A stretch of DNA of 63,014 bases, the filler included. It is 4 parts of 4 records of this genome, joined end to end, with 100 filler letters (N's around TTAATTAATTAA, not from the genome) between each part and the next. Parts side by side here need not be neighbours in the genome. Positions count along the whole stretch, not along the records: positions 12,892 to 39,605 come from SRR31147125_4604; 3 more parts are not named here. One strand, 5' to 3'. Each line of letters starts with the position of its first letter. Position 1 is the stretch's first letter. The notes under the pieces were generated by a model. The model made no database searches. It was not told the DNA's origin and saw only the letters and a program-made list of their open reading frames with translations. The translations under genes were made by a program, and so were the position numbers. Shown piece by piece: positions 1 to 63,014 of the stretch.

Positions 1-185
1 CATCGGGTATCCGGGCTGAGTTGAACCATGCCAAACGGCACACACGCACCGGGAAAAGTATAGCCATCACTGTCTGTACCTATGAAAGGGTCCACCCATT
101 TGGTATATTTTTCCGGTTTTGGAAATGTGTTTGCAGTAATGGTAAATAAAATAAACAACAACAGCAAATAAATCTTCTGTCTCAT
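1..185 (-). CDS. GH92 alpha-mannosidase family protein, N-terminal fragment (runs off window start)
   Basis: Manual translation: MRQKIYLLLLFILFTITANTFPKPEKYTKWVDPFIGTDSDGYTFPGACVPFGMVQLSPDTR; signal peptide followed by the VDPFIGT...TFPGAxxPFGMVQLSPDT motif typical of GH92 N-termini. Confidence 0.85.
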   Translation of the reverse strand, partial: MRQKIYLLLLFILFTITANTFPKPEKYTKWVDPFIGTDSDGYTFPGACVPFGMVQLSPDTR

Positions 186-263
186 TATTCCGTCTCCAGT
201 GTCTTGTTATTATCTCCGATCCTCATTAACAGGTCGATGTGATATTTAATTAATTTTTTCCGA

Positions 264-3101
264 CTAGTGCATTATTGATATTTCTTTTCCTGAATAGGTT
301 ACAATTCGATCCGGTTTTTCTGTGGTTTCTATTCCCGTTCCATATCCCTCCCGAACCCAGACGATATGAAACGTGCGTTTTTTTAACATGCCCGGAAAAT
401 CACCTTTACGTTCTCCAATTACCAATGTTTGCTTTTGTTCATCCCATCTAAATGGAATTGTTGCGTAAACGCCCTTTTCATAATTGTAATTATCATTTTC
501 ATCCTCATAGAGGTTAAAAGTCGCATCTGCGCCACAGTAGACTCTCAATTCAATGGGATCGGTTGCCTTTTCTGTCGAATATTGAATATTGGGACCCATA
601 GGAAGAATAGAACCGGCTTTGACATATAAAGGCATTATATCAATGGGTGTTAAAGCATCTATTGTCTGGCCTCCGTTAAGGGTTGTTCCACTCCAGAAAT
701 CGAACCACTTTGTTGTTTCGGGCAGATAAACCGGCCGTGTTTTGGTTGGTGGTACCTTTACAACCGGCTTTTGCACTCCCGAATGATTCCATGCCAATTT
801 GGTCACAGCACCACCCAGGGTCTGATAATACTCCAGTTTTATACTGTATTGTGTATGCCCTTTTAACTTAATGTTACCGACATCAATCTGAGCGCCATGG
901 TCGGTCCAGTTATCGATGACGAGCTTTTCATCTATCCAAAGACGGATACCATCGTTTGACGTGGTAAAGAACTCATATTCGCCAGATTCTTGAGTCTGAA
1001 TTTTTCCGGTCCATCGGATGCTGTAATAATGTTGCGGCACAGCATCAGGGCGGGAGCCATCATTCCAATCAAAATCAATACTTTCATCCACTCTTTTGGC
1101 CACCCGCTCATCAAAGTTGATGCCCTTGAAAAACTCAGCTGTCAAACCTCCCTGTACACCATCACGCGTAAAAAGCTGCCCGGAAGGAATAACTTCTCCA
1201 ATAAATGTAGGTTGATAATACATATGTTCTGTAACAGGATTCACCAGAAAAGCAGGCCCAAACATGTATTGGTCATCAATATCAAGGATATTTTGGTCTT
1301 CTTTGAAATCAAATGCCAGTCCGCGCATTAATGTATAATCTTCGTTGGTCACTTTCCAGGCCAGGGAATAGATATAGGGAAATAAACGATAACGTAATAC
1401 ATCGTATTTCACCAATGTGTCATAGGCCCATGTACCTGGTTCGCCAAATTGCCACACTTCTCTGGGTGTTCCGGTTCCGTGTGATCGAAAGATGGGACAA
1501 AGGGCACCGAATTGAAACCAGCGTACATACAATTCCCGATAAGCCTCATCCTTACAGCCCAGAGGATTGTTAGGGATAAAAGCGCCAATATCTGTGGTCC
1601 AGTAAGGTATCCCAGTCATACAGAAATTGAGTCCGGCGGAAATTTGTTTACGAAAGACATCCCATGTTGCTACAATATCTCCGGACCAGGTGACACCAGC
1701 ATAACGTTGCTGACCGGCATATGCGGAACGAGTGAGGATAAAAACACGTTTATCAGAGGTCGCATTGCGCTGTGCCTCATAGACCCCTTTTGTGGACATG
1801 AGGGAATAGGCGTTAAGATAACGAGCCCAACTGCCCATGGCAGTATAGCCATATTTTTTGGCTTTATCGGACACCTCTTCTTTTACATCACCAAATTCCG
1901 GTTCGGTGGCATCCATCCACCAGGCATCCACGCCTCGGGAAAAAAGTCCCTTGTTTACATAATACCAGTAAATATCCCGTGCCTTTTCACTAAAGGCATC
2001 GTACACATACCCTTCCTGTTCACCATCTGTGTGAAATACATGCCCATGGGAATCCATTTCCTTATATATCGCTGATTTCGGATCAAACCGTGGCCAGATA
2101 GATATCATATAATGAACGTTAAGCCCATGAATGGTTTTTATCATTTCCGTCGGATCCGGGAACTTTTTGCGATCAAAATCCATGGCGCTCCAGCCAAGAT
2201 CGCCCCAGTACATCCAGTCCTGGACAATGTTATCCAGAGGGATTTGTCTTTTTCGATATTCCTTTACAACACCAATGATCTCATCCTGAGTGTTATAGCG
2301 TTCCTTACACTGCCAATATCCATAAGCCCATTTACCAAACAGAGGCGCTTTGCCCGTCATTGTTCGGTATCCGGCAATCACATCATCCAGCTGTGATCCT
2401 GCTATAAAATAATAATCGATGACATCTGCCACTTCTGACCACAAAAAGGTGCCATCAGTCCCGTCATGAAATTTTGTTTGTGAGTAATTATCCCATAGGA
2501 TACCGTATCCGTTGGTTGAGACAAGAAAAGGAACAGAAGCGTTTGTGTTTGTCTGGACCAGGAGCACGTCGTGACTGCGATAATTCATAAAACCATCCTG
2601 ATGTTGGCCCAATCCATACAGGGCTTCATTTTCAGTGAGCACAAATTGCTGCTTTATGTGCCAAACGTCTTCACCCATAACACTCGCTGAAGTAAAAACC
2701 TTGCCACCGATTTCCGGTTCTTTAAGTAAAAGCTGATTAGTCGGATTATAAAAAGCGACAGCTCCAGTCACCCTGTTGACCCGGACATCAAGTCGCCTGG
2801 TAACCAGCGTCACTTCATCCGCCGTTTCCTTCACATCCCAATCGACTATCGGCCAGCTCTCCTTTTGGATCATAAGACTTTTCCGTGTTGGCAGGGACTC
2901 ATCGGGTGAATAAAAAACACGGATAATATTTTCCTGACACACCTGCAGTTTTAATGTTCCGGGTTGTAGGTGGACTAAAAGTCCATCGGATTCTTGCTCA
3001 TAAATCAACGATTTTTTATTTTGACAATAGCCTGACATGTTTGCCAAACCTATGAAAAATAAACCAATAAAAATAACCAAACCACTTATTATCTTGTTCA
3101 A
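264..3101 (-). CDS. GH31 glycoside hydrolase (alpha-xylosidase-like), secreted, with PA14 insertion and DUF5110-like C-terminus
   Basis: WWMDATEPE nucleophile motif, WSGDI acid/base motif, YWTTDIGAF, FRSHG; PA14-like segment (IDFDWNDG..YSIRWTG..SNDGIRLWID); N-terminal signal peptide. Confidence 0.92.
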   Translation of the reverse strand: MNKIISGLVIFIGLFFIGLANMSGYCQNKKSLIYEQESDGLLVHLQPGTLKLQVCQENIIRVFYSPDESLPTRKSLMIQKESWPIVDWDVKETADEVTLVTRRLDVRVNRVTGAVAFYNPTNQLLLKEPEIGGKVFTSASVMGEDVWHIKQQFVLTENEALYGLGQHQDGFMNYRSHDVLLVQTNTNASVPFLVSTNGYGILWDNYSQTKFHDGTDGTFLWSEVADVIDYYFIAGSQLDDVIAGYRTMTGKAPLFGKWAYGYWQCKERYNTQDEIIGVVKEYRKRQIPLDNIVQDWMYWGDLGWSAMDFDRKKFPDPTEMIKTIHGLNVHYMISIWPRFDPKSAIYKEMDSHGHVFHTDGEQEGYVYDAFSEKARDIYWYYVNKGLFSRGVDAWWMDATEPEFGDVKEEVSDKAKKYGYTAMGSWARYLNAYSLMSTKGVYEAQRNATSDKRVFILTRSAYAGQQRYAGVTWSGDIVATWDVFRKQISAGLNFCMTGIPYWTTDIGAFIPNNPLGCKDEAYRELYVRWFQFGALCPIFRSHGTGTPREVWQFGEPGTWAYDTLVKYDVLRYRLFPYIYSLAWKVTNEDYTLMRGLAFDFKEDQNILDIDDQYMFGPAFLVNPVTEHMYYQPTFIGEVIPSGQLFTRDGVQGGLTAEFFKGINFDERVAKRVDESIDFDWNDGSRPDAVPQHYYSIRWTGKIQTQESGEYEFFTTSNDGIRLWIDEKLVIDNWTDHGAQIDVGNIKLKGHTQYSIKLEYYQTLGGAVTKLAWNHSGVQKPVVKVPPTKTRPVYLPETTKWFDFWSGTTLNGGQTIDALTPIDIMPLYVKAGSILPMGPNIQYSTEKATDPIELRVYCGADATFNLYEDENDNYNYEKGVYATIPFRWDEQKQTLVIGERKGDFPGMLKKRTFHIVWVREGYGTGIETTEKPDRIVTYSGKEISIMH

Positions 3102-3273
3102 TTCTCATCTCCTCCACTGGATTATTTGAATGTGGGATGTATTTGAAATTGAAATGCAAAACGGGATATACCAGATTTGACTGAATGATGTTTTTCTGAA
3201 AAAATGCGAGACTCAAAGCAGGGGTTTGCTTTGGGAAACAAAGTTTTAATATACTCTTTTCATCGAAAAAACA

Positions 3274-4173
3274 TTACTTTTTATGTATTGTTTCACCGGC
3301 ACGTTTCTTTGCTGTTTTCATTTCCTCCGGCATGTCCTCCTTGGAAACAACGTGCCATGTGATGTTAAAATTATGAACCAAACGGGCCAGTTCTTCCCAC
3401 AGATCACGGTGACTGACCGGTTTTCCATCCTGAGTGTTCCAGTTCCGTGCTTTCCATTTCCTTGTCCAGGAAGTAGCACCGTCCTTCAGGTAACTGGAGG
3501 TGGTATAGAGGTGAATGGGCATTGTTTTTTTTATGGCTTTTAAACCTTCAATAGCAGATTGAATGTGCATACGGTTACTGGATGTGTTTTTAATTCCCTG
3601 GCTTAACTCTTTCAGGTTATCCTGGTGGCGAAGCAAAACAGCCCAGCCTCCGCATTGTTCCTTGCCAGAGAAAGAAGCAGCTGTAAAAACATGGATAGCC
3701 TGCTCATCATCCAGAGGCAATGTTTTTTTAGGGATAACCGAACCAGCTAAAAAATCGGCTCGCTCGTTCCATTCATCGCCCGCATGTCCTTTGGTCCAAT
3801 GCCATGATATCTCGTGGCGATTCAGCTGTTCTGCCAAAGCCTGCCATAGATCCTGATTCTTGACATCGGTTTTACCATTGGTTTGCCAGTTACGTTTTTG
3901 CCAGAGCGGTAACCACTCTGTTATCCCTTTACGCAGATAATTTGAATCAGTATAGAGATCAATTCGTTGGGATTCAGTGAAATATTTCTGAGCCTCCAGA
4001 GCGGCGCGTAGTTCCATACGATTATTGGTCGTATCTGGCTCACCGCCGACCAGTTCTTTGGGATCCTGGCCGGGTATTAAAATAATGGCTGCCCAGCCAC
4101 CCGGACCCGGATTCGGACTGCAGGATCCATCGGTGTAAATAGTAATGGGTTCCTGATTTTTGATATTCATCAC
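3274..4173 (-). CDS. rnhA: Ribonuclease HI with tandem duplicated RNase H domain (C-terminal copy degenerate)
   Basis: Domain 1: YTDGSCSPNPGPGGW, TTNNRMELRA, YTDSNY, KGHAG..NERADFLA; domain 2 repeats the pattern (FTAASFSG..GGWAV, SSNRMHIQSAIEGL, YTTSSYL, W..RNW...GKPVSHRDLW). Confidence 0.9.
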   Translation of the reverse strand: MMNIKNQEPITIYTDGSCSPNPGPGGWAAIILIPGQDPKELVGGEPDTTNNRMELRAALEAQKYFTESQRIDLYTDSNYLRKGITEWLPLWQKRNWQTNGKTDVKNQDLWQALAEQLNRHEISWHWTKGHAGDEWNERADFLAGSVIPKKTLPLDDEQAIHVFTAASFSGKEQCGGWAVLLRHQDNLKELSQGIKNTSSNRMHIQSAIEGLKAIKKTMPIHLYTTSSYLKDGATSWTRKWKARNWNTQDGKPVSHRDLWEELARLVHNFNITWHVVSKEDMPEEMKTAKKRAGETIHKK

Positions 4174-4472
4174 GAGAATTCCTTCGTCATAACTTTTAAA
4201 AATAGGTTGTTAACATTATACACGATCTAATATTGTGATCTTGATTCTAAATTATGCAGACTTTTCCAAACTGCGAACTAGAGTGAATAACCACAGACCC
4301 GTATATCAGAGTTTTAAGCATCCAGCTGTATCAGCACTTTTTTTAGCATGACTTAAAATGGCCGGTATGCCAGTTACGATGAATTTTTCGATAGTCATTC
4401 TTGTTAGTAAGCGCAAAGCAGGTTCTTCAATAGTCAAATCAGCAAGGGCATGCATAAAAAGGTTGTAAGGAT

Positions 4473-4499
4473 ATGACTTTTATTTATAATATAAGTCAT
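4473..4499. promoter_or_regulatory. Imperfect palindrome in rnhA / histidine kinase divergent intergenic region
   Basis: ATGACTTTTATT-TAT-AATATAAGTCAT, 12-bp arms with one mismatch. Confidence 0.3.
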
Positions 4500-4844
4500 T
4501 AATATATGAATAACAACTGATCGTTCCCTAAAAGTTACACTAAAATGTGGAAATATTTGTGCAAGATGCGATTTGATTTTACGCAAATAGAAAAATCATA
4601 TTTCGTTAATAAATTACTACTTGACTATAAATGATCCGGGGTCCCAGTCCTCTGTTAATCTTTTCTGAAAATAAAATTAATGATATTGGCGATCTCTTTT
4701 GTACATTCCGGTTAAAATGATATCACAAAAATAGCAGGGATGTTTTCAAGTCAAAATTGTGTTTCATCTGTTGACAAAGAAGTTAATATGGATTCCAGCT
4801 CATATGCATAATTATACCGACTCATAAGGTGTTTTGAGGTAAAA

Positions 4845-6788
4845 ATGAAAACCAGGCATAAAGAACTTGAAGAAAAACTGCACATTAGCAAAAATAACAG
4901 CCCTGAAAAAGTGGATACATTAAACAAACTTGTTTGGGAGCTCTGGATAATAGATCAGGACCGTGCGACCAAACTGAGCCGTGATGCCCTGACAATGGCA
5001 GAACAGATTCAATACCCAAAAGGAATCGCGGATGCAAAACGAAATATAGGAATTGCCTGTGCCGCTAATTCAGATGTGGAAAAAGGTTTAAAGCTCCTTC
5101 ATGAAGCATTGGAATGGTATGAAGATAATAAGGTCATCAGTGGAGAAGCCGGAGCGAAGACAGGCCTGGCAAACATGTATTGGGGATTGGGAGATTTCCA
5201 ACGCGGATTTGATCAAATACATTCAGCAATCAAACTATACAAGCACATTGATGACTATGAGGGTCAGGCTATCGCTTATCAGACTCTGGGTAACTTTTAT
5301 TATGACTGGAAAAATTATAAACAATCTCTCGATTGTTTTGAAAAATCATTTACTTTATTTAAAAAACAAGACATCTCATGGGGTGAGGCGCGCGCCTTGA
5401 ATGGCATTGGCAATGTATACCATTATTTGGGTGAATGTCAAAAAGCTCTGGATTACCAGGATAAAAGCCTGAGAATACATAAACATAATGAGAACAAGTA
5501 TGGTGAATCCAGGACGTTAAATGATATTGGTCTCATTTATTCAAGCAAAAATCAATATGAAAAAGCACTGAAATACCATCAAAAAAGTCTGGATATAAGG
5601 CAATTATTGAATTATCCACAGGGCGAGACAACGTGTTTGCTGGATATCGGGACTATATATATGAAACAGAAAAAATATGATCTGGCTCTGGATGTTATTC
5701 ATAAGGCGTTGACTTTATCACAAAAGATGAAAGCGAAAGTAAAGACGTTTCATGCTTACAAAGCCCTGTCATGGGTTTATAAAGAGCTTGGGCAATTTGA
5801 AAAAGCCCTGGAATACCATGAGAAATACCATGCACTGGATGAGGAAGTCTTTCATGAAGATAGCGAAGAAAAATTCGAAAACATAAAAATCGCCTTTGAA
5901 ATGGAGGCATCTAAAAAAGAAGCAGAAATTTATCGGCTTAAAAATGTGGAATTAAAAGAAAAGAATGGACAGTTGGAACAAACAATCAAAAAGTTAAATG
6001 CCACTCAGGCTCAACTGGTGCAGAGTGGTAAAATGGTAGCATTGGGAAACCTGGTTTCCGGGATTACTCATGAAATCAATACACCAGTAGGATCTATCAA
6101 AAGCACTGCTGATACAATCAATCGCATAAGTGGTAAACTAACACAAATCATACAAAGGAATGGCAATACAACCATTCAGAATAACAATGAGTTGGAAAAC
6201 TTGCTCGATATGCTGAATAATAACGCTCAAAACACCATTACTGCATCAAATCGTATCACAAAAATGATAGCAAGCTTGAAAAATTTCACCAGGCTGGATC
6301 AGGCCAAATTTCAAAAAGTAGATTTACACGAAGGTCTGGACAGTACGTTAACATTACTGAATCACGATATGAAAGATCGGATCAAAGTCTTAAAAAACTA
6401 TGGCGAGATTCCAACTATATATTGTTATCCGGATGAATTAAATCAGGTATTTATGAATCTTTTCATAAATGCCATAGAAGCCGTCAATGGCCCCGGTATC
6501 ATTAAAATCACAACGCGCAGGAATAAAAATCACATTCATATCAGCGTAACAGATACTGGTAAGGGTATACCTGCTGATAAAATACAACACCTTTTTGAGC
6601 CTGGTTTTACTGAGCGAAAGAATCGCGTGAGGATGAGAACAGGACTCTATACGACGTATAATATCGTGCAAAAGCACATGGGAAATATTCATGTTGAGAG
6701 CACAGTCGGAGAAGGAACTACGTTTAATATCTCTTTACCCACCAATCTGGATAAAGAATTAGCATACAAACAGAATTTTGCCATATAG
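4845..6788 (+). CDS. Cytoplasmic TPR-repeat sensor histidine kinase
   Basis: Multiple TPRs (ARALNGIGNVY, SRTLNDIGLIY), coiled coil, H-box GITHEINTP, N-box ELNQVFMNLFINA, G1 DTGKGI, VESTVGEGTTF; no TM helix. Confidence 0.9.
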   Translation: MKTRHKELEEKLHISKNNSPEKVDTLNKLVWELWIIDQDRATKLSRDALTMAEQIQYPKGIADAKRNIGIACAANSDVEKGLKLLHEALEWYEDNKVISGEAGAKTGLANMYWGLGDFQRGFDQIHSAIKLYKHIDDYEGQAIAYQTLGNFYYDWKNYKQSLDCFEKSFTLFKKQDISWGEARALNGIGNVYHYLGECQKALDYQDKSLRIHKHNENKYGESRTLNDIGLIYSSKNQYEKALKYHQKSLDIRQLLNYPQGETTCLLDIGTIYMKQKKYDLALDVIHKALTLSQKMKAKVKTFHAYKALSWVYKELGQFEKALEYHEKYHALDEEVFHEDSEEKFENIKIAFEMEASKKEAEIYRLKNVELKEKNGQLEQTIKKLNATQAQLVQSGKMVALGNLVSGITHEINTPVGSIKSTADTINRISGKLTQIIQRNGNTTIQNNNELENLLDMLNNNAQNTITASNRITKMIASLKNFTRLDQAKFQKVDLHEGLDSTLTLLNHDMKDRIKVLKNYGEIPTIYCYPDELNQVFMNLFINAIEAVNGPGIIKITTRRNKNHIHISVTDTGKGIPADKIQHLFEPGFTERKNRVRMRTGLYTTYNIVQKHMGNIHVESTVGEGTTFNISLPTNLDKELAYKQNFAI

Positions 6789-6864
6789 ATTTTTATGAAC
6801 ACACTATTTTTTTTGATATTATTGGAGTATAGACCTTTACTTTATTTACATTATAACCACATCA

Positions 6865-7215
6865 TTATTTCAGTGTAACAAATACAGATCTACGCTTTTT
6901 GCCATCGATACATCGGGATCTATGCCCCTTTCCGGTTGTATCTTCTGCAAGCAATATATCGCCTGAATAAAACTGACGCCTGTCGCCATCACTCACTTCT
7001 ATCTCTACAGCTCCATCCAGCATGAGGATGTATTGTGCTTGCGGAGCATTGTGCCAATCATAATCGTATTCCGGTTCTGTCTGCCGAAAGATGATATTTT
7101 TAACAGGTATGGCCTCCGAAAGATGGCCAATCTCACCAGCATCCTTCAGAGTAATATCAATATCCTCAAAATGAGAATCCCCGTTTTTATCGACATAAAT
7201 GCGAGTGATTATCAT
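6865..7215 (-). CDS. Cupin-domain protein
   Basis: WHNAP..QY...LDG.VE.EVSDG..R.F..GDILLAEDTTGKGH.S motif. Confidence 0.8.
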   Translation of the reverse strand: MIITRIYVDKNGDSHFEDIDITLKDAGEIGHLSEAIPVKNIIFRQTEPEYDYDWHNAPQAQYILMLDGAVEIEVSDGDRRQFYSGDILLAEDTTGKGHRSRCIDGKKRRSVFVTLK

Positions 7216-7491
7216 GATGTCCCCTCTCCTTTACGTAACTTTAGGTATTGTTTTAACTATAATTGATTTAACATTATTCTTGGTGGCTGATTTTGTAGAG
7301 AAATCTTCATTATGAATATAAGGAAATTATTGTTTTGAATCAAAAATGCTAAACATAAGCATTAATAATATAATTTACAAAAGGTTAGCAACGGCAACAG
7401 TTCCAAGGAAATAATTTTAGTTGAAGAAAATGCGGATGGTTGAAGCGATAAAATATGGTTTAATCCAATAAAACTAACCATTCTAAAAATA

Positions 7492-7530
7492 AAACGTGAC
7501 AAAGATCATGTTCCGATCATTGTCACGTTT
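7492..7530 (-). terminator. Probable intrinsic terminator downstream of msrA
   Basis: AAACGTGACAA-AGATC...GATC-ATTGTCACGTTT hairpin followed by T-rich run on minus strand. Confidence 0.55.
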
Positions 7531-7558
7531 AGTTAATAATTTACCATTGAATTAATAC

Positions 7559-8158
7559 TTATTTTAAATCAACATGGCAGGAACTCATGCCTCGTTTTTC
7601 CAGATATTGTTGGTGATAGTCCTCAGCCAGGTAAAATTCCGCTGCAGGTGTAATTTCTGTGACAATATCGTTTTTATATTTACCGGAATTACGCAGTAAA
7701 TCCAGTGAAGCCAATGCTGCCACTTTTTGCTCTTCATTGTGATAAAAAATAGCAGATCTATATTGTGTTCCCACATCCGGGCCTTGTCGATTTAGTGTGG
7801 TAGGGTTATGGTTTTCCCAAAATACCTGCAAAAGTTGTTCATAGGAAACCTCTGCCGGATCATAATTTACCTGTACAACTTCAGCATGACCTGTCTGATC
7901 CGTACACACATCACGATAAGTGGGATTTTTTGTATTCCCGCCCTCGTAACCAACGGCTGTTTCTTTCACTCCCTTTACCTGTCGAAAAGCAGCTTCAACA
8001 CCCCAAAAACATCCTGCTGCGAATGTGGCTTTTGACATTTTTTGATCTCCTTTGATGTGTTCCTCTGTATATACTATTTTTGTACCGCTAAACAGTGCAA
8101 ATCCAATAACACCCAGAAATATTAAAGGTACAAAATTTTTAATATATTTTACATCCAT
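7559..8158 (-). CDS. msrA: Peptide-methionine (S)-S-oxide reductase, with possible N-terminal signal/TM extension
   Basis: GCFWG catalytic motif, [27 protein letters not shown]; alternative start at 8038. Confidence 0.95.
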
Positions 8159-8211
8159 AATTTACAGACTCCAGAATTGATTCTTATTTAAAACCTTTAT
8201 CAACAAAATAA

Positions 8212-8967
8212 TTAATGAGTTATTGGTTGTAAACCTAAAAAAATCTGATTCGAATAGGCAATAATAACAGCACCAAGAACATCCAGACTGATGTTGTGAG
8301 AAGCCGATATTTTTTCCAGATTTTCAATTGTGAACATTTTAATTATCAATCGTAAAGCCTCTTCGGGTACGGTATTTTTGTCCTTTAGATAAATTTCATC
8401 TATGGCTAATTTTAGTTTAACCTCACTAACCAGTAAAGTATTTCCTTTTTCTTTTAATCTCCCACCAGATTCGATACTCACATACCCAAGATCATTGGAC
8501 TTTAATAATCCTAATAAGCGGATATCTGCTTCTATCCTCTCGAATCTCTCATTTATACTGCTGAATTTTGCATCAATCATCTCGAATCTCTCATTAATAC
8601 TGCTGAATTTTGTATTTATCATCTCGAATTTCTCATTCATGCTGTTTCTGAAATTTATTTCAAAGCTTTCCAATCTTTTGTCCAAATAGATTCTGTTTTC
8701 TTTAAGCACAGATGTAAATTCTTTTCTAATGATTTCCGTTTGACTTTCAATTTTACTGTCAAAATGTAAAAATACGGTTATAAAGGCTGTTATTCCGCAA
8801 ATAACAAGTGGTGTGAATACGGCTATAAAATTTTTCCATGTCACATATTGATTTGATTTGTCAGATGATTTTCTGTCAGGCATGTGCCCCCCCTTATTTT
8901 TGAAAAAATCGTTAAACGTAAACGTTGAAAGCGTGCTTTCCTTTTGTTTTAAATACACGTCTTGCAT
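8212..8967 (-). CDS. Hypothetical single-TM protein with repetitive coiled coil
   Basis: Strong RBS AAAGGAGG before ATG at 8967; TM segment FIAVFTPLVICGITAFITVFL; 14-aa repeats FEMIxxKFSSINER. Confidence 0.65.
   Translation of the reverse strand: MQDVYLKQKESTLSTFTFNDFFKNKGGHMPDRKSSDKSNQYVTWKNFIAVFTPLVICGITAFITVFLHFDSKIESQTEIIRKEFTSVLKENRIYLDKRLESFEINFRNSMNEKFEMINTKFSSINERFEMIDAKFSSINERFERIEADIRLLGLLKSNDLGYVSIESGGRLKEKGNTLLVSEVKLKLAIDEIYLKDKNTVPEEALRLIIKMFTIENLEKISASHNISLDVLGAVIIAYSNQIFLGLQPITH
8539..8640. repeat. 42-bp tandem repeat (about 2.4 copies) inside coding sequence
   Basis: Units start at 8539, 8581, 8623 (CTCGAATCTCTCATT.ATACTGCTGAATTTTG...). Confidence 0.85.
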
Positions 8968-9507
8968 GATTAAATCCTCCTTTGCTAAAGACATGCATTT
9001 TTTAATAAATAAACTCCTTTTGCACCCCACACGCGATATAACAACCTATTGTCTTTTAAAATAAAAGAATAATATTCTAGATGAACAATTTTCCACACAT
9101 ATGCACAATTCAATTTTACTTAGGCGACTATAGAAAATCTGATTACCAATGTTTCATGTCATGTAAGAGTGAAGAATTATTCTCTGGTTAACTGCCAAGA
9201 AACCTGTCAATGATTAATGAAGCATATCACACAAATGTTTCCATGATTTGTGCTCTTTATTCCCCATCCATCAATTATCATGTTATTTTAATTTACCCTT
9301 AGCGTAATCCCCGGTTTTCTTGTCGACCTTTTAGCACATTCAATACATTATTATTCTCTTGTGCAAAACACACAGAACAGAATCAATCATTTGTAAACAT
9401 ATCTATAAACTTTAACCACTTTACTTAAATTAAAATTTCAAAATAACATTTCAGCAGAATTCGATTTGTCAATTATTTCATTGCCTGTTTGATTATGCAT
9501 GTAGAAC

Positions 9508-10587
9508 TCATAGAATCTTAAATTTGGAATCCGATTTAAAGCTCAGTACACTGATCCGGGCCGCAATAGTTTGTGCTAATTTTTTAAAAACACTGGCAAT
9601 TTCAGTATCAGGCTCAGTAGCAACGATGGGCTTTCCACTGTCTCCACCCTGTCGAGCAAGCGGATCCAGAGGTAAACGACCAAGAAAAGGTACCTGAAGT
9701 TCATGGGCTGCTTTTTCAGCTCCCCCATAACCGAAAATGTCATAGCGATTTTTTGTGTCAGGAGCGATGAAATAGGCCATATTTTCAATGACGCCAAGTA
9801 TGGGAACCTGCAATTTCTGAAAGGCAGCCAAACCACGACGGGCATCTGCAAGTGCCACATCCTGAGGAGTAGAGACGATAATGCCGCCGGTTAACGGAAC
9901 TGATTGGGCCAGACTCATTTGCACATCCCCTGTTCCGGGTGGCAGATCCACGATAAGATAATCCAGATCACTCCAGGCCACATCTGCGACAAGTTCCTGA
10001 ATCGCTTTATGCAGCATTGGACCACGCCAGATGATTGGTTGATCCGGAGGAACCATAAAACCCATTGACATGAGTTGAATTCCATACGCTTCAGCAGGAA
10101 CAAGCTTGTTATCAATCGGAGGCGCAATACGATCTACACCCAGCATTTGCGGTATGTTCGGTCCATAGATATCCGCATCCAGTAAACCCACTTTAGCACC
10201 GGTTTGAGACAGTGCAATGGCCAGATTGGCAGCCACCGTACTCTTGCCAACACCACCTTTGCCACTGGCAATGGCAACAATATTTTTAATGGGAACCTGT
10301 AATTGTTCTGATATTCTATTATCGGCTTTCACATTAGAATCAAAATTCACCTTTATATCATGAACACCATTTATATTATTTAGAGCAGTCTTGATATCAT
10401 CTTCCATGACCTTTTTCAATGGACAAGCAGGTGTTGTTAGCATGACGGTGAGCTCGACACTATGTTCATTTATTTTCACATTCCGGATCATATTCAATGT
10501 AACAAGGTCCTTATGAAGTTCGGGTTCCTGCACTGTGGCCAGAGCTTGCATAATGTCCTGTTTCGTAATAGCATTTTTATTTGTCAT
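9508..10587 (-). CDS. mrp: Mrp/ApbC/NBP35 Fe-S cluster carrier ATPase with N-terminal DUF59 domain
   Basis: QEPELHKDLV, LTTPACP, SGKGGVGKST, WRGPM, DLPPGTGD, ENM motifs. Confidence 0.93.
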   Translation of the reverse strand: MTNKNAITKQDIMQALATVQEPELHKDLVTLNMIRNVKINEHSVELTVMLTTPACPLKKVMEDDIKTALNNINGVHDIKVNFDSNVKADNRISEQLQVPIKNIVAIASGKGGVGKSTVAANLAIALSQTGAKVGLLDADIYGPNIPQMLGVDRIAPPIDNKLVPAEAYGIQLMSMGFMVPPDQPIIWRGPMLHKAIQELVADVAWSDLDYLIVDLPPGTGDVQMSLAQSVPLTGGIIVSTPQDVALADARRGLAAFQKLQVPILGVIENMAYFIAPDTKNRYDIFGYGGAEKAAHELQVPFLGRLPLDPLARQGGDSGKPIVATEPDTEIASVFKKLAQTIAARISVLSFKSDSKFKIL

Positions 10588-10773
10588 ACTCAACACCTCA
10601 TTATTTTTATATTTTTAAAAAGTGTCTTCACACTCTAACAAGCATAGTAAGAGTAAAACGGCAGGTCATAATCAATCTATTCCAAAAACTTCATTGAATC
10701 GCTAGTACACGAACAGCAAAAATCCAATTGAATGGATTGACACTAAAACATTACTGTTAGATATAAAAAATTA

Positions 10774-11556
10774 TTAAATGATTTGATCTGCTAATTTGCT
10801 TTTGGGAAGATCAGCAAAAGACGGTAGGATATAATCAGGTTTGAAATTGCTCCTATCCAAATGATCCTGCAAAAACTTTCCTGTTCTCACCAGGCAAGTT
10901 TGTAAACCGACTTGTGCTGCGCCAGCGATATCGGACTCGATGTCATCGCCAATCATAAGGACCTCATGTGGCTTCAGATTCAAATCCTCTAATGCCATTC
11001 GAAAAAATGTTGTCGAAGGCTTGCCAATCAGTTTTGCTTCCTTGTTTGCAGCATATTCCAGCATGGCAACAAAAGCGCCCGCATCCATTTCATATCCCTT
11101 ATCACTCAACCAGAACCGATTTCTTTGCAGGGCAATAAGCTCTGCACCCTGTAAAAGGTATTTAAAGGCTTTGTTTAGCTTGTAAAAATCAGCTTTATCT
11201 CCCAGGTCACCCACAACAACATAGTCAATTTCCTCATTGTCCTGCTGTAAATCACTAAATTCCTTTTTACCATCTTCCAGCATCAGTAAATAACAGCCAG
11301 GTGATCCTTTTTGACGCAGATACAACGATCCGGCAAAAGCAGCAGAAAAAATCTCATTTATGGATACCTTTATATCCATTCCCTCAAGTTTATCACGCAG
11401 TGATGCTCTACTTTTCATGGTTGTGTTTGTTATAAATCGAAATGGACATTTATGATCCCGTAACCAGCGAATAGTATCACAACACCCGGATATAGGGCTT
11501 GAATCATTATAAATCGTTCCATCTAAATCGACAAGCAAGCCTTTTATTTTACTCAT
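10774..11556 (-). CDS. HAD-IIA hydrolase (LHPP/HDHD2-like)
   Basis: DLDGT, ITNTT, GKPS, IGDDIESDI, LVRTGKF motifs. Confidence 0.88.
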   Translation of the reverse strand: MSKIKGLLVDLDGTIYNDSSPISGCCDTIRWLRDHKCPFRFITNTTMKSRASLRDKLEGMDIKVSINEIFSAAFAGSLYLRQKGSPGCYLLMLEDGKKEFSDLQQDNEEIDYVVVGDLGDKADFYKLNKAFKYLLQGAELIALQRNRFWLSDKGYEMDAGAFVAMLEYAANKEAKLIGKPSTTFFRMALEDLNLKPHEVLMIGDDIESDIAGAAQVGLQTCLVRTGKFLQDHLDRSNFKPDYILPSFADLPKSKLADQII

Positions 11557-12204
11557 TTTGTCACCTTTTATATCCTCATCCAATCAAAAAAGTTTATATG
11601 TTCTCTTTTCATATATGGGGTACGACTATGATTCTTTGCTAAAGTACCAGATTATCCAACAGATAAAACCATACAAACAAACTCAAAGCCAATTCAGTCA
11701 AAGTTAATCCATTTTTTTCCTACAGATATTCAAAGATAACAAATAATATCCCATAGGATAAAAGCTCCATCATTCAGAATTACTTCTATAAGCAGATAAA
11801 TCTATCATATCTGATTCCTGGATATCAGGTTGAATAAAATAAAAACGTATAAGAGAAAATGGGTATTCCTTTAATTCAATATCCACCATGTTCATATATA
11901 TCGATATCTTAAAAAACGGTCTGACATTTTCATCTAAAATCGAATATTAACGATATTTTTACCCACAAAATCTGGCAAATCACCGAATTTATCAAAAAAT
12001 CGTTTTCTATTCGGATTATTTACAAAAATCTCTGCGTTGATCTTTAATCATAATGTTAAACAATCTATCAGGGCGTACTCATGATTCATTTGCCCTGGTT
12101 TGATGGTCATAGCGAAACAAAATAATTAGCTATAGTGAAAGCAGCCATGGTCAGATTTAATTAGAAACATAATTTTTCATTTTACCTCAAAGGGAGAGGC
12201 GAAC

Positions 12205-12791
12205 ATGACTAAATTAAAAGAAAACTCACTGACAAAAGAAGAAATATTTCATCCGACTAGGGTAATTAAAGATTCTGCTCACATAAAAGAGTATGAAACT
12301 CTTTATCAAAAATCCATCACGAACCGGGAAAAATTCTGGGAAGAACAGGCAGAAAATCTGGAATGGTACAAAAAATGGGATAAAGTTCTGGATAGCCGCC
12401 AGGCGCCCTTTTACAAATGGTTCACAGGTGGTAAAATAAATATTATTCAAAATGCCATTGATCGTCATCTAAAAACCTGGCGGAGAAACAAGCTTGCTCT
12501 CATCTGGGAGGGTGAACCCGGTGATTTGCGAACATTTTCTTATCACGCCCTGAATCGTGAAGTGTCCAAATTGGCAAATGTTTTAAAAAGTATGGGTGTA
12601 AAAAAAGGCGATATTGTGACTCTTTATATGCCACAAATTCCTGAACTCATCTTTGCCATGTTGGCGTGCGTCAAAATTGGTGCCGCTCACAGTGTCGTTT
12701 ATGGTGGCTTCAGTGTGGAAGCACTGGCTGAGCGTATTGCAGATGCAGACAGCAGAGTCCTTGTAACAGCTGATGGCGGCTGGCGCCGAGG
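12205..12791 (+). CDS. acs: Acetyl-CoA synthetase, N-terminal part (truncated by contig end)
   Basis: FWEEQA..LEW, KWFTGGKINI..NAIDRH, ALIWEGEPG, KIGAAHSVVYGGFS.EALAERI, TADGGWRR. Confidence 0.92.
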
Positions 12792-12891
12792 NNNNNNNNN
12801 NNNNNNNNNNNNNNNNNNNNNNNNNNNNNNNNNNNTTAATTAATTAANNNNNNNNNNNNNNNNNNNNNNNNNNNNNNNNNNNNNNNNNNNN
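12792..12891. other. Artificial contig spacer
   Basis: N44-TTAATTAATTAA-N44 (stops in all six frames); composition changes across it. Confidence 0.98.
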
Positions 12892-13281
12892 TTTTTAGAA
12901 GGATATAAAGATAGATATGGTTATTATCCAACCTATCCAGTCGCAGATGCTGGATATGGTGGACTAATGAATTATCGGTATTTGAAATATAATGATATGA
13001 AACTTTATCAAAAATATGGGATGTATAGTAAAGATACACATGACAAGAAACGTATGAATCATCCATATTTCACACATCAATTGATAAAAGACGGAAATGA
13101 TTATGTGGGAACTAATGGTGATAGACTTATATATCTATATAAAAATAATCGTGGTAACGATGTCTATCTTCTACCTAATGGTAAACGCAAAGAGATAAAC
13201 GAAGAAAATATAGGTTATCAAAAAGAAGTGATTAAAAACCTATCATCACCAATAGGCACAAAATTCACTTCCATTCAATGA
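12892..13281 (+). mobile_element. IS1182-family transposase fragment, apparently truncated at C-terminus
   Basis: Frame open from contig start: FLEGYKDRYGYYPTYPVADAGYGG..NY.Y...; YPVADAGYG resembles the second DDE Asp region of Firmicutes IS1182 transposases; ORF stops at ...SIQ* before the expected catalytic Glu (xEG) motif. Confidence 0.7.
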
Positions 13282-13351
13282 GTGATTACAGAATAAAATA
13301 TCCATATATTTGGATGTTTTTTTATTTAAAAAAGCACTTGCAAAAAGTGCT

Positions 13352-13576
13352 TTACTCAAAATAGAATATATCTTCAAAGTTTTTCTCTAATATAATACAT
13401 AAAATTAATGCTAGTTTTGCAGTAGGGTTAAATTTACCAGTTTCTATTGATCCTATGGTTTGTCTAGATACTCCAGCTAAATTAGCTAAATCATCTTGTG
13501 TGAGATTTTTTTCAACACGTGCAAGCTTCAATTTATTCTTTAAAATGAGGGAATTATTATTTTCATAAATATTCAT
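13352..13576 (-). CDS. XRE-family HTH transcriptional regulator
   Basis: LKNKLKLARVEKNLTQDDLA..AGVSRQTIGSIETGKFNPTAKLAL. Confidence 0.9.
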   Translation of the reverse strand: MNIYENNNSLILKNKLKLARVEKNLTQDDLANLAGVSRQTIGSIETGKFNPTAKLALILCIILEKNFEDIFYFE

Positions 13577-13886
13577 AGAAAACCAACGTATTATATAAGG
13601 TTCCCAAAAATAGAAATAAACCAAATATAGTAAATAACAAATTCACTTTATTTTCTCTATTTTTTAAATATTCATATAATGACATCCATGTAAGCTGTCC
13701 AAATAAGATCATTAATAAATCTTGTGAAAAAATCTCTCCACTAAAATATCTAATAGCAACTAATCCCATAATTGACAGTAGACCACCCATATAACCCCAT
13801 GAATAAGAAAATTTCTTTATAATGACTTCTCTTTCATCGGGAATCTGATGATTTTCAATCCTTTTCAATAATTCATTCTTTTCCAT
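13563..13886 (-). CDS. Small 3-TM membrane protein co-transcribed with XRE regulator
   Basis: RBS AAGGAGTG before ATG at 13886; DERE motif followed by TM helices; overlaps XRE start. Confidence 0.7.
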   Translation of the reverse strand: MEKNELLKRIENHQIPDEREVIIKKFSYSWGYMGGLLSIMGLVAIRYFSGEIFSQDLLMILFGQLTWMSLYEYLKNRENKVNLLFTIFGLFLFLGTLYNTLVFYEYL

Positions 13887-14139
13887 TTTAATCACTCCTT
13901 TAAATAGAGTATATATTTTTATTAGATAAATGTCAAGTTTTATTGTCATAATATAAAGTTTTGTTTCCATATCTATTTTATGTCCTATCAAATGATTACC
14001 CACCTCATCTACACCAATAAGACAAGTTTTATTATTTGACAGGAAATAGTGTTGAAATATAGCATCCATTTATTTGGGTATTTTTTATACTTTTTTTGGT
14101 ATAATTAATTTATAGAATAATCAAATCAGAGTAGTTATC

Positions 14140-14538
14140 ATGGATGAGGTTAATTATGCATATAGATGTTTAAATGGTGGTCATGTATTTACAAATGTCA
14201 CGTAACAATTAACTTGTGAAAATTGTAGTTCATCATAATTAAATTAGAAAGTAAAGATGAGTTCAAATGCAACCTTTAATTTATATTCTTCTATTAGTTT
14301 TAAAGGTACTTCAAATAAAAAAACTGACAGCAAAAAACATCCTATCTTTGAATTTGAACATAAAGAAATTAAAAATTATTTAGGTGAACCTGTCTCAATT
14401 GATTTAAGACGAGATAGGGAAAAAGATACTTATTACAAAACAGTAACCGATAAGAATTCTGGTGAGATAAAAGTAGTAAGAAATAAGAAGTTAAGTGATC
14501 ATAAAAATTTAAAATCAGACAAAAATAGTGTTAAATGA
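14140..14538 (+). pseudogene. Probable pseudogene of a Zn-ribbon-containing small protein
   Basis: ATG at 14140 is in frame with ORF 14257-14538: MDEVNYAYRCLNGGHVFTNVT*QLTCENCSSS*LN*KVKMSS...; three in-frame stops and a degenerate CxxC pair. Confidence 0.55.
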
Positions 14539-14554
14539 TGGGAGATTATATAAT

Positions 14555-15106
14555 ATGAAATTTATTTGTATCATAGGAGATAGTGCAGTTGGTAAAATGA
14601 CTGTAGGACAAGAAATCGAAAAAATTACAGATTTAACATTATTTCATAATCACATGACTATTGAAATAGTTTTAGATGTTTTTAAAAATTTCCATGTACC
14701 TGCTATTGAAGCATTAAGAACTGCGATTTTTGAAGAGTATACAAAAACAGATCTTCCTGGGCTCATATTCACATTACAATTAGCTTTTGAAAGACATGAT
14801 GATATTGAATATTTGGAAAATCTAATAGACTACTTTGAATCGAAAAATATTGAAACTTATATTGTAGAATTAGATGCTGACATAAACGTTAGATTAGAAC
14901 GAAACAAAACTGAAAATAGATTGCGTAATAAATCATCAAAACGAGACATCAAATTATCTGAAGAAAGATTACTAAATGATTTTAAAAACCATAGAGGAAT
15001 TTCTAATCCAGGTGAAATTAAGCATAAAAATTTTCTTAAAATTGATAATACAAATTTAGAAGCTAATGATGTAGCAATAATGATAAAAAAATACTTTGAT
15101 TTATAA
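14555..15106 (+). CDS. P-loop AAA / shikimate-kinase-like protein
   Basis: IIGDSAVGKMTVGQE, LFHNHMTIE, VEL.AD..VRLERNKTENRL. Confidence 0.8.
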   Translation: MKFICIIGDSAVGKMTVGQEIEKITDLTLFHNHMTIEIVLDVFKNFHVPAIEALRTAIFEEYTKTDLPGLIFTLQLAFERHDDIEYLENLIDYFESKNIETYIVELDADINVRLERNKTENRLRNKSSKRDIKLSEERLLNDFKNHRGISNPGEIKHKNFLKIDNTNLEANDVAIMIKKYFDL

Positions 15107-15332
15107 TTATTTGTTTTCAATTCACCAATTTTAATTTTATATCCCCTTAAGTGCATACCACCTTATCTCCACCAATAATACTGAAGTTTACTTTTGTGAT
15201 AGAAATGATTGTGAATAAAATAACTTATATCTTGGGTATTTTAAAGATTATACTCAAACATGCCATTTCATGCAATATTGTCATTGTTAAAACACAAGAT
15301 CCAGAATATAATTTACTTGAGGTGTATAAACA

Positions 15333-15761
15333 ATGTATAAATTAAAAGATATTATGGAAATGATGAATATTCCTGAAAGAACAATCAGGCGTCATATTAA
15401 ATTAGGCATACTGTGTGGTGAAAAAATAGGTGGTACCTGGAGATTTTCCGAAGACGATCTTCAAAAATACTTTAGTACTAAACCCATACAGCAAAGTCAG
15501 AAACATCTGAAAATAAATGAAATACTTGATTACTTAAATGGATTGTCTAAAACAGATGAACAAATTATTATGATTAAACAATTGAAAAAACTTTCAATTA
15601 GACAAAATAAAGATCTTTCATTATTTGTGAGTAATTTTAAACATAACTTCTACTTTAATCTAGATACTAAAATAGGTAAGTAAGTTATCACATTCAAAGG
15701 TGCTCAAAAAGACGCACTTCTATTATTAGAAAAAATAGCTTCTTATGATAAAAATATATAA
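15333..15761 (+). pseudogene. HTH_17/excisionase-like DNA-binding protein with probable premature stop at 15681-15683
   Basis: MYKLKDIMEMMNIPERTIRRHIKLG.L.GEKIGGTWRF; after TAA the frame continues protein-like (VITFKGAQKDALLLLEKIASYDKNI*). Confidence 0.6.
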
Positions 15762-15947
15762 AACTATGTTTTGTCTCATTAAATGCAAAATCACTTGGCT
15801 CCATCAATTGAATTTTATATTATTCAACAATTCATAATTATATTTGAATTTTATGTGTAAGTTTTTTTCGAAAAAGAGATTTGCATCCTATTATTTGCTT
15901 TCTAATGATATACTAATTACACATACTATAATTGGAGGGGTAAAATC

Positions 15948-16490
15948 ATGAAAAAATCATTTTTAGTAATAGCAGTAGTTTCTATTATTGCAATTTCAAT
16001 TGTCTTATTATTTGTATTTCCACTACATCCAATACCTGATGGACTTCCAAATGATTATTATGAACGATTTGACGTTTTAATAGATAATAATATTAAATTA
16101 TATTTGTATAGCGATGAAATAGATTTTAATGATGATATTCAATATCATACGATATCAGATATTGATGAAGTACCGATATCATCAACATTGAAAACATTTA
16201 TCATTGTAGATATGAATAAATATAACAATGATTCAGATTTTGCATCTGAATTGGAAATCCAAAAATATTATGAAGATTACAGGGTTGGTATAGTATTTAT
16301 AAACTATATGAGTAGTCATTCAGAACTTCTTACTGATCTTATTGAATCAAGTGATTTTGAATCAGATCTCATTTTATATGGATATGATAAATACAATGTA
16401 GCCACTAAAGGTTCAGTTACAGATGAATTTCCAAGTCATCAGATGATGATGTATGCAATCATTGATCAAATTGCATATTTAATTGAATAA
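15948..16490 (+). CDS. Hypothetical N-terminally anchored acidic protein
   Basis: RBS GGAGGGG, hydrophobic N-terminal helix, 180-aa ORF. Confidence 0.7.
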   Translation: MKKSFLVIAVVSIIAISIVLLFVFPLHPIPDGLPNDYYERFDVLIDNNIKLYLYSDEIDFNDDIQYHTISDIDEVPISSTLKTFIIVDMNKYNNDSDFASELEIQKYYEDYRVGIVFINYMSSHSELLTDLIESSDFESDLILYGYDKYNVATKGSVTDEFPSHQMMMYAIIDQIAYLIE

Positions 16491-16645
16491 GCAGAATATT
16501 CATCTTATGTATAAAATACATGATATGCTTAGCATTGCATGATTTGTCTTATGGAAATCAATTTCAGTGACAGATTATTTCAATCATGTAGTAGATAGTT
16601 TACAAAAAATATCTTATTCACTGCTAAAATGAAATATTTATATAA

Positions 16646-16682
16646 AAAAGGATGATTCAAATATCAATTGAATCATCCTTTT
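16646..16682. terminator. Bidirectional intrinsic terminator
   Basis: AAAAGGATGATTCAA-N7-TTGAATCATCCTTTT between convergent genes. Confidence 0.8.
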
Positions 16683-16698
16683 ATTGATTGACTTTTAA

Positions 16699-18600
16699 TT
16701 ACCAAATACTAACCATTTTATCTTTGTCTAAATACATCTTATCATCTTTTTCAATCTTATAGAAATCTTGAAATTCAGGTAAGTTGCTTAATTGCATATT
16801 TGTACGTAATAATGATGGGCCATGAACATCAACTTTTAACAATAATTCACTATATTGTTTTGATGATTTTTGTCGCCAAACTCTTGCCCAATTTTGGAAG
16901 AATTCATCAAAATTATGATCACTTCGTTTTTTACTTGCTTCTAGTGCACAACGAAGTCCTCCACTATCTGCAATATTTTCAGACACTGTTAATTCTCCAT
17001 TACATTTACCATTTCCTGTTTCAACTTCATCAAAAAGTTTAATCATATCCTCTGATTTCTTTTTAAATGATACAAGATCTTCATCTGTCCACCAATTATT
17101 AAGTGAGCCAAACTCATCAAATTTAGCACCATTATTATCAAATGCATGAGAGATCTCGTGTGCCATTACTGCACCAATTGCACCATAATTTTCAGATGGT
17201 GTTTGATCTAGACTATAATAAGGTCTTTGCAAGATAGCTGCAGGGAATACAATTTGATTATTTGTTGGACTATAATAAGCATTCACCATACTTGCAGGCA
17301 TACCCCAAATATTTCTATTTGGTGCTTTGTTATATTTTTCAAATGTAAGTTTAGTCTTGATGCGTGACATCTTTAAAAACTCATTTAAAACATTAGATCC
17401 TTCTTCATAATTTTTGATATCAAACATATCATAAAATGGTGGCAATTCATCAGGATAACCCACATGAACAGTTAATGTTGATAGTTTCTTAAGTGCTTTT
17501 TGTTTCGTTTTTTCATTTAACCAGTCATTTTGACTAATTCTTTCTTCATAAATATCTATCATTTCATGAACCATCATTTTTACATCTTCTTTTGCCTTTG
17601 GTCCAAAATAAGTTTGTCCATAAAATAAACCAACAATTTGACTAAATGCATTATATGCTTGATAAAATGCAAATTTTTCTTTGCTTTGAGCTTCCTGAAT
17701 ACCTGATAATGCACGTCCAAATGCACCACCTGCAACTCGAATGTCATCCGTTAATTTTGATGCAAACGCAAGTGCATTAGATACAATCATCCATGCTTTC
17801 ATGTTTTCGAATTGTTCTGAACAAATAATATGATCAAACGCGTGAATAAAATCAGGGTTTAATATGATAAGTTGCTCCACATCTTGATTCACAAGTGTTT
17901 TAGCTTGTCCCATGACATCAAAATTTTTCGTAAGTTTAGCAACCTCTTCATTTTTCATAGGATTATATATTTTTACATAATCTGCTGATTCAACTCTTGA
18001 TTTAGTAACAGGCACCAATAAAGCATCAAAAGCTAGTGCGCCTTCTATCAATGTTGCTGATTCTTCTTTTGAAAATCCATATAACTCAAGTAATTGTTGC
18101 GTCGTTTGTGTGAAAAGACCAATTAATTGTTGTTTTTTATCTTTATCATGATAGTATGTCGTATCTGGTAAGAAAAGATTTGCTGCACCAAAATATAGTA
18201 CTTGATTATTGCTATCCATAAAGTCTTGCATAACTGCAAAACCAAAAGGTGTTTCAATAGAATCAAAAGTGAAATCTATAAAAGATGCCGCTAAATCATC
18301 TAAACTTTTTAGTTCTTTAATCTGATTCAAAATCTTATCAAATGGTTTAGCCCCTAATTTTTCTCTTTGATCAAAATCTGTTGTCATTTGATATAATTTA
18401 ATATATTTTTTCATATTATTATTTAAATCTTTAGGATTATCAGACCATTTTTTAGTAAGGTCCATAAGTAATTCTTCAATTTCTAAATGCAATTCCAAAA
18501 ATGCTGAGATTGATGGTTTATCCCCTGGGATTTGTGCTTTTTCTAGCCACTCGCCATTAACAGCTTTGTAAAAATCTGATTTTATAAGTTCTCTATTCAT
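16699..18600 (-). CDS. pepO: M13 family neutral endopeptidase
   Basis: DFYKAVNGEW, VNAYY, HEISHAFD, ENIADSGG, DVHGP..LR motifs. Confidence 0.93.
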   Translation of the reverse strand: MNRELIKSDFYKAVNGEWLEKAQIPGDKPSISAFLELHLEIEELLMDLTKKWSDNPKDLNNNMKKYIKLYQMTTDFDQREKLGAKPFDKILNQIKELKSLDDLAASFIDFTFDSIETPFGFAVMQDFMDSNNQVLYFGAANLFLPDTTYYHDKDKKQQLIGLFTQTTQQLLELYGFSKEESATLIEGALAFDALLVPVTKSRVESADYVKIYNPMKNEEVAKLTKNFDVMGQAKTLVNQDVEQLIILNPDFIHAFDHIICSEQFENMKAWMIVSNALAFASKLTDDIRVAGGAFGRALSGIQEAQSKEKFAFYQAYNAFSQIVGLFYGQTYFGPKAKEDVKMMVHEMIDIYEERISQNDWLNEKTKQKALKKLSTLTVHVGYPDELPPFYDMFDIKNYEEGSNVLNEFLKMSRIKTKLTFEKYNKAPNRNIWGMPASMVNAYYSPTNNQIVFPAAILQRPYYSLDQTPSENYGAIGAVMAHEISHAFDNNGAKFDEFGSLNNWWTDEDLVSFKKKSEDMIKLFDEVETGNGKCNGELTVSENIADSGGLRCALEASKKRSDHNFDEFFQNWARVWRQKSSKQYSELLLKVDVHGPSLLRTNMQLSNLPEFQDFYKIEKDDKMYLDKDKMVSIW

Positions 18601-18732
18601 ATCATCACTCCTTAAGTTATTATAACATTGTTGAAAATAATTTCATTAATTTTCATGTTTTTTACATCTTTTCTTTCTTTTTTATACTGGTTTTGATAAC
18701 ATGAATTATAAACATATGAAAAAAGGTGACCC

Positions 18733-19791
18733 ATGTATAAAAATCAAAGCGATAACGTCCATCAAAGAAGACCACGCTATAAAGGAACACATCCAAAAAA
18801 ATTTAAAAATAAATATAAAGAACATCAGCCTGAAAAATATCAAGATACCATCAAAAAAGTCATGCAAAAAGGTCAAACACCAGCAGGTATGCATCGTCCT
18901 ATTTGTGTTGATGAAATCCTTGAGTTTTTTGATCTTAAAAATGGACAAACTGGTCTAGATGCCACACTTGGCTATGGTGGACACACACAAGAAATCTTAA
19001 AAAGAATTGGTAAGTCTGGTCACTTATATGCATGTGATGCAGATCCTATTGAACTAGAAAAAACTAAAAACCGATTAAACCATTTAGGATATAACGAAGA
19101 TATTTTGACCATTCTTAATATAAATTTTGAAGATATTGATTATATATCAACAGAACATGGTCTATTTGATTTTGTACTTGCAGATCTTGGCCTATCTTCT
19201 ATGCAAATTGATAATCCAGATAGAGGCTTTACGTTTAAAGCCGATGGTCCACTTGATTTGCGTATGAATCCAAATAAAGGTATATCAGCTGCCATGAGAC
19301 TACGTGAATTATCAAGAGATGAAATCGTTGGTATGCTTAAAGAGAATGCTGATGAACCCTATGCTCAAGAAATTGCAGATGAAATTATCAACACTTATCG
19401 TGATGGTGATATGATTGAGTCAACACAATCATTTTATGAAGTCATTAAACATGCATTATCTTTTCTTCCAAAACAAGATAGAGAATCACACATTAAGAAA
19501 TCTGCTCAACGCTCTTTTCAAGCGCTACGCATCGATGTAAACCATGAATATGAAGTGCTCTATCATTTCTTAGAAAAATTACCCCATGTATTAAAACCTG
19601 GTGGTAAAGCAGCTATTTTATCATTTCATTCTGGCGAAGACCGCTTGGTTAAAAAATCATTTAAATACTTTAAAAACTTAGGACTATATCAAAGTATTTC
19701 ACAAGCACCTATACGACCATCAAGGGAAGAACAATTTTCAAATAGCCGCTCTAAATCAGCAAAATTAAGATGGGCAATAAAAACTAAATAA
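18733..19791 (+). CDS. rsmH: RsmH/MraW-family methyltransferase, long paralog with basic N-terminal extension
   Basis: H.PI, DATLGYGGH, DLGLSSMQID, GPLDLRM, FQALRIDVN, SFHSGEDR, NSRSKSAKLR. Confidence 0.85.
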   Translation: MYKNQSDNVHQRRPRYKGTHPKKFKNKYKEHQPEKYQDTIKKVMQKGQTPAGMHRPICVDEILEFFDLKNGQTGLDATLGYGGHTQEILKRIGKSGHLYACDADPIELEKTKNRLNHLGYNEDILTILNINFEDIDYISTEHGLFDFVLADLGLSSMQIDNPDRGFTFKADGPLDLRMNPNKGISAAMRLRELSRDEIVGMLKENADEPYAQEIADEIINTYRDGDMIESTQSFYEVIKHALSFLPKQDRESHIKKSAQRSFQALRIDVNHEYEVLYHFLEKLPHVLKPGGKAAILSFHSGEDRLVKKSFKYFKNLGLYQSISQAPIRPSREEQFSNSRSKSAKLRWAIKTK

Positions 19792-19874
19792 TGTGTTATA
19801 GCATATATTCTATGCCATTTTAATCCTATATATATGTTATACAATGTACGTTTTTTAAACTATTGGAGGGGTCT

Positions 19875-20707
19875 ATGACAACATTTTTTTGAAATATAAC
19901 AGATTAAACATTTTAATCATGGCATTCAATATAGTCTTATTTTCTATATTGTTTTTACCACCGTTTTTTATGCGGATCGATAATTTTTGGCAAGATAATC
20001 TTTTTTTAACCATCACATCTTCAATTCTTGGTTTCATATTTTATTTTAGTCTATTCTTTTATTTATATATAAATATTGTGCTCTACATTCCAAATATAAG
20101 AAAACTTAACCATTTAAAACTATTACAAGTCATCTTGTTATTGTTTTTAGTTGATATGATACAAAGTGGCGAAAACGCGTATGTATCTCTAAATTTTTAC
20201 ATCATTTCATCATTATTAATACTTTTTATCATACTCATATCTCATTTATATATACATTTTTCAATACAATCAGACCAATTGTTTCATACTAATACTTTAT
20301 TAAATATGATTAAAAAAGATAGCGACAACATAGCCCCATCTATCAAAAGTTCTAAGTTACCTTATTATTTAGTGTTTTTTATTGGTGTGACATTGTATGT
20401 ATCCTCTTGGAACTATTATTTATATGGTCTAATCCTATTTTTACTCTATCTTTATGCAACGAATTATTTTAAATGTCATGTCACACCTAAGAAACGACGT
20501 ATTAAAAAAATTGTACAATCACTTTTTATTTATGTTCTGATATTATCTATCCTCATTATTTTTAATGATTTTTTAAGTCAACATATTGTCATACAAAATC
20601 TTTTACTTATTTGTCCTTTTATTTCAATATCTCCAAACATCTTAAATGAACTTTATTATGCTAAATTATATGAGTTAGAACTACAATTTCTTAAAATGAA
20701 TGCTTAA
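19875..20707 (+). CDS. Hypothetical polytopic membrane protein (apparent frameshift in T7 run just after start)
   Basis: RBS GGAGGGG then ATG at 19875 reads ATG ACA ACA TTT TTT TGA; one extra T joins it to ORF 19889-20707 with about 8 hydrophobic segments. Confidence 0.65.
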
Positions 20708-20771
20708 ATCAGATTGTGATTACAATCGATTTTATGATAAAATTTACATGTCTTTCGAAAGGATGTTTCAT

Positions 20772-21185
20772 ATGAAAAAATTGATCTTCTTATTATCAAT
20801 TCTCTTAGTTCTTATTTTATCAAGTTGTTCATCTTATGATGATATAGAACTATTATATTCAAACACATTTTTTACATCAGAAGATTTTAGTCCTGATCAG
20901 GTTGTTACTTCTTTTAGTCAATATACAGATACTAATTATCCTATAGAACTAGATGCTGAGTTTTTTAATGATTACGTACTTTATACATATAGTTTTATGA
21001 ACAATGAAACAGGTAAAGATCTATTTAAATTAACAGATGATGACATCATTGACGATACGCTCACACTTACACTTGAGGAAACAAAAAACGAAGGTGAAGC
21101 TGCATTTGCGACATATATTTTTATATTTGCGATAAAAAAAGACATCTACAATGAAGTAGATGCCATAGAAATTGTATTTGATTAA
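20772..21185 (+). CDS. Hypothetical lipoprotein
   Basis: MKKLIFLLSILLVLILSSC lipobox; acidic mature part. Confidence 0.75.
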   Translation: MKKLIFLLSILLVLILSSCSSYDDIELLYSNTFFTSEDFSPDQVVTSFSQYTDTNYPIELDAEFFNDYVLYTYSFMNNETGKDLFKLTDDDIIDDTLTLTLEETKNEGEAAFATYIFIFAIKKDIYNEVDAIEIVFD

Positions 21186-21965
21186 GTTCAGTTTATCTGA
21201 ACTTTTTTCTGCATTTAAATAATGATACATCGCATCCCTTAAAAATATAGCTGCATGTTCACCTGCGACATCATAATATGCTTGAAATCTTTCATCATTA
21301 ACATATAAATCAACCAACCCTAGATGTTTTTCTGCATCATAGTGATCCCAATACATCTGAATCCATGTTTGGTGCATCTGACAAAGGACTATGGCTTCAC
21401 TACTTTTAATATCATGTGTATTTAAAGCTATGCGTAATTGACTTAAAATGTCTTTTTCAAGTTTTTTTGCTTCATCAAATTGATACTTGCTCATTTTTCT
21501 AATTTTTTGGTAACTAGAGTCTATGTCTTGTTTACCATAGGTATCTTTCAATTCTGATCCATATAATGTTTCATTATCTTTAATTATTTTTTCTTTTAAA
21601 CCGATAAATTTCTCTTCATTTGTCATATGCTGTTCTCCTTTATGATAATTAATTGTTTTTTTTATTGTTTTTATTAATTCATTCATTCTTTTCTTCTCTT
21701 TTTCTAAACTTTTTAAATGTTGATTTAATACATCAACTTCCATATAATCTTTACTTAATACTTTTTTAATATCAGAAAGCGACAGTCCTAATGTTTTATA
21801 GATACAAATTTGTTGTAATTTATCGATATCTTTATCATCATAAATACGATATAGATTTGTGTCTTTTTTTGCTTTTAATAAGCCAATATCATCATAATGT
21901 CTTAACGTTCTTGTCGTCATACCTGCCATTTTTGCTACTTCTTTAATATAGTACATCTTCATCAC
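21030..21965 (-). CDS. MerR-family regulator with TipAS ligand-binding domain (true stop probably near 21193)
   Basis: IKEVAKMAGMTTRTLRHYDDIGLL, YRIY; C-terminal H..W....W...H.GL..LYV.DERF..YYD; tail reads through a terminator hairpin into the convergent gene. Confidence 0.88.
   Translation of the reverse strand: MMKMYYIKEVAKMAGMTTRTLRHYDDIGLLKAKKDTNLYRIYDDKDIDKLQQICIYKTLGLSLSDIKKVLSKDYMEVDVLNQHLKSLEKEKKRMNELIKTIKKTINYHKGEQHMTNEEKFIGLKEKIIKDNETLYGSELKDTYGKQDIDSSYQKIRKMSKYQFDEAKKLEKDILSQLRIALNTHDIKSSEAIVLCQMHQTWIQMYWDHYDAEKHLGLVDLYVNDERFQAYYDVAGEHAAIFLRDAMYHYLNAEKSSDKLNLIKYNFYGIYFIVDVFFYRKYKNICRKCSFTFVFCFLKCKCERIVNDVIIC
21184..21208. terminator. Intrinsic terminator between lipoprotein and merR
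   Basis: AAGTTCAG-TTTAT-CTGAACTT-TTTT. Confidence 0.7.
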
Positions 21966-21973
21966 CCACCTAT

Positions 21974-22004
21974 ATTATACACATTAACGTAACGTTAATG
22001 TCAA
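21974..22004 (-). promoter_or_regulatory. MerR-type promoter: TTGACA-N19-TATAAT with overlapping dyad
   Basis: -35 at 21999-22004, -10 at 21974-21979, 19-bp spacer; perfect palindrome ACATTAACGT-A-ACGTTAATGT at 21981-22001. Confidence 0.9.
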
Positions 22005-22033
22005 GTAAAAAAATAACAATCATAAAATGACTG

Positions 22034-22750
22034 TTATCTGATAAATGTTAATATATGATTGATCACTTGATCTTGTTGTTCTAAATTTGAAATCAAGGCT
22101 TCTCCATCACCATTTTGCATCCCATAAAATCCAAAATATCCATGGTTACCATCTTGTATGATTTCAAATGTAGCATCTTCTGGCAACAATGATATGCTAT
22201 TTTCGACATCATTTAAATCTAATATTTGATCATTTGATGCTGTGATGACCATCACATTTTTATCACTCATATCTTTTATGGGGTAACTTGCAAGAAATAT
22301 CATATCTGTGATGCGCTCATCTTTTGTACTAAACATAGATGCGACTGTACCACCTAAACTATGGCCAATCACAACATTATCCAGATCATCTGATAAAAAC
22401 CTTGTAGGATATTGTGGTGTGAGTATCGCTAGCTTAAAAAAAGATTTAAAGACTGTTACTTCATAACCATTTAGCGCTAAAACATATGCTAAATAATGAT
22501 AACCACTTGCGTCTACTTTACCGCCAGGAATGATTAACACATGTTTAAGTGGATTATCAATATCATAGGATATATGGTCAAAAGATTCGCTCACCAACAC
22601 TTCATCTGATAATATTTTTTCAATTTCATCATACATCTCGTCTGATCCTTGATAAAACCCTCTTGAATATATAAAGAGTATACTTAATATCAATAAAAAG
22701 ATACTTAGTAATACAATACTTATACGTTTAAACCATCTTTTTAATTTCAT
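22034..22750 (-). CDS. Membrane-anchored alpha/beta hydrolase (Abhydrolase_5-like)
   Basis: PGGKV, GHSLGG, LASY, GNHGYFG.YG.Q.GD motifs; N-terminal TM. Confidence 0.85.
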   Translation of the reverse strand: MKLKRWFKRISIVLLSIFLLILSILFIYSRGFYQGSDEMYDEIEKILSDEVLVSESFDHISYDIDNPLKHVLIIPGGKVDASGYHYLAYVLALNGYEVTVFKSFFKLAILTPQYPTRFLSDDLDNVVIGHSLGGTVASMFSTKDERITDMIFLASYPIKDMSDKNVMVITASNDQILDLNDVENSISLLPEDATFEIIQDGNHGYFGFYGMQNGDGEALISNLEQQDQVINHILTFIR

Positions 22751-22878
22751 TTTTTCTATACCTCTAAGATTATAATTTTTCTATACTTGTATACTTTGGT
22801 TTAAAAAATCTCATTTTCATTATATAATGAACATATATTACTCACTACAATCAAAGATAAAATGAAAGGAGATTTCCT

Positions 22879-23067
22879 ATGGAAACCGATCAAAGAATTC
22901 AAATATTAAAAGACGCTATTGATAAAAGATTAAAAACATTGTACGCAAAAGATGAAACAGAACAATGCAATGAAGCAAAAACTTTAGAATATCTCATGTG
23001 TTTAATCGAAGCAGATTCTGATGATGAAGAATATGCAACAAAATGTTTAAGACAAATGTACCTTTAA
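22879..23067 (+). CDS. Small hypothetical protein
   Basis: RBS AAAGGAGA, 62-aa ORF followed by terminator AAAAGCATTCTGCGGAATGCTTTT. Confidence 0.7.
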   Translation: METDQRIQILKDAIDKRLKTLYAKDETEQCNEAKTLEYLMCLIEADSDDEEYATKCLRQMYL

Positions 23068-23100
23068 TAAAAAGCATTCTGCGGAATGCTTTTTTTATAG

Positions 23101-23944
23101 TTAAAAATCAATGTCTTTTGATACAGTAAGTACTTGGTGAGTTCTTGGATGCATAAAAGAAATCTCATAAAAATGTAGCATGAGTCTTTGATATGATAAA
23201 TGCATATGTCCATATAAACTATCTGATACAACTGGATAACCAATCGATCTTAAATGCACGCGTATTTGGTGTTTTCTTCCAGTTGTTATACCTACTTTTA
23301 AAAGTGAATATTTATCTCTTTGTTCAATGACTTCATAAGTTGTATGTGCAGATTTTCCACTTTTGTGAACAATCATTTTATCGCTATGGCGATCATTGCC
23401 AATCGGTGCATCAATACTACCCTCACGTTGTTCTAAATGTCCTTCTACGAGACATATATATGTTTTTTTTATCAAATGGTCTTCAAATTGTTTTGACAAG
23501 TAACTGAGCATCAATGGATGTTTCGCAAAAACAATTAAACCTGAAGTCTCATAATCAATACGATGTACAGGTAAAATAGGATATGGATGATCATATCTGG
23601 CATTAACAAAATTGGTAAGTGTATGATGATCTTGTCCATCACTATAAACCAAACACCTTGTTGGTTTATTTACAATAATGACATCATCATCTTCATAGAC
23701 AACATCTACTTGACCTTTTGTTTTTAAAACTGGTTTTGCTTTTAAAATACTTGCATCAATGTCTATCTTATCCCCATGTTTAATATGTGTATCGACATCA
23801 CATACTTGATCATTGATTTTAATAGCTTTAGCAATATTTAATTTATATATCTTTTTTTGATACTTGATAAAACGATAGAAAATCTCTTATTGTATTTATT
23901 TGATGTTCTTTATTTATTCTAAATTCTATCCATGAATTTTTCAT
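23101..23944 (-). CDS. RluA/RluD-family pseudouridine synthase (frameshifted near 23852-23858)
   Basis: VYEDDDVIIVNKP, HRIDYETSGL, TGRKHQIRVH, LMLH; N-terminus MKNSWIEF... from 23944 is out of frame at an A7 run. Confidence 0.85.
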
Positions 23945-23999
23945 TATATCACCCACCATAGTATAACATCAATTGATAAAAAAACCTCATCAGAGGTTT

Positions 24000-24302
24000 T
24001 TAAGCGAGTACTTCTAGTTTGACTGCAACAAAATTTTCATTATATGCTCTAAAGTGGTTGTTGTCTTCTTCATTCATGAATTCAAAATATGCCTTAACAT
24101 CCGCTTGATTACAAATGATTTCTGGTTTTGCTTTTACCACTTCTTCACCAAATTGTAAGTCAACTGTTTTATTTTCTTTCATATAAGCTACTTTATGTGA
24201 TGTTCCCATAGTAATCACAAGTAATTGATCATCTTTTGTAACATAGTTCATTTTTCTTTTTTTGTCTAAATAATTTAATAATAAAATTCCTTTTTTGTTC
24301 AT
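24000..24302 (-). CDS. Small hypothetical protein, possibly pyridoxamine-oxidase-like split barrel
   Basis: T..TSHKVAYMKEN..V.L pattern; RBS AAAGGTGA. Confidence 0.5.
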   Translation of the reverse strand: MNKKGILLLNYLDKKRKMNYVTKDDQLLVITMGTSHKVAYMKENKTVDLQFGEEVVKAKPEIICNQADVKAYFEFMNEEDNNHFRAYNENFVAVKLEVLA

Positions 24303-24410
24303 CAATATCACCTTTATCTTTCTAATTAACATTATAAATAATAAATATAATAATTACAATTTAAATGCTTAAATAATTGAAAGTTATACAACCAGAGACA
24401 TACATCTTTA

Positions 24411-25508
24411 TTATTTTTGTTCTTTTTTCCATTCACCAAATACTTGATTGACTTGTCTTGCGACTCTAACAAATGTTGTACTCTTTGATAATTCTTTAAG
24501 ACGTCTAGCCCCAACATATGTACAAGCAGATCTTAACCCACCTAATATATCTAAAACGGATCCATCAATGTTACCACGATAAGGTAATGTCACTGTTTTT
24601 CCTTCAGATGATCGATACTCTGCAACGCTACCATAGTTTTTCTTCATCGCTGTTTCTGAACTCATACCATAAAACTTCATGAATTTTTTTGTTTCATAGA
24701 TTGGTTCTAAGGTATTTGGGTCGACAAGTCCTGAATTTCTTTTTTCAACAATCATTTTTCCGCCACCTTCATCATGACCTGCAAACATACCACCTAACAT
24801 CACAAAATCAGCACCTGCACCAAATGCTTTTGCCACATCACCTGGACAAGTACAACCACCATCACCGATGATGTGTGCGCCTAAACCATGAGCTGCATCT
24901 GCACATTCCATAATTGCAGATAGTTGTGGATAACCAACACCTGTTTGAATACGTGTTGTACAAACACTTCCAGGACCAATGCCAACCTTAACAATATCAG
25001 CACCACGCAAAATAAGCTCTTGTGTCATATCAGCAGTCACAACATTACCTGCAATAATTGTATGATGAGGAAATGCACCCCTTACTTTTTCAACAAAATC
25101 ACCAAAATGCTCTGAATAACCATTTGCCACATCTATACAAATATATTCTATTTCTGGAAAAGCTTTTAATATATGTGTTAAATTTTTAAAGTCTCTATCA
25201 TTTGTACCTGTACTTACAGCGAAGTTTTTAGGGTTCAATTGATTTGCATACTGATTGAAATCTTCTAAATCATATGTTTTTACTAGGCATGTAAACAATT
25301 GATGGGCTTGTAGTTTTACTGCAACATCCATCATACCTACACCATCCATATTAGATGCCATAATTGGAATACCTTTATAAGTTTTTTTACTATGTCTAAA
25401 TGTATAAGTTCTACTTAGATCAACATCTCTTCTACTTTTTAAAGTTGAGCGTCTCGGTCTAATTAATACATCACTAAAATCTAATTTTTGATCGTCTTCT
25501 ATACGCAT
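24411..25508 (-). CDS. guaC: GMP reductase
   Basis: [60 protein letters not shown]. Confidence 0.95.
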
Positions 25509-25522
25509 AAAATATACCCTCT

Positions 25523-25957
25523 TTATCTATTTTTTTCAAACACAAGTCTATTATACAATAAATCATAAATCTTGAGAAAACAAATCATAAAAACACCACC
25601 AAAAAAATCTATACCTACATCAATTAAAGATGCGCTGCGATCAATATGGATGAATTGTAACGATTCATCAATCAAAGCAGTTAATAAAACACAAATCAGC
25701 ACAATCAACACTTTTTTATCTAATGTTTTATACCACAAAAAAGTAAGTATAAAAAATTCAGTAAAATGCGCTAATTTCCGTACGATGACATGTAGTGTTT
25801 CTTCTTCTATATGAATATGTATGCATGCAAATAGTCGACCTAATCCTTGTGTAATGAAGTTCGATTGTTCTGAAGATATTTCTCCTGGTAGTATTGATTG
25901 CGTCCAAATAAATAGTGTAAAAACGATTGTCATTGTGATCCAAATGTTTTTTTTCAT
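25523..25957 (-). CDS. VanZ-like membrane protein
   Basis: [16 protein letters not shown]...RSAS..DV.ID. Confidence 0.88.
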
Positions 25958-26054
25958 ATATTTCTCCTGCTTTAAGTAGACATACATTGCAAAGCCATAG
26001 CGAATGCTATATAATTATTATATAATCAAATAAGAATTTCAGGGAGGTATTTAA

Positions 26055-26717
26055 ATGAAAAAATCTACATACGGTTATGGATGGGTATTAAAATTCTTAC
26101 TTGCAGCTATATTACTAGGTGTTGGTATTTACATGGTTTTTGCTGATGAGGTCGTTTATGCCATTACAGGTATATCTATTATTGTATTTTCATTATTTAG
26201 AGTTGTACCACTTGTGAAATCTCTTAATAAAGAAGTTCTTAGAACAATAAATATTATTGAAGTAATTTTTGATTTATTGGTAGGTGCAATCATTACCTAT
26301 ATTGCTTTTGCACAAGGTGATCAATTAAGTAACCAACCAATTTGGGCTGCAATCTATCGTTATAGTCTAGTATTTTTCTTCTATGCACGTTCACTTGTAT
26401 TTTTTAGTAGTGTTGCTTTCTTTGGTGAGAAAACAGAAGTCCCTAAGTTTTTCGCACATATTGTAACCATATCATTAGGTGCAATCATCGCAGTACTTCC
26501 TGACTTTGACTATGAATTAGTTGGTTTTTTCTTAATCATTGCATTAATTGGTGCAATCTATCTTGGTTTTGATGGTTATGGTGGATATAAAAAGTATCGT
26601 GCATTTCAATTAGAACTTAATGAAGGTAAATCAAAAGAGATAACTGATGAAAAAGAAAAGAAAAAACAACCTGTGATTGAAGAACCTGAAGAAGAAAAAA
26701 GACCTTATGTCAATTAA
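26055..26717 (+). CDS. Hypothetical membrane protein (about 6 TM)
   Basis: RBS GGGAGG, hydrophobic segments, charged C-terminal tail, downstream terminator. Confidence 0.75.
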   Translation: MKKSTYGYGWVLKFLLAAILLGVGIYMVFADEVVYAITGISIIVFSLFRVVPLVKSLNKEVLRTINIIEVIFDLLVGAIITYIAFAQGDQLSNQPIWAAIYRYSLVFFFYARSLVFFSSVAFFGEKTEVPKFFAHIVTISLGAIIAVLPDFDYELVGFFLIIALIGAIYLGFDGYGGYKKYRAFQLELNEGKSKEITDEKEKKKQPVIEEPEEEKRPYVN

Positions 26718-26756
26718 TCAAAAAGCGTCTAAGACGCTTTTTTTATGGAGTCATTT

Positions 26757-27668
26757 ATGAAATACAAACATTTAGCTGGGCTAGGATTTTCTATAATCTT
26801 TGGTCTATCATTTCTATTTTCAAAACAAGCACTTAACTTTGTCAGTCCAATGGGATTAATTGCTTATCGGTTTTTATTTGCCTGGATAACTTTTATGCTA
26901 CTCATACTTACAGGTATCATTAAAATTAACGTGAAGCCATCAATGATTAAATATTTAATACTTTGTGGTATCTTTCAACCTGTCATATATTTCATCGGTG
27001 AAACATATGGGCTAAATCTTGTTGGATCTGGAGAAGCAGGATTGATGATTGCAATCATTCCTATTTTTGTTGTGATATTTAGCGCGATATTTTTAAAAGA
27101 ATATCCAACAAAAATCCAATACTTATTTATGCTAATGAGCATCACTGGTGTTTTTATCATTCAAATCAATCAATTATCCAATCAAAATCAGTGGTTAGGT
27201 TTTGTATATTTATTTATTGCTGTTATTGCAGCAAGTTTATTTAATATTGTCTCAAGATATATTTCTAAAACCACTTCACCGATGACTTCTACATTTTTTA
27301 TGACATCCATTGGTGCACTTTCATTTAATATACTCTATGTCTTAGAATTATTTACAAAAGATAACTTAACAGCTTACCTATCATCACTATATCACATTGA
27401 ACTTATTGTACCATTACTATATTTAGGTATTATAGCATCCGTCGGTTGTTTCTTCTTAGTCAATACTTCACTAAAATACTTACCTGCACATGTCTCTAGT
27501 ATTTATACGAATGTATCAACAGTGATTGCTTTAATTGCCGGTGTTCTATTTTTAAATGAAACACTTTACTTATACCATTATATCGGTGGTTTATTCATTA
27601 TATTAGGTGTCTATTTAACCGTAAGATTTCAGCGATATCAAAAAAAAGTAGTATCTCAAACAAAATAA
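26757..27668 (+). CDS. DMT/EamA family transporter
   Basis: IFGLSFLFSK, AYRF, QPVIYFIGETYGL, FLKE and FLNE repeats; 10 TM. Confidence 0.9.
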   Translation: MKYKHLAGLGFSIIFGLSFLFSKQALNFVSPMGLIAYRFLFAWITFMLLILTGIIKINVKPSMIKYLILCGIFQPVIYFIGETYGLNLVGSGEAGLMIAIIPIFVVIFSAIFLKEYPTKIQYLFMLMSITGVFIIQINQLSNQNQWLGFVYLFIAVIAASLFNIVSRYISKTTSPMTSTFFMTSIGALSFNILYVLELFTKDNLTAYLSSLYHIELIVPLLYLGIIASVGCFFLVNTSLKYLPAHVSSIYTNVSTVIALIAGVLFLNETLYLYHYIGGLFIILGVYLTVRFQRYQKKVVSQTK

Positions 27669-27717
27669 TTTGGAATTTTATGCTTCTAGATGTAATATAA
27701 AAGAAAAGGAGTCATAT

Positions 27718-28083
27718 ATGCTAGGTTCATTTTCCGTAAGTTTACATGTGAAAGATATAGAGAAAAGTTATGCATTTTATAAAAAACTTGGATTTCAACA
27801 AATGGGTGGATTTATCGAACAAAAGTGGGTCATCTTAAAAAATGGTGATGCTGTCATTGGTCTATTCCAAGACATGTTTGACCATGATATTCTAACATTC
27901 AATCCTGGTTATAATCAATCTGGCCAAGCACAATCATCTTTTATAGATATTAGAGAAATTCAAAAAGAACTCCAGCGTAAAGGCCTTGATACTGGAGAAA
28001 GCATTTCAACTAAAGAAGGTCCTGCACATTTTACGATGAAAGATCCCGATGGACACGTCATCCTATTTGATCAGCATATCTAG
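27718..28083 (+). CDS. VOC/glyoxalase family protein
   Basis: LGSFSVSL.VKDI.KS.AFY.KLGF, IGLFQ, DPDGHVILFDQH. Confidence 0.9.
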   Translation: MLGSFSVSLHVKDIEKSYAFYKKLGFQQMGGFIEQKWVILKNGDAVIGLFQDMFDHDILTFNPGYNQSGQAQSSFIDIREIQKELQRKGLDTGESISTKEGPAHFTMKDPDGHVILFDQHI

Positions 28084-28204
28084 TCATCTAAGACACTGAT
28101 ACATTCGTTTCATAAACGTTTGTTGTGTCTTTTTTTGTTCTAAACAATCAACCCATCAGACTTATGGTAAAATGTATATAGAAAATATATAAGGAGAATG
28201 AATC

Positions 28205-28693
28205 ATGCAATTTGAAACACTACTTCATGAAAATAACCCAAAATTAGAATTAAAAATAAAAAATCTAGGTACAATCTATATTCAATTATTTCCAGAGATT
28301 GCACCAAAGTCTGTTGAAAACTTTTTAAAGCTTATTGACCAAGATTTCTATCGTGGACTCATATTCCATCGTGTCATTGAAAACTTTATGATTCAAGGTG
28401 GATGGGGTGCACCAGTTGACCCTATCAAAGGTGAATTTATGCAAAATGGATTTAATAATGAACTCTTACATACAAGAGGTGTGCTATCAATGGCAAGAAC
28501 AAATGATCCAAACTCAGCATCTTCACAATTCTTTATTATGCATCAAGACTCACCACATTTAGATGGTGCATATGCTGCATTTGGTGCTGTTTATCAAGGT
28601 ATTGAAATTGTAGATTTAATTGCAAAACAACCTACAGGTTTTCAAGATAAACCGATTGAAGATATTGTCATCGAATCATTTAAACGCATCTAA
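28205..28693 (+). CDS. Cyclophilin-type peptidyl-prolyl isomerase
   Basis: APKSVENF, FHRVIENFMIQGG, RGVLSMAR, SASSQFFI, HLDGAYAAFG. Confidence 0.93.
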   Translation: MQFETLLHENNPKLELKIKNLGTIYIQLFPEIAPKSVENFLKLIDQDFYRGLIFHRVIENFMIQGGWGAPVDPIKGEFMQNGFNNELLHTRGVLSMARTNDPNSASSQFFIMHQDSPHLDGAYAAFGAVYQGIEIVDLIAKQPTGFQDKPIEDIVIESFKRI

Positions 28694-28697
28694 ATCA

Positions 28698-28735
28698 AAA
28701 AAGTTCAAAAGGTAGATACCCTTTGAACTTTTTTT
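28698..28735. terminator. Bidirectional terminator
   Basis: AAAAAAGTTCAAAAGGT-AGAT-ACCCTTTGAACTTTTTT between convergent PPIase and MarR genes. Confidence 0.75.
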
Positions 28736-29149
28736 ATAGTGTCTCAACTATTTTTTTTAATAATGTTTCTAACATTTCGATTTCTTCTTCACTTAAACTC
28801 TCAAACATTTTTTTAAGAATCTCATTATTCTTTTTTTTAAATTGTTTTCGAACATTAAATGCTTTATCACTAGCAACATACTGATGTTTATAACTACCTT
28901 CACCAATTTTTTCTACGAATCCTTTTTTTCTAAATCCTTGAGTGTTCTTGAAACATGACCTTTATCCAGTCTAAGCTTCTCACAAATTTGGTTTTGCGTT
29001 AATCCTTCTTTATGTCCACATGTGATAAAAATAAATCCTATATGTCTTTTTGATAAATCATTTTTTTCTAATATATCTTCATGCTCAATCATCATTTTCT
29101 TATGAATAGCGTGCATTAAGGTAGGCAGATAACTTATATCTTTTCTCAT
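28734..29149 (-). CDS. MarR-family regulator (frameshifted at A7 run 28923-28929)
   Basis: GLTQNQICEKLRLDKGHVSRTLKDLEKK; one extra A gives GFVEKIGEGSYK...LSEEEIEMLETLLKKIVETL*. Confidence 0.85.
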
Positions 29150-29151
29150 CT

Positions 29152-30987
29152 TTAAACCTCAAATTGACTATTATAAAGATCTGCATAAAAACCTTGTTTA
29201 GCAAGTAGTTCCTCATGATTTCCAGTTTCAACAACGTTTCCTTCTTTTAACACTAAGATAATGTCAGCATTTTTAATCGTTGATAAACGGTGAGCAATGA
29301 CGAATGTCGTTCTATTTTTCATCAGTTCATCCATCGCATCTTGTATTAATTGTTCAGTTCTAACATCAACTGATGATGTTGCTTCATCTAAGATAAGCAT
29401 TGGTGCATCTGTAACCATCGCTCTAGCGATAGTTAAGAGTTGGCGCTGACCTTGCGATATATTGGCATTTTCAGATAAGACCATGTCATATCCATATGGT
29501 TGTGATTTAATGAAATGATGGACATTAGCAGCCTTAGCAGCGGCAATAACTTGTTCATCAGTTGCATGAGTACGTCCATACGTTAAGTTTTCTTTAATAC
29601 TACCTTCAAACAACCAAGTATCTTGTAACACCATCCCAAATAATTGATGAACATTTTGTCTTGTAAGTTTTTTTGTGTCAATATTATCAATAAGTATATG
29701 ACCACTATCTATATCATAAAATCTCATGACCAGATTAACAAGTGTTGTTTTACCAGCACCAGTAGGTCCTACAATAGCAACTTTTTGTCCTGGTTTAACT
29801 TTAAGATTAAAATCATGAATAATTGTTTGATCTTTTTCATATCCAAATTTAACATGTCTAAATTCAACATAACCTTTAACATCCTTTTTATGAATGCTAC
29901 GTTCTGATGATTCCATACTCATTTCATCTTCTTTTAAGAAATCAAATACACGTTCACTTGCTGCAAGTGCAGATTGAATTTGTGTCATTGTTTGAGCAAC
30001 AGTACCAATCGGTTGATTTAAGCGTCTATTATACATAAGTAGTGATTGAATGTTACCAATACTAATACGTCCATCGACTGCAAATATAGCACCAACAACA
30101 GCAATAACAACATAACTTAAATTACCAATGAAACGCATAATAGGTTGCATCAGACCAGATAGGAATTGAGACTTCCAAGCTGATTCATAAAGTTGATCAT
30201 TCTTTTCATTAAATTTATTAAGAAACTTGCCTTCTGCTTGATATACTTTTAATACTTGTTGACCCGTATATGATTCTTCAATATGACCATTTAGTTCACC
30301 AAGTACTTTTTGTTGTGAGCGGAAATATTTTTGTGAATGCTTCATAATAATACGTATCATCACGACACTAAGTGGTAACATGGCGATAATCATGAGTGCA
30401 ATCCATACATCAATAACAAATAGCATCACAAGAATACCTATAATCATGGTGATTGATGTTGTAAATTGACTAATTGAGTTATTGAGCGTTTGACTTAATA
30501 AGTCAATATCATTGGTCATACGACTTAGTGTATCACCATAACTTGTTTGATCAAAATATTTTAGTGGTAGGCGTTCTAATTTATTAAATAAATCAGTTCT
30601 TAATTGTTTAGATACTTTTTGAGTCACACGTGCAATCATAATACCTTGTACGAGATTAAATATAAAACTTGCAATATATATAGCAATAAGGATATACATA
30701 ATCATAAATATATCTTCTAAACTAATTTTGAAAATCCCTGTCGCAATAAATCTTTCAACATCTTCTTGTATAATTGTTGTCATATCACCAATTAATTTAG
30801 GTCCTGCAATGTTAGCAGCAGTTGAAATAATCGCAAACACAAGTACAAATATAAGGATTACTCTAAACGGTTTTAAGTAACTCACTAATTGAGAAAAAGC
30901 TTTTTTCATTGACTTAGGTTTTTGAACAATACGTCCACCATGTCCTGGGCCGTGCATAGCTGGTCCTCTTTTTTCTGATTTAGCCAC
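29152..30987 (-). CDS. ABC exporter subunit (TMD+NBD), heterodimer partner 2
   Basis: GPTGAGKTT, ISQGQRQLL, ILDEATSS, IAHRLSTI. Confidence 0.93.
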   Translation of the reverse strand: MAKSEKRGPAMHGPGHGGRIVQKPKSMKKAFSQLVSYLKPFRVILIFVLVFAIISTAANIAGPKLIGDMTTIIQEDVERFIATGIFKISLEDIFMIMYILIAIYIASFIFNLVQGIMIARVTQKVSKQLRTDLFNKLERLPLKYFDQTSYGDTLSRMTNDIDLLSQTLNNSISQFTTSITMIIGILVMLFVIDVWIALMIIAMLPLSVVMIRIIMKHSQKYFRSQQKVLGELNGHIEESYTGQQVLKVYQAEGKFLNKFNEKNDQLYESAWKSQFLSGLMQPIMRFIGNLSYVVIAVVGAIFAVDGRISIGNIQSLLMYNRRLNQPIGTVAQTMTQIQSALAASERVFDFLKEDEMSMESSERSIHKKDVKGYVEFRHVKFGYEKDQTIIHDFNLKVKPGQKVAIVGPTGAGKTTLVNLVMRFYDIDSGHILIDNIDTKKLTRQNVHQLFGMVLQDTWLFEGSIKENLTYGRTHATDEQVIAAAKAANVHHFIKSQPYGYDMVLSENANISQGQRQLLTIARAMVTDAPMLILDEATSSVDVRTEQLIQDAMDELMKNRTTFVIAHRLSTIKNADIILVLKEGNVVETGNHEELLAKQGFYADLYNSQFEV

Positions 30988-32764
30988 GTGAAAGTTCCTC
31001 CTTACTTAATTGTGCATATGCAATTTTTTGATATGTCTCACAGTTTGCAAGTAAATCTTTATGCTTACCAATACCCACTGCTTCTCCTTTTTCTAATACA
31101 ATAATTTGTTCAGAATCTTTAATGGTTCCAATACGTTGACCAACAATCACTTTAAGTGCTTGAGCAGTCGAATCTTTTAACGCATTTCTTAATTCTTTAT
31201 CAGTACGATAATCTAATGCACTAAATGAATCATCGAAAATATAGATTTTAGGTTTTCTAATCAATGCTCTCGCAATGGATAATCTTTGTTTTTGTCCACC
31301 TGAAACATTTGATCCAGATTGATCAATACGGTGGTTTAATCCATCTTCTGATTCTTCCACAAATCCTTTTATTTGTGCAGTTTCTAAAGCTTTTAACACA
31401 TCATCATCAGTGGCGTCTTCTTTTGATATTTGCATATTAGATGTAATATCTCCTGAGAATAATAGACCTTTTTGTGGAACATATCCCATGAGTTCATAAA
31501 GTGTATGAAGTGGATAAGTTTTAATATCTCTACCATTGATTAGGATTTCTCCATCTGTCGCATCATAAAATCTTAACATCAGTAAAATAATTGTTGATTT
31601 TCCTGATCCAGTTGTTCCAATTAATGCAAGTGTTTCGCCTTTTGATGCCTTAAATGATATGTTTTTAATCACGTCTTCTTCAGCATTAGGATATCTAAAT
31701 GAAACATTTTTAAACTCAATGCTAACATCTTCATCCATCACCATATCTCTAGTAAGTGTGTGATCAGCATCATCTTCACTAATAGAATATGGTGTTTCTA
31801 TCACTTCCATGATACGTCTTGCTGATACAATTGCTCTTGGCAAGAAAATAAATAACATGATTAACATCATGAAACTAAAGAGTATCATCATACCATATGA
31901 AGTAAATTGAACCATAATGGCAACACCTTCAGCAGGATTGGCACCTAATGCCAAATCATTAATGAGTACCGCTGAAACAACAACAACACCTAAACTAATC
32001 CCATTCATGATAATTGTCATACTTGGATTTAAGAAACTAAACACAGTATTTACAAACAACTGGGTATTTGTTAGTTTGTTATTGACTTTACTAAATTTAG
32101 TTTTTTGCTGTTCTTCAGCATTATGAGCACGAACAACTCTAACACCCGTAAGCGTTTCTCGTGTAACCTGGTTTAAATCATCTGTTTGTCGCTGAATTGA
32201 ACTAAATTTCTTACCAACTAACATAAAAATGATAAGGATAAGTAATATAATTGCAGCAACTGCAAATACAATGACCATCGTCAATGTAACATTTAGGTTT
32301 ACAACTTTTAAAATTGCTGAAACCGCTGTAATTGGCGCAGTCACAAGTAATCTTAACATTAACACTAGTGCCATTTGAACTTGAGTCACATCATTTGTCG
32401 TTCTTGTGATTAACGATGGTGTCGAAAAATGATTGATTTCTGCTTGAGAAAAATCTTGCACATGTGCATACATCTCTTTTCTAAGTGTCGCAGAGACTTT
32501 CGTTGCAATACGTGTTGCTAAGAAACTAGCTGCGATAGTTGCTGCAATGGATACAAATGATACAATTAACATCATGAGTCCATCACTAAGAATTTCACTT
32601 GTCATAGATGTTTGAGTCTCTACACCAATAAAAATATTTCCTACAATATAGCCTATATATTCAGGTAGTAATAAATCCATTCTTACCTGTAGATATATAA
32701 GTCCGACGACAAATATCATTGATATCCAATGATACCATCTTAAATATTTAAAAACTTTAAGCAT
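30980..32764 (-). CDS. ABC exporter subunit (TMD+NBD), heterodimer partner 1
   Basis: SLITRTTNDV, GTTGSGKST, VSGGQKQRL, degenerate Walker B IFDDSFSALD. Confidence 0.93.
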   Translation of the reverse strand: MLKVFKYLRWYHWISMIFVVGLIYLQVRMDLLLPEYIGYIVGNIFIGVETQTSMTSEILSDGLMMLIVSFVSIAATIAASFLATRIATKVSATLRKEMYAHVQDFSQAEINHFSTPSLITRTTNDVTQVQMALVLMLRLLVTAPITAVSAILKVVNLNVTLTMVIVFAVAAIILLILIIFMLVGKKFSSIQRQTDDLNQVTRETLTGVRVVRAHNAEEQQKTKFSKVNNKLTNTQLFVNTVFSFLNPSMTIIMNGISLGVVVVSAVLINDLALGANPAEGVAIMVQFTSYGMMILFSFMMLIMLFIFLPRAIVSARRIMEVIETPYSISEDDADHTLTRDMVMDEDVSIEFKNVSFRYPNAEEDVIKNISFKASKGETLALIGTTGSGKSTIILLMLRFYDATDGEILINGRDIKTYPLHTLYELMGYVPQKGLLFSGDITSNMQISKEDATDDDVLKALETAQIKGFVEESEDGLNHRIDQSGSNVSGGQKQRLSIARALIRKPKIYIFDDSFSALDYRTDKELRNALKDSTAQALKVIVGQRIGTIKDSEQIIVLEKGEAVGIGKHKDLLANCETYQKIAYAQLSKEELSRG

Positions 32765-32803
32765 AATTCACCTCTTCTTGTTATATACAATAACTATTAT
32801 CCA

Positions 32804-32831
32804 CATTTTTGTTGCTTTGTCAACAAAAATG
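32804..32831. promoter_or_regulatory. Palindromic operator upstream of ABC exporter-marR operon (probable MarR site)
   Basis: CATTTTTGTTG-N6-CAACAAAAATG perfect 11-bp arms, 40 bp upstream of start codon. Confidence 0.7.
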
Positions 32832-32867
32832 ATGTAAATTATATATTTTATTAAATGAAATATACAA

Positions 32868-32904
32868 CTAAAAACTCCTTCGATATATCGAAAGAGTTTT
32901 TTAG
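32868..32904 (-). terminator. Terminator closing the repeat-peptide / membrane-protein cassette
   Basis: CTAAAAACTCCTTCGA-TATA-TCGAAAGAGTTTTTTAG hairpin. Confidence 0.65.
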
Positions 32905-32936
32905 TAACAGTTTATATAAGATATGAAATAAATAGA

Positions 32937-33356
32937 TTAAATAATTGTTTTAGGATGAGACTCATGTTTTAGAGATGACATCATCAGTTTGTCACCTATA
33001 AAATCCATCATCGAGATGATGATTAAATATATCATTAAATTAATAAGTGCAATTTGTATGGTAAAACTCATTGTTATATATGATAAAAAGAGAATTGAAA
33101 CCATTGTAAATATGACATACAAAATTGAACCTTTCGTTTTTTGATAATGCATTGTTTCTTTAATCTGTGCTTGTTGAATAAAAAAACCAAATGCGATAAA
33201 TATGGTATAACCAATCATACCACCAAGTTTAATTAATAGACCCGTGTCTTCTTGAAAAGCATTTTGTATTGATATTAAGTTAGTAGCCACTTCCCATTTA
33301 GTCGCAAGCAATGCAATAAATGACCCAGAAATGATTGTTTTAATTAAACTCTTCAT
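32937..33356 (-). CDS. Hypothetical 4-TM membrane protein
   Basis: RBS AAGGAGG before ATG at 33356; four hydrophobic segments. Confidence 0.75.
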   Translation of the reverse strand: MKSLIKTIISGSFIALLATKWEVATNLISIQNAFQEDTGLLIKLGGMIGYTIFIAFGFFIQQAQIKETMHYQKTKGSILYVIFTMVSILFLSYITMSFTIQIALINLMIYLIIISMMDFIGDKLMMSSLKHESHPKTII

Positions 33357-33372
33357 GTTGCCTCCTTGAGTG

Positions 33373-33828
33373 TTATTCAACAAATATGATGATCAATTGT
33401 AATCCATAATTCACCATCATCGCGTAAACTAAAGATGTCATAAACGTTAAACAGCTTACAACTGTAAAACTAGACTTATTATTTGATTTAATTTCAAAGT
33501 AATTATTCATATATTTTTGCACTGCAAAAAAACTTCCAAACACAATCAATGTAATAACAGGAACTGCAATAAGCATAATGCGCAATGATTCATCGCTGAT
33601 TGTTTGCTCTTTTATATTTATTTCAAATAGTATCAGAGATACCCACCATAATAGTGTGATGATAATTGTAACTAGCCCCATATATTTAATTAAATAATGC
33701 TTAGCCACCAAATAGTGCTTATTCTTGATATTGTGTTTAGTCAAATATTTTTTTATAAGGGATAAAGATGTTATTAATCCAAGTGTCGCAATTAAAATCA
33801 GCACCCAGACAATCATTATATATGCCAT
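33373..33828 (-). CDS. Hypothetical 4-TM membrane protein
   Basis: RBS AGGAG before ATG at 33828 (or 33834); four hydrophobic segments with basic loops. Confidence 0.75.
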   Translation of the reverse strand: MAYIMIVWVLILIATLGLITSLSLIKKYLTKHNIKNKHYLVAKHYLIKYMGLVTIIITLLWWVSLILFEINIKEQTISDESLRIMLIAVPVITLIVFGSFFAVQKYMNNYFEIKSNNKSSFTVVSCLTFMTSLVYAMMVNYGLQLIIIFVE

Positions 33829-33902
33829 ACCCATTTCTCCTCTATATAAATCACTTTGAATCAAATTTATGATATAATTAAGACTGTAGATTTTGTAAAA
33901 TA

Positions 33903-34229
33903 TTATAAAGCAACTGATTCAATTTCAATTGTTTCTGGTAAACCTGAATTTTTAAATCCACTAATTTTATATTGTTTGATTTTAAATCGATTCATAGAAA
34001 GATTTTCTATGCTTGCTACATCTGCAACTAAAACTCTATCAGGATCGCCAAACCAAGTAATTGAACCACTATTTTCAAAATCTAAAACTCTATCAGGATC
34101 ACCAAACCAAGTAATAGAACCACTGTTTTCAAAATCTAGTGAAATACTGTCATTACTAAGACCTACAAATAAACCAAACACTGATACTACAACTAACATA
34201 ACCAAAACTAATTTTACTAATTTTTTCAT
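33903..34229 (-). CDS. Secreted small protein with duplicated 18-aa core (candidate signalling-peptide precursor)
   Basis: RBS GAGGAG; MKK + hydrophobic signal/anchor; LDFENSGSITWFGDPDRV twice. Confidence 0.8.
   Translation of the reverse strand: MKKLVKLVLVMLVVVSVFGLFVGLSNDSISLDFENSGSITWFGDPDRVLDFENSGSITWFGDPDRVLVADVASIENLSMNRFKIKQYKISGFKNSGLPETIEIESVAL
34028..34139. repeat. 54-bp tandem duplication encoding identical 18-aa peptides
   Basis: Units start at 34028 and 34082; differences CTA/TTA, AAC/AAT, TCT/TCA, GGT/GGC are all synonymous on the minus strand. Confidence 0.95.
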
Positions 34230-34274
34230 AATTTAAATTCTCCTCAAATATTTTTGTTTTTTTCTTACAACACT

Positions 34275-34321
34275 AATTTATCATGAAAAACCCCCGAATA
34301 ATAGGGCACATATGTCCTATT
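34275..34321 (-). promoter_or_regulatory. Candidate Rgg/ComR-type operator and -10 element for the peptide gene
   Basis: AATAGGGCA-CATA-TGTCCTATT at 34300-34321 (9-4-9, one mismatch); on minus strand followed by a T-tract and TG-A-TAAATT with a 19-nt gap to the hexamer. Confidence 0.6.
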
Positions 34322-34362
34322 CCGACAAAATTATCATAAAATTTGGCAGAAAGAGTGAATTT

Positions 34363-35289
34363 ATGGACTCAAAAGAATTGTGCGTATACATCGAAAGAAT
34401 AAGATCAGCTAGAAAGATTTCACAACAATCTTTGGTTGAAGGTATTGTATCAATTAGACAATATCGTCGTTACCTTAATGGTTCGTCTGATATGCCATTT
34501 GACATCTTTGTTCAAATGGTGACTAAAGTCGGACTGAAACTAGATGCTGTTCTCAATGAAATTGAAAAAGTAAGAGTTGAAGAATATCAATACGCCAACA
34601 AATTATATAATTTAGCCGTGAATTATGATTATCAATCTTTTGATAGACTATTAAATCATAGACCTTTCGATCATTTTATTGACCACAATAATCAGATGCT
34701 TTATGATTTTAGTTTAATTATCAAAAAGTATTATCAAAAAGTCCTGTCAAAACAAAAGACCAATGAACTTATTGGAAAGTTAGTTAATTATCCAGGTGTG
34801 TTGCAACATGAAATTTTAACAGATATTGAGTTGCTTATTCTCTCATTTTTAATTGATGTATCAAACAAGACTACTCGAGAAAAAATTGTGGATCGTATTT
34901 TTTATATTTATAAGAAAAAAGGCATTATCAGTGGAGGTAATACGAGAATTCTTATTGTCATAGCTGCAAAGCTTGCAAAATATTTTGGTATTTTAGAAGA
35001 ATATGATCGGGTCATTGATTTTTGCGATATTGGTTTAAAAAGAAATCTAATTTATAGTTCTTATTTTCTAAATGAATATTTTTATTACTATAAATCACTT
35101 GCATATTATAAGTTAGGAAGAATCGATGAATTTCAAATTGCTTTAAAAAAATGTTTTAATGTTTTAGAACAAGAAGGCGATTTAAGTAAAAAGAAAAAGT
35201 TTGAAGCGTTAATCAATGAAGATTATGATATAGAATTTGATAAATATGTAATAAATCTATATAATCAACAACTAAATATAAAAAATTGA
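34363..35289 (+). CDS. Rgg/ComR/PlcR-like (RRNPP) transcriptional regulator: XRE HTH plus alpha-helical TPR-like domain
   Basis: IERIRSARKISQQSLVEGIVSIRQYRRYLNG N-terminal HTH; helical C-terminus (LAKYFGILEEYDRVIDFCDIG, YYYKSLAYYKLG); 308 aa from ATG at 34363. Confidence 0.8.
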   Translation: MDSKELCVYIERIRSARKISQQSLVEGIVSIRQYRRYLNGSSDMPFDIFVQMVTKVGLKLDAVLNEIEKVRVEEYQYANKLYNLAVNYDYQSFDRLLNHRPFDHFIDHNNQMLYDFSLIIKKYYQKVLSKQKTNELIGKLVNYPGVLQHEILTDIELLILSFLIDVSNKTTREKIVDRIFYIYKKKGIISGGNTRILIVIAAKLAKYFGILEEYDRVIDFCDIGLKRNLIYSSYFLNEYFYYYKSLAYYKLGRIDEFQIALKKCFNVLEQEGDLSKKKKFEALINEDYDIEFDKYVINLYNQQLNIKN

Positions 35290-35315
35290 CAACTCATTAG
35301 TGAGTTGTCAATTTT
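35282..35315. terminator. Bidirectional terminator between regulator and GNAT gene
   Basis: AAAATTGACAACTCA-TTAG-TGAGTTGTCAATTTT. Confidence 0.85.
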
Positions 35316-35845
35316 TTATATCATGCGTTTACCATATGTTAATTTTACTTCTTTATTCTGAACATCATAATTTGAATAAAATAATGTATTTAAACCAATG
35401 AAATGCATGCCTACTTTTTCATAAAACTTAATTGCTGGATCATTGCATGAAGCTACTTCTAAAACAATAGCTCTTGCTTTTGTTGTTAACACATGTCTTT
35501 CCATATGTTTAAATAATTTATATCCAATACCTTTTTTTCTATATTTTGGGTCAACATAGACTTCCCAAATCTTAAACGTTTGATTCCAGTCAATATATTC
35601 TCCTAAAATTAGACCAATAAGTTTTTTTCTATCAAACATCCCAAATGCGATTGGCTGTAATACATAATCAGCAAACAGTTCAAGGTCATAACTTTTCGTT
35701 GTTTTTTTCATTTTTTTCTCTTCAAAGAGATTTGAATGTTTTTGTTTTTCTTTTTTATTTTGATGTCTTGATATCCTTTAGTGATATAGTTTACTTGAAT
35801 GATTTTGCCTTGATATTCATCATATAATAATTGTTCTATTTTCAT
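35316..35845 (-). CDS. GNAT acetyltransferase, streptothricin-acetyltransferase-like (frameshifted at A7 run 35711-35717)
   Basis: WNQTFKIWEVYVDPKYRKKGIG, LEVASCNDPAIKFYEK.G; upstream MKIEQLLYDEYQG... from 35845 joins with one extra A. Confidence 0.8.
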
Positions 35846-35936
35846 TTTCTCACATCCTACGTCTTCTTATTTATAACATATTTTAAATCATTTTAAAAGA
35901 TAGCAAATAAAAAAGGTGCAATTGCACCTTTTATTG

Positions 35937-38417
35937 TTAAATAAATAGATTATGATTTGAGTCTTGTGTATCACCAAGATAAGTCGCAACCCCTGCAACT
36001 TCGATACCATCGATCAATTCTTCTTCTTTAATACCCATGATATCCATTGACATGGCGCATGCGATGACTTTGACACCCATATCAAGAGCACTTTGCATGA
36101 GAACTTGAAGTGAATCAACGTTTTTCTTCTTCATAATATGCTTAATCATTTTTGGTCCCATACCCATCATATTCATATTTGATATTGGAAGTTTTTTAAC
36201 CCCTCTAGGCATCATAAAACCAAACATTTTTTCAAGCAATCCTTTTTTAACTCTAACACGTTTTGGTTTTCTAAGTATGTTAAGTCCCCAAAATGTAAAG
36301 AATAATGATACATCTTTACCCATAGATTTAGCTCCACTTGCGATAATAAATGCTGCAATAGCTTTATCAAGATCTTGTGAGAATACGACGATCGTTGTTC
36401 CATTTTTTGTTTCTTTAACTTCAAATCCATCTTGAACATGCTTCATTTGACCTTTTTTAATATGTGCAATTAATACACCTTGCTCTTCTCTCATGTTTAA
36501 AAGTGTATTGCCTGTTTTAGCAGACCACGATGCAATATCTTTTTTAAATCCTGGATCAGTTGCTTTTACTTCAAGCACATCACCATCTTTTAATTGTTCC
36601 ATGCTTTTATAAACTTGAACGATAGGTCCCGGACATTGTAACCCACATGCATCGATTGAAACACTGACCTTTGATTCATCAACGACTGGTATAGGTGCTT
36701 CTTGTTTTGCTTTGTCAACAACTGGCACACCAAAATCATCTGTTAGTGTGAAACATATTTCATTACCTTCATGATCAAATACACAACTATATGATTTATA
36801 ACCACCATCTAAGTTTTTAACATGATAACCATGTTGCATTAATACTCTTGTTGCTGCATATCCTCTAATACCAACAGCACAATATACATATATTTCTTGA
36901 TCCTTAGGTATCTCATCAAGTCTTTCTCTAAGTTCTGATAACGGAATGTTAACAGACCCTGGTAAATGATCAAGAATGTATTCTGGTGTTTCACGAATAT
37001 CTAATAAATAAGAACCTTCTGCTGCAAAATTTTGCATTTGATCCCAAGATATAGTTTCAACAATACCTTTGTCAATATTTTCTGCGACAAATCCAACCAT
37101 ATTAATTGGATCTTTAGCTGATGAAAATGGTGGTGCGTATGCAAGATCTAAATGTTTTAATTCTGTAATTTTTAGTTTAGCAAAAATTGCAGTCGATAAA
37201 ACATCAATACGTTTATCAACACCTGATCCACCAATGGCTTGTCCACCATAAATTTCTAATGTTTCTGGATGATATAAAACCTTTAGATTAATCGTTTCAG
37301 ATCCCGGATAATAGCTCGCATGATTGACTGGGTGAATGTGAATACTCTTAAACGGCATTTTTAATTGTTTAAGTGTTCTAGCATTAACACCAACACTACC
37401 CACTGTTAAATCAAATATTTTAGCAGCAGATGTTGCGATTGTGCCTAGATATTCATCTTCTATACCACATATGTGATTTGCGACAAAGCGTCCCTGTTTA
37501 TTTGCAGGTCCAGCAAGTGCGGCATTCATTTTTTGTTTTGTGACTATATTTTTAACATCAATGACATCACCAATTGCATAAACATCAGGGTCTGAAGTTT
37601 GTAAGTGATCATTGACTTCAATTGAACCACGTTTTGTTAAATTTAGTCCACCTTTTTTAGCAACTTCATTATCAGGTCTTACCCCAATTGAGAAAATAAT
37701 TAAATCAGCATCTAATATAGTTCCTGATGATAATAATATTTTCTTACCTTCTTGTTCAAACGCTTTTACACCATCATTTAAAACCAATCCTACTTGGTTT
37801 TCAACAATGTGCTGATGGATAATTTGAGCCATTTCGTAATCAAACATACCCATGACTTGAGGTGCCATTTCAACAAGTGTGACATCAAGTCCACGGTGTG
37901 CAAGATTTTCCATCATTTCTACACCAATGAACCCTCCACCAATGACTACAGCTTTTTTAGGCTGATTTGTATTGATAAACTCAATGATTTGATCCATATC
38001 TGGTATATTTCTTAATTTAAAAAGATTTTTTGCATCAAATATACCTTCAATGGGTGGCATAATAGGTTGAGCCCCTGTAGAAATAATTGCTTTATCATAG
38101 GTCTCTTCATATGTTTTGCCTGTTTGTACTTCTTTAACTGTTATTGTTTTCTTTTTTGTATCTAGATCAATAACCTCTGAAAAAATACGTACATCGATGT
38201 TAAATTTAGATGCCATATCTTCAGGTGTTTGCACAACGAGTGCATCACGTGATGGAATCACGCCTCCTACATGATATGGTAATCCGCAATTTGCAAATGA
38301 AATATATTCTCCTCTTTCAAATAAAATAATTTCTGCAAATTCATCAAGACGACGTAGTCGAGCAGCGGTTGTTGCACCACCGGCAACACCACCAATAATT
38401 ACTATTTTTTTATTCAT
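35937..38417 (-). CDS. CoA-disulfide/persulfide reductase fused to rhodanese, TusA and DsrE-like domains
   Basis: GGVAGGA, SFANCGLPY, GGGFIG, YAPPFS, YCAVGIRG (rhodanese), DACGLQCPGP (TusA), FFTFWGL and ACAMSMD (DsrE). Confidence 0.92.
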   Translation of the reverse strand: MNKKIVIIGGVAGGATTAARLRRLDEFAEIILFERGEYISFANCGLPYHVGGVIPSRDALVVQTPEDMASKFNIDVRIFSEVIDLDTKKKTITVKEVQTGKTYEETYDKAIISTGAQPIMPPIEGIFDAKNLFKLRNIPDMDQIIEFINTNQPKKAVVIGGGFIGVEMMENLAHRGLDVTLVEMAPQVMGMFDYEMAQIIHQHIVENQVGLVLNDGVKAFEQEGKKILLSSGTILDADLIIFSIGVRPDNEVAKKGGLNLTKRGSIEVNDHLQTSDPDVYAIGDVIDVKNIVTKQKMNAALAGPANKQGRFVANHICGIEDEYLGTIATSAAKIFDLTVGSVGVNARTLKQLKMPFKSIHIHPVNHASYYPGSETINLKVLYHPETLEIYGGQAIGGSGVDKRIDVLSTAIFAKLKITELKHLDLAYAPPFSSAKDPINMVGFVAENIDKGIVETISWDQMQNFAAEGSYLLDIRETPEYILDHLPGSVNIPLSELRERLDEIPKDQEIYVYCAVGIRGYAATRVLMQHGYHVKNLDGGYKSYSCVFDHEGNEICFTLTDDFGVPVVDKAKQEAPIPVVDESKVSVSIDACGLQCPGPIVQVYKSMEQLKDGDVLEVKATDPGFKKDIASWSAKTGNTLLNMREEQGVLIAHIKKGQMKHVQDGFEVKETKNGTTIVVFSQDLDKAIAAFIIASGAKSMGKDVSLFFTFWGLNILRKPKRVRVKKGLLEKMFGFMMPRGVKKLPISNMNMMGMGPKMIKHIMKKKNVDSLQVLMQSALDMGVKVIACAMSMDIMGIKEEELIDGIEVAGVATYLGDTQDSNHNLFI

Positions 38418-38589
38418 TAACGTACCTCCGCGATTTTAATATACGATACTTACTAAAAAATGTCAATGAAAGTTACAATAATTAACAAAATTTGTTATTT
38501 TAATTATATTTTCACATATTTTAACTATTAAAAGTTTTTTTATAGGGATAGTTTTATATATGATATCATATATAAAAGGAGTGATTCAT

Positions 38590-39192
38590 TTGAAGAAAAT
38601 ACTGATAACAGCTTTTGAACCATTTGATGGGAAGCAGATCAACGCTTCACGAGAAATTCTTAACTATCAACCTATAGAGTTTTCACATGCGATCATAAAA
38701 AAAGTAATATTACCCACAGCATTTAATCGTGTTGAAGCTGTATTACTAGATGCTATTGAATTGTTTAAACCAGATGTCATCCTTATGTTAGGTGAAGCAG
38801 CAAATGCAACGCATGTTAGATTAGAGCGTCTTGGTATTAATTTAATGCATGCAAGGATACCTGATAACGATGGATATCAGCCTTTTGATCAAAGCATAAA
38901 AGCAGATGGTGATAACGCATATTTTCAAACACTTCCTATACATGAAATCTATCAAAAGTTAAACAAATTACATATACCAGTTAAATACTCTTATAGTGCA
39001 GGGACATTTCTATGTAATCACATACTTTATTTTGTTTTATACATTTTATCAAAAAGAATAACCAGCCATATTCAGGCTGGTTTCATTCATTTTCCATATA
39101 TTAAAAATCAACTTGACAAAACTCATCCTTATCTAGATATTAACTTATCCCATCAAGCACTACGAGAAATTATTAAAAGTACTCTCGTTTAA
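38590..39192 (+). CDS. pcp: Pyroglutamyl-peptidase I
   Basis: ITAFEPFDG..INAS, ERLGIN..ARIPDNDG, SAGTFLCN, GFIHFP. Confidence 0.9.
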   Translation: MKKILITAFEPFDGKQINASREILNYQPIEFSHAIIKKVILPTAFNRVEAVLLDAIELFKPDVILMLGEAANATHVRLERLGINLMHARIPDNDGYQPFDQSIKADGDNAYFQTLPIHEIYQKLNKLHIPVKYSYSAGTFLCNHILYFVLYILSKRITSHIQAGFIHFPYIKNQLDKTHPYLDINLSHQALREIIKSTLV

Positions 39193-39605
39193 TTGATACC
39201 AATGTTTTGCTGCTTCTACTTCATCTTTACTGATTTGGTGGCCATATTTAGTAAAATATAGTTCAACATCAGCATTAGCACTGTGAAGAATTTGAACAAG
39301 TTCTAATACTTCATGTTTTGGTGTCAAAAAATCTTTTTCTCCTGCACCGATGAAAACATTTAATTGTTCTAGATTTGGTAAATGTTTCGGTCTTCTTGGT
39401 ATTTTAGGATGAAATAGTATCGCTTTAAAAAATGCCTTCTCATAATGAAACAACATATTAATTGCAATATTCGCACCATGACCATTACCAATAACAATCA
39501 CCTTCGAAGCATCAAATTTAAATGCTCGAGCTGACTCTAATATAAATGTTCTTAAATTATGTGTTTGTGCATGAAGGCTTACTTCATCATAAACACCAAT
39601 TTTTT
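39160..39605 (-). CDS. Alpha/beta hydrolase (carboxylesterase-like), C-terminal part
   Basis: GNGHGANIA, FIGAG.KD, GHQI..DEV.AA..WY; frame open to contig end. Confidence 0.7.
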
Positions 39606-39705
39606 NNNNNNNNNNNNNNNNNNNNNNNNNNNNNNNNNNNNNNNNNNNNTTAATTAATTAANNNNNNNNNNNNNNNNNNNNNNNNNNNNNNNNNNNNNNN
39701 NNNNN
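39606..39705. other. Artificial contig spacer
   Basis: N44-TTAATTAATTAA-N44. Confidence 0.98.
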
Positions 39706-39707
39706 TT

Positions 39708-40202
39708 TTAGGACCTTTACCTGTTGATTTAACTGAAAGATACGATGATTTTCTTCCATCTGGATTTCTTCATATTAAACCACTTTTTCACCATATAACT
39801 CATACAACAATTGAAGGTGATGTGGATTATGTCTTTGGTAGTGGTATGGCTTATTTTGACAAGTGTCATTTCATCTCATTGGATAAGGGTTATATTTTTG
39901 CACCCTCTACCTACCAATCATTTCCTTATGGTTTCATCGTCACTCATTCGACATTTGAATCACGAAAAGCTAGTCAAGTATATATCGCAAGACCTTGGCG
40001 ACCATTTGGAAAAGTCATCTTACTCAATAATGAGTTTATTGGTCAATTTCATCCCAATCGTTATCACAACTGGGATAAATTAGACTTTTTATTTCAAGAA
40101 CTTCCTTATGTGGATTCACCACTAAGTGTTCCTTTACTTAAGGAGGAGATAGAACAATTGAAAAGTTTCATAAAGGAGAATTTAAAGAATTGTTCTATCT
40201 AA
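39708..40202 (+). CDS. Hypothetical protein, C-terminal part
   Basis: Frame open from contig start (LGPLPVDLTERYDDFLPSGF...) through ORF 39822-40202. Confidence 0.55.
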   Translation, partial: LGPLPVDLTERYDDFLPSGFLHIKPLFHHITHTTIEGDVDYVFGSGMAYFDKCHFISLDKGYIFAPSTYQSFPYGFIVTHSTFESRKASQVYIARPWRPFGKVILLNNEFIGQFHPNRYHNWDKLDFLFQELPYVDSPLSVPLLKEEIEQLKSFIKENLKNCSI

Positions 40203-41596
40203 AAATTGAAGTAGTTTTTAGCATTGTAATATGCAATATCTTCAACTATCTTACTCAATGTTTCTTCATCATTTGGAAAGTATCCTTTTTCGACTTCTTC
40301 TCCAATGATTTGACATATCAGTCTTCTAAAGTATTCATGTCTAGGATAAGATAAATAACTTCTAGAATCTGTTAACATACCCACAAAGCGTGCAAGTAAA
40401 CCATTGTTACCGAGTGCTTTGATTTGTTTAGTCATACCATCAATGGTATCTAAGAACCACCATGATGATCCAAACTGTAATTTACCTGGAATGCCATCAC
40501 CTTGAAATGATTGCATCGTTGTAATAGCAACTTCAAAATCTCTAGGATTAAGTGTGTATAAAATGGTTCTTGGTAATTGATCACTACCATCAAGTTTATC
40601 TAGTAACATTGATAGTGGTTTTGCGATAAGACCATCATTAATTGCATCAAATCCAGTATCTGGACCTAATGATTCGAGTCTTCTTTTGTTTAAGTTTCTA
40701 TGAGCACCAATGTGATATTGTTGTACCCATCCATGTGCATGATATGTTTTACCAAGAAACACTAACACATGTGCTTTATATTTTGATACTTCACTTTTTG
40801 TAAGCACTTGTTGATTGAGTGCTTTTTTTAATATAGCATCTATTTCAGTTCTTGTTGAATCTTCATAAACAATTTCATCTAATCCATGGTCTGATAATCT
40901 ACAGCCATGTTTGTGAAAAAATTCAATTCTTTCTTCTATAGCTTTTTCTAATTGATCAATTGATGTAATGTCAAATCCAACAACTTCGCCAAGTTTTGCA
41001 ATCCATTCTCCAAACCAATCTAGTTCAATATTAATGGCTTTGTCTGGTCTAAATGCCGGTAAAACTTTGACTTTAAAACTATCATCTTGTGCAAGTTTTT
41101 CATGCCATTCCAATGAATCTGTTGGATCATCAGTTGTTACAACTGTTTCAACATGGCTCATTTCAATCAGTTTTCTTGCTGATAATTTTTCTAATTGCTG
41201 ATTTACATCATCATATATTTTTTTTGCTGTCCTTGGACTTAACAATTCATGAATACCAAAGAAATTTTTTAATTCAAAATGTGTCCAATGATAAAGGGGA
41301 TTACCAATGAGTAATGGAACAACTTCAGCCCATTTCATAAATTTTTCAAATTCTGGTTGATCACCTGTAATATAATCTTCTGATACACCATTTGCTCTCA
41401 TTAATCGCCATTTGTAATGATCACCTGACAACCAAGCGTCAAACAAATTTCTAAACTTTTTATCTTCATATATTTCTTTAGGATCCAAATGACAATGGTA
41501 ATCAATGATTGGAAGTTTTTTTGCATAATTGTGAAATAATTTCTTTGCTACATCGTTGTGAAGCAAGAAATCATCATGAATAAATTGTTTTTCCAT
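40199..41596 (-). CDS. uxaC: Uronate isomerase
   Basis: PIIDYHCHL, GDHYKWRLMR, GNPLYHWTH, TTDDP, WWFLD, GMLTDSRSYLSYPRHEYFRR. Confidence 0.96.
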   Translation of the reverse strand: MEKQFIHDDFLLHNDVAKKLFHNYAKKLPIIDYHCHLDPKEIYEDKKFRNLFDAWLSGDHYKWRLMRANGVSEDYITGDQPEFEKFMKWAEVVPLLIGNPLYHWTHFELKNFFGIHELLSPRTAKKIYDDVNQQLEKLSARKLIEMSHVETVVTTDDPTDSLEWHEKLAQDDSFKVKVLPAFRPDKAINIELDWFGEWIAKLGEVVGFDITSIDQLEKAIEERIEFFHKHGCRLSDHGLDEIVYEDSTRTEIDAILKKALNQQVLTKSEVSKYKAHVLVFLGKTYHAHGWVQQYHIGAHRNLNKRRLESLGPDTGFDAINDGLIAKPLSMLLDKLDGSDQLPRTILYTLNPRDFEVAITTMQSFQGDGIPGKLQFGSSWWFLDTIDGMTKQIKALGNNGLLARFVGMLTDSRSYLSYPRHEYFRRLICQIIGEEVEKGYFPNDEETLSKIVEDIAYYNAKNYFNF

Positions 41597-41609
41597 CTTG
41601 TGCTACCAA

Positions 41610-43088
41610 TTATAGAATGACACCATCTTTGAAGATTGCTATCTCTCTAAAATTATTCCTTTCATTGTTAGTTTGTTTTCCGTTAACAACTTCGACAATA
41701 AAATCGATAAATCGATCAAGTACAACATCCATTGAATCTCCATCAATCAGTGAGCCTGCATTAAAATCAATCCAATTTGGTTTACGTTTGTAAATATCTG
41801 TGTTTGTTGAGACTTTAATGGTTGGTACAAATCCACCAAACGGTGTACCTCTACCTGTAGAAAATAATACAAGTTGGCACCCTGACATCCCAAGTGTTGT
41901 TACTGAAACTAAATCATTCCCGGGTGCACTAATTAAGTTTAAACCTTTTGTTTTTAATCGTTGCGTATGCTGTAATACATCACAAACAACGCTTGATCCA
42001 CCCTTTTGTGTACATCCTAATGATTTATCTTCTAATGTTGTAATACCACCATTTTTATTCCCTGGTGAAGGATTGTCATAAATGACTTGGTTATGTGCTT
42101 TATAATAATTTTTAAAATCATTAATTAAATTTACAGTTTTATCAAATACTTCTTTATTTTTGGCGCGTCCCATAAGAATTTTTTCTGCCCCAAACATTTC
42201 AGGTACTTCAGTTAGCACAGTTGTTCCACCATAATGTGTCACATAATCAGAAAGTTTTCCTAATAATGGATTAGCAGTAATACCACTAAAGCCATCTGAT
42301 CCGCCACATTTTAAACCAATACTTAATTCAGAAACATCTGCTTCGACTCTTTGATCTTTTATCAATGTTTGATAAAGTTCTTCTAAAACATTTTCAGAAG
42401 CTTCAATTTCATCAAATACTTCTTGCATGGTTAAGAACTTGATACGGTCTTCATCATAATCATAGCTACCTTTAAATTCAGACACTTGATTATTTTCACA
42501 ACCTAATCCAAGAACTAAGACACCACCCGCATTTGGATGTTTAGAAATGTTTTGTAATGTTTCTCTTGTGTTGACATGATCATCACCCATTTGTGAACAA
42601 CCAAAAGGATGACCAAACACATGGACACCATCAAAATTTTCTGAAATCGGATGCGTTTTATTAAATAAGTCAGCAATTTGTCTAGCTTGACCTACAATAC
42701 AACCTACTGTAGGAATGATATAAATCTCATTTCTAATGCCAACTTCACCATTTTTTCTTCTATATACATTAACTTTTCTATTCTTTTGTTTAATTTTAAT
42801 ATCGTTAAATTTAGGGTCATATTGATAATCAAGAACTTCACCTAAATTAGTTGCGACATTGTGAGTGTGAACATGTTCACCTTTTTTAATTAAAGTCGTC
42901 GCATGACCGATAGGCACACCATATTTAATGATGTCTTCATTTTCATTAATATCTTTTAATGCAATTTTATGCCCTTTAACAACATCAGTTAGTATAGTAA
43001 TCTCATTAACCACTGAACCTTTTTCTACATCTTCTAGTAAAACCATGACATTGTCTTTTTCAGGGTTTATAATTAAGTATTTCGCCAT
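41610..43088 (-). CDS. uxaA: Altronate dehydratase
   Basis: SAF domain GHKIAL..HTHN, HPFGCSQ.GDD, GLKCGGSDGFSG, EVPEMFGAE, TGRGTP. Confidence 0.95.
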   Translation of the reverse strand: MAKYLIINPEKDNVMVLLEDVEKGSVVNEITILTDVVKGHKIALKDINENEDIIKYGVPIGHATTLIKKGEHVHTHNVATNLGEVLDYQYDPKFNDIKIKQKNRKVNVYRRKNGEVGIRNEIYIIPTVGCIVGQARQIADLFNKTHPISENFDGVHVFGHPFGCSQMGDDHVNTRETLQNISKHPNAGGVLVLGLGCENNQVSEFKGSYDYDEDRIKFLTMQEVFDEIEASENVLEELYQTLIKDQRVEADVSELSIGLKCGGSDGFSGITANPLLGKLSDYVTHYGGTTVLTEVPEMFGAEKILMGRAKNKEVFDKTVNLINDFKNYYKAHNQVIYDNPSPGNKNGGITTLEDKSLGCTQKGGSSVVCDVLQHTQRLKTKGLNLISAPGNDLVSVTTLGMSGCQLVLFSTGRGTPFGGFVPTIKVSTNTDIYKRKPNWIDFNAGSLIDGDSMDVVLDRFIDFIVEVVNGKQTNNERNNFREIAIFKDGVIL

Positions 43089-43093
43089 GTATG

Positions 43094-44536
43094 TTAACTT
43101 CCTTCCATTAAAGCAATCAATGCTTTTTCCATGCCATTTTCTAAGATATTATTAACATATTGACAAATAATTTCTTGAATAGCAGGTTTTTTTAAATAGT
43201 CTGTTTGCCAATGAGATAATTCTGTGATGCGTGATACGATAGTTTTAATATCATTTGTTTCCCATAGTTTTTTAAATAAATCAATAAAAACTTGATCATC
43301 ATTGAGTGCAATTTCTTGTCCTTCTAAATCTATTCCTCTATAGAAAACAATCCAAGCAGCAAATGCAAATAAACCATGATAAGCAATTTTACCTTGTTTA
43401 TCAAAATCTAAAACTGTCGGTAAGACTCTCGTTTTATATTTTGTCATTGAATTTAGAGAAATTGACATTAATAAATGATGAATAAATGGATTTTTATATC
43501 TTTCTAATACACTTTTGGCAAAAGCATCCATTTCTTCTTTTGGTAAATCTATGGTCGGTACAACTTCATTGAATATAAAATGATTTAAATATTGATTTAA
43601 TAATTGATCCTCTACAGATTCTCTAACAGCACGTTTACCAGCAAGATATGCCACAGGCACTAAAGCTGTATGTGAACCGTTTAGAATTTTAACTTTTCTT
43701 TGTTTATAAGGAACGATTGATTCAACAAAATGAACTGATAATCCTGATTGATCAAAAGGTAACACTTTTTTTAGATGTTCTGTAGGCCCATCAATCACCC
43801 ATAAATGGAAAATTTCACCTTTGACCATTGAATGATCTAAATATCCGAGTGATGCTTCAATTTCTTTAGCATGATCCCTAGGATATCCCGGTACAATTCG
43901 ATCAACTAATGTATTATAATATCGATTATCATTTAATAACCAGTCGATAAAATCTTCATTGTAATGATTAAAAATAGCGAGTTTTTCTAAGATTGACTTT
44001 AATGTATCACCATTATAATCAATAAGTTCACAAGGAACGATATCAAGTGATGCTGCTTTTTTATTATCAAAAGCATCAAATCTAGTTTTTAAAAATAACA
44101 ATAACTTGCCTGGAAAACTTTGTGGTGTAATGGTTGCATCTAATTTTTCTGCAACAAACGCAATACCCGCTTCAGTTGTATTAGAAATAACAACTTCTAA
44201 ATCTTTACTCTTAGCGAGTTCTAGATAAATATCTAGCGACTTAAACGGATCAATAAGTTGTGAAATAACATCAATAATTTGGTGTTGTTTCACAACTTCA
44301 CCTTTAGAAATGCCTTCCAAAAATAATGTATATAAGCCATCTTGTTCTTTCATCGCATCAATACGACCAAATGGCATCGGTTGAATGACAGCAACATTAC
44401 TATTAATAAGTTCTTTGTCATTTAAAATTTGAATAAAATTATCTATAAAAGCACGCAAAAAGTTACCTTCACCAAACTGTACTATGCGTATAGGTCTATC
44501 ATGAGTTTGGTGGAGTGTTCTGTTTAATCTCTTCAT
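43094..44536 (-). CDS. uxaB: Tagaturonate reductase (altronate oxidoreductase)
   Basis: QFGEGNFLRAF, SNTTEAGI, PCELI, TLVDRIVPG, RKVKILNGSHT. Confidence 0.95.
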   Translation of the reverse strand: MKRLNRTLHQTHDRPIRIVQFGEGNFLRAFIDNFIQILNDKELINSNVAVIQPMPFGRIDAMKEQDGLYTLFLEGISKGEVVKQHQIIDVISQLIDPFKSLDIYLELAKSKDLEVVISNTTEAGIAFVAEKLDATITPQSFPGKLLLFLKTRFDAFDNKKAASLDIVPCELIDYNGDTLKSILEKLAIFNHYNEDFIDWLLNDNRYYNTLVDRIVPGYPRDHAKEIEASLGYLDHSMVKGEIFHLWVIDGPTEHLKKVLPFDQSGLSVHFVESIVPYKQRKVKILNGSHTALVPVAYLAGKRAVRESVEDQLLNQYLNHFIFNEVVPTIDLPKEEMDAFAKSVLERYKNPFIHHLLMSISLNSMTKYKTRVLPTVLDFDKQGKIAYHGLFAFAAWIVFYRGIDLEGQEIALNDDQVFIDLFKKLWETNDIKTIVSRITELSHWQTDYLKKPAIQEIICQYVNNILENGMEKALIALMEGS

Positions 44537-44562
44537 TCCATATCTCCATCGTGTATATTTAG

Positions 44563-44578
44563 CCGTCTATATATACGG
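44563..44578. promoter_or_regulatory. Possible operator upstream of uxaB (candidate IclR/KdgR site)
   Basis: CCGT-CTATATAT-ACGG dyad 27 bp before the start codon; TATATATACG recurs at about 44681. Confidence 0.35.
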
Positions 44579-44696
44579 ACGCCGTTTATTACAAATATAT
44601 TTTAGCATGTTTTTGTATACGTGTCAATACCAAATGATAGGGTTTTCATTATTTTTTTGTTGTAATTGCGATTTTTTATTTATATATACGAATTAT

Positions 44697-46097
44697 TTAA
44701 CTTGTTAAATACATACCCATATATCCATTGATTTTTAATCGATGAATAAATATATGATAGAATACAATGGCTAGCATTAAAGTTAAAAAATTACTTAAAA
44801 ACATAATATATCCTAAAGCGACATAATCAACACCTATATATCTAAATAAAAATAACAAAGGCAATCTAAATAAGAAGAGTCTAGATACGTTTAATATAAA
44901 AGAAACTTTCGTAAATTTAAATCCAATAAACAATCCACCTAGAATTGCAATCGCTGATGATGTAATTGATGACCAGCGTTCATACATATATATATCTTTA
45001 ATCATTTGGAAATACACTGGATCTTGACTGTTTGTAAACAATGGAATCACTTGATCTATAAAAATAGATGTCAAAATAATACCAGTTGCTGAAATTAAAA
45101 TAGCGCATATGTGAGCTATCTTATTTGCACTAATCGCTCTTTTTAATTGCTTTTGTCCTAAATTTTGAGAAATGACCGATGTTTCAGATTCTTCAAATAC
45201 ACTAGCAGCAGATCCTGCTGCACCACCTATTTTAGTAGCAATACCCAATGCAGCTACTGCTGCTGCTCCATAATATATAGCCATACTATTAATGAGTACT
45301 TTTCCCATGCTAAATAAAAATTTACCTGTAATGACAGGTATTGCAATAATTAAAATTGTTTTAAAGTAGATTATCGGCAGTTTCATAGATGTCAAGCTTA
45401 GTCTTAATGAATTGTTTTTATCAAATAAAACAAACAATGCAACTACCATTAATACAATTTGTCCAATCATGGTTGCCAATGCAACATACATCGCACCAAG
45501 TCCCAAAGCGAATACAAAAATAGCTGATAATATTAACTTAACAACCATAGCAATCAAATTAAGAATAAGAATGAGATTTGTATTTCCTTTGGCTTTTTCT
45601 AAACCCATATATACACTATTAATAGCCATAATGCCAGTTGTTATCATTTGAACAATATAATACGTATAACCTGCATCAATCATTTCTTGTGATGCGTTTA
45701 AGATATGCAATAATTGCTTCCCAAATATGACTGATAAACATACTGCAACAAAACTAAACAGAACGGCAATCATAAAAGATGCATTGGCATGTTTTCTTGC
45801 TTCAACGATATTATTTTCTCCATAAAATCTTGCCACTATAACAGATCCACCTGCAGCAATCCCTGCACCAAACGCAGTCATCGCTTGTTTAATTTCATCA
45901 ATAAATACAACCGATGCAACTTCATTATCGCCGATATATGCAACCATTAATAAATCAAAAAAACCATATAAATAATTAAACAAGCCATACACTGCTAAAG
46001 GCAATGTTAATTGAATCATGACTTTCCATATGGATCCTTCTAATATAAATGTTCTTCTCTTTTTTTCTTTGGGTGTTAGTTTTGTTATTTCTTTCAT
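44697..46097 (-). CDS. MATE family transporter
   Basis: ILEGSIWK....LTLP, GGSVIVARFYG, KAKGNT, SQNLG; about 12 TM. Confidence 0.88.
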   Translation of the reverse strand: MKEITKLTPKEKKRRTFILEGSIWKVMIQLTLPLAVYGLFNYLYGFFDLLMVAYIGDNEVASVVFIDEIKQAMTAFGAGIAAGGSVIVARFYGENNIVEARKHANASFMIAVLFSFVAVCLSVIFGKQLLHILNASQEMIDAGYTYYIVQMITTGIMAINSVYMGLEKAKGNTNLILILNLIAMVVKLILSAIFVFALGLGAMYVALATMIGQIVLMVVALFVLFDKNNSLRLSLTSMKLPIIYFKTILIIAIPVITGKFLFSMGKVLINSMAIYYGAAAVAALGIATKIGGAAGSAASVFEESETSVISQNLGQKQLKRAISANKIAHICAILISATGIILTSIFIDQVIPLFTNSQDPVYFQMIKDIYMYERWSSITSSAIAILGGLFIGFKFTKVSFILNVSRLFLFRLPLLFLFRYIGVDYVALGYIMFLSNFLTLMLAIVFYHIFIHRLKINGYMGMYLTS

Positions 46098-46257
46098 TGT
46101 CGTCCTATATTTTGACTTAAAATCTATTATAATAGACAAATTTCGACTTTAGACATTGTATGATATAACAAAAGCATTTCGATGTCAATAAACTCCTCTT
46201 TTTTCTTTTATTACATATTTAACATGTTATAATGTTAGCGAAATGGAGTGATAACAC

Positions 46258-47397
46258 ATGTATTCAACAACAATTGAAAAATTTATTGATAAAATGATAG
46301 AACGTTCAACGCCAGATGCACCTTATTGGAACATTGAAGCAATCAAAGGCGGTAAACCACCACATTGGAATTATATTGATGGATGTATGATGACATCTTT
46401 ATTATCTTTATATCAAGAAACAAAACATGAGAAATATATTAATTTTGTGAAAGAATATATTGACTATTATGTCAATGAAGATGGCTCTATACTAGGTTAT
46501 GATCCAACAAAATATAGCACAGATGATATATGTGAGAGTAGAATTTTATTTGATTTATATCAGATGACTCAAAAAGAAAAATATCAAAAAGCTATTGAAT
46601 TCACATTTCAACAAGTTTTAAATCATCCGCGTACTATCGATGGTAATTTCTGGCATAAAAAAATCTATCCAAATCAAGTTTGGTTAGATGGTTTATTTAT
46701 GGCTCTTCCTTTTTATACACAATATGAAACTTATCAAAACAATAAGAAAAATTATCAAGATATTTTACTACAATTTAAAAATGTTAGAAAACATATGTTT
46801 AACGAAGATAAACAACTATATTATCATGGTTACGATGCCTCTAAAAAAGTATTTTGGGCTGATAAAAACACTGGTTTATCAAAAAACTTTTGGTTGCGTG
46901 CACTGGGATGGTATGTTGTAGCAATTGTTGATGTTGCATCATTTATGGATGACTCAAATATCGTTAATCATGAATTAAAACCTTTATTAAAAGAAGCAAT
47001 TGATGGTTTACTACAATATCAAGATGGCAAAACTAAACTATTCTATGATGTGATTGATTTAGTTGATGAACCTAAAAACTATTTAGAATCAAGTGGCTCT
47101 TCGCTCGTCAGCTATGCCATATTAAAAGGCGCGCGTTTAGGGCTTCTACCGCAGTCTTATTTAAAGATTGGACAAGAAATATTTACTGGTATATGTGACC
47201 ATTTCTTATCTGAAAAAGATGGCGATTTAAACATGAAAGGAATTGTCCTTGTATCTGGATTAGGTCCAGAAAACAATTTGAGAAGAGATGGTACATTTGC
47301 ATACTACATGTCAGAACCTATCGTTGAAAACGATGCAAAAGGTGTAGGTCCACTCATCATGGCTTATACAGAAATGCTAAGAAATCATTTATTATAA
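46258..47397 (+). CDS. GH105 unsaturated rhamnogalacturonyl hydrolase (YteR-like)
   Basis: WNYIDG, GNFWHKKIYPNQVWLDGLFM, YYHGYD, FWLRALGW, YLESSGS. Confidence 0.92.
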   Translation: MYSTTIEKFIDKMIERSTPDAPYWNIEAIKGGKPPHWNYIDGCMMTSLLSLYQETKHEKYINFVKEYIDYYVNEDGSILGYDPTKYSTDDICESRILFDLYQMTQKEKYQKAIEFTFQQVLNHPRTIDGNFWHKKIYPNQVWLDGLFMALPFYTQYETYQNNKKNYQDILLQFKNVRKHMFNEDKQLYYHGYDASKKVFWADKNTGLSKNFWLRALGWYVVAIVDVASFMDDSNIVNHELKPLLKEAIDGLLQYQDGKTKLFYDVIDLVDEPKNYLESSGSSLVSYAILKGARLGLLPQSYLKIGQEIFTGICDHFLSEKDGDLNMKGIVLVSGLGPENNLRRDGTFAYYMSEPIVENDAKGVGPLIMAYTEMLRNHLL

Positions 47398-47401
47398 AAA
47401 C

Positions 47402-47429
47402 AATGTCGTCCTGATTACAGGGCGACATT
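47402..47429. terminator. Bidirectional terminator
   Basis: AATGTCGTCCTG-ATTA-CAGGGCGACATT. Confidence 0.75.
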
Positions 47430-47445
47430 TATTTTTCTTTATGAA

Positions 47446-48192
47446 TTATTTTAATGCATCAGATATTATTCGAGAGGTTTTTAATATTTCTTGTAATTCA
47501 ACACCGAGGTTTTTAATCTCATTATTAAATCCTGAGACTGACATGCTTGCGACTACTTTTCCATCTTTATTGAATATAGGCGCACCAAAACAAATCACGC
47601 CTTCTTCGTTTTCTTCGTTATCTATAGCAAATCCTCTTTTTTTCGTTCTTTCTAACTCTGCGAGAAAAGATTCTTTACTTGTGATTGTATTTTTCTGATA
47701 TTTAACAAATTCTATTTGTTCAATGATTTCTTTTTGTTTTTCGCTTGTACAATTAGCAAGATATGCTTTGCCAAGTGCTGTTGAATAAATACCTTCAGTC
47801 GATCCAACTAAACTTGATGATTTAATACTTCTTGCTGGCTCACATGCTTGAATATAGACGATTTCAGCATTATATTCAACACCGATATATACGGTTTTAT
47901 TCAGTTTATTTGCAAGATCTTTAATATATGATTGATCAACTTTATTAATATCTTTTTTTGTCATGTATGTTTGACCCATTGAAAATAGTTTTTTACCTAC
48001 TACATATTTCTTAACATATTCATTTGGTTTTTCTACGACACCGATATCTAATAACGTATGGACAATATCAAAAACACTCGTTTTTGGAATATCCATTTTT
48101 TCAGATAATTCTTTTAGTGAAAGACCAGTTTCACTTTCTTCCAATAAATCTAGTATTTCAAATGTTCGATATATCGTTCTATTTAAAGCCAT
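47446..48192 (-). CDS. IclR-family regulator (KdgR-like)
   Basis: LSLKELSEKMDIPKTSVFDIVHTL, YSTALGKA.LA, RGFAIDNEE..GV.C.GAPIF. Confidence 0.92.
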   Translation of the reverse strand: MALNRTIYRTFEILDLLEESETGLSLKELSEKMDIPKTSVFDIVHTLLDIGVVEKPNEYVKKYVVGKKLFSMGQTYMTKKDINKVDQSYIKDLANKLNKTVYIGVEYNAEIVYIQACEPARSIKSSSLVGSTEGIYSTALGKAYLANCTSEKQKEIIEQIEFVKYQKNTITSKESFLAELERTKKRGFAIDNEENEEGVICFGAPIFNKDGKVVASMSVSGFNNEIKNLGVELQEILKTSRIISDALK

Positions 48193-48415
48193 GGTTATAC
48201 ATCCTTATCTTTTAAGTCATATATCTTCATGATACTTAGGCAAGTAATCTTTGTCAAGCAGTATAACATTAAGGTATACGTATGACCATATATAATTGTT
48301 TGATTTTTATCTTGTTCTTATAATATAAAAATCGCTTATTAAAGCGAATATCTATTGATAAAATGAGCTAAATCAAGTATACTAAAATTATATGATGATA
48401 CAAAGGAGCGATAAC

Positions 48416-49339
48416 ATGTATTATTTAGGTGTAGATGGTGGTGGCACCAAAACAAAAGTAGTTATTATCAATGATCAAGAACAATTATTATATGAGAACA
48501 TTGCAGGCCCTTCAAGCATAGATACTGTTACATTTGAGATATCCATAGAACATATCAATCAAGCTTTAAAACCTTGGTTTGATAAACATCCTAAAACTGT
48601 ATTTAAATCAATTTTTATCGGTGTGGGTGGCATTGTTTTCGATGAACAAAAACACATACTAAAAGACCTTTCTCGTTTACTATATGGTTATCAGACACAC
48701 ACAATCGTCCGTATAGAAAATGATATGTATAATGCACTTTTCAGTAGTGGTAATTTTGATAAAGGTATGGCTTTGATTTGTGGTACTGGTATGGTTGCTT
48801 TTGGTATTGATAAAGATGGTCATACGCATAAATCAGGGGGCTGGGGTTATAAAGAAGGTGAAATTGGATCTGGTTATGCTTTAGGAAAATCAGCGATTCA
48901 ATATATGATAAGAGCATATGATGGCAGGTATGCATTAGATGATTTTTCAAAGGAAATAGCTAAACAAATTAATTTACAAACTGCAACAGATATTGTTCCC
49001 ATTATGGAAAAACTCCACAATGATAGAACCAAAGTAGCAAGTCTTGCCCCTCTAGTTACAAAATATGCAAATCAAGGACATCCCTATGCTACAGGCATTG
49101 TAAAACATGCAACTGATGAAGTTGCACTAGCTGTAAAAGCAGTTTATAAAGCACTACAGTTCCAAGATGATATTTCATTAGTTTTAATTGGTTCTCTTGG
49201 CTTAGCTCCAGGACTATTTAATACTTTGTTAGTTAATAAAATAAATTCGATATCTTCATCAATTAAAATGATAAAAGAAATTTATAGTCCTGCTGAAGGC
49301 GCTGCGCGATACGCCAAATATTTGATCAATAAATCATAA
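48416..49339 (+). CDS. BadF/BadG/BcrA/BcrD-family sugar kinase (GlcNAc-kinase-like)
   Basis: LGVDGGGTKT, ENDM, ICGTGMVAFG, GGWGY..G..GSGY.LG. Confidence 0.88.
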   Translation: MYYLGVDGGGTKTKVVIINDQEQLLYENIAGPSSIDTVTFEISIEHINQALKPWFDKHPKTVFKSIFIGVGGIVFDEQKHILKDLSRLLYGYQTHTIVRIENDMYNALFSSGNFDKGMALICGTGMVAFGIDKDGHTHKSGGWGYKEGEIGSGYALGKSAIQYMIRAYDGRYALDDFSKEIAKQINLQTATDIVPIMEKLHNDRTKVASLAPLVTKYANQGHPYATGIVKHATDEVALAVKAVYKALQFQDDISLVLIGSLGLAPGLFNTLLVNKINSISSSIKMIKEIYSPAEGAARYAKYLINKS

Positions 49340-49354
49340 AAAATCTATAATCAT

Positions 49355-49389
49355 AAAAAATCGACATTATATTGAAATGTCGATTTTTT
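49355..49389. terminator. Bidirectional terminator
   Basis: AAAAAATCGACATT-N7-AATGTCGATTTTTT. Confidence 0.75.
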
Positions 49390-49427
49390 TCTATTTGTGA
49401 TTCAATATTTTTTTATTTACAGTTTTA

Positions 49428-50120
49428 TTATTTTAAATATTGCAATATAATTTTTGTTATGACTTCATAGCCATGCTGATTCAAATGCAATCCTTCTAAT
49501 GTATACTTTGAATCCAGCACATCTCCATCAAGCATTTCATCATAAACATTTATAAATTTTACATGCTCAATTGATTGATTCAACTGATTTAAAAGATAAA
49601 TATCTCTATTATTCCTTTTGCCAACTGTTTTAGAATCAATAGTTTGATTAACCGGTAGTACAGAAAGAAGTAAAATTTCAATTTCACTATCAAATTTTTT
49701 TATGTGTTTTACTATCTCCATCGTTCTTTGATGAATTTCACCAGCAGTTGCATCAAGTAATTCGAAATCATTGGTACCAATCAGTATAACAACTTGACTA
49801 GGTTTTAGTTGAAAAACACTCTCATCTAGACGTTTCAATACACCTTTAGTTGTATCTCCACCAATACCTCTATTATAAACATTTTTATGAGTGAAATATT
49901 CATAGACATTATAATCTTGAGTAATTGAATCCCCTAAAAATACAGTCCCATTAGGATTACTATATTTGTTATACAACTCAAAGGATTCTACTTTGTTATC
50001 ATATCCAAATTTAAACAACATATCGAAAAAATTTTTTTCAGCTCTTTTTTCTCCATATTTAAACGCTATATAAATTTCAACTGGTATTAATGCTAATAAT
50101 ACTATATTAAGATAAATCAT
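49428..50120 (-). CDS. GDSL/SGNH hydrolase, N-terminally anchored
   Basis: FLGDSIT, NRGIGGD, IGTND, EGLHLN..GY. Confidence 0.9.
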   Translation of the reverse strand: MIYLNIVLLALIPVEIYIAFKYGEKRAEKNFFDMLFKFGYDNKVESFELYNKYSNPNGTVFLGDSITQDYNVYEYFTHKNVYNRGIGGDTTKGVLKRLDESVFQLKPSQVVILIGTNDFELLDATAGEIHQRTMEIVKHIKKFDSEIEILLLSVLPVNQTIDSKTVGKRNNRDIYLLNQLNQSIEHVKFINVYDEMLDGDVLDSKYTLEGLHLNQHGYEVITKIILQYLK

Positions 50121-50121
50121 A

Positions 50122-51837
50122 TTATGCCCTCACATTTGCAGTAATCACGAGACATCCATTTTCATCCATACATTTAAAACGTACTTTTTTTACATTTGCA
50201 GGAATAACAAAAGTCTCTGCATAATTTATGCCATAAGAATCAAATTCACCCTTTAGACTTTCAATTGTCATGCGTTTCCCATCTACTAAATTACCCATAT
50301 GTACACTACCATTTGTATCTAAATCGATGGTTTCTTTAAAATTATATCTAAACGTGTTCAAAAACTCTCTTTCGTGTAATCCTGTTTTTTCAATTTGATC
50401 GGACACTTTGCTAATTTGATTAACTAGTTCATTTTTAACAAATTTTGTGTCTCTGGAGAAATCTAAGTTTTCAAATCCATGCTCGAGATGAACCGGTCTA
50501 GGTAATCCATCTAGTCCTAAACGCCCCCAATCCCACAACTTAAATGTGAATATATATACACAAGCACTTATCTCTAGAACCATCGTATTTCTCCCACTAC
50601 AATGGATTGTCCCAGCTGGTATTAAAAAATGGTCATGTTTTTTTGCTGGTAAAATATTAATATATTTTTTTTCATCTAATTTTTTTTCACCTTTATTAGC
50701 TACAATTAAATCATTTTTAAAAGCTTCTTTATCTATATTTTCTTTAAAACCAAGATAAACAACTGCATCATCTTTTGCATCTAAAATGTAATAACTTTCA
50801 TCTTGAGTATATGTCATCCCAAATTTTTCTTGAATATACTCAGTTTTCGGATGCACCTGTAAGCTAAGGTTTCCTCCTTCAAATGTATCTAACAAATCAA
50901 ATCGAATAGGAAAATGTTTTCCAAATCTTGCGTGTACTCGATCACCCATGAGTAATCTAGGTCTAAATTGTACAACATCTTGTGCTGGTAATTCAATGAC
51001 ACTTTGCCCGATTTGTATTTTAATACTATTTTCTTCTGGAACACCATCAAAACTCCATGCATAGTTTTCTTTCTTCGGATCAAGGTTACATGCTTCTTTC
51101 ATCCATTGACCACCCCAAACACCCGGATCAAAATATGGGACCATGCGAAATGGTCTATTTACTAATTGATCTAATATATAGCTGTATGTTTCTTGTGTTA
51201 TCATTTTTGGGTGATTCAAATCGGTATAATCAATCATATAATTCGCATTTTCCATATGCTTGTCTTTTATTCTATCTGCAACTCTCCACTCAACAAAATA
51301 TCCACGTTTATACTTTCTAAGGACATCTTCATCTGGATTGTTTACTTTAAAATTGGTTGCCCCTTTTCTATATCTCAACTGTATTTCCCATCTAGTTAAG
51401 CCAACCATAATTAAATAATCATGCTCAATCAATGTTGCACCAAAACCATAAATGATTGTCAATTCCTCTTTATTAATCATTTGATTGATTTGTTGAAGGT
51501 TAACTTTATGATAAAAATCTTCTATTTGATGCAAACTATACTTACCAAAAACTCTGTCATCAGTTAGATGATAATCAATCATCCGATTGATTTCGTTTTC
51601 ATCTTTTGCATATGATTCAATATTAATGATTTTTTGAGGCTTTAGTTTGTCTAACAGATTTTCTTTCAAGACTTGTAAGTCTACCCCAGGATATGTTTCA
51701 AAACAAATAACACCTTTTTTAATATGTTTTAATGTTTGAATGATTTTTGTTTCACTATCATCAATTTGATATTTCTTGCTGTTTAATCTAATAATCGGAT
51801 TTTTCTCATATGTATTTTTAAAATCTAAATATCTCAT
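50122..51837 (-). CDS. Long-form class I mannose-6-phosphate isomerase-like cupin protein
   Basis: PYFDPGVWGGQW, FPIRFDLLDT, NLSLQVHP, QDESYY, IPAGTIH, LEISA; about 225-aa N-terminal extra domain. Confidence 0.85.
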   Translation of the reverse strand: MRYLDFKNTYEKNPIIRLNSKKYQIDDSETKIIQTLKHIKKGVICFETYPGVDLQVLKENLLDKLKPQKIINIESYAKDENEINRMIDYHLTDDRVFGKYSLHQIEDFYHKVNLQQINQMINKEELTIIYGFGATLIEHDYLIMVGLTRWEIQLRYRKGATNFKVNNPDEDVLRKYKRGYFVEWRVADRIKDKHMENANYMIDYTDLNHPKMITQETYSYILDQLVNRPFRMVPYFDPGVWGGQWMKEACNLDPKKENYAWSFDGVPEENSIKIQIGQSVIELPAQDVVQFRPRLLMGDRVHARFGKHFPIRFDLLDTFEGGNLSLQVHPKTEYIQEKFGMTYTQDESYYILDAKDDAVVYLGFKENIDKEAFKNDLIVANKGEKKLDEKKYINILPAKKHDHFLIPAGTIHCSGRNTMVLEISACVYIFTFKLWDWGRLGLDGLPRPVHLEHGFENLDFSRDTKFVKNELVNQISKVSDQIEKTGLHEREFLNTFRYNFKETIDLDTNGSVHMGNLVDGKRMTIESLKGEFDSYGINYAETFVIPANVKKVRFKCMDENGCLVITANVRA

Positions 51838-51838
51838 G

Positions 51839-52440
51839 TTATTTATTCCTTTCTAAGTCAATGTTGTTCATGTATGGTGTGAACACTGGTTTTAAATGAT
51901 ATACGATTAGCCATGCTAAAGAACCAATTGCAAAAAGTAGAAAAATTGGATGAACCATAATAATTAAGAATGAAACAATAACAATCGACCCTATGATTTT
52001 TATATTTGTCCATAAATGATAATTACTAAGTATCATGATATTTTTAATCATTTCAAACTTTGTGTGTGTTTCAAATATTGAAAGTGCTGGAAAAAAATAG
52101 CACGCAAACACAATGAGTTCATAACTAATAACTATACTCATCAATAATAAAAATTCTTGGTTTTGAGCTATCGAATAACTAAACATTAAATAAGTTGAGC
52201 CTCCAAGTATCAACAAGCAAAAGTAAACCAATGTTGAAAATACAAAATTGTCCATAAAACTCTTTTTAAATGTACGAACAACATTGGTTGGTTCTTTTGT
52301 TTTAAACACATGAAACATCACACCAAATAATGCAGTTGTTGATGCACCTAGCGTTAATAACACTCCTAAAAACTCACCAAAATCCATATAAAATTTGCAA
52401 ATATAACATCTGTAAAATTTCGATAAGCTTCTTTAAACAT
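51839..52440 (-). CDS. DUF624/YesL-like membrane protein (frameshifted at 52368-52372)
   Basis: RBS GGAG, ATG at 52440: MFKEAYRNFTDVIFANFIWILVSF joins LGVLLTLGASTTALF...FKKSF..NF with one extra T. Confidence 0.75.
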
Positions 52441-52449
52441 AGTTTTCTC

Positions 52450-53283
52450 CTACTTTTTAAATTTTATGACTAGAAAAACCCCTAAACCAATAACTGCTAC
52501 AGCTGCCACTGATAATCCTATAATAAGACCTGTATTTGTAAATTCTTCACTTAATTCAAATGAGTCTGATTCAACATAAATTACTTTACCTGTGAAATCA
52601 CCATCTTCTGCATCAGGATCATAATAACTTAACTCTTCTATTGATTCATCACCCATCTTGACTGTATAACCTGCAAGAACTGCAATGTCTGCTTTTGTTA
52701 CGAATGTTGCTAAATCAGCTTCATCATAAATGTCATTCCATATGCCATCAATTGCCCAATCTAATGAAGCTTCTACAATTGCTTTTGATTCTTTAAATGT
52801 TAATGTTTTTTTAAATCCACCTTCAATTGTTAATGATGGTTTTTCACTATCGTCAAAATCACTCCAACTTAAATTTGGTGATAGGTCAACTAATTTTTCA
52901 TATTTATCTAAAAAGTCATCAAAATCATCAAAATCATATGACAATGTAAAATAACGATGATATCCATCAACTCTAGCTTCTTCAACTGTAATAAACTCAG
53001 GTGCATTCTCTTCTAACCAGTCTTGAATGGCGATAACTCCACCATCAATATGTTTATCATTTAAAACCGCACCTTTCCCTTCTGTTCCCTCAGGATCATC
53101 AGGATTTCCTATTGCAGTATCTGATAAAGTGTCATCCATTACATCTAATGTAATGACTCTTGTTCCAGAACCATCTGCATTAAATGTTGTTACAATACCA
53201 ATCTCACCATTCCAACATGCTGTAAGTGTAATCGCTAATACAGCCATTAAAACAAGTACAATAATTTTCTTTGTTTGTTTCAT
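52450..53283 (-). CDS. Acidic lipoprotein with additional C-terminal TM anchor
   Basis: MKQTKK...LTAC lipobox; FNADGSG; C-terminal GLIIGLSVAAVAVIGLGVFLVI-KFKK. Confidence 0.75.
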   Translation of the reverse strand: MKQTKKIIVLVLMAVLAITLTACWNGEIGIVTTFNADGSGTRVITLDVMDDTLSDTAIGNPDDPEGTEGKGAVLNDKHIDGGVIAIQDWLEENAPEFITVEEARVDGYHRYFTLSYDFDDFDDFLDKYEKLVDLSPNLSWSDFDDSEKPSLTIEGGFKKTLTFKESKAIVEASLDWAIDGIWNDIYDEADLATFVTKADIAVLAGYTVKMGDESIEELSYYDPDAEDGDFTGKVIYVESDSFELSEEFTNTGLIIGLSVAAVAVIGLGVFLVIKFKK

Positions 53284-53309
53284 TTTTTTCTCCCTTTATT
53301 TTTTTATAA

Positions 53310-54221
53310 TTAACTTTCTTCTCCTAAATAAACAACAAATTTATTTAGTTTTAAAGCTATTACCGTTATCACTAAAACTATTACTAATAAAATCCATGCC
53401 ATAGCACTTGCCATACCCATTGCATTATCGCTCATCATCTTATCAAACATGTAGTATGCATAATAATAAGTTGATCGTGACGGGCCACCACCTGTCATAA
53501 TGTATGCTATAGTAAATACCTGAAATCCTCCTATTAGACCCATAATTAGATTAAAAAATATGGAAGGCGTCATCAGAGGTAAGGTTATATATATAGTTTT
53601 TTTTAACCAGTTTGCTCCATCAACTTCTGCAGATTCATATAAACTTTTGGGAATATCTTGCATTTGTGCAAGATATATCACCATTGATCCACCAGCAGTC
53701 CATAATCCCATAAGAATCAATGTCATTTTTGAAGTTGACGCTGATTGATGCCACTGAAGAGGTTCCATTTGCAATAATTTATATATCGGATCTAAAACTT
53801 CATTAATTATCCCAAAACTAGGTTGAAATAACCACAACCATAACAAACTCATCGCAACGATACTGACTACATTAGGTAAGTAAAATAATGTGCGATAAAT
53901 ACTAATACCTTTTATTTTATTGTTTAACAATAGTGCTAAACAAATCCCAACTATTAATCCTAGTGGTACAGCAATAAAGACATGGTATATCGTATTACCC
54001 AAACTTTGCCAAAATAGACTATCGTTAGTAAACAATATTGCATAGTTTTCAAAGCCTATAAATTTAGGATTACCAATCATATCATATGTTGTAAAACTTA
54101 TATAAAATGATGCCAATATGGGAAATGCACCAAGGAGTATAAGTCCTAATAGCCAAGGAGATGCAAATATATATCCTATGATATTTTCACGTTTTTTCAA
54201 TTGGTTAATCGTTGTTGCCAT
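53310..54221 (-). CDS. Carbohydrate ABC transporter permease
   Basis: FIGFENY, YRTLFYLP, EAA-like IPKSLYESAEVDGA, ITLPLMTP. Confidence 0.93.
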   Translation of the reverse strand: MATTINQLKKRENIIGYIFASPWLLGLILLGAFPILASFYISFTTYDMIGNPKFIGFENYAILFTNDSLFWQSLGNTIYHVFIAVPLGLIVGICLALLLNNKIKGISIYRTLFYLPNVVSIVAMSLLWLWLFQPSFGIINEVLDPIYKLLQMEPLQWHQSASTSKMTLILMGLWTAGGSMVIYLAQMQDIPKSLYESAEVDGANWLKKTIYITLPLMTPSIFFNLIMGLIGGFQVFTIAYIMTGGGPSRSTYYYAYYMFDKMMSDNAMGMASAMAWILLVIVLVITVIALKLNKFVVYLGEES

Positions 54222-54235
54222 TTATCTCACTCCTT

Positions 54236-55540
54236 TTAATTTGTTCGCTCCCAGTTTTCTTTTTTCTGTAAGTAATTATCTCTTGCTGCAGCTAGTGCTT
54301 GAGCTGAAGTTAATTCGCCATTTAGTGCTTGTGTATAATATGTATCCCAATCAGCACCATGCCAACTTGGTGCATAAGGTACATAAACTTTATCAACAGC
54401 GTAATCAACCTCTTCTAGTAATTTTTGAAGTATCGGTTTATCTTCTGCATATTTGTCCATTGCATCTATATGTCCCATGATCCATCCAGTAGCATCAGCA
54501 AGTTCTATTTGCACATCTTCACTCATTAAATATTTTAAGAACTTATATGTTCCATCTCTACTTTCAACGTCATCATCTTGGTTATCATACATTTCAATTG
54601 AGAAACCACTTCCCCAATTTACTCTAATCCCATCATTTTCAGGTATCGGAATTGGGACAACCGTATAATTAAAGTCAGCACCACTACTTTCAATCGTATG
54701 ATACAATTCATCAACATCAACAATCATTGCTACTCTTTCAGCAGCAAAAGCATTAATACCTAATAAAGCATTGGCTTCACCAAATGATGTTAATTGACTT
54801 CTAGAAAAATCATCATTAAAATCTACTACCCAATCTAAGACATCAATATGACCTTGTGTATTTAATGTGGGATCAAGATTGTCATCGAAAAAGTCTAATC
54901 CTGTTTGCCATAGCCATCCATGAAAAGTTGCACTACCATATGTTGGATCAAACCCTAAGCGTTGAATATCACCATCGTTTGTCTTATCAAAGAGTTTCGC
55001 AACAACTTCAAGTTCTTCCCAAGTTGTTGGTATATCATCTTCATCCAGTCCCACTTCTTCAAACATATCTAAATTTACATAAAGTGCTCTAGTCGTTGCA
55101 GTAAATGGCATCGCATAAATGGCATTTTCATATGAAGCAAAATCTAACTGTGAATCTCTATACTGCTCCAAATTAATCAATTGTTCATTAGATACATCAG
55201 TCTCCATTAGTTCTGAAATATTATAAAGAACCCCTTGACTTGCTCTTGATTCAACATCATCAATCGTAGATAAACCAATATCAGGTGCTGTTCTAGAACT
55301 TACTGCAACATTAATTTTGTCCCAATAATCCCAAAACGAGAACCCTGTCCCTTTAACATAGTACGAATCTTGTGAATCATTAAACTCTTTTATAATTGCT
55401 TTCACTCCTGAATATGATTCACTACCAACTGGAGACATATGCCAAAAATCAATTACTGTTCTGTCTCCTACTTCATCATTACACGCTATGAGTGTTAAAC
55501 TCACAAATAACATTACAAATACAAAGCATATTTTTTTCAT
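54236..55540 (-). CDS. Carbohydrate ABC transporter substrate-binding lipoprotein
   Basis: LIAC lipobox, APDI, YAMPF..ALYVNLDMFEEVGL, PTTWEEL. Confidence 0.92.
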   Translation of the reverse strand: MKKICFVFVMLFVSLTLIACNDEVGDRTVIDFWHMSPVGSESYSGVKAIIKEFNDSQDSYYVKGTGFSFWDYWDKINVAVSSRTAPDIGLSTIDDVESRASQGVLYNISELMETDVSNEQLINLEQYRDSQLDFASYENAIYAMPFTATTRALYVNLDMFEEVGLDEDDIPTTWEELEVVAKLFDKTNDGDIQRLGFDPTYGSATFHGWLWQTGLDFFDDNLDPTLNTQGHIDVLDWVVDFNDDFSRSQLTSFGEANALLGINAFAAERVAMIVDVDELYHTIESSGADFNYTVVPIPIPENDGIRVNWGSGFSIEMYDNQDDDVESRDGTYKFLKYLMSEDVQIELADATGWIMGHIDAMDKYAEDKPILQKLLEEVDYAVDKVYVPYAPSWHGADWDTYYTQALNGELTSAQALAAARDNYLQKKENWERTN

Positions 55541-55551
55541 TTTCTTCTCCC

Positions 55552-56421
55552 TTATCCTTTAATTCCTGTGAAGGTTATACCTTCTATAAAACTTTTTTGT
55601 GCCATAAAAAATATTATTAATGTTGGTAACATAATTAATATTGCTGCAGCCATCATGAGATCGAATCTACCACCATATTGAGTTTGAAATGCTCTTAACC
55701 CTAGTGCGAGTGTCCAATGTTCTGGATTACTTAAAAAGATAAGTGGTCCAAAGTAATCATTCCATGTTGCCATAAATGTAAATAATGCAACTGTAATCAG
55801 TGCTGGTTTTACAAGAGGTAGCATAATTTTAATAAATATTTGAAAGTGATTTGCGCCATCAATAATTGCACTTTCTGACAATTCTTTAGGAATTCCCTTA
55901 AAAAACTGTCTAAGTAAAAAGATGTAAAAAGCTGCACCACCGCCAAAAAACGCAGGTATCACAAGCGGCAATCTAGTGCCTAACCACCCAATTTTCGCAT
56001 ACATAATATATGTTGGTATTAAAATAACTTGTATTGGAATCATTAGAGTGGCAAGCATCACAATAAACCATTTGTCTCTACCCTTCCATTCAAGCTTAGC
56101 AAACGCATAAGCTGCTGTGGTTGCTGAAAAAATGGTACCTGTCATCACTAAGATAACTATGATTAAACTATTTTTTAAATAGAGAAAGAATGGAATGGAT
56201 TGTACTGCTGTAATAAAATTGCTCCATTGTGGATCAGTAGGGAAAAATGATTGTGTCCCTTGCAACAACTCTTGCGGTGTTTTTAATGCTGTAAATAACA
56301 TCCATAAAAACGGAAATAAGAAAATGAAACTCAAGAGAATTAATACAATATGTAATATGGTGTGAGATATAAGAGTTTTTTGCTTTTTACTCATCCACTT
56401 CTTTTTTTCGATATGATTCAT
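55552..56421 (-). CDS. Carbohydrate ABC transporter permease
   Basis: AYAFAKL, IFLLRQFFKGIPKELSESAIIDGA, WNDYFGPLI. Confidence 0.93.
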   Translation of the reverse strand: MNHIEKKKWMSKKQKTLISHTILHIVLILLSFIFLFPFLWMLFTALKTPQELLQGTQSFFPTDPQWSNFITAVQSIPFFLYLKNSLIIVILVMTGTIFSATTAAYAFAKLEWKGRDKWFIVMLATLMIPIQVILIPTYIMYAKIGWLGTRLPLVIPAFFGGGAAFYIFLLRQFFKGIPKELSESAIIDGANHFQIFIKIMLPLVKPALITVALFTFMATWNDYFGPLIFLSNPEHWTLALGLRAFQTQYGGRFDLMMAAAILIMLPTLIIFFMAQKSFIEGITFTGIKG

Positions 56422-56435
56422 ATTTTTTCCTTTCT

Positions 56436-57866
56436 CTAATGGTTTATTTTTAATCGAATAAATCTGGGTTGATATATAAGACAGTTAGACATATTATGAT
56501 CGAAATCATATGTATTTGTATTATAAGAAACTAAAATATCATCACTTTTTGACAAATGCGGATGCGCCTTAGCATTATAAGTGTATGTTGTATGTTTAAA
56601 AATTTCTTTCTCTTTAGTTTTATAAATTTTTTGTGGTTTGCTAAACGGGCCATATGGTGTATCTCCAATTGCTATAGCTACATACGGTGTATTTACGTCA
56701 TATGTGAACACTGCAATATATTTATTTTCAAATGGACCTTTTTGAATATGAGAAACTGATAATTCACATGAAACATGTTGGAGAATAGGTGCGGATTTTA
56801 ATATATCGTGACAGAATTTTTGTCCATCATAGAAAGTCCAATCATCGAAGAATTCAAAATTTTCTTCTTGAACTCGTGCAACGATTAATTCTCTAAGTCC
56901 CATTGTAGTTTTATATCCATAAATATAAATATATCCATCAGGATTTTTTGCACCAGATTGTTTTGTTTGAGGCATGATTCCTGCACCATATACATATTCA
57001 CTTTTTCCATCATGAGCCATTAAAGGTGCATTCTTTTGCTTTCTTTCTTCTGGTAAAATCTTTTTGTTTTTCATTGGTGTTTTAAACAAAGATGTTCCTG
57101 TAATTTTAAATTGAAGTCCTTCAGGTTGAGTTAAATCTTCATTAACAATGAGCGGGATAAAGTATAAATTATCATTGATAACAACACCGTCTTGCAACCA
57201 AATCCAAGAATGATTTTCTTCAATGCTGAAAATAGAGTTTGAAACAACTTCGATATCACGGTATAGCTTGTCGTGACAATAAAACTTAACTTTATTTAAT
57301 CCAAGTAGCCCTTCTTTGTAAGTCTCATCATTGTATTGGTTTATACCTACTAATTTAATGTATTTTACACGACAGTTAATGTCGAGTGTTTCAAATGTTT
57401 CGTATCCTTTAGATTGCTTTAATTGGTGTTTTTTTAACAATTGATAATGTTTGCCGTCTAAGCTACCTAAAATTTGGATATCTTTGATTCCTCTTTTACT
57501 TAACATGTCATCTTCATCTTGATAATAATTTGAAATTTTAATATGGGTAATATCTCTAGGTTTGTAAAAATTAAATATAATTTCTATCGGATCTTCAGAG
57601 TAACTGCTTAGATAATTATTTTTAATATTTTTTGGATCATATGCAATCAATTGGGTTGGTACAGTTCCTGAGACATCTTTTGTTTTATCCATTTGATAAA
57701 ATGCTTTAATAGAGCCATCTATTGTCTGATTTATATGAAATGACATGATGTCTTCTTCATAATATGCATAGCTATTATTTGGCATTAAATGTGGTTGATA
57801 TCTTTGATGAGTTTTTTCGTTTGATTTCCCTACAAAAGTATCGCCGAATATAAATAAAGTTTTTTT
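56436..57866 (-). CDS. DUF4185/DUF5005-like beta-propeller protein with inserted discoidin-like domain (N-terminus cut by contig end)
   Basis: Frame open upstream of 57785: TLFIFGDTFVG; WIWLQDG; YIYIYG; YNAKAHPHLS...LVSYN.N...YQPRF; insert with IKISNY..RGIKDIQILGSLDG..KYIKL..GLNKVKF. Confidence 0.6.
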   Translation of the reverse strand, partial: KKTLFIFGDTFVGKSNEKTHQRYQPHLMPNNSYAYYEEDIMSFHINQTIDGSIKAFYQMDKTKDVSGTVPTQLIAYDPKNIKNNYLSSYSEDPIEIIFNFYKPRDITHIKISNYYQDEDDMLSKRGIKDIQILGSLDGKHYQLLKKHQLKQSKGYETFETLDINCRVKYIKLVGINQYNDETYKEGLLGLNKVKFYCHDKLYRDIEVVSNSIFSIEENHSWIWLQDGVVINDNLYFIPLIVNEDLTQPEGLQFKITGTSLFKTPMKNKKILPEERKQKNAPLMAHDGKSEYVYGAGIMPQTKQSGAKNPDGYIYIYGYKTTMGLRELIVARVQEENFEFFDDWTFYDGQKFCHDILKSAPILQHVSCELSVSHIQKGPFENKYIAVFTYDVNTPYVAIAIGDTPYGPFSKPQKIYKTKEKEIFKHTTYTYNAKAHPHLSKSDDILVSYNTNTYDFDHNMSNCLIYQPRFIRLKINH

Positions 57867-57966
57867 NNNNNNNNNNNNNNNNNNNNNNNNNNNNNNNNNN
57901 NNNNNNNNNNTTAATTAATTAANNNNNNNNNNNNNNNNNNNNNNNNNNNNNNNNNNNNNNNNNNNN
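57867..57966. other. Artificial contig spacer
   Basis: N44-TTAATTAATTAA-N44. Confidence 0.98.
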
Positions 57967-57994
57967 TTAATTTTGAATATTATGCAAAGCTCTT

Positions 57995-58813
57995 TTATTG
58001 AGAATAATCAGAAGAATATTTATGCACTCTATCCGCCATTTTCTTTAAGTCTGCAATACTTGTATCAATATCATATTGTGCTCTATTTGATGAAGTATTT
58101 AAATTACCAACTTTAATTCTCATATTATCAATATCCGTTATAGCTTGTTCATTAACAGATAAAAGTTTCTCTATACCTTCTAACTGTTTTTTACTCATAG
58201 ACTTTCTATATCTAAGTGATGATAGTTCATCTTGCATCTCTTTAGTCATAGAGTTTGCCTTTTTAATAGATTCGATTCTGCTTTCAATGTACTCTAAATC
58301 GATATCCTCCACAGCTTTATATACGTTTTTGATTTTTTCGAGATTATCCAAAATGTTTAGATAAACTTCCTCAGTTGCTCCTAGGAATCTATCGTATGTC
58401 ATCTCTGTTGTTTCAAGCTTGCTATCTAGAATATCTTTGAATTTATCAAATTTATCAATGATTCTGAATAGTTGCTCAGATGATCTTCTGGCACTTTGAC
58501 CATAATGTGCCGAGTTAAATAGTTCTGTAAACTGAACTCTAAGTGTTTCGACTAAGTTTTTTATCTCTCTTTTATATGAAACACCGTTTTGGTCTTTTAC
58601 TTCAACTTGAGCAGTTGTAGTAGTAGTCTGAACACTTGCTGAAACTTGCGTTGTTCCTCTAGGGCCTCCTATTGAAAGTGTTCCAGATATTTCTCTAAGT
58701 AAGGCACCTATTACAATTCCTACTCCAAGGAGTAAAAAAGGTCGTAATACAATAATAACTATTATCCCAATAATAATAGGGATTAAATTTTTAATTTCAA
58801 ATTTCATAATCAT
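57995..58813 (-). CDS. Membrane-anchored coiled-coil protein, XpaC-like (Ter/TelA-associated type)
   Basis: N-terminal TM hairpin; helical body (F..IL..K...TEMTYDRF..ATEEVY..ILDNL; NEQAIT.ID); context downstream of ter genes. Confidence 0.5.
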   Translation of the reverse strand: MIMKFEIKNLIPIIIGIIVIIVLRPFLLLGVGIVIGALLREISGTLSIGGPRGTTQVSASVQTTTTTAQVEVKDQNGVSYKREIKNLVETLRVQFTELFNSAHYGQSARRSSEQLFRIIDKFDKFKDILDSKLETTEMTYDRFLGATEEVYLNILDNLEKIKNVYKAVEDIDLEYIESRIESIKKANSMTKEMQDELSSLRYRKSMSKKQLEGIEKLLSVNEQAITDIDNMRIKVGNLNTSSNRAQYDIDTSIADLKKMADRVHKYSSDYSQ

Positions 58814-59026
58814 CTCCCTTTTAGATCAATTGCTTAAAGAGCCAACTAAAGATAAGAAATCATCGACGCTTTAACGATTATATTTTTATCTTTAGTGTCT
58901 CTAATTATAATTGATTCATATGTTAAATTCATTTTCAAAACTAAGTAGACCAAATCTCAATTAACATATTCCGAAAGCAAATCCCCTAAATCTCTATTTA
59001 TAAAAAAGGGATTAGGTGATTTTTCT

Positions 59027-60049
59027 TTATAATATTCCCATTCCTCGAAGAACTACATATCCAAGGAAACAAATATAACTGATTCCCATTGTAATACCGC
59101 TTTTTTTACTAATACCTTTTTTATTAAGCAGGGTATAAGCTGTAGTTAGCATTGATATTATTAGGAAAAATATAATACCCAAGTTTTCACGTACTCCTAC
59201 AGGTACAGGTTCTTTTACAAGTAATAAAGGTACCCCTAGACAGATACTGATATCAAAGATGTTTGAACCAACAGCATTTGATAATGCACCATCAATATCT
59301 CCTCTTGTAGAAGATTTAACAGATAGCAAAGTATCAGGAATCGATGTTGCCGATGCCAGTACAATTAGTGATACGATAATAGTTGGAATATTAAGTGTAG
59401 TAGAAACTACAATTGCACTTTTTACGATTAATTCAATAAGTACATAAATTCCAAATAGGCAAAGTATAATAATTGGCATGATTTTTGAGTATGGTTTATC
59501 TCCACCAGCTTCCTCAATCTCCTCGCTTCTTTCTTGAACTGACTCTCTATGCTCTTTTGTATCTGTGTAAAGTTTGAATAGATAGCCAAGATAAACAGAG
59601 ATTAGTGTAACACCAGTTATTTTAGTGTAACTTCCCATAAATGTAAAAGCAATAAGAATAACAATTGCTAATAAATAGAAAAACATATCTCTGTATGTAC
59701 TTTTCTTATCTAAGTGAAGATTGATATTTGATCCTTTGAAAAACCAAATAGATAACATAGGAATAAGTAATATATTAAATATTCCACTTCCTGCAATTGT
59801 ACCAAATCCAATATCATTGAATTTGTGATGAACAGTTACAGCAACTATTGCCGTGAAAAATTCAGGTAATGAACTTGCTATAGCATCAAATGTAGCCCCT
59901 CTTACACTATGTGGTAGATTTAGTTTAAGTCCCACAAGGTGCAATTCATCGGATAGCTTGTCTGCGACAAAGTTCAGAAAATACGATGCAACTAATATTA
60001 CAACTATTGCAAGGTAAAAATTATTTATTAATCCGGTTAAATGTTCCAT
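59027..60049 (-). CDS. CaCA-family Na+/Ca2+ (cation) antiporter
   Basis: Alpha-1 repeat AIASSLPEF..GTIAGSGIFNI and alpha-2 repeat ASATSIPDT..SNAVGSNIFDI. Confidence 0.9.
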   Translation of the reverse strand: MEHLTGLINNFYLAIVVILVASYFLNFVADKLSDELHLVGLKLNLPHSVRGATFDAIASSLPEFFTAIVAVTVHHKFNDIGFGTIAGSGIFNILLIPMLSIWFFKGSNINLHLDKKSTYRDMFFYLLAIVILIAFTFMGSYTKITGVTLISVYLGYLFKLYTDTKEHRESVQERSEEIEEAGGDKPYSKIMPIIILCLFGIYVLIELIVKSAIVVSTTLNIPTIIVSLIVLASATSIPDTLLSVKSSTRGDIDGALSNAVGSNIFDISICLGVPLLLVKEPVPVGVRENLGIIFFLIISMLTTAYTLLNKKGISKKSGITMGISYICFLGYVVLRGMGIL

Positions 60050-60084
60050 TTTTACTTTTATCTCTCCTTTTATATAAACGGTGG

Positions 60085-60663
60085 TTACTGTACACCGTAT
60101 TCACTTACTATAACTTCTAATCCTTTTTTATATCCTGCACCGATAGCTTTGAATTTCCAAGCGCCATCTTTTTTATAGATTTCAGCTACATTAAGTCCTG
60201 TTTCAATTGAGTAATCTTCTGATAGGTCGTATCTGATTAACTCTTTGTCTCCGTTTTGGTCAAGTACTCTAATATATGCGTTTGTGATTTGACCAAAGTT
60301 TTGTGCTCTTTCTTCACCTTTGAATATAACCGCTACAAAAGCAATTTTAACAACATCAGATGAAATTTTAGAAAGGTCAAGTGCGATTGATTCGTCATCT
60401 CCGTCGCCTTCACCAGTTAGGTTGTCTCCACTGTGTGTAACTGCCCCTGTTGGGTCTTGCTTGTTGTTAAAGAAAACAAAGTTTGAGTTGTTTCCAGCTG
60501 CCACTTTACCATCTTCTCCTAATAAGAAACACATAACGTCTAAATCAAAATCTTCTCCACCATCATATTTATTTGTGTCCCAACCTAAACCAATTGATAA
60601 CTTGCTTAGACCTGGTGCTACTTTTTCTAAACTTACATTTTGCCCTTTTTCTAAATTAATCAT
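60085..60663 (-). CDS. terD: TerD-family stress protein
   Basis: INLEKGQNVSL, GLGWD, DFDLD, FVFFNN, HSGDNLTGEGDGDDE, QNFGQI.NAYIR, WKFKAIG.G. Confidence 0.93.
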   Translation of the reverse strand: MINLEKGQNVSLEKVAPGLSKLSIGLGWDTNKYDGGEDFDLDVMCFLLGEDGKVAAGNNSNFVFFNNKQDPTGAVTHSGDNLTGEGDGDDESIALDLSKISSDVVKIAFVAVIFKGEERAQNFGQITNAYIRVLDQNGDKELIRYDLSEDYSIETGLNVAEIYKKDGAWKFKAIGAGYKKGLEVIVSEYGVQ

Positions 60664-60723
60664 TTATATCTCCTCCTGTTATAAACGTTTGTCTATATAG
60701 AATTTAATCTATTCAACGTTTTA

Positions 60724-61505
60724 TTATTTAATAAATTTATTGATGTAATCTGTCAAAATCTCTTCTGTTGCTTCAAAACCAATTTTGTTAGTATAATCTA
60801 GATTGTTATATAACTCCGATGTTTTAATCTCTCCATGAAGCGGTACAAGTCCGTAATTAGCGTTTTCAACCATTGGAGCATCTAAGAATGAATCACCACT
60901 TGCGTAATATTCGCTGATATTTTCTTTATTTAGAATATATTTTATAGCATCATTTTTATTTATAAATTTTGGTATAAAATATAGTTTTCTCCCCTGTAGT
61001 GAATATTCCCAATCACTTTCTTTTAACCATTTAAAGAAAATTTCGATATCGTTAGGCATTTTCTCTCTATCAACAATGTAATATAAGAATCTATCTTTTA
61101 CCTCTTTTTCTTTTAATATCCACTCTGAATTATACCCTCTAAATTCATTAATTACATCATATTTTGATATTTTTAATTTATTAAAGTTTTTTTCTATATA
61201 TTCAGTCCATTCAAGGTCTTTTTTGAGTGGATTAGAATCTTTCCGCCATTTTCTGTAATTGCGTACTTTGGTTTAATTTCAGTTTGAAATATATCAATTC
61301 TTTCATATTGTTCTTTTGTTCTAGTTGTTACAGGTATGAATAATTCCTTTTTATTTATTCGCTCTAGTAACTTAATGCTATTCTCACTCATATATGATAG
61401 AGGTTCATTGTTGTAGTACTCAACGATTCTTTCTTTAGCTATATTATGAGTCTCAAGGAATTTATATGAGTATATAAGCGTCCTGTCTAAATCACTACAA
61501 AACAT
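60724..61505 (-). CDS. HAD-family phosphatase of Ter clusters (split by frameshift at 61219-61224)
   Basis: SDLDRTLIYS, FIPVTTRT, ENGG; joined via DLEWTEYIEK...REK to SLQGRKLYFIP..INK..A, SGDSFLD. Confidence 0.85.
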
Positions 61506-62590
61506 TAGACATCACCCTGTTTTTTTATTAATCCACAACATTTATAGCTTTTTAGGGGATATTTAACGACCTTTACACCTTTTTCTTTTGCAAGAACTTG
61601 AATGTGTTGTAAATCAGCATCATCAAAATTCCTAACAAGTATTAACTCAGGAACTCTTCTAAGTAAAACCCTAGTTGTTTCTCCAACACCTGGCTTTATA
61701 AAGTTTCGATCACTTACATTAAACTCATTTTGGATATTTTCCACATCGATAACACCACTATTTGACAGACTAGCTTCATTTAAGTCTTTATCGAGTTTAG
61801 CAACCTTTGGAAAATATTCAGCTATTGTATCTATATAGTAATTGGATAAATCTCCGTCACTCAAATTATCATAATATTTTGCTCCGTGATAATCGTCCTC
61901 TCCAATGATTTCATCATTAAGAACAGTTCTACTAACTAAACCAGATACTGTTGAGTTTAAACAACTACTAGGTATTAGGAAATCAGCCTTTGTACCAGCA
62001 ATCTCAGCACAATCACATGGATCAGCAAGTACAGATAAGTCACTTGATATTCGAACTCCATATTTATTATAGAAATCATCACTGGCTTTATCAAGAACAG
62101 CTTTGATTGTTCCTTTACCTGTCCAACCATCAACGAAAACTATTTCGTGATTGTTATGAGTTGATAAAATATCATTGATAGCTTTTTCATCAATTCCTCT
62201 ATCTCTGATAATTGAGATAGCATAATGTGGAACGTCAATTTCGAATTTTTCTTTGATATATCTTTTGATTAAAACTCCAATGGGAGTTCCAGCTCTAGCG
62301 AGTGAAGCAAGTACAATCTGTTGTCCTTTAAATTTAACAATTTTTTCAGATAAAACGCCAACTGCTTCTGCTAGTTGTTCCTTATATTTATCCAGGGATT
62401 TATAAAACAGGTCGATGTACTCTTGACTTGGCTTATATTCAACTGGTAGCATCTCAGAGTAATGTTTTCCACCCTGAATCATTTTTTCTCTCTCTTTAGT
62501 TGGAATCTCATCAATTAAACCATTTATCTTTTTTAGCAAAAAGATAACATCGGTTTCCGAGTAACTTCCAATTTTTTCAGTTTGAATCAT
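61505..62590 (-). CDS. StiP-like PRTase/Pelota RNA-binding domain protein of Ter clusters
   Basis: GSY...DV.FLLK, HYSEMLP.E, SLARAGTPIG, FVDGWTGKG, LIPSSCLNSTVSGLVSRT, IKPGVGETTRVLLRRVP. Confidence 0.9.
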   Translation of the reverse strand: MIQTEKIGSYSETDVIFLLKKINGLIDEIPTKEREKMIQGGKHYSEMLPVEYKPSQEYIDLFYKSLDKYKEQLAEAVGVLSEKIVKFKGQQIVLASLARAGTPIGVLIKRYIKEKFEIDVPHYAISIIRDRGIDEKAINDILSTHNNHEIVFVDGWTGKGTIKAVLDKASDDFYNKYGVRISSDLSVLADPCDCAEIAGTKADFLIPSSCLNSTVSGLVSRTVLNDEIIGEDDYHGAKYYDNLSDGDLSNYYIDTIAEYFPKVAKLDKDLNEASLSNSGVIDVENIQNEFNVSDRNFIKPGVGETTRVLLRRVPELILVRNFDDADLQHIQVLAKEKGVKVVKYPLKSYKCCGLIKKQGDV

Positions 62591-62644
62591 CTGTTTACCT
62601 CATTTCGCATTTTCACTTCCCAAATCAAAGTGATGTATGAAATC

Positions 62645-63013
62645 TTATAAGTTCCCATGATGGTTTTTCATATAGCACATATTTATTTTTTTAATTCCAA
62701 GTTGTTTTAGTTTTTCTTTGACTTTATCTATTTCGGTTTTTGAAGAGTATCGTTCATAAAAAATATACAGTGAATCATAGTGATTAACAGGTATATTATA
62801 TACAAATTCATTAATATTGTCATTATATATATTGTGTAGGCTGAATTTATTTTTAATTGCGTAATCATTTAATTCTCTGGCAAGTATCGGACTTCTAGTT
62901 GACGAATGATAAACTGTATTATTAGAATAATAACTTCCAATTTTTAATGGAACAAACATAAACTCTCCAACTCCAAGAAAAAGAGTCTTTTCTTCCCTAT
63001 ATGAACTGTTTTT
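62645..63013 (-). CDS. Ter-cluster phosphoribosyltransferase, C-terminal TRSP domain (N-terminus beyond window)
   Basis: LFLGVGEFMFVP, HSSTRSPI, FVYN motifs; frame open to window end. Confidence 0.85.
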   Translation of the reverse strand, partial: KNSSYREEKTLFLGVGEFMFVPLKIGSYYSNNTVYHSSTRSPILARELNDYAIKNKFSLHNIYNDNINEFVYNIPVNHYDSLYIFYERYSSKTEIDKVKEKLKQLGIKKINMCYMKNHHGNL

Positions 63014-63014
63014 T

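Follow-up and report, generated by a model that had tools for sequence, protein, structure and literature searches.

Organization of the Locus

The window, by which is meant the whole 63,014-nucleotide (63-kb) stretch of DNA that was analyzed, carries a regulator gene transcribed divergently from a small propeptide gene, the two being 133 nt apart, with the propeptide gene followed on its own strand by genes for two proteins with four transmembrane helices (4-TM) belonging to families termed p163 and p148 (Table 1). Terminator-like hairpins bound the cassette on both sides, with five such sites in the region against 0.5 expected. Each of these elements had been called in the original prediction, namely a 308-aa regulator with an XRE-type HTH and helical repeats, a head-to-head 108-aa ORF with a signal/anchor helix and two identical 18-aa units, two 4-TM proteins on the strand of that ORF and flanking hairpin terminators, and all were recovered here. 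In keeping with the Acholeplasmataceae-like host that had been proposed, the nearest related loci carry the labels Mycoplasmatota, Acholeplasmataceae, Mariniplasma, and Peloplasma.

Table 1. Coordinates of the cassette features along the window.
Feature	Position	Strand	Basis
Regulator, 308 aa	34363..35289	+	ORF, HTH matches, AlphaFold2 model, Foldseek and VIA-align
Candidate operator, 16-bp imperfect palindrome (half-site AGGGC..., centre ATAT)	34303..34318		Family pattern scan
Extended -10-like element TG-n-TAAATT, putative promoter of the precursor operon	34275..34283	-	Read from sequence
Propeptide gene, 108 aa	33903..34229	-	ORF, GAGGAG ribosome-binding site before start
Two tandem 18-aa units, residues 32-67	34029..34136	-	Tandem Repeats Finder
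Terminal variant unit, residues 91-102, F-K-N-S-G-L-P-E-T-I-E type	33924..33959	-	Window and loci L002-L009, L014, L048
4-TM protein, p163 family, ~151 aa from likely start 33828	33373..33828	-	ORF 33373-33864
4-TM protein, p148 family, 139 aa, likely start 33356	32937..33356	-	ORF 32937-33383
Terminator-like hairpin ending the precursor operon	32870..32901	-	Terminator scan
Bidirectional terminator-like hairpin separating the regulator gene from a convergent GNAT gene	35276..35321		Terminator scan

The Regulator

The regulator, which was found at E ≤ 1e-20 in 75 of 172 genomes of the family, comprises an XRE-type HTH (residues ~3-55) joined by a long linker helix (60-86) to a TPR-like superhelix (~90-307), and is predicted from its modeled structure to be both a cytoplasmic peptide receptor and a transcription factor. 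A longer frame starting at an ATG at 34312 was rejected, that codon sitting within the candidate operator palindrome and homologues aligning from the position that corresponds to 34363. Although weak, the HTH is genuine, with the window protein matching HTH_19 (E 0.0014) and 17 of 33 family members matching HTH_3, and residues 3-60 lie inside the structural alignments described below, an XRE-type HTH being a feature of all branches of RRNPP(A) receptors but Rap. There is also a TPR-like signature in the sequence, with positions 204-264 of the family profile matching ten TPR units in an authentic TPR protein. None of the curated TPR or Rgg models matched the regulator above threshold and the case for a receptor therefore rests on the predicted fold; the regulator sequence by itself likewise gave no matches when searched against PDB sequences.

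The AlphaFold2 model of the regulator (pLDDT 89.8) consists of the HTH followed by a helical repeat. Foldseek returned 44 matches to this model at E ≤ 0.001, and among the 26 matches listed 25 were named RRNPP-type regulators (PlcR-PapR, ComR, Rgg2/3, PrgX, NrpR, ElrR, and Rgg144), with the remaining one (4ryk) being an uncharacterized Listeria regulator and PlcR-PapR matching at E 2.4e-6. A structure search against Rgg, ComR, and PlcR had been put forward as a check of the original prediction, and the top full-length PDB matches were indeed to PlcR, Rgg2/3, ComR, PrgX, NrpR, and ElrR. Alignment with VIA-align gave Z scores of 16.7 for PlcR (274 residues aligned), 14.5 for Rgg3, 14.1 for Rgg2, 13.8 for ComR, and 13.5 for PrgX, all covering both the HTH and the TPR part, with the caution that generic TPR proteins such as LGN score 12-13, just 1-4 units under the RRNPP receptors, and that helical repeats may reach Z ~13 through arrangement alone. 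The individual PlcR structures 2qfc, 3u3w, and 4fsc scored 16.7, 15.9, and 15.1, and the TPR part alone aligned with apo PlcR at an rmsd of 3.4 across 213 residues. The TPR-like C-terminal superhelix of RRNPP(A) receptors, on which the original prediction had staked its reading of the regulator, is thus present in the predicted model.

At the sequence level the best PDB match of the family profile was Rgg2 (E 0.0014), confined to the N-terminal 96 residues, and no PlcR chain was recovered at E ≤ 10 in PDB sequence or profile searches. The model TIGR01716 (RGG_Cterm) was not matched by the window protein at E ≤ 1 or by any of 33 family members at E ≤ 0.1, nor was a match found in the genome of the nearest locus (G001, used for whole-genome checks), with a Lactococcus control being positive. 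Judged by such searches, the regulator is not a sequence member of the Rgg family, and its modeled fold is no further from PlcR than from Rgg or ComR. The initial description of the regulator as Rgg/ComR-like therefore stands as far as an RRNPP-type fold is concerned, but is too narrow as a label given the absence of TIGR01716, the closer or equal match to PlcR and the Sec-type leader of the propeptide.

The Intergenic Region

The palindrome between the two divergent genes is the sole site in the window within two mismatches of the family pattern (0.24 expected), and each of the 31 intergenic regions examined has an equivalent palindrome in this position. A degenerate form of the pattern was matched exactly in 31 of 63 loci, with one site each, upstream of the regulator; these exact matches lie beside the regulator gene except in L042, where the distance is ~420 nt, and the L062 site is that of L001 again. 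The conservation of the palindrome in place across the family agrees with the invariance of recognition-helix residues R32-L38 in the regulator family, and the regulator probably binds this site. The putative promoter element of the precursor operon was not singled out by a consensus promoter scan. The end of the palindrome lies ~22 nt upstream of this element, placing the palindrome at or over the -35 position.

The Precursor and Its Repeat Units

The precursor opens with a basic, K-rich stretch followed by a hydrophobic segment, as seen by hydropathy scan and by eye, with the signal/anchor occupying residues 1 to ~25, and continues with the two identical units, a 23-aa spacer and the C-terminal variant unit. 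An apparent, conserved N-terminal extension seen in many precursor ORFs of the family (M-I-I-Q-L-G-K-R-E-A) was rejected as coding, being the translation of the conserved palindrome and the ribosome-binding site upstream of the true start. Tandem Repeats Finder identified a period of 54 nt with 2.1 copies and 94% matches (34028-34138), and the two units are the same protein sequence with only synonymous differences between them (pS 0.28, pN 0). Between species, the terminal variant unit has changed far less than the internal units. It is proposed that the tandem units are released as peptides. The unit is 18 aa long in the window and 13-25 aa in the family, characterized RRNPP pheromones being of 5-11 aa. 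A complex prediction of the regulator with precursor residues 31-66 scored 0.00 with controls not run, and counts neither for nor against binding.

Comparison with 61 related loci from Acholeplasmataceae-type genomes revealed a divergent small ORF with the motif D/G-F-x3-G-x-P-E/D-hydrophobic beside the regulator in 58, such that the small propeptide gene next to a receptor gene that is typical of the RRNPP(A) family is found in the window and in nearly all relatives; by tblastn, propeptide homologues were detected in 14 loci. Multi-unit precursors with 2 to ~9 tandem units behind a Sec-type signal were present in 41/61 loci, one unit plus a variant unit in four, a single-unit precursor in five and a leaderless single-unit ORF in six that form a paralogous clade (L052, L053, L055, L056, L060, and L061), with the motif ORF being cut or frameshifted in two and absent in three (L041, L042, and L049). 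The original prediction had hinged on regulator homologues keeping an adjacent small ORF, and had anticipated that its repeat number would vary and its sequence change together with that of the regulator. Both expectations were borne out, with the unit sequence tracking the regulator clades in a quick tree and copy number being unequal between near-identical regulators (L002/L003, L029/L033, and L031/L035).

Within the 27 complete multi-unit genes, synonymous differences between units far outnumber replacements (pS 0.383, pN 0.080). In ten of these genes every unit is identical as protein with the DNA differing, such that the eight units of L029 have one protein sequence and seven DNA sequences. 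Between species, unit positions 1, 2, 6, 8, and 9 are conserved and positions 3, 7, and 10-13 vary.

Repeat-variable surface proteins are known from mycoplasmas, and the precursor might instead be a membrane-anchored, size-variable surface protein, with its repeats staying attached and serving as an adhesin, as an ion-binding array or simply as a spacer, and the regulator answering some other ligand. In keeping with this the N-terminal helix may stay uncleaved and act as an anchor in place of a Sec-type signal, the acidic units have a high content of Gly, Pro, and Ser, copy number differs among close relatives, and in the window's clade the protein includes a spacer and a tail that are not repeats. 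The D-F...G-P-E core is in addition identical in all species, and this most conserved portion of the unit could equally be a structural or processing motif or a receptor-binding core. Such a role is nonetheless unlikely, as selection holds the units alike while synonymous sites diverge, and as the mature protein of many species would consist of identical units only, ending at a unit boundary. The motif is also kept where the ORF has a single unit and stops precisely at the end of it, and leaderless motif ORFs of ~47 aa cannot be surface proteins. Likewise, the partner is always a regulator with a predicted peptide-receptor fold. Release of the units as peptides is the reading preferred here.

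Membrane Proteins and Neighboring Genes

Members of the p163 family were found by iterated HMM search in 17/61 loci, always downstream of the precursor, and those of the p148 family in at least 35/61, in every case downstream of the precursor and sharing its strand, p148 being the third conserved gene of the cassette. No p148 was seen in 26/61 loci, many of which are truncated contigs, and the leaderless and LtaS-adjacent clades are without it. Neither protein was identified by Pfam, NCBIfam, ESM Atlas, or PDB fold search and both have few invariant polar residues. The model of p148 consists of four long helices (pLDDT 78.8) with no PDB match at E ≤ 0.001, and the protein ends in a conserved, cytoplasmic-looking H-P-K-K-I-I tail.

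The recurrence of p148 behind the precursor, its conserved tail and the failure of searches to give it a known function would be consistent with signaling of a non-RRNPP kind, in which released or tethered units act externally on the 4-TM protein and this relays to the regulator, or with the 4-TM protein, not Opp, being the dedicated importer or processing factor. The chance that either is correct appears slim. In the available parts of two studies, RRNPP receptors bind imported peptides directly (PMC9765709, PMC11343458). Moreover, p148 lacks any kinase, protease, or transporter signature, and it is missing from the 26 loci mentioned above, many of them truncated contigs, the leaderless and LtaS-adjacent clades included.

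Candidate components for export and uptake are encoded elsewhere in related genomes. Signal peptidase I was found in G001, and two adjacent Opp/Dpp-type ATPase genes (oligo_HPY) were present in all five related regulator-bearing genomes tested, with one partial SBP_bac_5 protein near these genes in G001. An ABC exporter pair at 29152-32764 was rejected as part of the cassette, lying beyond the terminator and being syntenic in the closest five loci only. The GNAT gene on the other flank is kept in 39/61 loci, and the cassette locus is syntenic and apparently vertically inherited, in contrast to many mobile RRNPP systems. Contigs of three other sequencing runs cover the 4-TM genes and the GNAT side at ~95-99% identity; the regulator and most of the precursor have no cover at ≥85% in these runs, and this uncovered part provides no evidence.

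It is highly improbable that the precursor is a multi-core RiPP or bacteriocin-like peptide, with the small membrane proteins providing modification, export or immunity and the regulator controlling production only: cyanobactin-type RiPPs do have multi-core precursors and two membrane proteins without assigned function lie in the operon, but the cassette has no conserved modifying enzyme, protease, or dedicated ABC exporter (the ABC pair being of limited synteny), the membrane proteins match no known fold and show few invariant polar residues, the leader is of Sec type and the peptides are strongly acidic, whereas membrane-active bacteriocins are cationic. The original proposal of a quorum-sensing or bacteriocin-like module is accordingly divided, with the fold and the conserved pairing supporting peptide signaling and nothing supporting the bacteriocin part.

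Comparison With Known Systems

The PlcR-PapR system of the Bacillus cereus group provides the best structural match, sharing with the present cassette an HTH plus TPR receptor of ~290-310 aa and a propeptide with a leader that is here putatively of Sec type. The identity between PlcR and the regulator is 15-18% in structural alignments, with no sequence-profile match. The PlcR box is a 16-bp palindrome in target promoters, and the palindrome described here has the same length but a different sequence. In contrast to papR, which lies downstream of plcR in the same direction, the propeptide gene is here divergent from the regulator, the precursor usually has 2-9 tandem units of 13-25 aa and a conserved 4-TM gene accompanies the pair.

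Many Rgg-SHP pairs have divergent receptor and peptide genes, as does the cassette. The Rgg-SHP and ComR-ComS (XIP) systems of streptococci also match the regulator over the full-length fold (PDB 4yv6, 6w1a, 6w1f, and 5jub), and their leaderless small ORFs are paralleled by those of the paralogous clade. However, the short, leaderless, hydrophobic, single-core propeptide of Rgg-SHP and ComR-XIP is not what is found in the window, where the propeptide is 108 aa long with a signal-like segment and at least two cores, and in having a putative Sec-type leader this propeptide is closer to the PlcR, NprR, Rap, and AimR branches than to leaderless SHP or ComS.

The presence of several peptide copies in one precursor is shared with Rap-Phr (including phages phi3T and phi105), NprR-NprX, and AimR-AimP, the propeptides of which are secreted and carry repeated pheromones. 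The TPR domains of RapF and phi3T Rap match the regulator at Z 13.2 and 11.7, Rap proteins being without the HTH that the regulator has. In contrast to the Rap, NprR, and AimR systems, repeats are here the rule (the 41 multi-unit loci) and reach 8-9 units, the unit is longer with a conserved scaffold of its own, and the host belongs to the wall-less Mycoplasmatota. The yeast alpha-factor precursor has a signal peptide followed by tandem identical peptide units freed by proteolysis, and offers an analogy only, the two being evolutionarily unrelated and the yeast pheromone relying on other processing machinery and on a receptor in the membrane.

The earlier generalization that RRNPP precursors are typically single-core holds for Rgg and ComR, with no repeated cores among 658 Rgg or 394 ComR propeptides in the available part of one survey (PMC9765709). 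It does not hold for Rap, NprR, AimR, and PlcR, for which the same portion of the survey describes multi-copy propeptides with up to six copies (PMC9765709). There, repeats turned up among atypically long propeptides only, in 1.6% of these outliers for Rap, 20% for PlcR, 27% for AimR, and 100% (17/17) for NprR (PMC9765709). Secreted tandem pheromone precursors sometimes have one deviating copy, as far as the accessible sections of two reports extend (PMC9765709, PMC11343458).

A Proposed Signaling Circuit

The reading favored here, with a probability of roughly 0.65, is that the cassette is an RRNPP-type peptide signaling module, with an HTH-TPR receptor and a secreted propeptide, native to free-living Acholeplasmataceae. 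The precursor would be exported via Sec through its N-terminal signal and its tandem units cut apart outside the cell to yield many copies of one peptide, with the conserved C-terminal variant peptide also being released in the window's clade. The peptides would build up with cell density and then be re-imported, possibly by the Opp-type importer encoded in related genomes, to bind the TPR groove of the regulator. The divergence of the unit in step with the regulator and the selection for identical units lend such binding indirect support. A regulator dimer acting on the palindrome at the -35 position of the divergent promoter could then switch the precursor operon, most likely by activation in a positive feedback loop, and the regulator, the gene for which starts 45 nt from the palindrome, would probably also autoregulate its own expression. 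The co-transcribed 4-TM proteins may be what the circuit controls as its output, or may assist in processing or transport.

A bolder version of this model can be put forward tentatively, with the odds being against it. Free-living Acholeplasmataceae might own an ancient RRNPP-type quorum-sensing branch that would be the first cell-to-cell signaling in Mollicutes, using a poly-pheromone of up to ~9 identical units on a D-F...G-P-E scaffold with species-specific positions. p148 would then be an obligatory third component, needed for unit release at the membrane or for uptake, and the terminal variant unit a second signal shared between species.

Implications

Full-text literature searches found no description of peptide quorum sensing in the wall-less Mycoplasmatota, in agreement with the initial statement that no characterized system of this form was known in Mollicutes. 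Tenericutes, Mollicutes, Acholeplasma, and Mycoplasma are unmentioned in the main texts of two RRNPP surveys, the supplementary tables of which might list some (PMC10075063, PMC9765709). The cassette represents an RRNPP-type variant that is new and spread across the lineage, and in it multi-copy precursors of the putative pheromone are the normal state of a whole receptor family and not a rare outlier. The family would as such be suited to asking why signal genes amplify and how multi-copy precursors are processed.

RRNPP_detector requires TPR HMM matches and, in strict mode, limits propeptides to 10-100 aa. The regulator has no TPR HMM match and many precursors of the cassette family exceed 100 aa, so that survey criteria of this type can overlook whole RRNPP branches. 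If real, the module would provide a tractable social-behavior circuit, with a defined operator and ligand family, for a poorly studied group, cultured hosts among the relatives being strain zrk7, Peloplasma aerotolerans M4Ah, and Mariniplasma anaerobium.

Gene organization of the cassette

The cassette is best read as an RRNPP-type quorum-sensing module that pairs a receptor with a propeptide, and the probability that peptides derived from the precursor units are the ligand of the regulator is put at about 0.65. The ORF arrangement given in the original prediction was borne out by a six-frame ORF list and by the sequence itself, as were the hairpin terminators bounding the cassette, the region having five terminator-like sites where shuffled sequence would give 0.5. 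Likewise, the two identical 18-aa units in the precursor were recovered by Tandem Repeats Finder (54-nt period, 2.1 copies, 94% matches) and by unit comparison, the two encoding the same protein from DNA that differs at synonymous positions only. Homologues align from 34363, which is most likely the regulator start, and the upstream ATG at 34312 was rejected as the start because it falls within the candidate operator palindrome. Within the regulator gene, 13 nt are duplicated in tandem, the copies agreeing at 12 of 13 bases. In sequencing run X1, possibly the source sample, the only contig to span the whole cassette has a sole difference, 13 nt missing at 34717, which would shift the regulator frame and could be either a signal-blind variant in culture or an assembly effect.

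Features of the cassette and other window genes
Feature	Position	Strand	Remark
Regulator ORF	34363 (most likely start)-35289	+	six-frame ORF list
Precursor ORF, 108 aa	33903-34229	-	divergent from regulator
Two-unit repeat	34028-34138	-	within precursor
Terminal variant unit	33924-33959	-	within precursor
p163 ORF (4-TM)	33373-33864	-	after precursor; likely start 33828, from ribosome-binding site
p148 ORF (4-TM)	32937-33383	-	after precursor; likely start 33356, from ribosome-binding site
Candidate operator palindrome	34303-34318		16 bp
Terminator-like hairpin	32870-32901
Terminator-like hairpin	35276-35321
13-nt tandem duplication	34718-34743		in regulator gene
RimI-like GNAT acetyltransferase	35316-35711	-	convergent with regulator
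PepO-type M13-family peptidase	16699-18600	-
Histidine kinase, N-terminal TPR array	4845-6788	+	TPR_12 (E 3.5e-41), HisKA, HATPase_c

Regulator family and fold

Curated libraries gave the window regulator a weak HTH match only (HTH_19, E 0.0014) with no above-threshold match in NCBIfam, and a PDB sequence search with the single sequence returned 0 matches. A word-indexed search found 34 regulator clusters with names pointing to Mycoplasmatota, Acholeplasmataceae and Mariniplasma, and a profile built from A1, an alignment of 33 family members, matched 622 representative clusters at E <= 0.001, of which 119 reach E <= 1e-30. One of them is a bona fide TPR protein of 1148 aa that itself has matches of the TOM70 and MamA type; ten of its repeats fall on profile positions 204-264, pointing to a TPR-like sequence signature in this part of the regulator. 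Against PDB sequences the best profile matches were the Rgg2 entries 4yv6 and 5w4m (E about 0.001-0.002, over the N-terminal 96 residues), with ElrR 5v5t at E 0.012, the protein names being taken from the Foldseek search.

The AlphaFold2 model from A1 is confident (mean pLDDT 89.8, pTM 0.76) and all-helical: an HTH region of five helices leads through a long linker helix into helices arranged in pairs as far as the C-terminus. Foldseek returned 44 PDB matches at E <= 0.001; among the 26 listed, 25 were named RRNPP-type receptor regulators (PlcR, ComR, Rgg2, Rgg3, PrgX, NrpR, ElrR and Rgg144) and the remaining one was 4ryk, an uncharacterised Listeria regulator. VIA-align placed the model closest to PlcR-PapR (Z 16.7, 274 of 284 residues aligned), followed by 4ryk (16.1), the TPR part only of apo PlcR (15.1, rmsd 3.4 over 213 residues), Rgg3 (14.5), Rgg2 (14.1), ComR (13.8), PrgX (13.5) and RapF (13.2). 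LGN and other generic TPR proteins reached Z 12-13, over the C-terminal part only. The RRNPP matches exceed them by a modest margin, with a caution from the tool on helical repeats, and are set apart by spanning both domains of the predicted model at full length. Lack of an RRNPP TPR fold in the C-terminal domain had been set beforehand as refuting; both comparisons of the predicted model speak for the presence of such a fold. The Rgg C-terminal model TIGR01716 matched 0 of 33 family members and nothing in G001, the genome of the nearest relative, with a positive Lactococcus control. As a description of the regulator, Rgg/ComR-like is too narrow: the predicted fold matches PlcR no less closely than Rgg3, Rgg2 and ComR, and by sequence the regulator is not a member of the Rgg family.

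Distribution of the regulator

With one genome scanned per species, 61 loci were identified that encode a regulator relative (27-69% identity), nearly all labelled Acholeplasmataceae, Mariniplasma, Peloplasma, Tenericutes or Mycoplasmatota, in keeping with the Acholeplasmataceae-like host proposed originally. Some loci from MAGs (L041, L046, L012, L019, L021 and L037) are labelled Bacillales, Erysipelotrichaceae or Bacillota even though their regulators group within Acholeplasmataceae sequences; these record labels are probably loose. In the family to which G001 belongs, the regulator was found in 75 of 172 genomes (E <= 1e-20), as many as five times in a single genome, and in none of the 0.5-0.8 Mb genomes among those listed. 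The GNAT acetyltransferase gene is syntenic in 39 of the 61 loci (43-77% identity), placing the cassette within a conserved chromosomal neighbourhood, while an ABC exporter pair beyond the terminator is syntenic in the closest five loci only.

A conserved divergent small ORF, the proposed precursor

The DNA upstream of each of the 61 regulators was read for small ORFs. Absence of an adjacent secreted small ORF from homologues had been set as refuting; on the contrary, 58 loci have a small ORF divergent from the regulator, with a shared motif (D/G-F-x3-4-G-x-P-E/D, then hydrophobic residues). Repeat number varies: in 41 loci a signal-like segment at the N-terminus is followed by at least two tandem units, reaching 8-9 in L016, L029, L031 and L047, while four loci pair a single unit with a conserved variant one and five have one unit alone. 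N runs, masked or unresolved, lie inside the arrays of L010, L011, L018, L024, L032, L050 and L058, so that unit counts there are minima. Two loci (L013, L022) are affected by a contig end or frameshift, and three (L041, L042, L049) have no motif ORF. The remaining six (L052, L053, L055, L056, L060, L061) encode a leaderless ORF of ~47 aa, conserved, with a single G-F...G-E/D-P-E motif copy, beside paralogous regulators of ~30% identity. This ORF lies ~90 nt upstream of the regulator in L052, L053, L055 and L060, and all but L056, where the upstream DNA is too short to tell, adjoin a ~710-aa LtaS-like membrane protein.

In many species the mature protein consists of identical units alone, ending exactly at a unit boundary. 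In many precursors the last unit is a distinct variant, far better conserved between species than internal units, as in the window and the tails of L002-L009, L014 and L048, and also in L011, L012, L015-L017 and L019; it may be a second peptide common to several species.

Selection on the units

Units were compared within 27 complete multi-unit genes (the window and 26 loci), excluding masked, cut, frameshifted and single-unit genes. Overall pS was 0.383 against a pN of 0.080, the latter inflated by rows that include variant terminal or mis-registered units. In 10 of 27 genes every unit encodes the same protein from different DNA, and the eight units of L029 share one protein sequence and have seven DNA sequences. 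Unit identity is not just a product of recent slippage: selection holds each unit to the same peptide, which fits a multi-copy ligand precursor better than a spacer. The main rival, in which the precursor is a surface protein of variable repeat number and the regulator is unrelated to it, is weakened by this enforced identity and by the single-unit and leaderless precursor forms.

Across 42 distinct units, positions 1, 2, 6, 8 and 9 are conserved and 3, 7 and 10-13 variable; if the units are the ligand, the conserved half may be a binding core or a processing signal. In a quick maximum-likelihood tree of 59 regulators, leaving out three loci with a cut gene, unit sequence tracks regulator clades, and near-identical regulators have unlike copy numbers (L002/L003, L029/L033, L031/L035). 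Such co-divergence would be expected of a cognate pair, although shared descent alone would give the same.

A candidate operator

A 16-bp palindrome of the AGGGC-N6-GCCCT kind was present in 31 of 31 intergenic regions examined. With up to two mismatches allowed, the window copy is the sole site for the pattern in the 63 kb (0.24 expected). Exact matches to the degenerate pattern occur in 31 of 63 loci, L062 being the L001 site again, from G001; each has one, upstream of the regulator and 40-65 nt from its start, except L042 (~420 nt). Ending ~17-22 nt upstream of a -10-like element on the precursor strand, the palindrome would occupy the -35 position of a putative precursor promoter; the activator sites of ComR and Rgg occupy this position. 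The window copy is 45 nt away from the regulator start codon, making autoregulation plausible. All family members share the recognition-helix residues R32 to L38 without change, in agreement with the conserved candidate operator.

In the clade with 13-16-aa units, the stretch from the palindrome to the precursor start holds another conserved inverted repeat, with 8-bp arms and a 6-nt spacer, around the -10-like element and 5' UTR (L012, L015-L017, L019, L020, L023, L026, L029, L031, L035, L037-L040, L047, L051, L057), which the window's clade lacks and which may form an RNA hairpin or serve as a further operator. An apparent conserved N-terminal extension of the precursor ORF was spurious, being the translation of this repeat.

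Comparison with known systems

The cassette is proposed to work like PlcR-PapR and other Sec-dependent branches and has the divergent layout common in Rgg-SHP, but by sequence its regulator belongs to none of these. In one survey, AimR, NprR, PlcR and Rap propeptides have up to six copies, sometimes one deviating, with no repeated propeptides among Rgg or ComR (PMC9765709); the original view of precursors as typically single-core thus applies to the last two only. Two phage Rap-Phr multi-copy cases have been studied functionally (PMC11343458). Multi-copy propeptides as such are already known (PMC9765709). What is new is the occurrence in wall-less Mycoplasmatota; a receptor family that stands apart and has a conserved candidate operator of its own; repetition as the rule and not the outlier, reaching 8-9 units of 13-25 aa on a conserved scaffold; and a conserved third gene. 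A literature search turned up no relevant account of a comparable system in Acholeplasma or Mollicutes, and the main texts of two RRNPP surveys do not name these taxa, consistent with the earlier statement that no characterised system of such form was known in wall-less Mollicutes.

Membrane proteins and supporting machinery

By iterated HMM search over the loci ORFs, p148 (139 aa) was found in at least 35 of 61 loci and p163 in at least 17, lower bounds because many loci are incomplete, and always on the precursor strand downstream of the precursor. Few residues of p148 are invariant, but its C-terminus ends in a conserved H-P-K-K-I-I tail, and Pfam and Atlas hold no relative; its model of four long helices (pLDDT 78.8) had no PDB fold match at E <= 0.001. 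The two 4-TM proteins may act as accessory factors or be what the circuit produces as its output. Related genomes encode components required by the RRNPP cycle, with signal peptidase I in G001 and two adjacent Opp/Dpp-type ATPase genes in five of five regulator-bearing genomes examined.

The rest of the 63-kb window holds ordinary chromosomal genes. The window also encodes the TPR-containing histidine kinase and the PepO-type peptidase listed in the table; in streptococci a PepO-type enzyme reportedly degrades SHP pheromones. G+C content is 0.35-0.43 in region 1-12000 and ~0.30 elsewhere.
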